Below, one piece after another: positions 1-64,000 of a DNA stretch of 64,000 nt; the first letter of the stretch is position 1; every line of letters begins with the position of its first letter. Location: the IMG/VR virus record IMGVR_UViG_3300045125_000127; one strand, 5' to 3'. The notes beneath the pieces are model-generated. The model was not told the origin of the DNA and did not search any database. It was given only the letters and a program-made list of their open reading frames with translations. The DNA is from a virus. A program made the position numbers and the translations under genes.

Positions 1-7714: not shown

Positions 7715-8653
7715 AGGGATGAAATCCGTTTGGTGTACGCCAACGATTGGTGGGATTACTTCCCGTCGGGCGTAGTTGCTCGGCAACGGCAAGCGGTATT
7801 ACGCTACTGCGGCGACGAGAACTAACAGACAGAAGAAAGAAGTGGTGGCGGCGGTACGTTTTGGTCGATCTGACCGAAGAAGCGTGGGCTGACGAGGACG
7901 AGCGTCACGCCTTTTTGTAGGAAAAGGTAGGTAGCCTTTCTTGAGTTTGTAGACCACGAAGGCAGGCGTGGTTCGCAAAACTACGGACGTGGGCTTAAAC
8001 ACAACAAGACGTGGCAGGAGTTTTACGACCGCTACTCCGCCACACCGAGCAGAGCTGCGATTACACGCAGTTCCCGGTGGTTGGATGGTCGGAAATTCAA
8101 GGTCGTTGAGCGGATAACTGCAGCAGAGCGGTGCCGCCATGTATTCATTGTTTGGCTGCCATGGCCGACAACTTCCTTGAAGCTGCGGTGCTAGACTGCG
8201 GCAAGGTGAGGAAACGAAAATGAGACTTAAATGGGTCGGTATTTTGCCTCTCTGTGTTTTTTGCGTTGGGCACGATTGCGGGGTATTACGTTGCAATTTG
8301 GGACCAGCCCGTTTCGCCCCATTTGGTGGACAAGGAACACAAAGTAGAAGACAGTGTTTGAAAATCCTGGCTGTTGGATCCTTATGGGGAAAGTGGTAAA
8401 AGGCCAACCACAGGGAGAGAAATTGTGGGACACTTTACATCAAGACAGACCGGCGAGTACACTGAAGTCCAGTTCGTCCATGCGGGCGACACTTGCCGTT
8501 ACTCTGGCGACATGGCGTGGGAAGCGCATTGGGGCGGGCGATGGCGGGCAAAGGGCCAATGTTAACCACGACTGTAAAACAAGGAGTAGTTCTGTTTCTG
8601 GATTCTGGAGTCGGAAATGAACGAAAGCGTCAAAACCGTCAGTTACCCCGGCG

Positions 8654-8873
8654 ATGAAAGAAAAGGCTATTGGAGCAATTTATCCGCCGGAAACGGTATG
8701 CAAACCAGATCGAAAAGATTGACAACTCCGGCCTTCACGCCGGACAGCCCATGTACTTCTACTGTCAGTCTTGCAACATTCCTTTGGAAGTGTTGCCGGA
8801 AGACTATCTTCTCTCGCCGCACAAGATGTGCAGTCAGTGCGATGGTCTTCAGAATCAACGGCTGGCTCGATGA
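8654..8873 (+). CDS. small zinc-finger protein
   Basis: YFYCQSC...MCSQC. Confidence 0.55.
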
Positions 8874-8916
8874 AGCCAAAAAAGCATCAAACGAGTGATC
8901 TTGTAAGGAACCGACT

Positions 8917-9319
8917 ATGAACATCCAAGAACTTGGCGACAAAATCGCAGCTTTGAGTCCCGGCCCCGACGGTGACGCCCGTGCTTTTGCGGATGTTGCT
9001 CAAGCGGACAAATTCGGCATCGAGGCACCGGGCGGCGACGGTCCCACGCAACAGCAACAAAAGCAGCCTGAGCCTGAATCGGCCCCGGCCGCAACCGGAA
9101 TTCAACGTGGTGTACACCGGTTTCGATCCAGCAAAGAAGATGAACGCTATCAAGTCTGTGCGTAGACCTTCTGGGCTTGGGACTGATCGAGGCAAAGTCG
9201 CTCGTGTGGAAGGCGGCCCGAAAAAGGTGTTGAAAGAGAGTCTCGACGCCAAAGCCGCTGACGAAATGAAGAAGAAATTGGAAGAGGGAGGGGCCAAAAT
9301 TGAGGTCCGTCCCGTTTAA
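8917..9319 (+). CDS. rplL: 50S ribosomal protein L7/L12 (frameshifted)
   Basis: MNIQELGDKIAALS N-terminus; TEFNVVYTGFDPAKKMNAIKSVR...GLG...VEGGPKKVLKESL...KKKLEEGGAKIEV CTD. Confidence 0.9.
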
Positions 9320-9331
9320 CGGACCTCAAAT

Positions 9332-9811
9332 ATGAAGAAGAAATTAGATCGCAAATCTGTCCACGCTTTCTTCGATTCCCTCATTGCGGGGGAATCAGCC
9401 GAAGAAAGCGTTGCCATTCTCAAGGACATACTCGTAGAAGAGTTTTGTTTTCTGGGAATCGACGGTTCCGAACCTTCGATCCAACTGCTGGAGATTGACA
9501 TCCGTGAGCGGATGAAAAACCCGGCAAACAAGATCATGTGCATCAAAGACGTGCGGCAAGCCACCGGCGTCGGCTTGGCAGAAGCAAAAGCTTACGTCGA
9601 AGCGTTTCAGGTCGGCCATCCGAATTACGGGCAAGCACCGAACCTGCCGCCCGCTTCGAGTCTCCAACCCAAGTTGACGGAACAATTTCTCGAACAGCTT
9701 GCGAACCGCCTTAATGATTTGGCGGAAAAGTATAAGATTGATCCACTTTTAACCGACGCCGGGTATAATTCCTTTCTACCACTATTTGTTGGGAACTCCG
9801 TTCCCAAATGA
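9332..9811 (+). CDS. protein containing an L7/L12 C-terminal-like domain
   Basis: KIMCIKDVRQATGVGLAEAKAYVE matches the L12-CTD KIxAIKxVRxxTGLGLxEAKxxVE motif. Confidence 0.7.
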   Translation: MKKKLDRKSVHAFFDSLIAGESAEESVAILKDILVEEFCFLGIDGSEPSIQLLEIDIRERMKNPANKIMCIKDVRQATGVGLAEAKAYVEAFQVGHPNYGQAPNLPPASSLQPKLTEQFLEQLANRLNDLAEKYKIDPLLTDAGYNSFLPLFVGNSVPK

Positions 9812-9820
9812 GGGCATTCT

Positions 9821-11567
9821 ATGGCAAACAAGAACCTGTTTCAGAGCGCATCGTCTTCTCCAGTCCGTTCCGGCGGCTGACACCGTCAACGAGGCGGGCG
9901 GGAAGGCGTACAAGATGGAGAGCAAGCACGCACTTGCTCAGTTCGTTTCTACTTCGTGCCTCAACGGTACGTTCTACACTTCCGACAAGGATCAGTTGGA
10001 AATTGTCAAGAAGTTGATGGTCGATTGTGACCCAGAATTTCTGGGCAAGTTGGCCGTTTACGGTCGGCAAGTGTCTTTCATGAAGGACATGCCGTCGCTT
10101 CTGTGTGCATATTTGGCCGGTGAGGTCGGTAAGGCGGGCGTCAAGTCTGAAACTCAGGACCGCAAGACGGCGGTTTTGCGCAAGATTTTCCCTCACGTCA
10201 TCGACAACGGGAAGATGCTTTGCAATTTCGTACAAATGGTACGTTCGGGTCAGTTCGGCCGGAAGAACATGGGGCACTGCGCCTCGAAGTTGGTTTCCGA
10301 GTGGTTCGAGAGCCGCAGCCCGGCTTCGATTTTCCGTCAGTCGATTGGCAACAACCCGTCTTTGGGCGATGTCATCAAGTTGACCCGTCCGAAGCCGAAC
10401 ACGCCGGAGAAGGCGGCTCTGTTCGCATACCTGTGTGGCTCGAAGATCGAAACCGACGGCGAGGGCGGGAAGCACCTTCGTTCGTACTACAAGGACATCA
10501 AGGACAACACGGTTAAGCTGGCCCACCAGCACCCGTTCGGTGCCCTGCCGGAAATCGTATTGGAATACGAGGCGTGGAAGGCCGACCGCACCCGTCCGAC
10601 TCCGAAGTTGGACTTCGATTCCTCGACAACGAACCGCTGACGAAGGAACAGTGGCGAGACGTGGCACGCAACGCAAGTTGGAAGACCACGATGTACAAGC
10701 ATGAACTCGTTCACCCGCAACGGGGTGTTCGAGGATGCAGGCGGCTCGTTGACATTATTGCGGCTCGACTGGCTAACGCCGAAGAGGTCGCAAAGGCCAA
10801 CGTGTTCCCGTATCAAATCCTTGTCGCTTATCTTGCGTCCGAGGGCGAAGGTTCCGTCGAAGGTGCGTGACGCCCTGCACGACGCAATGGAGGCGGCGAC
10901 CGAGAACGTCCCGACGTTCGAGAACCGTCGGCTCCGTATCATGCCCGACGTTTCGGGGTCTATGACTACGGCTCGTGTCACTGGCACGAGGGACAAGGGC
11001 ACGGACAAGAACGGCAAGGAGTGGGACACGTCCACGATGGCTCGGTGCATCGACGTGGCCGCACTGTTCACGGCTTCGCTGCTTCGCACGAACCGGGACG
11101 CCGAGGTTCTGCCGTTCGAGATTGGGGTCGTTCCGGTCGCACGGTTGTCGTTGGAGCCACGGGACACGGTGATGACTAACGCCAAGAAGTTGGCGTCGAT
11201 TGGCGGCGGTGGTACGAACTGTGCCGCTCCGATGAACTTGCTGAACCAGCGTGGCGACCGTGCCGACGTTTTGGTTTATATTTCGGACTACGAATCGTGG
11301 TTCGACGGCCCGAACTCCACGAACGGCAAGGCCAGAGTTGATGAACCAGTGGAAGGTTTACAAGAGCCGCAACCCGTCGGCACGACTGGTGTGGATTGAC
11401 CTGACCCCACGGCCAACGGTCAAGTGCAGCAGCGTGAAGACATCCTTCAGGTTGGCGGGTTCTCCGACAACGTGTTCTCGGTCGTCAGTCGATTCGTCGC
11501 TGGCGGCTGGAACAAGGACTTCTGGGTGAAGGAAATCGAGTCAATCGACCTCGACAATTTGCAGTAA
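9821..11567 (+). CDS. Ro60/TROVE-domain RNA-binding protein with VWA C-terminus (frameshifted)
   Basis: TVNEAGGKAY...HALAQF...LNGTFY, FMKDMP, MVRSGQFGRK, VFPYQIL, DVSGSM, GGGGTNC, ISDYESW, VGGFSDNVF: bacterial Rsr/TROVE signature. Confidence 0.92.
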
Positions 11568-11571
11568 TCAC

Positions 11572-11598
11572 AAAGCCCGGCTTCGGCCGGGCTTTTTT
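11572..11598 (+). terminator. rho-independent terminator
   Basis: AAAGCCCGGC-TTCG-GCCGGGCTTT plus T-run after TROVE stop. Confidence 0.85.
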
Positions 11599-11612
11599 GT
11601 TTACAACTGTTG

Positions 11613-11723
11613 CGGCACGAAAGCCCCTACCATCTCTAAAAAGAGATGGCTACCCCCTAAGCGAGCGACCGAAGGGAGCGAGAGCGTGGAGTAGCCCTCT
11701 AGGGAGTAGGGGATGAAGTGCCG
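11613..11723. mobile_element. IS200/IS605-type terminal palindrome (expanded)
   Basis: Nested inverted repeats CGGCAC/GTGCCG, CCCCTAC/GTAGGGG, CCATCTCT/AGAGATGG, GGCTAC/GTAGCC; minus strand reads TTCATCCCCTAC...GTAGGGGCTTTC. Confidence 0.5.
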
Positions 11724-11759
11724 TGAACAGGAGAGCTACTCCGAATTGTCTCAAAATAC

Positions 11760-12098
11760 ACTGAAAGGTGTTATAGGCTATTCCGGTGTGGATAGCCCGC
11801 CCGCTAGGGATTTCCTGAAGTGTTCCGTGTCTCTTCCATCCGTACAACTCGAACAGTGCCTCTTGATACTTCGTCTCGCTCGTATCAGGATATACCTCCC
11901 GGTAGTGCTTCATCCCCACGTCCGACTGCATGTACTCCAGTAATCGAGCCTGAGCCTCTTGCTTGGTCCGAGCCGCGGGACCGTAGAAATTCCCGATAGT
12001 ACCATCAACGGCTACCGGAATTTCTTGAAGTTCGCAAAAGGTTGCTGGAATGCCTGGAGAAACGTAATCACGGATGATAATCGGCTTGAATTGATCAT
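11760..12098 (-). CDS. hypothetical protein between tnpA and palindrome (frameshifted)
   Basis: ...GPAARTKQEAQARLLEYMQSDVGMKHYREVYPD... Confidence 0.4.
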
Positions 12099-12126
12099 AT
12101 CAGCCTCCACACCTATTTTAGTGTAC

Positions 12127-12541
12127 TCAGCCCTGTTCTTCGATGTACTTCTTGATCGTCTCCGTACTGGCGTTGCCAGTGGTACACGCGAAGTACCCGT
12201 CGCTCCAGAAGGTTTTCTCCTTCCAGAAGTGATACTGGAGCAGGATATCATGTTTCTTCCAAATGTGGAAGGTGGACTGTGACTTCAACCGAGTGGCAAT
12301 CGAAGTCGGGGACAGGGCAGGTGGAGCATCGACAAGGACGTGGATGTGGTCAAGATCGACTTCCATCACGTCGATGACGAAACCGCTTTTCTCTGCGATC
12401 TGGTTGAACAGTTCCTTGATGTCGGCGGTCACGTCAGCGTTCTTAAACAACTTCTTCCGATGACTTGCAGGCGAAGACGAAGTGGTACTTCAAGCAGATA
12501 CTGCTGTGACTGGCGTGGTGGTACTCGTCTTTCTTCGGCAT
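12127..12541 (-). CDS. tnpA: IS200/IS605 Y1 HUH transposase (frameshifted)
   Basis: LKYHFVFACK, DHIHVLV (HUH), FWSDGYFACTTG...IKKYIEEQG. Confidence 0.92.
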
Positions 12542-12831
12542 GACACTACTCCTTCCGTCGAACAGGGGCTTTGGTAGTCGGAAACGACACGCTCGAAGTG
12601 GGTGACACGAACTCTGGAAATCAACACGCTCACGAAAGTCCTGAGCCAGTCTTTCAGGTGCGAGCTTCGACCACAGCCAGATCGACGGCGAGATCATCTT
12701 GGTCTTGTTTGTCGTGGTCGTGGGTGCGTCGATCTCGATCAACTTCTCGATATTCAGGGTCGGGTCATCTTGCCCAACGAGTTGCACTTCGCACTGGTAA
12801 TGGACTTCGTGCATGGCGTTCTCCAAAGCTG

Positions 12832-12858
12832 AACAAGCCCGGCAAAGCCGGGCTTGTT
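12832..12858. terminator. 12-bp perfect hairpin, likely terminator
   Basis: AACAAGCCCGGC-AAA-GCCGGGCTTGTT at the end of the minus-strand RR-signal gene pair. Confidence 0.7.
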
Positions 12859-12861
12859 GAT

Positions 12862-13474
12862 CGTCAGGGCGAATCGTTCCAGATACTTGCCCCTGCTCCA
12901 GAACCATCGCCACTGGATCAAGAAACCGTTTTTGTTGCTACCATAGAAAACCACTCGATCCTGCCCGCCATCAGATCATCCATGAACCGCCAGATTAAAG
13001 AACTTGCTTGCTCAGGCTTTCCATTGAACTTGAGCGTGTGGCACTCGTCCGGGGTCTTCTCGTAGTGCAGAGAAAGTGAAGGCGAAAGTCAGGCGGATTT
13101 TGTTCTCGCCCACCAAGTCCATCGAGACGCACTTGTATCCAGCGTCCACGCCCTCACAGTACAGGTTTTGCACTGGAGATTTGACATGGAAGTAGGCACA
13201 CGAAGTCGTAAAGGGAACTTCGTGACACGAAGTCCTTCCAGTGGAGCATGTCCGTCGGTCGGAAGATGAACGACAGAGTGTGGACGTTGCTCTCGAAGTG
13301 ATCGGCTTCTACTGACCATTCAAGCGGTTGTCGCACGCCGTTATGGATCAGTCCCCACTGTACGATGTGCTTCGGCTTGGTCGTTGACGTGTGTGTCGCT
13401 TGCTGTTACGGTTGCTGCGGGCAGCACTCTATACTCGTTGCCGCCATCGCTTTTAATGCGTCTCGCCTGTTCAT
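12862..13474 (-). CDS. twin-arginine-signal protein, paralog 2 (frameshifted)
   Basis: MNRRDALKAMAAT...KHIVQWGLI...PLEWSVEADHFESNVH. Confidence 0.6.
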
Positions 13475-13499
13475 CTCACTCTCCTGTTTAAGTCTTAGT

Positions 13500-14133
13500 T
13501 TAAGCCTCAGTGCCGAACAGTTCGAGGATTCCAGATGCCCGCCCGCACGTCCCTTCCTTCCACTTGATGATGGGTAGTCCTTGTCGTAGCGAGACAGACA
13601 AATAGGTGATCTTGTCGCTGTTCAGGTCATTCTCGAACCGCTGAATGACCGATTCGATGCCTGCGGGGGTGTCCCTGATCTTGATCGAGCAGCAGCCGTC
13701 GATGGTTTGTTCATGGGGAAACTGGTTGATGAAAGTTAAGGCGAACTTCATGTGGATTTTGCCGCCGTCCACCCTTCGACCCAGATGCACCTGTAACCAG
13801 CGTCGATACCGTCGCAGTTCAGGTTGCCGTTAGGAGACTCGACGTGGAAGTGGTACGCATGTCCCTTCTCGATGGCGTCCCCGAAATGATCCTTCCAGTA
13901 GTAGTTCGGAGTCTTCGGCAAGATCAGCTTTTTGGGGCGAACGTGAAAGACAGTGGTGGACGTTGCTGTCGAACTGATCTGCTTTCACGGACCACTCGAC
14001 CGGGAGACACACGCCTCGCTCGATCAGCCCCCATGAGACAAGATGCTTCGGTTCGTCAGCCAGCACTGCGGTCAGGGTTAGCATCCCGATACCCGTCGCC
14101 GCCATCGACCTGAGGTGCGTCACGCCTGTTCAT
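13500..14133 (-). CDS. twin-arginine-signal protein, paralog 1 (frameshifted)
   Basis: MNRRD(A)LRSMAATGIGMLTLTAVLA...KHLVSWGLI...PVEWSVKADQFDSNVH. Confidence 0.6.
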
Positions 14134-14149
14134 TTTGTTCTCCCAAACA

Positions 14150-14603
14150 TGGTATTCGTCATCGTCCCGAACCACACCGACCCTTCATTCCGGCTTTGCC
14201 GAACAACTTATCGAACACCGCAGCACGCTGACCAGTCGGTCCTTTTCTGTGCCGTCCACGGTCTTCGACGCTCAGCAGTATGCACCATCCTCAACCCCTG
14301 CCGTCGAGAGGGCTTTCCCGAATTCCTGCAATTTCCGCATCAAAGGCATGGTGCTTGCCTGAACCGACTTAGACACGGTGGAAGATCTGCACCCAAGTCG
14401 TTTGGTATTGAAAAACGCCACGATGACGTAGGGGATGCTGCTGGCGTTGTCTGGCTCACGCAGTTGGGCGCATAGATGGTTTTGTCGAGGAACGGTATCC
14501 AGTACACGCCGTTGTCGGGCTGGATGTTGCCGAACACCGTCTGGACTACTTGGTGCAGGGCGTCCTGTTGTTCGTCGTTTTCGAGCCATGTCTTGAACTG
14601 CAT
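14150..14603 (-). CDS. putative internal head protein (frameshifted)
   Basis: Starts MQFKTWLENDE; ATAGATA motif 5 nt upstream. Confidence 0.5.
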
Positions 14604-14696
14604 ACGGTATCTATCAAGTTCAGAAAAATTCCGATTTTCGTCCCAAAACCGAAACCAGCCACACTAACTAATGCTGAGGAGAACCAGCGTAAGAAC

Positions 14697-15790
14697 ATGA
14701 CCCTGTACTCGTACCGCTACCGCCTGATGCCCAACGCCAACCAGCGTAGTCTTGCTCGCCAAGCACTTCGGGTCGATCCGGTACACCTACAACCACTTCC
14801 TCGCTCAGGAAGGAAAAGTACCTTGCCGAGAAGAAATCCTCGAACTACTACGGAGACTGCAAGGTACTCACGGAATTGAAGAAGACCCTGCCGTGGATGA
14901 AGGGTGTACTCGCAGAGCCTCCAGTTCGCCATCAAACAACTCGACGCCGCCTACAACAACTTCTTCGCTGGCAGGGGACGCTTCCGGAAGTTTAAGGCGA
15001 AACACACCAATCAGTCTTCCGCATCCCACAGAACGGTGAAGGCGGTCGAGATAGAAGCCGGTCATTCCCGAAGTTCCTCGATGGTGGTCAAACTGGTCAG
15101 GCGTCTTCGGATCGACAAGACTGGTTCGCCACACGATCGCAGGAACGCTGGCAGTACCACGTCAGCATCACCGTGGAGCGGGATATCTCGAACCCGAAAC
15201 TCGAGCTACCGAAGTCGGCGGACTGGGGATTAAGACGCTGGCGGTGTACGACGGCAAGGTGTACGAGAACGTCGTTTCATGCTCGGACACTGGCTTCCTG
15301 GCGGTTGAAGATGGTGCACGCACCTGAGCAAAGAAAAAGAAGGGCGAAATAGGAGCGAGCCAAGAAACGGCTCGAAGCCAAGATGCACCTGCGGATCAAC
15401 ATCAGACGAACCATATCCACTGACGATGAAGAAGATCATCAACGAGAACCAAGTGGTGATCCCGAAAGTTCATGGTTCGGAACATAGCCGACGCAAATCA
15501 CCAACCTGCAGGTGCGATAGCCGATGCCCTGTTTCGAGATCACCAGCAAGAGTACTAAGGCGAAGTGGTATTGGCGAAGCAGTTCGGTTAGATCGGTGGT
15601 TTGTCGAGCAAAGACGTGTTCTGGCTGGCCGTGCGGATCAACCAGAACCAGAAGTTGCCGATCGGCGGTGGTTGCCAGGTTGGTGGAAGATCACGACCGG
15701 GACATAAACGCCGCCACATGATCTGCAGCAAGCGACAAATAGAGCGCAGAGTACCGCTGAGCGGCGGGAATTAAGCGTGTGACTCAGGGA
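14697..15790 (+). CDS. tnpB: IS605-family TnpB RNA-guided nuclease (heavily frameshifted)
   Basis: YRYRLMPN...HFGSIRYTYN HTH, DLGIKTLAV-like RuvC-I, zinc finger and HDRDINAA C-terminus. Confidence 0.88.
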
Positions 15791-15885
15791 AGAACCTTTT
15801 CGCTGAAATTTCAGCCGCTGGAGGTTGATACATGAAGCCCGCCCCTTTAGGGGCGGGTAGTTCACAAGCCACCAGTGGCGTAGTA
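15720..15885 (+). ncRNA. TnpB omegaRNA / IS605 right end
   Basis: GAAG-CCCGCCCC-TTTA-GGGGCGGG-TAGTTCAC ending at 15865; following bases (AAGCCACCAGTGGCGT...) would be the guide; 5' boundary approximate. Confidence 0.7.
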
Positions 15886-17012
15886 TCCCCGCGTCCAAGA
15901 AAAGCAAGCGAAAGAAGCGGGTTGCCAACCTCTCCCAAAGAAGCAAACAAGCGAAAATTAGCCAGGCGTGCCGCCGTGCGAAAACAGGGCAAGGATTGTG
16001 GGAACGGATCATGGCACGGGAGCGTGCTTTAGGGCAATGACACCGAACTGAAAGTCGCCCCGCCGGTTGACGAAGCATTTTGGTTGTTTCCACGGGGTGT
16101 GTTGTGAGAGACGTTCCAAAGTTTTTGATGACGGCCAAAGACATCGACCGGCTAAAGGAAATTGTCACAAAGTCTCCACGGACAGGCCGGATGCAACGGC
16201 CGAAGAATGCCGAGTGCTGTTCGGTGCAATCGGCTATCGAACGGTTATGGAAATGCTGGCTGGGGCTGGTTGCGTGACCATTACGGAGTTGGCCTGTAAT
16301 GCATCTTTCGTCTGTCCGGTCTGTATAGCTACCTCCCGCGAAAAGGAAGAAATGCTGCCGAATATCCAAAGCGCCCGGAGTGTTGCAGCGGATTTGCCAT
16401 GACATCGAGGTAGTTGAGTACGAAAAAAGCTGAAGGCGTCACGGCCGAAGACCTGACCAAAAATGTACGACAGCCTGATCGACAACACCAAGTTCAGAAA
16501 AGCTTACTGAGAGCAGATTTGCCGAAGGGTCAAATTTATCGAGGCGAAACGCACATGAAACACGAACTCCGTAGGTCTTCCACTACGACGATCAACAATC
16601 GTCGGTGTGTGTTTGACATATTCATTTATCAAACGACGGAAAGAAGCACAGCCACGGAATTGAACTCGAACAAAGCGTCTAACAGTTACCAACGCCATTG
16701 AAGACATTGTGACCATTTTTTCGAGACTCGGCCCGATGCATAGCCGGATAATGTGCGTCGGTTGTCGAACGGTACGAGGACAATCCGGCAAGATTGATCT
16801 TGTGTCGCTCACCGTGGGGACCGGATTTACCAAGCCCAATTGGTCACGAATTGCCGGTGTCGTTGCCGACAAGCCGCTTTCCGCCGTTGTTACTACTTCC
16901 TGGAGGGCGAGGATGCCGTTCCTCTAAGCGACGACGACCGTAACTGCATGCTGGGCCGTCAACTGGCGTGCGGGTGCGGCATTCGTCCGGGCAATAAAGA
17001 CTACCGTCGTCA

Positions 17013-18249
17013 GTGACGAGCTTTTCATTGAGTGGTATGCCGGGCTGCGAGAGGTGCGACAAATCACACAACGGCCACAGACTCTACCCCCGTGAAGACT
17101 TGACCCCTGACGGGTGGCTTGCGGTCAACAATAAAAGCCGTATACCAGTTCTCTATACCCATCGTGGTATTGGGGGAACCGAAGAAGATAAAAGACCCCA
17201 ACGCACCCCGATTCCGACGACATGCTCCTTCCGGCAGCTATATTCGCCAAACTTGCCGGTCATCTGACATGCTACCCGAACGTCAAAAGGCACAAAGCCT
17301 AGAGGCGGCAATCGGAAGATTTTCGACCCGTTTACAACGAATTATTTCAGGATACCTTCGTAAACAAACGCATGAGCCGTATCATTCTAGAATTCAAGTC
17401 GTGGTTTTTGGTCAACGAAGAGTCCGCATCCGATAGGTGGACTCCCTTCTGCCATGCAGAGGGCTATTTACAAAAAACTACGTTGACACCTATTCGGAAA
17501 AGGGCTTGAAACCCTGGACTTGGGACGAATTCATCTGGCGGGCCACCAAATGGCAAATGTACGGCACTTTGCCAAGGGTCAACGCCGAAGGGCAAGAAGA
17601 AGCACCCGAAAGAACTGGCTATGTGACGGCCAGAGATGAGCATGGAGTCACGAAACTCACCGGTATGCAGGGTCCGAGCGCCAAAGCCAAATTCGATGGG
17701 CATGAAGGAATTGGCAGAAACGGGCAAGCCCATTTGGGGTGCAATGGACAAGGACTTTGTCGAGCGTCTGAAGAAGTTGGGCTTCTCGTCTCCCCCGCCT
17801 TCGGCAAATGGAAACTTTTGATGCCGATTATTCAACAAGATTCGATGTTCAGTTCGGGCGGCTCGTGGGGTTCTCTCAGCCCCGACGGCGGCATCAATTT
17901 CGATCTTTCCGGCGTAGGTGCAACTGTCAAATACTTCACCGGCAACAAGAAATTCTTCCGTCAGATGTTGGAAAAGCACGGCCCCAAAATGGGTCTGGAT
18001 GCTAAAATGCTCGGTATTTTGAAGCAGTGGGATTCAATTCCGGCCATGATGAAGCAAATGGCGATGCCAAAGATGACTGCCAAAGGCATCGACATGCAAA
18101 CTATGGATTGGCTCGGAGAGGTAATGTCGGATAGCCCGGCTGCGGTTAAGACGCCCGCCCCGGTTGCCCCGGTTGCCCCGGTTGCCCCGAACCCGGCTGC
18201 CCCGACTGGTCCGGCCGCTCCGGGTAGCGGTGTTGGGTTGGGTTCCTAA
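17013..18249 (+). CDS. putative internal head protein with PVA-repeat tail (frameshifted)
   Basis: Reconstructed start GTG-TSF(I)EWYAGLRE; 270-aa intact C-part; APVAPVAPVAP from GCCCCGGTT x3. Confidence 0.5.
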
Positions 18250-18771
18250 GTACATTTCGCAATAAATCATCTTGGTCCGCTTGGCTACGGTATTTGGACC
18301 GTCCATGCGGACCAATTTTTTGTAGTTTTCTCGGTCTATGAAGTCGTAGGTTCCCAAAACGAAAATCACTTTGCTAAGGTGCTGAGGGTTGCGAAAGAAG
18401 AATTCCGCTTCTTCTCTTGTGTATCGGCCATATTTTCCGCCCCTCATTGCATCATTCGGGATGAAAAACACAATCATTTTGTTGTTTTGCAAAATCTTGT
18501 TCAAAAATCGGTCTGTTACGTCAGGGGACGAAGTTTCACGTTCCCATTCTGGACCGAAAGAGTCTTCGTAGGCTTTGGGCCAGTCGATCATGTGAAAGAC
18601 TTTGGCGATGTGGAAGTAAACCTCTAGCCCTTCGACTTCCGACAATCCGAGTGCGTAGGCTCCGAACGCTTCGTGGGGCGGATTCTCCAAGAAGTCATTG
18701 ATCGACATGACTTTGTAAGCCTGTCGGAACATCATTTCAGGTACGCCGGATTTGGCTATGGCGTCCACCAA
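18250..18771 (-). CDS. hypothetical protein
   Basis: Long ORF; ATAAATA on minus strand at about 18839-18845. Confidence 0.55.
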
Positions 18772-18911
18772 ACGGGATGTGTCGCAGTAGGTCTTCGTCT
18801 ATTCTGTGGATATATTCGTAAAATGTCTGCATCGGTGATATTTATGCCAATCCTTCTATGAATACCACAAAGAGATTCCGATGTCAGGCGAGGCGTTTGA
18901 TGATTGAGAAT

Positions 18912-21900
18912 ATGGATTTCAAAGATTTCATGAATTTGATGGAGGGTTCCTTCACTCAATCAGATATTCCTGCGTACTTTTATGCCGGGATATATTTTTC
19001 TGACGATCTAGCTAAACGGAAATCATTTACCCCTCCGGGTGCTGTTGCTACGTTGGTCGGTTTGGAAGGCATCAGTAGTTCTTATACGATTTTGGGTTTC
19101 TGGCACGGTGCCGGTTTGAAAATGCCCGGCAAAGAGGTCATTCGCCTCAATAAATTGTCGAGGGTCAAATACGGTGATAAAGAATACTTCGGAAGTGGCG
19201 GTTTCCGATCAATTCGCCGAACAAGTGCAGGCTCCGGCGGGCCGACCGCCACTTCTTCCGGTCGTGGTTCTAGTGAGCCGTGGCTAACCTCTTTCGTTCA
19301 AGGCGTTCTACGTCAACTAGGGTATAAATTCAACGATGTGGGGGACGAATATAGACTTAAATTTGAAGACGGCAGTAGCATGACGCATTCTGAGGTAGCT
19401 CAGGCGTTGAAGAAGATCAAGACGCACCGCACCGTTGAAGACCCGGTGCCGGATCGTTCTGCTCTGTCTAAATGGCAATCGTCCCGGCCTTGGAAATCGA
19501 ACGAAGAACCAAATTACGTTAAAATGAGTCGCAACAGCTGCTGATTTCGCCGGTCGTTTTTATGCCATTCTCAGCGGAAAGGCGATTCCGGGAAAGAAGA
19601 TCAAAGACCCGGAACGTGTGTTGAGGCCAAGTTCGATGCAAGTCACCGGCAGCGAAATGGCTGTGCCGAAGGCTTTGATGAACTATTTGAAGCTTAATCC
19701 GTCGAGGGACGGCGATAAGACCCTCGAACAAATCGGCATAAGAAAGTGAAGAATTTTTTGCCCGATTCAGTTTGCCACGCCCTCGCAAGAAAGAATTGAT
19801 TGCTTGGGTTAATGCTCACATTGACTCAAGTTTCAACGAGTTGATTCACCATTTGAAAGCGAACGTAGCGAAAAATTTAACGATTTTGCAGAGCATAGTT
19901 CGTGATGCGTTTAGCGTTGACACGTCTCACCAAGGCGAACACGAGTGGATCATGAAGCGGCAATTGGTTCCGAGTGCCAGAGGGTTTCGGTGTTCTTCGT
20001 GTCAGGCTTTTATTCGTTTGAACGGCGAACAAAATCCGGGTGATACTGCTCAAGTGTCCGAACTGGCGGGACCGGAGAACACTATTCCTAACGACCCGAA
20101 GTATCAGGCTCGTCCGATGCTCCACATCCCGGAAGGGTCTATCCTTTTCGTTGACCGTTCTCCCGGTTAAAGATTGGTTCCGTCCGATTATCGAACAGTA
20201 CAAGTCGATGCACCCGGACCAAAATGTTACTTCGGACCAAGAGTCTAAAATTGTTGTCGAACACTTCAAGTTGTTTGACAAATATGATGTTCACTTTGTC
20301 GCCAGCAGGAAGAAGCCCAGACGCAGTCTCAAGCCTCTACAACCAAACGGCCTCACGATCCGAGCTACGGTGAAACTAGCGCCAAAGTCCGTGCCATTGT
20401 AGATCGTGGTGTTCACAGGATCGAACACATTCAGAAATTGATGGAAAAGAAGTACGGCGTTAATGGCACTAAGGTCAAAGCCATCATCAACCGGTGGGAA
20501 AAGCTCGGCATGGCGAAAGTCGAGAACGGTTCTGTTACCATTGAGAACCCCGATTTCGATGAGGGGTCGATGATTGTTTACACATTCATCAAGAGCAAGG
20601 AAGGTGTTACCAAGCACGAAATCGAGATGGCAACAGGCATTACAGGCCCGGACATGGAATCCGCCCTTCACAAGTTGAAGGATCAAGAAAAGATTCAAGA
20701 ATTGCCCGGCGGCAAATACGACATCAAGCTGAACGACGAAGAAATGAATCACATTTCTCCGGTCGAGGACGAAATCTTGGATGTTATTGAAAATTATTCC
20801 GTTCGTGAATTCCGGGGTGTCCGTCAAAAGATGTCGAATCCGGGTACGTATACCGATGCACAAATCAAGGATCACTTGCGTATTCTGACTCTGAAGAGGA
20901 GGATATTCAAGGGTCCGTTGAGCGACTACCTGCGACTGACGATCAACAACGATCAACCGTTGTCAGAGGGCGAGAAGAATTTGCTCGGTTTCATGCGGGA
21001 GTACCCGATGACCGACGCCAACAGTTTGTATCACGAATGGCCGAACGTTGACCGTGATGAAATCATTAGGAACGTCGAAAAACTAGCCGCCAGAAGCTTG
21101 CTGGTCATCACGGATCATGACGAAATTCGTCTCAATACCAACAAGCTTCAGCCTCTTGAAAATGCCAAGGGTCACACCAAGTTGGCCGGACGCATCATGG
21201 AAGTGCTTAACGATCACTACTACACTTATCCGAACGAACTGTCTGGACAGATGCCCGGATACGATTACTACTTTTTTAGTGGCGTAATCGACAAGTATAT
21301 GGACAAAGGGCTGGATCAAGCGTGACCCGGACACTCAGCGGTTCACAACGGATCACTCGCTGCCACCAGCCGAAACTGTTGAAGGTAAAAAGTCCTAGAA
21401 TATTTGACGCAACACGACGCCGCAAAAGAAACTGACATTAAGAGCGAGTTGAGTCATCTTAATGGCACTACGAGTACAGCACGGTCAGTCGATTGCTTAA
21501 ATCTTTGAAAGGCGACAAGATCGAGAGTTTCTATCACCCAATTGAGGAAACTACTTTGTGGCACTTGACCGAGAAGCCGTACAAGCTCGATTTGAGTGAA
21601 TACAAGGGAGAGGATGAAGGCCGTGCTGGAAGAAGCGAAGCGGCCTCTGAATTTCTGGAAAATTGAAGAACATTACAACGAAAAGAATCCCGACAAGAGA
21701 CTCTCGGAAGAGGGCGTTCGGTTTGTTCTTAACGCCATGTTGAAAGACGATCACAGCGTAGTTAAGACGAAAGACGTTGCCGACGGAGAAGTGTGGCACT
21801 TAACTGACGCCGAAGGGCCGAAGGACATTAACCACTACAAGGAATTGGTGCGTCAGTTGTTGACCAAACACGGCCCGATGACATCCGGCGGTCTTAACGA

Positions 21901-23310
21901 CAAACTGATGGAAGAACACCACGTCGTTTACGACGTGGCGGAATACGTTATTGACCAAATGAAGGAAGCCGATCCGCCCGAATTGGTCAGTGAAAGCGAC
22001 GAATTCTTGTACTATCCGGCGGTGCGTCTCCCCGACCAGCACTTGCCGGTCCTGAATGATTACATGGAACGTATTTACAAGATGATTCAGCACGAGCCGA
22101 TGAATTCAGGAGACATAAGAAGAAAATAGCACTGAGGTTTACGGAGCAACGCTGAAGTCTTCGGCGATTGCCAACAGCATTCTGTCGCCGCTAATGAGTT
22201 CGGGCAAAATTGTGGGCACGAATATGCCGAACGGGTACGTTACGTTCCACACGCCAGAAATGGACCCGAACGACCAGTATTACAAGAAAATCATCGACTT
22301 CATGAAAGAGGACGAAAACAAGGACGGCCCTGTATCCGCCCGTGCCATTTACTATCACATGGACTACAACGTCGGTATTTCCTCCTCGAAGGTCAAGGGC
22401 TTCTTGGCTAAGATGGTCGAAAAGGGCACGATTTACAAGAAAGACGCCAAGGGCGGCGTCGTTTACTACTCGTTGCAGCCCAACATGGAAGTTCAAGACA
22501 TTGGAGACATGGTTCAACAGTACGTCAAGAAACTGGAAACCGATCAGGGTTATCAGGGCGTTTCCGCTTATACGCTCAATGATTTCTTGCAGAAACACAT
22601 AGACGAAGACGCCGACCCAAGAGAAGTCTTGATGGACATGGTTGACGACGGCAAGATTCAAATCTTGTCCGGCCAGCACAGCGATTTCTGGTACACGGTT
22701 CAATTTACGGCTCAGATTGATCCGGTTTCGTCCGAGGCTAAACACTCTGAAGAAGTCGAGGAAGCCAAGAATTATATTGAGCAAATGAAGTTCATCCGTC
22801 CGCAACGACTTGGTCAAATACTTGGGTTCCGGCAAGAGAATACGCAAGTTGATTATGAGCATGGTTGCCGACGACAAGTTGTGGCCGATGAACAGCACTT
22901 CGGAACAGGACTGGATGTCCACTGCCGTTTACTCGAACTCGCCGCCGAAGTCGGACGAACAATGGGAACAAGAGATTGTCAACTTCTTGAAGGGTAAGAA
23001 TGCGGCTTATAGTCCTTACAATATTTCTACCCAATTGATGAAGTTCGAGCCGTCCGAACGGGTCAAGAAATTGCTCAAGAAATTGGAATCCGAGGGCAAA
23101 ATCAAGAGCGTTTACAAAACCGAGTACGATTATTGGTACAACAATACTTACCAATATGTGGCTCCACTGCCCGCTGGTTTCCCATTGCCGGGCAAGCCGC
23201 AAGGCACGCCGGTCCAAGCGACTCAGCAGCCACAAGACGCCAACCACTGGACTGGCGCATCGGCCGATCCGAATGCCGACAATGATGTTAAGCCGGGGCA
23301 ACCTACCTAA
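18912..23310 (+). CDS. ~1,450-aa protein: CTS-like start, N-terminal domain, ~13 tandem winged-helix domains, P/Q tail (multiple frameshifts)
   Basis: ORFs 18858, 19772, 20040, 20438, 21596, 22194, 22810 overlap in shifting frames with no intergenic gaps; repeated ~65-aa units I/V-xx-FL/YL...helix-turn-helix...L-xx-L-xx-xG-x-I...W/Y. Confidence 0.7.
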
Positions 23311-23394
23311 CGGCACCGAACCAGAAATTTGGTAATTGACAGGGTGCGGTACTAATGTAAATTAAAGTACCGCACCCTCGCCGAAAGGAACGAA

Positions 23395-23942
23395 ATGGGC
23401 TGGCCCTTCGAGCATCATCAAGACGGACAAGTTTTCCTCCACATGAACAATTGGGCGGATTTCAAGCGACACAAAGATTCTGGCGCAGAGTATCCTCACA
23501 ATTGGCTGCACAGGCGATTGTTCGTTCAGATTCATTCGCCACGAGCGGATTTGAAGCAAGTGCCGATCCCGATTGAAGAAGGATCGCTATTTGTCCGCAA
23601 CTCTAGTCGTAAGATTAACTGTGTCTCCGACGACTGGTCGGTAATTTTTGAACCTTACCCGGCTTTCGTTCGCACTACTTCCGACCTAAATGGCAATCAA
23701 CCTTCGTGGCACATTTGGTTGGAAGACAAACACCAAAAGCCGACCTACGGCGAACCCATGACCCTGTTTTCGACCGGTATGAATTTGGGTTCCGGGCACG
23801 ATAATTTGTTCGCATTTTTCCGGGACGCCTATTGGTACGTTGAGCAATTTCACGACTACGGACTCGGCACCAAACGTCCTCAAATTGAAGAGTTGTGTCG
23901 AGTCGGCACCAAAAACGACTTTACCGCAGCATTGACGATTGA
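23395..23942 (+). CDS. hypothetical protein ending TK(K)RLYRSIDD*
   Basis: One extra A in the A5 run at 23911-23915 joins the ORF to KRLYRSIDD* (TGA 23940-23942), just before the next ATG at 23981. Confidence 0.6.
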
Positions 23943-23980
23943 TGCTTTACAACCGAGCAAATTCGTGGTAGGATCGCATC

Positions 23981-24630
23981 ATGGAAACCCAAATTCCGCT
24001 AGTGTTGGTTCCCACCCCTTCGGGCCGCTTGCTTCGTCACAAGCGAAACAAAAGGTACGGCAGCGGCGTTGCTATTTGGCAAATTAAGGCGTCCGTCGTT
24101 CGATCAAGTCGGGTCGAACGAGGTATTTTCTTAGTTTCCCAAATGTGGTTTTTCGTTTCGAGTACCGAGACAAGTACGAAGCAAGGGACGGGTCCAAGGA
24201 CAACTTGTTGCTTCGCAAGGTTTCTTGCGCCTTCATTACTGCCGACAGCCCACGGTCCAGCACAAAGGTTTATTCTCCTCCCTTGGGGAATGTGGACAGC
24301 AGCTTGCGAGTGTGTATTTCAGGAATACCCATTTACGCCAAGACGGTTGAGGAATTGTGTCGTAAGGCCGTGGCGGATTTCTGGAACAGTCGTTTCAATT
24401 TCGACATAACCGACGCCTTGGAAGACTATCAATACGAAAGAGAAAACAAGCGTTTGTCCCTTTCTTCTTACAAGAAATGGCACAAACGTACTGAGGCCGA
24501 ACCCAATTGGACGCCCGGTTGCAAAGACATGGTCGAGTGGGCCGATTTCGGCCAGTTTTGTAGAATGGATACGGATTCAAATTACGACCGTTCTGACTAC
24601 GACGACTACGACTACGAAGAGGAATACTAA
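23981..24630 (+). CDS. prokaryotic E2 family D-like (PRTRC protein B-like) protein (frameshifted)
   Basis: PNVVF...VYSPPLGNVDSSLRVCI...FWNSRF...WHKRT pattern. Confidence 0.5.
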
Positions 24631-27200
24631 TGGGATCGCACAAGGACACGTTGCTCCTTCCCAAAACTACTCTTCCCATTCAAGCTAACTTGCCGACCAA
24701 TGAGTCGGCTCGTTACGCTTTATGGGGCGACGTTTATACTCGAATGAAGCGTGACGGCGAAGACCCGTTCATTCTTCACGACGGCCCTCCGTATGCTAAC
24801 GGCAATATTCACATCGGTCATGCCCTCAACAAAATCTTGAAAGATTTTGTTGTCAAAACTGCTTATTTCAGCGGCCGGGCGGTCGAATTTGTGCCGGGAT
24901 GGGACTGCCACGGGCTGCCGATTGAACAAAAGGTTCAATCGGCATGGCGGCTCGGTGGGCCGATGAAGAAATCCGACAGCGGCCGTGGGCTTACGCCCAT
25001 GTCGATGGAAGAGGCGAGTGTCGATTTCATCTCGATGTGTCGCCGCTATGCCGCCGAACAGATCGCCAAACAGAAGGATCAGTTCAAGTCTCTCGGCGTT
25101 GTCGCCGATTGGGAAAACAACTACGAAACCATGAGTCCGGCGTTCGAGCAAATGATCGCCGACAAACTGTCCGAACTTCGGGACAAGGGCTTGCTAGTTC
25201 GTCGCCGTAAGCCGGTGTATTGGTCGTGGCCCTACGGTTCGGCTCTCGCAGAGGCCGAGGTCGAGTATCGGGAGCGAACCGACAAAACGGCATATGTTTT
25301 GTTCAAAACCGACAAGTTCCCTTGGGGCTTGCTCGTCTGGACTACTACGCCTTGGACTTTGCCCGCCAACGTCGCCGTCGCCCTGAACCCAAAACTTCGG
25401 TACGTCGCCGTTCACGTCAAAGACCAAGATTTGCCCGTCCTTGTTGCCGCCGATACGGTTGACGCCCTCGCCAAGAAGGGCATCGTGATCGACACGGTAA
25501 AGGGTTACGAAGCCGAAGGTGCCGAGTTCGAGGGTGGCGGTTTCAGCACCCGATTTACCCGGACCAGACGGTGCCTTGTGTGATGGCGGATTTCGTAGCT
25601 CCCGACGCCGGAACGGGGTGCGTGCATATTGCCCCCGGCCACGGCGAAGAAGACTATTTGGTGGGGTTGAAGTACGATTTGCCCGTCGTGATGCCCGTCG
25701 GCCCTAACGGACGTTACGCCGAGGGAAAATACGGCCCGTCTGAAAAGTACCCGGACGGTTTATGGATTTACCAAGACGATTCCAACGAGTCGATGGCCGC
25801 TGTCGCCGACGGAACGTACAAGAAGTGTTCGTACCAGACCAATGAAGTAATTTTCGCCGATTTGAAGCAAATGGGCGTTCTGGTTGCCACCGAAGACGTG
25901 GTTCACAATTATCCGTACTGCGCCCGTTCCGATACGCCGGTCATCTTCCGTGCAACGGAACAGTGGTTTTTGATTTGCCCCAAGTGCGTGAGAGTGTTCT
26001 TGAGGCTTTGAAGCCGGTGGAGTTCTATCCGCAGACGGCGAGCAATCGGATGATTCCGATGTTGAAGAATCGCCCGGACTGGTGCATCAGTCGCCAGCGA
26101 AAGTGGGGCGTTCCCATTTTTGACGGGCCTGATATCCTCGACGTGTGGTTCGACAGCGGGCTGACTTGGACTATCTTAAATGGTCGTCAAGCTGACCTTT
26201 ATTTGGAAGGGAACGACCAACACCGTGGCTGGTTCCAGAGCAGTTTGTGGTTGAGTGTAGCCCTTACGGGCAAGGCTCCCTACAAGCGTGTGGTTACTCA
26301 CGGGTTCGTGGTGGATAAGAACGGTCACAAGATGTCCAAACGCAAGGGCAACGTTATTGACCCCAATACCGTTGTGAGCAAATACGGTTCGGAGGTCTTG
26401 CAGTTATTGGGTCGCCACTACCGATTACACCAAAGATGTTTCAGTCGGCGACGAAATTCTGGCTCGTGCCGCCGAGGGGCACAAGAAGCTTCGCAACACC
26501 CTTCGGTTTTTCCTAGCGAATATCAACGAAATGCCGGTTCCGGCTGAGGGTGATCCGGTCGGCCTCGAAAGCTGGATTCTGAACGAGGCCCGCACGGTGT
26601 TTGACGAAGTGTATAAGGCTTTCTGTTCGTTCGAGTACCACCGTGGGATGTCGAAGTTGACGGAGTTCCTGAACGGGGATTTGAACTCCATCTATTTCAA
26701 CGCCATCAAGGACTGCCTGTATTGTGATCCGTTTGACGGTGAACGTCGCAACTCGGTGGTGCGGGTTCTGTCCACGATTCTGGAGAGCCTGTTGGGGTTG
26801 ATCGCCCCGCTGTTCACTTACACGGCCGACGAGGTGTTCTCGCACGCCCCTGACTGGTTCAAGGGTGGGCGGAAGGATATTTTCGATTTGGTTTATACGC
26901 CGATCCCGGAAGGGTCGAAACCGGCGTTCGATGCTGGCTATTATCGGCAGGTCTTGACTGCATTCCACGCTGTATTTGATGGTCTGAAAACGGCCGGGTC
27001 CGTCCGTGACACGTTGGAAGTGGTTTAGAGTCCAGCCGCAAGTTCACCCCATCGGCCAAGGACTGGTTGGTGGTAAGTGATGCGACCGCCATTACGGACA
27101 GTCCGGCTCTGGCCGGAGTTTATGGTGGACGACGACGTGTACAGGATCGGAAAGTGCCAAACAAGTGCGAGCGATGCTGAAACGCAACGCCCAGAATTCC
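24630..27200 (+). CDS. ileS: isoleucyl-tRNA synthetase (frameshifted)
   Basis: [74 protein letters not shown]-terminal KCERC. Confidence 0.95.
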
Positions 27201-27279
27201 TTGTGTTTTGCCGTGAAAAGGCCGCAGTGATTTACAACCCCAAGAATCTGTGGTACATCTTGGGCACGGAGGGTCAATC

Positions 27280-27885
27280 ATGGCTAACAAAAGCATCCAT
27301 CATTGGTGGCGGCACCGTAAGTCACGTCCGCAATCACCTTGACCGTGCCCCCGCCTATGGGCGAACGGCTCGCCGTCTACAAGAGCTTCGCCCGTAGAGC
27401 GATATGGACGTTCAGTCCATTTGACCAAATGGCAGGGGGCGATGTTCTGGAGACAAACCGGGACATCGCGCCCTACTCTCGTTTGGTCGATGACCCCACC
27501 ACCAAGATCATTTTCATGAACGCCGCACTGGCAGATTTTGCCGGTGCGCATTGGTCTTGTGCCCAGCGGAAAACACGAACGCTTGAGGCTGAGGCGACGA
27601 CCTTGAACTTCCGTGGTTGAACGAGCGGTCGCTCACTTGTTCCCGAGCCCAAGTTGTTGGGCGAGATTCGGAAGACTCGTGAGCGACATTTTCCTGTCGG
27701 TTTCAAAACCACAACCGGCCAGTGAAGACGAGCGTATTTTGCTGCACTAAGGCTCTTGAAGGAATCGTCCTGTAATTGGTGTTGGCAACGACGTGGTCAG
27801 CACGAACCAACATGGTTGTTTGCCCGGAAGAGGCAATCGATACCACGTTACCAGGACCGGGACGAGGCTTTGAAGGTCTTGTAGG
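27280..27885 (+). CDS. CoaB/DFP-like (phosphopantothenoylcysteine synthetase-like) protein (frameshifted)
   Basis: IIGGGTVSHVRNH, IIFMNAALADF, VGFKTT, LAND. Confidence 0.5.
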
Positions 27886-27887
27886 AC

Positions 27888-28637
27888 ATGGCTCTCAAAC
27901 GTAGCCATTTGACATTTACTCGCAGTATCGGTAGTGGCGGGCGATCCCGTTCCGCGGGATTCGCCTATGGGTTCCCGCCGCACTTCCGGACTGTGGTGAA
28001 TCACTGCATTGGCGAGGGGGCGTGCAAGCCTTTCCGTGGTGCGACCGTGGGTCATTTTGCTTCTCTGTAAGTTGGACGAAACCATCGTTCTTGACGGAGC
28101 ATTCGCAAGAGTAATTTCAACGACTTGGACAAGAACGGTTTGGTGAAAGTTAAGCACCGACGGCCCCGACAGCGGCATTGATTGCCTACGGCAGCAAGCC
28201 GAGTGTGGGCGGGCAGAAGTCGGCGGACTCTGGTTCCACGACTGCACAGCTGAGCGGCTAATCTTCTCGTGTGGTTCACTTCCACTGTCCCAAGCGGGCC
28301 GGGAGGTGAAGTTCCGACGGTTTCTCAAAGAGAATTCGAGTGCGGCTCCCTAAACGAGTGCGGCAAGAAACAAATTTCCAGCAACGGGTTGAAAAAGATT
28401 CGGCAATGGGAGCGCTTGTGTATTTGGACGAACACGGCCCGAACGTCGTGTTCCACAGCAGCGATTGACCCGAAAGAAGTGATTTCTTTCATCGGCGCTC
28501 AACTTGACCTTCCAGGCCAAGACCGGCGGCTACGTTACGGAGCGGGCCAAATGCACGCTAATTGCAAGTGTCGGCTGTGTCAGTCGAGCGGGCTTCCGGT
28601 CTTCACCCAGAAGGTTGCCGAAGCCAAGTTTGCATAA
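27888..28637 (+). CDS. hypothetical protein (frameshifted)
   Basis: Chain of overlapping plus-strand ORF fragments. Confidence 0.4.
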
Positions 28638-29014
28638 GGAACAAAATGAGTTGATGGATAAATACAGGTTGGATCGTGCACATAACGGTGTTGCTGGCGA
28701 CATTAGCGACTACCCGTTGGGCGGCGCAATTTCCACACGCACGGAAATGGCAGAGAACTTCGGCACACTCGATCTCGCAGAGTTGTGTTCCCCGTTGATC
28801 CGCAGATCGTGCATTCGTTGTTTTGGAACGTGTTCAATCGGATTATGGAAGGGGAACAGTTCAAGGACGGCGACACCGCCGGAGCGATCGCCAGTGGCGG
28901 CTACCTTGTGAAGTTTGTGGACGCAATTGAAAATGGTCGTCCCGTGCTTCGCACATTATTTTGCTGCGGACGAGCGACGGTAATCTCGGCCGTGACACCC
29001 TGACGACGGGTAGC

Positions 29015-29626
29015 ATGGCCCAACAGTACGACGCGATATTTTTTTTGAGCAATGTCAGAGATTCTTAGCTTTTACCGAAAACGAGTCCGTTCCTTGTGGC
29101 GGATTTCTCTGAACATAGTTAACCGTTGGTCCGGACCAGCATGTGGGAGCAGAGTTTTCCATGATTTCATTCAGTGGCTCTTTCCAGCTGAAGACCCCTA
29201 GTAATTTCAACCCTGACGCCCTGCTTTTGACCGATGACGACATTGAACAGTTCGTCAAATGCAAGGACTTAAGGGGCAATGTCTTTCAGGCGTTTATCCG
29301 CTGCATGAAGTTCCTTTGGGCCTGAACGGGCGGTTGGTTTGGCGGGACGGTCCACGAGCATTCCACTAAATGAGGTGCGCGGCCGTGTCAAAGGGCCGAC
29401 AACTTTGCCGAACGTGAAGAGGTTTTGGTCGAAAATCAACCACAACTGGCCAGCGGACTCACACTGGGTTCTGGCGAGTCTTCTTTGGAGGATTGCTGAA
29501 ACAGACGACCCGCTCGCCGATGCGTTTTTTCAGGGTGTCTGTGCGACCTGTATAGCAGACGGGTACAGGTTCCGCCGAGGAAGTTTTTCTTACTGGCAAA
29601 AAGCCTCAGAAGGTTTGATACAGTGA
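29015..29626 (+). CDS. OGFr (opioid growth factor receptor) N-domain protein (frameshifted)
   Basis: HDFIQWLFP..TPSNFNPDA..LT...LRGNV..AF...MKFL..NHN. Confidence 0.75.
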
Positions 29627-29642
29627 TGAATAGATATTGCTG

Positions 29643-30115
29643 ATGAACTTTCGAGAATGGCTAATTGCTGAAGAGTTGGGGGGATCGGCCTCAAGACCCC
29701 GGACGAACTGGACTTGTTGTGACAGCCGCAGGGCGTTTCTCGACACCAGAGCGCTGTGGTGGCGTTACGGTAACATTGTGTGTGGCCCCGGTCCACGATT
29801 GCGGCCCAAGACGTGTGACGCCCTCGCTATCCGGTCGTCCGTTGCCGGAACCGATAAACGCCGTCGATGCCATGCACCGCAAACAAAGCACGACATCGAA
29901 TATTGCAATGTGCGGGACGGGCTGGAAGTCCGGGTTACGGTTCGGGACATCTTCGCCGTGTTCTCTGGACGCCGATAAGCGACTGCATCCAGAATTGGAA
30001 AACCAATTTGAAGGGGTTGCCTTTGGGCTGCAAGCACTCAGCGTCCTCAGCCATTAGAACCTATTTCAACATGCACGTTGGGATGAGAGGTCGTCGCGGA
30101 AGCCTTCGCCGGTGA
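29643..30115 (+). CDS. putative internal head protein (frameshifted)
   Basis: Starts MNFREWLIAEE; ATAGATA upstream. Confidence 0.5.
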
Positions 30116-30474
30116 TCGACCAGTTGAAGGACTTTCTGGAGACGGCGAACGACCAGTGGGCGGCTTCGCCAATGGCTCTCAGTGACGACAAAATGAAGGT
30201 GCGCGTCCGCAAGGGACGGCACTCATATTGGCGACGGGCGGCGTAACTTCCGGCAAGAAAATGTCAACTACTCTGGACATTGCGGCCCGTCGAAGCGTAG
30301 GAAGAGAGCTTCGTGGAACCTTCAAGGAATTCCTTTATCAAGCTTCGCAGTCAAATCCGTGGGACGGCATTTATGTGGAATGCGTACACAACCCACGTTT
30401 GGCTGCTTTTTTGATTCGTGAACTTTGGGTTCCGATTAACGAGGTGGGAATCTTTTTACCTTCCCAAACCGCAT

Positions 30475-30715
30475 GTTGAAAAAAGCGAATTATCAGGGTC
30501 TTAGCGGCCCTTTCACAATCGAATATGATAGCGAAGCACCTTGCCGATTCTGCGGCCTTGCTGTAGAAGAAGCTTCTGTGGGTGGGACGGATGTGTGTCC
30601 TTGGTGTGACTGCGGTTATCACAGGGCGGGACAAGAATTTCGTACCGGGAATTACTTAAGGGAAGAAATGGCAAGGCGAAGATTAACCCGCAGCAGTTCG
30701 GGACGCAAGTGGTAA
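30475..30715 (+). CDS. small zinc-finger protein
   Basis: PCRFC...VCPWCDC. Confidence 0.55.
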
Positions 30716-30716
30716 G

Positions 30717-30947
30717 TTGTTGAAAGCGGCTCACATCACTTCGGAAGTGTTGGCCGAAAAGAGCGGTCTGGACGTTGAACGTGTTCGGAGCATCGAATCC
30801 GGCACGGTGGGAAAAGGTCACAAAGAAGGACTGCAACCATCAACAAGTGCTTCAGATTCCGACGCCGTGGTTCAGTTTTTGGGAGTTGAGAGCGGCAAGG
30901 GCTTTCTTTGGTGGCCGAAGCGACTCAGGCGGCGATCATCGCATTAG
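30717..30947 (+). CDS. XRE-like HTH protein
   Basis: ITSEVLAEKSGLDVERVRSIESG. Confidence 0.55.
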   Translation: MLKAAHITSEVLAEKSGLDVERVRSIESGTVGKGHKEGLQPSTSASDSDAVVQFLGVESGKGFLWWPKRLRRRSSH

Positions 30948-30988
30948 TCGTTGCTCAATCTCAGAACGGCAAAAAGAAGAAAAAAGAA

Positions 30989-31024
30989 ATGATCGAAGGT
31001 GATTAGCGGCGGGCAGACCGGGGC
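30989..31024 (+). pseudogene. orphaned first 12-13 codons of the MoCo-carrier/SLOG gene
   Basis: ATGATCGAAGGTGATTAGCGGCGGGCAGACCGGGGC = MIE(K)VISGGQTGA with one base missing; same peptide as at 31621. Confidence 0.75.
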
Positions 31025-31080
31025 AAGCTTTAATCTCCTAATTTGCCCACCAAATTGACTTCTTGTCTCATACATAAGGC

Positions 31081-31620
31081 ATGAAGTCAATTGAAATCGA
31101 CATGACGAACTCGTGTTTGGTTTTCTTACAGTTATTGAGCGAGGTCGGTCGCTTGAAATGACACACGAGCTTACTGGAAATGCAAATGTAAGTGTGGCAA
31201 TGGCAAAATCGTCATGGGCAAGCATTTAAGAACTGGCAGCATAGCTTCCACTGTGGTTGTATCAGGAGCCAACCGAGTACAAGGTACACAAGGAAGGTGA
31301 TATAAGTGGTGCGTATGTGGTCGGGTGTTAAATACAAAGCCAATGTGCGAGAGATAGAGTTTAATCTTGACATCGAGTGCGCTTGGGATTTGTTCCAATT
31401 ACAAGATGGCAAGTGCAGCTTGTCACGGTATGTCCACTGCATTTGGTTAGGTACTACAAAAAGCACCGAGACAAGCGAACAACTTCGCTCGATAGGAGTG
31501 AAGCAACACAAAGGGTTATATCGAAGGTAACGTACAGTGGGTTCACAAATGGCTTAACGTCGCGAGGAACGAATTGAGCATTCAAGATTTCATTAACACC
31601 TGTAAACATTGTGGCGGAAC
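31081..31620 (+). CDS. free-standing HNH-type homing endonuclease (frameshifted)
   Basis: YWKCKCKCG...HLRTG N-terminus; Q-GKC...SLDRI...KGYIEGNVQWVHKWLN. Confidence 0.75.
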
Positions 31621-32080
31621 ATGCTGGAAAAAGTCATTAGTGGAGGCCAAACAGGGGCCGATCAAGCTGGGGTGAGAGCCGCCAAAGAGTGCGGGATTCC
31701 AACCGGCGGGTGGTTGCCACAAAGGGTGTTTGACCCAAGACGGACCCCGCCCCGAAATGTTGGAAGTTTATGGCATGAAAGAACACAGTGGCGGCTATGC
31801 CGCACGAACGGAGGCCAACGTAAAGGACTCCGACGGTACAATACGGTTGGCGAAAAACTTCAAGTCGGCGGGCGAAAAGTGTACTCTGCGTGCCATAAAA
31901 AAATGGTTCCGCAGGCCACACTTTGACGTGGACGCCAGCAATCCCGGACCATTCGGAAGTTGTAAACTGGATTGTTGACAACAACATCAAAACGTTGAAC
32001 ATCGCCGGTAACACCGAGGAAACTGCCTCTGGAATCGGCGACTTTGTTTACGAGTTTCGTGAAAGTTTTCACCAATGTCA
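31621..32080 (+). CDS. putative molybdenum carrier (SLOG superfamily) protein (frameshifted)
   Basis: MLEKVISGGQTGADQAG..AAK..GIPTGGW, YAARTEANVKDSDGT, TLNIAGN. Confidence 0.85.
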
Positions 32081-32488
32081 AAGAGCGTTGTGGAAAAAAG
32101 GCCGAACAAAACGACGCCTGATTATTTCGTCCGGTTCGTGGTTGGTGGAAGGGCGGAAGACCCTTTGGAACTGGACGGGGTTTTTACGGTAGCCGAGTTG
32201 ATGCGTAAACAGAAACGTTTTGGCATTCGGAAGAAGAGGTCATCAAAGAAAATATTCCTCTGGTACAACGAAAATATTCTTTGCCCGCCGTTCAAAGAGA
32301 ACAAGAAGAAGTGGGGCAAGGACGCATTGTCTTGGTGGAAGATTACGGCACGCAAGCCCATCAATATGCTCGCCCCGCTGATCTGCATTTTGCGAAGGCA
32401 ACGTGTTGTGCGAACCATATACTCTCGTTCGCCGGGCAATATCGTGTACGAAGACGAGTACCAAGTTGTGGCCCAAGTGCGGAAATGA
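32075..32488 (+). CDS. hypothetical protein
   Basis: Clean 137-aa ORF. Confidence 0.55.
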   Translation: MSKSVVEKRPNKTTPDYFVRFVVGGRAEDPLELDGVFTVAELMRKQKRFGIRKKRSSKKIFLWYNENILCPPFKENKKKWGKDALSWWKITARKPINMLAPLICILRRQRVVRTIYSRSPGNIVYEDEYQVVAQVRK

Positions 32489-33189
32489 AAATGGCAAAAT
32501 ATAGTGTCACAATTCCGCCGCCCTCTGCTAAAAGAATGGCGAAATTGCAAGCTGATCCTCCGAAAGACTCATGGCTGGGAAGGGGATACAGTTGTCACAC
32601 ACCAGTTGCAAGAAGGGGTCAACTCTTTTGAGTTCGACGTGCCCGACGAGTACGAATGGATTCACTCCACGAGCATCACAGACGGGTTGAGTTTCGCCGT
32701 CAGTTGTGAGTACACCAACTCGACCGAAGCCGCAAAGAAACTCGCCAGCTAGTGCCACAAAAGCTATGAAGAAGAAGAACAAGCCGACCGAAGAAACGGT
32801 CGCACCGTCAGCGCCCGAAACAATCCGATTCCGGTATTGTCGTCAGGCCAAATGCCCAACAAATAGACGCCGCTTCCGCTGACATTGTGGCAAAATTGGC
32901 TGCTCTCGGAGGATCACCAGCAGAAGTGGCGGCTGTATTGGCGGCAGCAGAAATTGTGGGAGAGCGTAACGACGATCACTGTTGCCCGGTTGCCAATTAC
33001 ATTAAAAAGAATGCGAAATTGCCACGGCATTCGTACATATCGGTGCAGGCCAGCGTCGTTAACTTGCTGGAACATATGGCCGGTGATCCATTATGTTCGG
33101 TTCCGATCCCCAAAGGCGTTCAAAAGTTCATTGAAGCTTGGGACGGCGGCAAGTACAAAAGTTGGCCGACGTAAATTAAGGAGTGAATA

Positions 33190-33501
33190 ATGAAGAAATT
33201 CATCGTATTGTCGCTGTTGGCTTTGGGTATCATTGTTGCCGACGCCAGTGCTTGCGGCGGTCGTCTGTTTGGTCGCTGGCGTAACCGTGGCGGCAGTTGT
33301 GATTCTGGTGCTTACTATCCGCAACAGTGCGGCCCCCAGATGATTGTCGAAGACAACACAGTTGGAGCGCCGACGGTAACTGCCCCGACTCCGGCCAACA
33401 ACACGCCAGCGGTTCCTAAAGTTATTGATCCGGTTGTGATCCCGACCCCGGCCAAGCCGTTCACGAAGCCAGCCCCTTCGTCCAAAGCTTTGCCGAAGTA
33501 A
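33190..33501 (+). CDS. secreted P-rich protein resembling planctomycete small exported proteins
   Basis: Signal MKKFIVLSLLALGIIVADASA then CGGRLFGRWR; RBS AAGGAG. Confidence 0.6.
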   Translation: MKKFIVLSLLALGIIVADASACGGRLFGRWRNRGGSCDSGAYYPQQCGPQMIVEDNTVGAPTVTAPTPANNTPAVPKVIDPVVIPTPAKPFTKPAPSSKALPK

Positions 33502-33514
33502 TTCGGAGTTTGAG

Positions 33515-34933
33515 ATGATTCGCACACGTTTCGCCCCCTCCCCTACGGGATATCTCCACATTGGGGGCGTTCGTACCGCCTTGTACAATTGGCTCTACGC
33601 CAAGAAGCACGGCGGTCAGTTTGTTCTTCGCATTGACGACACCGACAATCAAGAAATATGGACGAAGCCCTCCAACCGATATTGGATGGCTTTCGGTGGT
33701 TGGGCATGTATTGGGACGAGGGTCCAGAGGTCAACGGCCCCCATGCACCGTATTTCCAATCTCAGCGAAAAAGACCGTTACACGCAAATTGCCGACAAGC
33801 TGGTTCACGGCGGTCAGGCTTATCGTGGCGTGATGGAGAAGCTGTCCGAGGGTGCCAGCATTTACAAAGACGATGGCGGTGCCATTCGTCTGTTCATGGG
33901 TCGTGAGGGCAAGATCGGTTTTGACGATGCCGTGCGTGGCCGCATCGAGTGGAACCGGCGTGAAATTAAAGACCCCGTAATCGTCCGCAGTGACGGCACG
34001 GCCCTGTACAACCTTGCGACGGTCGTTGACGACCACGACATGCAAATCTCGCGTTTTTCGTGCAGAGGAACATCTGTCGAATACGCCCATTCAGTTGAGA
34101 ATATACGAGGCGTTGGAGTGGGCACCGCCGGTGTTCGGGCACCTGCCGTTCGTGTGCGCACCCGGCAGCAAAAAGAAACTCAGCAAGCGTGACATGGAGC
34201 GGTTCTTGACGCCGGACATTTTGTCCCGATTGGCCTCACTCGGATATACCGAGGATCAGGCAAAAAGCCGGACTGAACCCGGCTACGCTGGCGTATTATC
34301 AGGCGATGGGCTATTTGCCTGCCGGGGTTTTGAACTATTTGGCCCTGTTGGGCTGGGCCACAAGTGACAACCGAGAGTTGTTTACTTTGTTGGAGCTAAT
34401 TGACGCATTCGACATTAAAAACGTACACATGCAGCCCGCTAGTTTTGATCCCAAAAAATTCATTCACATTAACGCCGAACACATGCAGAAGCGAACCGGG
34501 ACGCTTTTTCCCGGAGTATGCGATAATGTTGCACAACGCCGGGGTGGTGGACACGTTGGCTGAGAAGCCGCTTGCGCCCTTTGCGGAACAAAAACTGAAA
34601 AGGTGGCGGCGGCGTGCGGGAGACCGGCTGAAGGTTTGCTCCGACATCATCCAGTATGGAGCGTTCTTTTACCGTGACCCTCAGTACGACGAGGTCGCTT
34701 TCAAAAAGCGTTTGGGCGACGACAATATCAGGAAAATGGTCTTGCAGTTCGTGACAGAACTTGGTGATATTCACGAGCCGCAAGATTTCGACAAAGCGTT
34801 TCACGATTTCTGTGAGACTAAAGGGCTGAAACCGGGAGACATGGTACATGCCGTCCGCATTGCCATCACGGGTCAGCCCATCACGGCCCCGGTTTGTTTG
34901 ATTGCATGGCTATTCTCGGTGTTCAGGAAATGA
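33515..34933 (+). CDS. gltX: glutamyl-tRNA synthetase (frameshifted)
   Basis: [59 protein letters not shown]. Confidence 0.95.
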
Positions 34934-35871
34934 GACGGCGTGTCGATCTGGCGATGTCGGTGGATTTCTCGGCGAGATTGATTTGCCTTTACAACCACGA
35001 TCAGCTATTATGCGAGGTGTCCTGATGTTACACAAACGGAGACGGAAGATGACTGGAACGACGACCGAAGCTTCTGCTTGCACTCTTGGCAATGGTTGCA
35101 ACCAATCTGGTTGCAGCAACAAGTCCAACCTGAGTGCGTGTTCGGGAACCCCGACGGAAGTGTGCAGAACAGAGCGTCCGAGAGTTGGCCTATCAGAAGT
35201 GGGGAAGAGGCCGGGCGACCTGAAGGCGACGGGGGTCCAATTTTGGTTGGACGCCGAAAAAGAACTGACCGCTGACGAGTGAACCTCTGGTTGGGGGATC
35301 GGGGAGCGAAGCCTTGGTGTTTTGCACCAAGGCTTCGTTTTTACTTTACCACCTTCTCGAAACGGGGTACTGTCTCGAAAAGGAGGTTCACATGAGTGCG
35401 GCTGCAATCTTTCCGTCCGACGTGGGTCGTTGGCACGTTGCTTCTAAAATGGCCGAAGAGGGTCGTTATGACGATTTGAGGGAAAAGTACAGGTCAAGAA
35501 TTTGTTGGCGTTCTTACCGTTTTTTCGCTTCGCAGGTTTCACAACGACAAACCCGGCCAGTGGCCCCGCCGTCAAATTTGATTCCCAAGGTAAATTCGGT
35601 TCTGATGTCGAACGAGAACCACTCTGGTATCAGGAACAGTTCGGACATTGAGCGGTATCACGGGTTGATCCGCAAACTTGAAGACGACATGAGCGATGCC
35701 TACTTCACTTGTCCGAATGAATTACGGACCAGACCTGACAGGGCTGGCTCTCGTGGCACTCTTGCGCCGTTCCTATCAAGAGCGGAACGAGATGGACGAG
35801 ATGGAGTTACAGTGGAAAGTTAATGAGGCTTTGGGCAATGCGAAATTGATGAACTGGTAGTAAATAGGGCG

Positions 35872-36033
35872 ATGAAAAAACAAGACTTTGTGGCGGGGGT
35901 GGACTACTATATTGACGAGAAGGGGGCGGTGGGTTTTCACCAGAACAATTCCTTCTTCGGCGGGGCACCTGTTGCAATAACAGGTGCCGTCATTGTCCGT
36001 ACCGTCCCAAAGACGCCCCAAGAGGGAACATGA
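35872..36033 (+). CDS. DUF5522-like small Cys-rich protein
   Basis: DYYIDEKGRWVFTEQFLLRRGTCCNNRCRHCPY; GTAAATA upstream. Confidence 0.7.
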   Translation: MKKQDFVAGVDYYIDEKGAVGFHQNNSFFGGAPVAITGAVIVRTVPKTPQEGT

Positions 36034-36420
36034 TAAAAAGTGAAGAGTTTCGTCTTTATTGTCGCTTGCTCGCAAACCTGCACCGGGAGATGCGAAGCGG
36101 GCAAGAAGATAAAGCGGAAATCACTCGTACCCAGATGGACGAGCCTCACAAGGCCATGACGGTAGACGAGTGTCGAATTGCCAATCGTCTGTCGGCAAAA
36201 TTGTGGGCAATACAGGTTGCTGAAATTGATTCAGTTGTCGATCAATACTTGGCTGCGGACCATACATAGTGTGTCCAGCCAAGGAGTGTCATGCGACAAG
36301 AAGACGACGATTGGGTTCTTTGGGGGCTGTACCTGTTGCTGATGTGCGTCATAGGCGTATTTACGATGTTCGCCCTTTTTCACCTTCCTCAAGTTGCCTC
36401 TAATGCTTCGCTAAGGGACC

Positions 36421-36900
36421 ATGAATAAGAGGATATTTACCTTTACCGAATGGATGGCCCTTCACGAATCAAGTGCGAGCCGTCCCGCAGCCAAAACCGG
36501 CCTGTATCCTATGGGCTACGGCGGCATTGGCCTGTATCCTCTCTCGCACTGGCTCCCCGCCGCCGCAGACGCAGTCCTTTACGTCACAATAGACGACCGG
36601 TTGTTCGACAACGGAGTAAGTGCGCCTTGGTCTATCGAGCATATACCTGGGCCTGATCCGCACCCCAATCCTAACACTGGAACGGGCGGTCTGTTTTCAA
36701 TTGACCACATACCGGGTCCGAAACCCTACAAAGACTTCAACAAGGCCGGAGAGGGCGCACCCCTTCTCCATCAAGCACCTCTAAGAGAGAAAATCGTGAA
36801 GCCGATTTCGCATTACTGTCGTCACCCGGACGCAGATTGGGTTCTATTGCCGGACGACATGAGTTTTCCCCCGCCCGGCCAGGAAGAATACACCTGTGCC
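36421..36900 (+). CDS. putative internal head protein
   Basis: MNKRIFTFTEWMALHE start; KTGLYPMGYGGIGLYP. Confidence 0.5.
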
Positions 36901-37227
36901 TATTTCAACCAGAGTGAAGGCATCCAAATGATTGCCAGCATTCGGGACACGGGAGCCTTGCGCCCTGATTCACGTTTCTATCGGTCAGATCAATTTTTTC
37001 CGACCCGACCTGACCGAATCGGAACTCTACGAGTACACCTTGGATCAAGCCCCTGATATACTGGATTTGTTCTTCCCCGGACGTGGTTTCGCTCGACAGC
37101 CCGACGATCCCCGCAAGCCGACGTTGCATCATTACTTCTCGATTATTGAGGAGGGGCGACAAATGAATGGCCCGACTAAAGAACAACTTCGCTGGACTTA
37201 CATCTACGAAGAACTGACCAAGCCCTA

Positions 37228-38911
37228 CAGGGGAACAATCGGTTCTACGTCACTACCGCTATTGATTACCCGAACGCCATGCCGCACATCGGCACTGGCG
37301 TTCGAGAAGATCGGTGCGGACATTCAGGCCCGGTTCCGCCGGTTCTGTGGTCAGGACGTGTACTTCCTGATGGGGAACGACGAGAACACCGTAAAGGTGC
37401 TTCAGGTTGTGACCAAACAGGTCGCACCGGTTAGCGGTTTTGACGGCCCTCTTTCTTTGGGCGAATGGGTTGCCACGCCCACCGACGGATTTTCGGCGGG
37501 ATACGAGCCTCAGAAAAGGCCACGACGAAGCAATACGTCGATAAGATGGCTAACGAGTTCAAGTTGGTTTGGCGTGAACTCGGAATTTCCAACAACGATT
37601 TCATCCAGACGAGCGAAGATCGCCACCGCATCGGAGTGCAGAAGTTCATTCAAACCGTTTACGACGGCGGCTTCATTTACAAGAAGCCCTACAAGGGGCT
37701 GTACTGTACCGGCTGTGAAGAGTTCAAATTGGAAAAGAATCTGGCGGGCGGCAAGTGTCCGAACCACCCGCACCTCGATGTCGTGACACACGAGGAAGAG
37801 AACTACTGGTTCAAACTGTCCGAATTCAAGCAGTGGGTTCTCGATCTGTACGTTCCGGCATTCGACAGCGCCCACATCGAGATTCTGCCGGAGTGCCGGA
37901 AGAACGAGATGGAACAGTTCGTGAAGGCCGAACTGGAAGACATTTCCATCAGCCGACGCAACGAGGGCTGGGGCATTCCCATTCCTTGGGACAATTCGCA
38001 GGTGGTTTATGTTTGGTTCGACGCCCTGTTGAACTACATGACGGCCGTCGGGTTCGGAACCGACGACGAGAAGTTTCACAAGTGGTGGCCCGCCGATGTC
38101 CACGTCATTGGCAAGGACATTACACGGTTCCACTGCGCCCTGTGGCCCGCAATGATTCATGCTTACAACAAGACCGCCGAGAAGAAGATCGCTTGTCCTT
38201 CTCAGGTGTTTGCCCACGGTTTCATTTATCAAAAGAAGGGCGACGAGTTGGTGAAGGAGTCCAAATCCAATGCCGGGATCAGGCCGATGGATTTGGTTCA
38301 CCTGTTCGGCGGTGACGCCGTTCGTTACTACTTCATGAGCAAATGTCCGTTCGGCGGGGACGGCGAGTACAGCCTTCGACACTTCCAAGAAGTGTACAAC
38401 GCTGATTTGGCAAACAATCTCGGCAACCTCGTCAGCCGTGTCGTGAATATGTCCAAGCAATATTTCGACGGCCGGTTCCCCGAAGGATCGGAAGGGGTCC
38501 AGTGGTATTCCGAAAGGGGATGTCAAGAAATGGGTCGGGCACACTTTTGAGTTTGAGTATCGAGACGCTTTGGAGGTTGTGTGGGCCACCCTGCGGCGGG
38601 CGAACGAGTACATCGAAAGTGAAAAGCCTTGGGCTTTGGCTAAGGCGCAAAAATATCCGCTGGTCGGCCACGTCCTTCGCAATCTGGCGGCATGTCTCAG
38701 GATGACGGCGATAATGTTGCAGCCGTACATGCCCGAAACCGCCGAGAAGATTTATAAGGCGTTTGATTTTCCGCAAGCGTTGGGGCACTGGTCGCTGGAC
38801 TCTTTGCTGGCTCTGGGCCGCAACAATTATGCAACTTTGGACGGCGAATTCAAACTTCGGGAGTTTGAGGGTAAATATCCACCCCTCTTCCCCCGCAAGG
38901 AACACAGTTGA
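37228..38911 (+). CDS. metG: methionyl-tRNA synthetase (frameshifted)
   Basis: FYVTTAIDYPN..PHIGT, GNDEN, FIQTSE, YCTGCEEF, YVWFDALLNY, GKDITRFH, KESKS, DLANNLGNLVSR. Confidence 0.95.
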
Positions 38912-39141
38912 AATTCTTCGTCGGTGATAAAGTTAAGGTTTTTGCGACCGAGAAGGACGGCACTTACCGACACCTCTATGACGGCCTCGTTGTTGAAGCC
39001 AACGACGACGAGGCCCGTGTTCAGATTCGAGAAGGCACCTACGGATTTTGGTTTTCTCAAGCCGATGGCAATAAGGTAGGAGTCTATAATGGACGATTCA
39101 TCTCCAAAAGCTTCAAGTGGCGAAGCATTGACGACGAATGA
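38908..39141 (+). CDS. small SH3-like protein ending KWRSIDDE*
   Basis: FFVGDKVKV...GLVVE...ARV; tag at C-terminus. Confidence 0.65.
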   Translation: MKFFVGDKVKVFATEKDGTYRHLYDGLVVEANDDEARVQIREGTYGFWFSQADGNKVGVYNGRFISKSFKWRSIDDE

Positions 39142-39349
39142 CTTGCCGATTTGGTTGCCGAAACCGGCCGACAAGCCTGTAACCATTCGTCTGCTTCCGC
39201 CCACCAAACCAATTACTCCTTATCAGTTCACACGAGTTCATCACGTTGCGGCGGTGTGCCCGTGCCCGATTTGCGATGCGAAGAGAGCGGCGGGCGTCGA
39301 AGAACCGAAAGTAAAACAAAAGAAGTGGAGAAGTATTGACGATGAGTAA
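39128..39349 (+). CDS. gp32-like SSB fragment minigene ending KKWRSIDDE*
   Basis: IWLPK..KPVTIRLLPP...HH...CPCPIC resembles the T4 gp32 W..IRFLP..H..CPVC block. Confidence 0.55.
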   Translation: MTTNDLPIWLPKPADKPVTIRLLPPTKPITPYQFTRVHHVAAVCPCPICDAKRAAGVEEPKVKQKKWRSIDDE

Positions 39350-40219
39350 TCTCAAGAAAATCTTGTTCGTGACTCATCACTATGCCGGTGACGTTCCTCA
39401 CAACAAACAGTACCATTCGGCCAGAGTCGAAATGCGGGATCGCCGCATCGCCTCTTTGACCGAGTGTATAACTTCCATTCATAGGACTTTTGGCGGGTTC
39501 CGTTTCGAGACGACGTACAAACAAGACCAACCCATTCTCGGCCAAGTCGAATCACGGTTTTGGCCCGAAGTTATAGTTTGCGTACACAAGGACAACCACG
39601 TTCTGAACGATTTGCGGATTCCCAACTATCTGTATCAGGTCGCCTCCACCGACCAGCACATGAACCCGCTGCATTTGGGCTTCGTTGCCCAGAAAGTTTT
39701 GGCCCAGAAGGTGAAAGAGGGGAAACACGACTTTTACTGCCACATTGAAGACGATTTGGTGTTTTCGGACCCGACCTTTTTTGATAAGCTTCATTGGTTC
39801 AACGAGTGCAATCGGCCACCGTTCTGTGACTACGAGCCGCTGCTGGTTCCGAACCGGTTCGAGACGGACGGCCATAAAAAGTGTTTCGTTGACGGTCACG
39901 CTGGCGACATCACCCGTGGCTTTCAGCAACGTGGCCCGAAGGCTTTCCGTATGCCCGTGATGGACTATGTGAATTTCGTTAAGCCCGACAACGTTTATTC
40001 CGGGTGTTATTTCTTGAACCAGAGGCAAGCCGACAAGTTGACGACCGACGGCTTCTACGACAAGCCCCGGCCGGATTACAGGTGGATCGGGCCGCTCGAA
40101 AGCCTACAATGACTCTGGCCCTGTTGCAGACTTTTACAATTTACAAACCTGAGTTGAATTCCGGTTTCTTGGAAGTTCAACACTACGGCAACCGCTACGC
40201 AGGAGAGATTAAGGGATGA
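39342..40219 (+). CDS. glycosyltransferase-like conserved hypothetical protein
   Basis: LHLGFVAQKVL...FYCHIEDDLVFSDPTFFDKLHWF...PNRFE. Confidence 0.5.
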
Positions 40220-41099
40220 ACGATCTGGCTCTGAAAAATCAACCCGGACCCACAGTTGGTTTATGACTACAACGACTGTCTCACTCGTGGCGTGTGCCTT
40301 CAGTGTAGCAAGAAACTGGAATGGCACTTGGATGTTGGCCCGAACGACGACAGGTTTTGTTACGCCGTGTGCTGTACCACACGGTACTCTATGATCCCAG
40401 ACAAAGTTCGTGTTATTGGCACATTCGCTTATCCACTTTCCCAAAAAGAAATGGACGAAGACGAAGCCGAACTGGTTGACGATGATTTCATCAAACAACT
40501 CCGGGAGTTATGATGTACTTGTACGCCACAAATGTATGGCAACAACCAATTGATGCCCGACGATGAGTCGGATGAAGCGTGGGCAGAGTGGGGAAAAATT
40601 GAGAAAGAATGGGAAGACGCCCTCGAAAAGTACGAGGCCCGGCTGAAAGAAATTGACGACAAACTGCCAGATTCCCGTGAAGAAGTTCATGGAGAAGTGC
40701 CATCTTCACGACGCAACTGTTCCCGACGAAAACTGGAATTTCAACATCGGTTTCACCGGACCTCGCACGCTACAATTGGTCATTCACCAGAAAGATTGGG
40801 GGCCGGAATATTTTGTATTTTGCGGTACAAGATCGCTCATCCGGGCCATGTGACTACATTGCTCGGAGGCATGTTTCCGGCGTCGAACAGAAAGTGCATA
40901 AGGGTCCGGGGTTCGGATCAGCAGTCAAAACTACTGGTTGTATGATGAGTGGGATCATGTTGGCGAGTGTCACGGCACGAACGTTTTCCGTCACTCGTTT
41001 TACATGACGAACGGCGTGGAATTCGACATCCATTTTACGGATTTCAGTTTCGTTTACATTCCTGTCGGAGAAGGCTTGGTCGAAGAATAAGGAAATGAT

Positions 41100-41276
41100 A
41101 TGGAAAACAAGTTTAAGCGGATAACCATACCTCTTGTAAGGCGGATATATCCTTCACTGATCGCCGAAAAAATCGTCTCGGTGCAACGAATGAAGCGGCC
41201 GGACGATGACACACGGAAGAAGATTGTTCGTCCCAAGAGGTATCGCAGTATTGATGATCCGTGGGAGAATGCCTAA
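41100..41276 (+). CDS. major-capsid (gp23-like) fragment minigene 1 with RYRSIDDPW tag
   Basis: In-frame 58 aa: MENKFKRITIPLVRRIYPSLIAEKIVSVQRMK...RPKRYRSIDDPWENA*. Confidence 0.8.
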   Translation: MENKFKRITIPLVRRIYPSLIAEKIVSVQRMKRPDDDTRKKIVRPKRYRSIDDPWENA

Positions 41277-41548
41277 TGGATACCTCCCAAAACCCGTGCA
41301 ACGAAATTCCTCTGAATCCGGGCGGGTTCAACAAGATTTCGATCCCCTTGAGCGCCGCATTTACCCGCAGTTGATCGCCAATAATATCGTATCGGTTCAG
41401 CCGCTACTCGGCCCGACCGGGTTGATTTACTATTTGCGTCATCGGTACTCCCAAACTAAAGGGCAAAGAGGTTCAAGACGAACCCCGCAAGAAAGTCATT
41501 AAGCCGAAGAAGTATCGCAGCATTGACGAGCCGTTCGAGGCTTCTTGA
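41276..41548 (+). CDS. major-capsid (gp23-like) fragment minigene 2 with KYRSIDEPF tag (frameshifted)
   Basis: FNKISIPL(V)RRIYPQLIANNIVSVQPLLGPTGLIYYLRHRYS...KPKKYRSIDEPFEAS*. Confidence 0.75.
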
Positions 41549-42406
41549 GAAGAAAGCAGTTTACAACACCCCGTCCTGCGAAGTAGGATGGGGTGTTGTG
41601 TTTGTGGAGGAAAAAATGAGAGAAGTGAAACAGGCAATCGTCTGGCGTGGCGATCTGAAGGAAATGCCTCTTGGCAAGAAACAGGGTCAGGCTGCGCTGG
41701 CTCTACCTGTTCCTGACAGAGAAGATGAAGCCTGACATCGTGCCGTGTGAAATCGGGCCGGATGATTATCGTGCGTACCCGGAAACGCAAACTGTTAACG
41801 TGGCTATCGACGCCGCAGAAGCGGCATGGATTGTGGGAAACTACAAAAGGCGGTCCTTCTGGCTCGCACGGAAGAGGATATTCAGACCCTTTTCAAGCCG
41901 CACGCAAAGCCGGTTTGCGTGCTTATATTGTCACGGACTTGGGGCACACCGTTTTCAACGGCGAGCCTACGGTAACGATGCATGGCGATTGGTCCCAATT
42001 ACGCCGACGAAATCGACAAGATCACCGGGGCAGAAGGTCCGCTCGGCAAATTGAGGCTCGTGTAACATGGGCGTTAGGCAAAACTTGGCAACTTAATTTT
42101 TTTGAGTCTTACGGCCCGACAAGTTGGTTGCATTGCCTGCAAACAAAGTAATTCCAGAACCAGAAGACAAGTGCGTTTTTCTGGTTAGCGATATGGTCCC
42201 TCGAGAAGGACCGTCGGCCAAACCGACGCACCCTTGTTGTTGGCCTCGTTGCCAGAAAGAGGTCGTTTCCTGACACGAGGCCAATGTCAGGGGTGCGGCG
42301 TTCCGAGGCCGCTTTTTGTTTGTTGAAAATGACTCGGCCACAACAACATGGATAGATGTTGGAGTGCGCAAGAAAAAGATAATGGCAGTCTGCAAGTTGA
42401 TTCCGA

Positions 42407-42622
42407 TTGCTCTTTGCCCTGACTGTCAAGATAAATACGGCCCTCGCAAAAACGGCGGCGGGGTTTGGCATTTCCCGCTTGGCACGATCCGCCCTACCCG
42501 AAAAAGGTACTTTTGACCGAAAGATGACATCGAAATCTTTGAAAAAATGCTGGCGGTTGGCCGGACTGGAGAAGACTCGAACAAAGATGCCAAACTTCCG
42601 CCGAAGCATAGACGACAACTGA
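42407..42622 (+). CDS. hypothetical protein ending FRRSIDDN*
   Basis: Tag variant at C-terminus; 5' end uncertain. Confidence 0.4.
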   Translation: MLFALTVKINTALAKTAAGFGISRLARSALPEKGTFDRKMTSKSLKKCWRLAGLEKTRTKMPNFRRSIDDN

Positions 42623-42670
42623 ATTTCGGTGTAAAATATTGAGGTGTAACTAGAATAGATAGGCGAAACA

Positions 42671-64000: not shown

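Follow-up and report, generated by a model that had tools for sequence, protein, structure and literature searches.

Introduction

Winged-helix domains, compact units of 55-75 residues in which three helices are followed by a two-stranded beta wing, occur in series within several described proteins. Human TFIIIC220 contains nine of them, four of which are used on DNA (PMC11811891), and in TFIIIC220/tau138 many different winged helices share one polypeptide, some of them binding DNA and others scaffolding protein. Tandem winged helices also dock onto the ribosome or mRNA in UFL1/DDRGK1, the scaffold of the UFM1 E3 ligase, and in the C-terminal WH1-4 of SelB. Among phages, the polyvalent proteins described by Iyer, Burroughs, Anand, de Souza and Aravind in 2017 are very large, string together unrelated modules, several of them enzymes, and are predicted to be packaged for injection; T4 Alt, a phage enzyme, is likewise injected (PMC5512222). 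T4 Alt, ModA and ModB, as well as C3 and iota toxin, are ADP-ribosyltransferases (ARTs) of the R-S-E class. The ART fold was defined here by two three-stranded units that make up a split beta-sheet core, together with an ordered triad of Arg or His on strand 1, Ser or Tyr on strand 2 and Glu on strand 5, this Glu belonging to an E-x-E or Q-x-E motif in R-S-E enzymes.

Here we describe a gene from an uncultured huge phage of freshwater and wastewater habitats. It lies in a window of 64 kb, which is the whole stretch of DNA that was analysed, and in its product an enzyme-like domain and a zinc ribbon precede 13 binding modules. It resembles the polyvalent proteins in its size and in the stringing of unrelated modules, and these proteins contain the same N-terminal head domain. 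In contrast to their several enzymes, a single enzyme-like domain is joined here to a binding array, and no virion gene is adjacent in the loci seen.

Seven fragments represent a single gene

Positions 18900-23310 of the window (plus strand) hold seven plus-strand ORF fragments in three frames, and the window is fragmented throughout, with every ORF at or below about 400 aa. The original prediction that these fragments join into one protein of about 1,450 aa was confirmed, the true length being 1,472 aa: the largest fragment shares a protein cluster with P0004, an intact protein of this length encoded at positions 10001-14419 of the independent Logan contig L001 (98.9% identity). Compared to L001, the window gene carries 14 one-base indels (nine insertions and five deletions; positions 19539, 19741, 19754, 20049, 20065, 20074, 20162, 20308, 21308, 21387, 21465, 21606, 22129 and 22802), one in-frame 12-nt repeat indel and 49 substitutions, and the broader alignment contains 279 gap openings in 17.7 kb. 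Seven of the 14 indel sites are covered by short-read contigs from four other metagenomes, which at each of these sites agree with L001 against the window. In addition, the pN/pS ratio between the two strains is 0.23 when indels are ignored, which indicates purifying selection. The intact ORF of L001, the contigs of the four metagenomes and this ratio therefore establish that the single ORF is real, and that the seven fragments come from one-base indels in an error-rich assembly. Separate small genes divided by real stops, or a pseudogene, for which the broken frames of the window speak and nothing more, were rejected, since five independent assemblies speak against the frameshifts and the gene is under purifying selection.

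The gene starts with the ATG at 18900, six nt downstream of a GAGG ribosome-binding site read from the sequence (18890-18893), and homologues' starts align with this Met; the stop codon is TAA at 23308-23310. Of the predicted span, the end at 23310 was thus correct, whereas the start had been placed at 18912. With an indel roughly every 63 bases, the window assembly is unsuitable for gene calls unless a polished copy is consulted, for example L001.

The C-terminal part is predicted to be a chain of 13 winged helices

An AlphaFold model of residues 482-1472 (pLDDT 84.5) contains exactly 13 consecutive helix-helix-helix-strand-strand units at 20366-23166, in agreement with the roughly 13 winged-helix units that had been proposed at about 20380 to 23150; with a pTM of 0.50, the inter-domain arrangement is uncertain. 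The top PDB matches of the array in Foldseek are all multi-winged-helix proteins (TFIIIC220, UFL1, RPC62, SelB and Vps25), and in the model 13 winged-helix modules, no two alike, follow one another over residues 482-1426. The array has 13 contiguous winged helices versus nine winged helices in TFIIIC220 and is, to our knowledge, one of the longest and largest such chains in a single polypeptide.

Unit 1 (aa 489-547, 20366-20542) is basic with a net charge of +6. It is followed by units 2-6 (20561-21567; WH2 20561-20725, WH3 20735-20938, WH4 20966-21133, WH5 21179-21350, WH6 21378-21567), by units 7-10, which are mutually most similar (21595-22472; WH7 21595-21802, WH8 21827-22027, WH9 22052-22250, WH10 22272-22472), and by units 11-13 (22500-23166; WH11 22500-22709, WH12 22731-22935, WH13 22954-23166), all on the plus strand. 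Profile-profile links join units 2-11 and 13 into one network, with hhalign probabilities of 96% for the best pair (7-9), 90% for 7-8, 78% for 11-13, 76% for 7-10 and 70% for 5-6; these units are thus detectably similar to one another and form a tandem repeat of common origin. Units 1 and 12 gave no sequence link to other units in this comparison and are assigned as winged helices from the model only. Each of units 1-11 has its one-to-one counterpart in 11-14 of 14 relatives and therefore a role of its own, whereas just 4-5 of the 14 possess units 12-13.

The best PDB matches to the array were TFIIIC220/tau138 entries, namely 8ffz_B (E 1.1e-6) followed by 9gc3_A and 8cli_A. In contrast to the phage protein, TFIIIC220/tau138 comes from eukaryotes, has a long flexible linker between groups of its winged helices and lacks an enzyme-like head; sequence similarity is absent, and with global TM-scores of about 0.1 the likeness extends to the type of domain but not to the way the domains are arranged. 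UFL1/DDRGK1 and SelB matched with E-values of 1e-5 to 4e-4, a likeness of the predicted structure only, and differ by having about 4-6 units and other partner domains. An ESCRT-II-like scaffold, as suggested before, finds little correspondence in these results, Vps25 being placed only at rank 43, behind TFIIIC, UFL1, RPC62 and SelB.

Z-alpha domains are marked by Asn and Tyr in helix 3 and Trp in the wing. Apart from the general winged-helix fold, nothing speaks for the proposed binding of Z-DNA or Z-RNA: Z-alpha proteins are missing from the Foldseek top 50, and inspection of the third helices by eye revealed no Asn-x-x-x-Tyr pair. A Z-alpha array was hence rejected; like the split genes above, it is largely refuted and hardly credible.

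The sole unit to pass a Pfam cut-off was unit 10, with 30.1 bits for Penicillinase_R (cut-off 22.6, aa 1141-1208). It covers profile positions 15-80 of 115 and in this resembles BlaI/MecI, whose dimerisation and signal-cleavage part is, however, absent from this unit, a single module among the 13 of the giant. Resembling MarR-type repressors, a stretch across units 1-2 (aa 530-599) matched a MarR-type PHROG at 9.6e-9, and unit 13 (aa 1352-1410) matched a transcriptional-regulator PHROG. Other Pfam matches in the array (MarR_2, RPA_C, ANAPC2, TrmB and GMT-wHTH) were below threshold, as were all Pfam matches of the seven window fragments, and a tblastn search of the array against deposited phage genomes found nothing. 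The matches of units 1-2, 10 and 13, together with DNA-bound TFIIIC tauB as a top fold match, would fit a multi-site, sequence-specific DNA-binding regulator of transcription that recognises long or repeated sites in the DNA of phage or host and uses its units in a TFIIIC220-like way or is built of MarR/BlaI-like parts. Such a role is improbable, however, as only four of the 13 units are basic (1, 9, 10 and 13), three of which are the source of the only significant regulator-type sequence matches, and as it leaves the large conserved head domain unexplained. The array is acidic overall (net charge -29, pI 5.65).

The head domain belongs to an undescribed family with an active-site-like motif

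Residues 1-481, which are basic (pI 9.3), have about 290 cluster representatives as relatives at E<=1e-3. Pfam, a library expected to include large-polyvalent-protein domain families, and PHROGs contain no model that matches the head domain or its stand-alone relatives. Likewise, tblastn of the head domain and a stand-alone relative against 50,697 deposited phage genomes gave no homologue, the gene itself retrieved nothing from deposited phages by blastn, and pattern scans of viral contigs, derived from a fragment or from an alignment, gave no confirmed relative. A profile search of PDB sequences returned designed helical proteins only, and a language-model search for look-alikes had no usable match. 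Residues 1-481 thus belong to an undescribed family.

According to the conservation in 104 sequences and a head model with a pLDDT of 86.7 and a pTM of 0.80, the domain consists of an N-lobe (aa 1-121, 18900-19262), a variable helical insert (aa 122-343, 19263-19927), an E347-x-E349-W350-x-x-K353 block (19928-19966), a zinc ribbon (19979-20101) and a C-lobe (aa 401-481, 20102-20344), in which the strands of L407-x-I-P410-x-G-S413 are followed by a small helix/strand subdomain; all lie on the plus strand. The motifs of the N-lobe are E15-x-S17, D-I-P24-x-x-F27-Y28, G57-I-S59, M75-P-G-K, N84-K, Y91-x-N-P-x-Y96 and R107. G57 and R107 are invariant, and the invariant or near-invariant polar set further includes E15, S17, N84, Y91, Y96, E347, E349, W350 and K353. 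The EHEW motif pointed out in the original prediction is real (E347-H-E349-W350) and is part of E-x-E-W-x-x-K, the most conserved motif of the family, with E347 present in 96% and E349 in 97% of the 104 members. Much of the insert is missing in P0006, it is far shorter in stand-alone relatives of 300 aa, and its fold matches generic helix bundles only. The ribbon, located in the hairpin after the E-x-E strand, is formed by C365, C368, C386 and C389, the only cysteines of the protein, the second CxxC being destroyed in the window by three false insertions; its Pfam matches are below cut-off. This pattern of polar conservation is typical of an active site, which supports the earlier suggestion that the N-terminal region may be enzymatic, and the head is probably the catalytic domain of this family.

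All six matches that span the beta core in the top-50 structural list have the ART fold, including second and third Tpt1/KptA-type entries, CopC and two DarT entries, and the predicted beta core most resembles this fold. Foldseek searches of the head model against PDB, AlphaFold DB clusters, Swiss-Prot, BFVD and ESM Atlas returned no ART, the exceptions being one uncharacterised 330-aa protein and a LysW-type zinc ribbon, and re-alignment of Foldseek's own list gave helix bundles and the ribbon only. At the level of sequence, searches of all 104 members gave no Pfam match to an ART family at E<=1, and no ART chain appeared in the profile search of PDB sequences. The residues at the triad positions are Y28, S59 and E347-x-E349, with G-I-S59 at the end of a strand before a helix and E349 opening a strand, as judged from model and conservation. 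Position 59 is Ser or Thr in 94% of the members. Position 28 is Arg in 14, Lys in two and His in one of the 104, and in the 14 relatives with Arg the F-R-V of strand 1 is followed by G-I-S and further on by E-x-E-W, which gives the order R...S...E-x-E. Since the giant proteins have Tyr instead of Arg or His on strand 1, canonical NAD+ binding is doubtful for them. The predicted enzyme may share with R-S-E ARTs, Tpt1/KptA and DarT the split beta-sheet core, which is its best structural match, and with the R-S-E class also the G-I-S before a helix, the strand-opening E-x-E and, in 14 relatives, the strand-1 Arg, but it differs by the lack of a sequence-profile link, by the Tyr of the giants, by a helical insert of 220 residues and by the zinc ribbon. 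The head is possibly related to ARTs, through a weak link.

Polyvalent proteins and gene neighbourhood

The head domain is also found inside phage polyvalent proteins, beside ART-PolyVal, NUDIX, 2H phosphoesterase and Tpt1/PARP-like domains, and E-x-E-W-x-x-K is kept in 18 of 18 embedded copies examined. The gene of one distant member without winged helices, P0023, immediately follows a portal gene of the T4 type, and the protein includes a DarA_C domain (29.3 bits, cut-off 27); among the loci examined, only this one is adjacent to virion or portal genes. Given that polyvalent proteins are predicted to be packaged and injected (PMC5512222), both observations are consistent with a model, built on the earlier proposal, of a protein that is packaged via an N-terminal targeting peptide, cleaved after L-M-E15 and injected, its chain coating, protecting or organising the DNA. 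They also allow for delivery with the DNA by another route.

In T4-type internal head proteins, a short N-terminal peptide common to several packaged proteins of one phage is removed at an L/I-x-E site. T4 prohead-protease sites take the form L-x-E, and such a tripeptide, L-M-E15, is indeed present at the N-terminus. E15 is, however, a conserved core residue: the residues from about 12 on, including E15 and S17, lie within the conserved fold, which occurs at internal positions of larger proteins as well; a capsid-targeting peptide is not supported. The alleged likeness of the N-terminus to other putative internal head proteins was not reproduced either, as tblastn searches with residues 1-130 and 1-30 detected no second copy in the window or in L001. 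An upstream 287-aa protein that begins with a look-alike peptide is unrelated and was rejected as a homologue of the head domain (hhalign probability 0.4%). In none of the five giant-family loci examined were virion genes found within 8-10 kb, the neighbours being non-structural. The acidity of the array and the individual conservation of its units, at odds with a generic coating repeat, argue further against a DNA coat, and we judge this whole reading to have a small chance of being right.

The five loci contain translation, NAD/ADP-ribose and auxiliary genes. Genes for ribosomal L7/L12, Ro60 and aminoacyl-tRNA synthetase lie nearby in three of the five, and in a 587-kb relative a WGR-PARP gene is next downstream, with an ADP-ribosylglycohydrolase 4 kb beyond, a PARP neighbourhood seen in this one genome only. 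The translation genes, the fold matches of the array, of which UFL1, DDRGK1, SelB and Pol III subunits are among the best, and the lack of the strand-1 Arg in the giants could point to a purely structural scaffold or assembly factor, in which the head binds and the chain holds together a complex associated with the ribosome, RNA or polymerase, in the manner of UFL1/DDRGK1 on 60S and SelB on mRNA. The translation neighbours may, however, only mirror the shared ancestry of related phages, and the many invariant polar residues of the head (E, E, K, R, N, S and Y) favour catalysis over binding; we consider this explanation rather unlikely.

A putative targeted enzyme

Our preferred reading, tentative as it is, is a modular protein in which an enzyme head is targeted by a winged-helix scaffold. 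The conserved Ser of G-I-S59 and E347-x-E349 would be placed as in R-S-E class ARTs, with the four-cysteine zinc ribbon inserted beside the E-x-E strand. The chain may serve for targeting and assembly, as in TFIIIC220 or UFL1; the few basic units (1, 10 and 13) are similar to DNA-binding regulators, and the acidic majority would more likely hold partner proteins. Docked in this way on nucleic acid or on the transcription or translation machinery of host or phage, the head would chemically modify its target during takeover or counter-defence; we infer its catalysis, any use of NAD+, its target and its time of action from the features above.

A bolder version, unlikely in its full extent, is that the head founds a new ART clade, widespread in uncultured phages both stand-alone and within polyvalent proteins, in which an ancestral R-S-E-x-E mostly turned into Y-S-E-x-E and a zinc ribbon sits at the active site. 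In huge phages, the winged-helix chain would then direct the modifying activity to nucleic acid or to the transcription or translation machinery of the host, perhaps once the protein has entered together with the DNA in the manner of T4 Alt. With roughly 290 sequence clusters and an active-site-like motif, the head domain represents an uncharted phage family; if it is a new ART-type enzyme, it adds a player to the chemistry of phage takeover and counter-defence, and the giant form hints at a way of directing such an enzyme to its target.

C-terminal tail and downstream region

The sequence itself shows, 32 nt downstream of the stop codon, an inverted repeat whose 11-bp arms pair perfectly around a loop of 14 nt (23342-23377, plus strand, no T-run). 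It may be a transcript-end hairpin; it was not called in a terminator scan of L001, and the promoter/terminator scan was uninformative. The protein ends in a Pro/Gln/Gly-rich tail (aa 1427-1472, 23182-23307, plus strand), which is predicted to be disordered (pLDDT below 50) and contains the 12-nt PQGT repeat polymorphism at 23196 as well as a Trp that is conserved among the four closest relatives.

Reading frame of the giant gene

Between positions 18858 and 23310 of the window, seven plus-strand ORF fragments lie in three frames, which the original prediction had joined into one gene. Nowhere in the 64-kb window is an ORF longer than about 400 aa at most; the fragmentation is thus window-wide and not peculiar to this locus, the pattern expected of an assembly rich in indel errors. 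A protein search with the largest fragment retrieved only the fragment itself, and its 90% cluster also includes P0004, a 1,472-aa protein from an independent short-read assembly. On the respective contig of a close strain, L001, the giant protein is encoded as a single ORF (10001-14419). The window and L001 share ~96% identity across 17.7 kb with 279 gap openings, and the indel rate between them is about one per 63 bases. Within the giant gene, they differ by 14 one-base indels, one in-frame indel of a 12-nt repeat and 49 substitutions. Four more metagenome runs, from lake water, activated sludge, wastewater and freshwater sediment, yielded contigs across seven of the 14 indel sites, and at all seven these show the L001 version. 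Since the ORF is intact in L001, these contigs contradict the window indels and the substitutions give a pN/pS of 0.23, the frameshifts are assembly errors of the window. The giant gene is, as originally proposed, one ORF and under purifying selection, reaching from an ATG at 18900 to a TAA at 23310 on the plus strand, with GAGG six nt upstream of the start. The indels affect every ORF-based reading of the window, and L001 is the cleaner reference for 15860-33414.

Winged-helix array

In the AlphaFold model of residues 482-1472, based on 15 sequences (pLDDT 84.5, pTM 0.50), we found 13 consecutive units, each with three helices and then a wing of two strands, followed by a disordered tail. The units span window positions 20366 to 23166, almost exactly the number and extent of the ~13 units predicted from sequence. 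Profile-profile comparison of hand-cut units linked unit 7 to units 9 (96%), 8 (90%) and 10 (76%), unit 11 to unit 13 (78%) and unit 5 to unit 6 (70%); units 2-11 and 13 form one network once weaker links are counted, and for units 1 and 12 the winged-helix assignment comes from the model only. The top PDB matches of the array in Foldseek were multi-winged-helix proteins, including TFIIIC tau138/TFIIIC220, UFL1, DDRGK1, RPC62/RPC82 and RPC34, further SelB WH1-4, the Lhr C-terminal domain, AlkX/YcaQ and Vps25; that the array represents Z-alpha domains or an artefact is very improbable. Only unit 10 passed the Pfam cut-off (Penicillinase_R), and PHROGs yielded a MarR-type match across units 1-2 and a regulator match at unit 13. 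With a net charge of -29 and a pI of 5.65, the array is acidic, only units 1, 9, 10 and 13 being basic, and we consider it rather unlikely that the giant protein acts as a multi-site DNA regulator.

Full-length relatives (1,229-1,462 aa) share 28-41% identity. Of 14 relatives, 11-14 carry a one-to-one counterpart of each of units 1-11, and only 4-5 have units 12-13. The array is an old set of individually specialised modules rather than a recently amplified generic repeat. In the Pro/Gln/Gly-rich disordered tail (23182-23307), strains differ by the number of a 12-nt (PQGT) repeat, and one Trp, possibly part of a short docking motif, is kept in the four closest relatives.

Head domain and its family

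The head (residues 1-481) was modelled with confidence (pLDDT 86.7, pTM 0.80) as a beta-rich N-lobe, a 220-residue helical insert, a strand opened by E349, a zinc-ribbon hairpin and more strands. The ribbon, built from the only four cysteines of the giant protein, superposes on LysW. In P0009, a 1,500-aa relative, the head region carries up to five CxxC...CxxC ribbons compared to one in the window protein, and ribbon number is therefore variable within the family. G57 and R107 do not vary among the 104 family members compared, and E15, S17, P24, F27, M75, N84, Y91, N93, Y96, E347, E349, W350, K353 and P410 hardly vary; the EHEW motif noticed earlier is therefore the core of a nearly invariant E-x-E-W-x-x-K motif.

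A profile of residues 1-481 retrieved 290 proteins at E<=1e-3 from 1.84 billion cluster representatives. The majority stand alone at about 300 aa, roughly a dozen are giants (800-1,600 aa) that share the layout of the giant protein, and some embed the head domain in proteins of 700-3,200 aa, next to ART-PolyVal (ART, ADP-ribosyltransferase), NUDIX, 2H phosphoesterase and Tpt1/PARP-like domains. All 18 embedded copies checked retain E-x-E-W-x-x-K. These larger proteins are polyvalent proteins, which are predicted to enter the host along with the DNA (Iyer et al. 2017, PMC5512222). P0023, a distant member, carries DarA_C and is encoded directly after a T4-type portal gene. Contig L008 contains three giant ORFs in a row (1169-10256; 867, 1,156 and 1,002 aa). 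Head domain and ART-PolyVal occur together in the second of these and NUDIX in the third, and the arrangement looks like a polyvalent-protein gene cluster. None of the family members looked up had an informative name, and no homologue of head or array was found in deposited phage genomes. The parts of the giant protein are of known kinds and the head family is undescribed; in the literature searched, we found no report of its combination with a winged-helix array.

Possible function of the giant protein

Foldseek retrieved no related fold for the head model in any library searched, and no ART Pfam model or PDB sequence matched the family; a non-catalytic scaffold is conceivable, albeit improbable. 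R-S-E-class ARTs have S-T-S at a strand end and E-x-E at a strand opening. At these places, the head model has G-I-S59, preceding a helix, and E-x-E. In 14 of the 104 relatives, F-R-V in the first strand completes the order R, S, E-x-E, whereas the giants have a Tyr at the position of the Arg. An ART reading fits this placement and order. We tentatively favour an enzyme-like head that may be of ART type and is aimed by the winged-helix scaffold: the few basic units would bind nucleic acid, the acidic ones would hold proteins, and the scaffold would direct the head to its target. The proposed split resembles TFIIIC220, where DNA is read by four of the winged helices and the others serve as scaffold (PMC11811891).

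The original prediction had instead proposed a packaged DNA-coating protein with an N-terminus like that of other putative head proteins. The N-terminal peptide is kept among the giants; from about residue 12 on, it forms part of the conserved fold, and this fold is also found internally in other proteins. It was not found in other window proteins, and a similar-looking protein encoded upstream proved unrelated on comparison; the claimed resemblance was not confirmed. A candidate cleavage after L-M-E15 is unsupported. No virion genes were found within 8-10 kb of the giant gene in five loci (L001, L002, L004, L010 and L011), and we regard the packaged DNA-coating protein as doubtful, on a par with the DNA regulator.

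Genomic context

The carriers of the giant gene are huge phages from freshwater and wastewater habitats. The L001 locus contains two L7/L12-like genes, Ro60, a class I aminoacyl-tRNA synthetase, DUF4262, OGFr_N and cpYpsA. L004 has the same downstream block, the giant gene of L011 is flanked by L12 and Ro60, and the L010 locus contains a synthetase, a deaminase and TnpB. On L002, a 587-kb contig, ClpX and CsrA lie upstream and a WGR-PARP directly downstream, followed about 4 kb further on by an ADP-ribosylglycohydrolase, which in this one genome places an ADP-ribosylation theme (14253-19050) beside the possibly ART-like protein.

About 4.2 kb of the window (11606-15860) are without counterpart in L001 and contain an IS200-like Y1 transposase gene (12127-12450, minus strand; PF01797, E 1.4e-27), so this segment is probably an IS200/IS605 insertion in the window strain. 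At 23342-23377, 32 nt past the giant stop codon, lies an inverted repeat with perfectly matching 11-bp arms, a loop of 14 nt and no T-run. Just downstream of the giant gene is a 182-aa gene (window 23395-23942; L001 14504-15052), the product of which ends in ...RLYRSIDD in L001.

Follow-up and report, generated by a model that had tools for sequence, protein, structure and literature searches.

Tagged minigenes of huge phages carry segments of the major capsid protein

In an uncultured huge phage, two short tandem genes each link a piece of a T4-like major capsid protein (MCP) to an end peptide of the same type. Are such pieces real genes, where do they come from, and what use could a phage have for them? 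They lie in a 64,000-nucleotide stretch of viral DNA (IMG/VR record IMGVR_UViG_3300045125_000127), the whole of which is called the window below. The window encodes tRNAs, tRNA synthetases of the Ile/Leu type and for Glu and Met, an RF1-like gene and numerous small plus-strand genes. A first-pass annotation, made from the letters alone, had reported two tagged ORFs of 58 and 90 aa at 41100-41548, and both are present there. Minigene 1 (mg1; P0001, the short form; 41100..41276, plus strand) encodes 58 aa behind an AAGGAA ribosome-binding site. It consists of an N-arm block of the MCP (FKRITIPLVRRIYPSLIAEKIVSVQ; 41112..41186; columns 58-88 of an MCP HMM built from 68 full-length MCPs of the clade), a basic linker and the tag KRYRSIDDPWE (41235..41267). 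Minigene 2 (mg2; P0004, the long form; 41276..41548, plus strand) begins with the ATG of TAATG, where it overlaps mg1 at 41276, and encodes 90 aa in clean assemblies. Its N-arm block (FNKISIPLVRRIYPQLIANNIVSVQPLLGPTGLIYYLRHRY) is found at 41327..41448 and its tag, KKYRSIDEPFE, at 41507..41539, so that both proteins end in K-x-Y-R-S-I-D-[DE]-P-[WF]-E.

Downstream of mg2, a plus-strand hairpin at 41556..41605 (22 pairs including one 18-bp run; -33.5 kcal/mol, z = -7.1) precedes the start of a peptidyl-tRNA hydrolase gene (PTH2; 41616..42070, plus strand, frameshifted in the window), which is the conserved downstream neighbour of the minigenes. The hairpin may be a terminator, an attenuator or a processing site. 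Four more plus-strand genes nearby carry the tag. Two overlapping small genes of 77 and 86 aa at 38908..39349, ending KWRSIDDE, belong to the same tagged set as the minigenes. Two further genes occupy 42071..43131; both are frameshifted in the window, with clean copies in L003, a 39.7-kb Logan short-read contig of the same phage in which the genes are intact. The first encodes a Cys-rich protein of 176 aa ending FRRSIDDN, and the second a protein of 153 aa that has a membrane helix at its N-terminus and the ending EYRSIDDE.

Nearly all of the longer genes in the window are frame-broken; the Ile/Leu-type class I tRNA synthetase is spread over four frames and MetRS over at least two. Alignment to L003 gave 171 mismatches and 152 gap openings over 17.1 kb. 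Across window positions 31079-48117 this amounts to approximately one indel per 110 bp and 1% substitutions, from which it follows that most of the ORF breaks in the window are artefacts. An alternative genetic code was ruled out, as recoding any of the stop codons lengthens ORFs equally on both strands and leaves no signal. The first minigene had been described as in frame with its own start and stop and thus no indel artefact. This stands: the ORF is continuous over 41100-41276, and the protein is identical in two Logan assemblies. The second requires a correction. In the window it runs through more than one frame, with a -1 shift near 41349-41351 (a missing base) and a +1 shift near 41465 (an extra base), and it is nevertheless a genuine 90-aa gene, being intact and identical in contigs L003 and L004 from two runs. 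At each of the window's indels, 41349 and 41465 among them, contigs from four runs of three studies (biofilter and wastewater) contradict the record, so the frameshifts of mg2 are record errors and not biology. Two of the wastewater runs labelled "RNA-Seq" are probably DNA.

The capsid origin of the block is supported by profile and pairwise searches. Against the Pfam family Gp23 (PF07068, T4-type major capsid protein; gathering cut-off 24.4 bits, 376 profile positions), mg1 scored 31 bits over positions 3-34, and the middle frame of mg2 scored 43.7 bits over positions 10-48; both are above the cut-off. A phmmer search of the PDB aligned residues 24-60 of mg2 with residues 97-133 of T4 gp23, GMVRRAIPNLIAFDICGVQPMNSPTGQVFALRAVYGK. 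The conserved N-proximal gp23 block that the first-pass annotation had named is thus the right one. To the MCPs of the clade the minigene block is 67-83% identical. The minigenes cover just positions 3-48 of the Gp23 profile, or columns 57-106 of the 478 in the MCP HMM, which is short of a complete fold, and AlphaFold2 gave no fold for mg2 (pTM 0.21). They are fragments of the Gp23 family and not capsid proteins.

A second contig in the best-covered run (25.4 kb; depth 32.0 versus 31.9 for the phage contig) matches the window only at 41335-41432. It carries the full-length MCP gene of the phage itself, in which the block stands between DTGDIAQFKR and LRFRYSSNKG, and the ends of this contig recur in two more runs. 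With the full-length gene on a separate contig of equal depth, the minigenes are not misassembled pieces of it, an outcome that had been named in advance as fatal to the claim. An MCP split into parts supplied in trans is likewise out for this phage, because the phage's own MCP includes the block and that of a complete relative (below) is also complete. The alignments to the phage's own and related MCPs proposed at the outset gave an uneven picture. The mg2 block (41335-41432) is approximately 92% identical at the DNA level to the own MCP gene, at most 81% identical to 76 other MCPs of the clade (median 74%), and 65% identical to mg1. This indicates that mg1 is old and that mg2 has recently been copied anew from the MCP gene or converted by it.

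Relatives carry intact versions of these genes. P0002 (84 aa) comes from a JGI contig whose upstream genes are those of the window, and P0003 is an intact ORF of 90 aa. P0005 forms a tandem with a second copy of 72 aa, and after the pair come a gene for 64 aa with the tag, PTH2 and a Cys-rich gene that is also tagged; the adjacency of minigene and PTH2 is maintained in three lineages. The selection check that had been suggested gave pS of 0.6-0.9 between minigene homologs, with synonymous sites saturated, and pN of 0.24-0.5. The relatives' genes are intact and under purifying selection, which disposes of the other outcome feared at the outset, that they are decaying pseudogenes. The minigenes are functional, derived from the MCP and selected at the protein level.

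That the ORFs are nothing but misassembled pieces of a real MCP or functionless debris is, on this evidence, extremely improbable. Such a reading could draw on the indel-rich record, on the frameshifted state of mg2 within it and on the presence, in the relative L023, of an internally deleted and frameshifted MCP copy. Against it, the ORFs are intact in contigs of three studies and the phage's own MCP is separate, synteny is kept among relatives with just 40-60% protein identity, and peptides are conserved where synonymous sites are saturated. Shared frame breaks, a lack of protein constraint or loss in relatives, as expected of pseudogenes or artefacts, were not found for the minigenes. The copy in L023 (1031-1715) has an internal deletion and runs through residues 4-120 and then, in another frame, 430-490. 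It may represent a stage in the origin of minigenes, or a defective variant.

The tag is the second half of the puzzle. Nine copies are found in the window, all on the plus strand, and six in 4.2 kb of clean sequence. Across the nine window copies the Arg codons alternate between CGC, CGA, AGA and AGG and the Ser codons between AGT, AGC and TCA, and this synonymous variation means that a peptide is selected and conserved, and not a DNA repeat. In two lineages, tags are common to the minigene products and unrelated proteins. Most copies read I-D-D and some I-D-E; the site of T4-type prohead proteases is L/I-x-E. A derivation of the tag from the MCP motif RWRLYKDP, suggested by a MAFFT alignment, was not significant (PSSM shuffle p = 0.06-0.8), and in a profile-profile test this motif was only the third-best site (p = 0.13).

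Looser resemblances were also seen. The window encodes RTIDSPWDKS at 2460-2489. In the complete relative G001 a 663-aa ORF upstream of the protease gene (335216-337207), by its position the probable portal, contains VPDSPWDKS in its C-terminal tail, a string similar to the latter half of the tag (IDDPWExS). The YRSIDD tag was looked for and found absent in LR756511.1, a 595-kb phage. In that genome (L105/L106, near 234.4 kb and 220.5 kb) a 158-aa ORF ends in FDKITIPKINRIYPQLLL, and an ORF of 86 aa, whose RRIYPQL motif is weak, lies close to an ORF that appears PTH2-like by eye.

A phmmer search with P0004 against 1.84 billion cluster representatives revealed 1208 matches, the top ones mostly complete proteins of 60-130 aa. 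From the 150 matches listed of these 1208, and further sequences, 154 proteins were collected, and 95 of them fit only columns ~55-107 of the MCP HMM. The block is fused either to unrelated domains, at either end, or to one of three recurrent end peptides, namely K-x-[YW]-R-S-I-D-D-P-W-E, the C-terminal [VI]-[ND]-W-[KL]-x-E-G-F and R-W-K-V-Q-D-R-W-x-Y. Per-column information content correlates between free blocks and full MCPs (r = 0.74, a value somewhat inflated because the matches were chosen by similarity to the query). For P0135, a fusion of block and domain, AlphaFold2 gave a confident cargo domain and a disordered block. As the block is unfolded in this model and in that of mg2, it behaves as a portable peptide module. 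P0135 belongs with P0088, P0092, P0138 and P0051 to a subfamily in which an alpha/beta domain (~80 aa, D-P-E-F-F motif) is fused to the block; fold searches with the P0135 cargo domain gave no significant structural match.

In the lineage of contig L022 the minigene product ends KVNWLKEGF and an unrelated neighbouring protein ends RVCWLKEGF. This 37-kb contig has three capsid-related genes (293-1336, 8001-8255 and 13876-14793): a 348-aa Gp23-like protein without the insertion domain, the EGF-tagged minigene and a 306-aa MCP copy without the first 125 HMM columns. The sole cultured example among the matches listed is the Xanthomonas jumbo phage XacN1, where the block forms the C-terminus of the 261-aa hypothetical ORF261 (BBA65409.1; L110:2298-3083). 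In the INPHARED phage genomes the block matched 1068 times in 1066 records, and among the matches listed only XacN1 has it in a second place. The text and supplement of the XacN1 paper hold no virion data on ORF261, which appears only in the gene table. Scans of IMG/VR proteins for minigene products returned full MCPs only, a JGI metagenome scan 79 full MCPs and one minigene, and an ESM Atlas search generic Gp23 clusters only. Full-text searches of a literature library found no description of MCP-fragment genes, and tagged genes of this type look new in kind.

A search with a degenerate DNA pattern for YRSIDDPWE led to G001 (IMGVR_UViG_3300049215_000771; 532,729 bp; CheckV 100% complete). Synteny with the window extends over 48-65 kb of this genome, at 39-78% protein identity, and includes GluRS, MetRS, a tagged 77-aa gene, a minigene, PTH2, the Cys-rich tagged and the membrane-anchored tagged genes, an HNH gene and an RF1-like gene. 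A coding pattern for [YWF]RSID[DE] matched 34 times in this genome, versus 0 in reversed-pattern controls. The tagged ORFs encode 65-231 aa and are spread genome-wide, with a cluster of seven at 517-524 kb that includes three pieces of the MCP (an example match is L154:2818-3060). Of 33 tagged ORFs examined, six encode such pieces, referred to here as tiles, and one encodes a prohead-protease paralog. The tiles correspond to MCP residues 45-102, 218-310, 307-432, 318-368, 400-448 and 438-463, and the tag of the 307-432 tile is at the N-terminus. In a self-search of G001 the extra copies spanned nearly all of the conserved MCP core, with none for the insertion domain (103-217) or the last 15 residues. 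A copy of MCP residues 1-58 belongs to this coverage; it is joined to a zinc ribbon in a 98-aa ORF on the minus strand (475757-475461) and has no RSIDD tag. In this ORF the N-terminal propeptide of the MCP (residues 1-50, including LLESQRLMNE) precedes a CxxC...CxxC ribbon.

The tagged protease paralog of G001 (238627-238157, minus strand; 156 aa) matches residues 44-166 of the protease at 39% identity. It has lost the His of DHP and the Ser of SSRG, the two motif residues that we take to be catalytic in the gp21 family, and judged from these losses the paralog is probably a pseudo-protease without catalytic activity. Compared with the G001 MCP, the tiles differ at nearly all synonymous sites (pS 0.75-0.99) and at few non-synonymous ones (pN 0.14-0.34). 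At just 51-71% DNA identity to the MCP gene, a use as donor cassettes for its repair is unlikely. The 318-368 tile represents a second widespread family of 61-108 aa with the same types of tag, and many of its members have an N-terminal MKNYWL leader. Several small proteins in the EGF-tag lineage (P0159-P0168; L022:11732-12040) begin with a leader of the form M-K-N-[YH]-W-L-x-[RK], which is similar to the C-terminal NWLKEGF tag and also to the capsid-targeting sequence of T4.

Block and tag are modular and portable, and the tagged set tiles the MCP. We put at about even chances a modular "tile and tag" system in the huge phages of this clade, in which each conserved MCP segment and a probably inactive copy of the protease is turned into a small disordered protein bearing a lineage-specific address peptide, which also marks dozens of other small proteins. 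Its parts have partial counterparts in known phages. The block corresponds to the conserved N-proximal stretch of T4 gp23 that includes the Gol region, known from the Gol/Lit/EF-Tu exclusion, where a short linear piece is active alone as a peptide (PMC3014915). Unlike Gol, which is part of the full capsid protein, the block is here a conserved stand-alone tagged gene, and further MCP segments are treated alike. A short terminal peptide on several unrelated small proteins is also seen in the internal proteins of T4 (IPI-III and Alt), whose capsid-targeting sequence is portable to foreign cargo (PMC9958956). The tag, in contrast, is mostly C-terminal and different in sequence, and it is found on ~34 proteins including membrane-anchored ones. 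It is also without a clear L/I-x-E cleavage site, and encapsidation is here putative.

Short C-terminal peptides dock the HK97 maturation protease and encapsulin cargo to the inner face of an HK97-fold shell. The tag is likewise short and mostly C-terminal; it has no sequence similarity to these targeting peptides, and shell binding by it is putative. To our knowledge, the cargo in such systems is never a piece of the shell protein. The tiles also share with MCP paralogs such as the T4 vertex protein gp24 an origin by duplication of the major capsid gene within a phage genome. Whereas gp24 is a full HK97-fold shell protein, 25-45 residues of the MCP are left in the minigenes, whose products are predicted to be disordered and could not form the fold.

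Any explanation has to fit the tiling, the probably inactive protease paralog, the occurrence of the tag on ~34 proteins, the disorder, the purifying selection and the location away from head genes. Since all conserved core segments of the MCP and the probable pseudo-protease are tagged alike in G001, a role in head morphogenesis or as decoys is likelier than one specific to a single block. The reading that we favour, and hold tentatively, is that the tagged pieces are head-protein mimics delivered by their tag and acting in capsid morphogenesis. Each minigene product would be an intrinsically disordered peptide of two motifs, the free N-arm block and the tag, separated by the basic linker. 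The two minigenes would be members of a tagged set of head-morphogenesis mimics, which in G001 would comprise the six MCP segments and the probably inactive protease paralog. Much as the capsid-targeting leader of T4 does, the tag would dock these peptides on a common partner where the head is being assembled, which would be the scaffolding core or else the shell's inner surface. The MCP-derived segment may then take the binding site used by the same segment of the real MCP, and the peptides could thereby regulate, cap or bridge capsid assembly. The ligand of the tag, that of the block and the effect on assembly are what we infer here.

In support of a role in head morphogenesis, the residues of T4 gp23 up to 105 are disordered, lie inside the unexpanded prohead and probably touch the scaffold, and the head-length mutations A94V and G97S map to this inward stretch (PMC9546572), to which the first part of the block corresponds. 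Furthermore, MCP and protease are physical partners in the prohead core. Less readily accommodated is the position of the minigenes among tRNA-synthetase, PTH2 and RF1-like genes, away from the head genes. The N-terminal membrane helices of several tagged proteins are awkward for a simple encapsidation signal, and most copies of the tag, reading I-D-D, look unlike the T4-type cleavage site. In addition, the interior tiles (218-368) mimic segments buried within one subunit. They would bind folded MCP poorly, and docking to the lattice suits them less well than recognition by sensors, chaperones or proteases whose ligand is unfolded MCP.

The last point leads to a role as decoys. The tagged tiles would then compete with the real MCP for host factors that recognise its segments in linear or unfolded form, and by occupying these factors would spare it detection or degradation. 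Candidate targets are Lit-type proteases, sensors of the CapRel type, STAND/Avs proteins that sense MCPs, and the chaperones and proteases of quality control. Tiling of every conserved core segment together with a probably inactive protease paralog, as observed, is what one would expect of a broad array of decoys. Interior segments suit linear epitopes better than lattice contacts, and the tiles are predicted to be disordered. Lit is activated by a linear gp23 stretch of 29 residues, described as its most conserved region (PMC3014915), and several defence families sense MCPs (bioRxiv 10.64898/2026.01.04.697583). We nevertheless consider decoys unlikely: the free peptide activates Lit and does not block it, the known Avs and CapRel sensors recognise folded proteins, no sensor gene is linked to the tiles, and the tag on ~26 unrelated small proteins, some membrane-anchored, is left unexplained. 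A narrower host target is EF-Tu, whose domains II-III are bound by the T4 Gol peptide, which enables cleavage by Lit. As a free-standing Gol-like binder of EF-Tu the block would let the minigenes modulate translation, and the surrounding tRNA-synthetase, PTH2 and RF1-like genes, with PTH2 adjacent in three lineages, are consistent with this. The block aligns within the first quarter of gp23, in which a review places the Gol/EF-Tu binding region, the best-conserved part of the protein (PMC3014915). This explanation is very unlikely, as it accounts for one of at least six MCP tiles and not for the protease paralog, and EF-Tu is too abundant for easy titration.

Two further uses can be envisaged, both of which we regard as distinctly improbable. 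The tiles might be weapons, dominant-negative interface peptides made early that poison the capsid assembly of co-infecting relatives or satellites. They retain exactly the residues conserved in the clade and hence would fit the MCPs of many relatives, they are encoded in a region of small, probably non-structural genes, and the tandem pair has diverged into a short and a long form after duplication. However, the tiles match the own MCP at least as well, as the DNA comparison of mg2 with the own and the 76 other MCPs exemplifies, and self-poisoning would thus need a separate safeguard; lineage-specific tags point instead to a partner encoded by the phage. Alternatively, all tagged proteins including the tiles might be packaged internal proteins, brought into the head by the tag as capsid-targeting signal and ejected into the next host to act there at time zero. 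Their small size is like that of T4 internal proteins, there are ~34 per genome, tags are found at either end, the MKNYWL leaders resemble the T4 targeting sequence, and some have membrane helices, which are common in ejection proteins. Against packaging, the tag has no clear protease site, and what use pieces of MCP would have on arrival is hard to see.

If the tile-and-tag interpretation is correct, these phages have found a new use for peptide mimics of their own shell, be it steering the assembly of giant capsids, blinding capsid sensors or sabotaging rivals, and mimics that a virus derives from its own capsid would form a new class among viral regulators, decoys or weapons. The best-conserved stretches of T4-type capsid proteins would then be constrained by an interaction of the free peptide and not by the fold alone, which bears on why the Gol region is so conserved. 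The tag would be part of a genome-wide address code, with ~34 proteins per genome and lineage-specific codes, that marks a hub or compartment in huge phages, and it would provide a handle for sorting hundreds of hypothetical proteins. The cultured phage XacN1, with the block in its ORF261, would be a possible experimental system.
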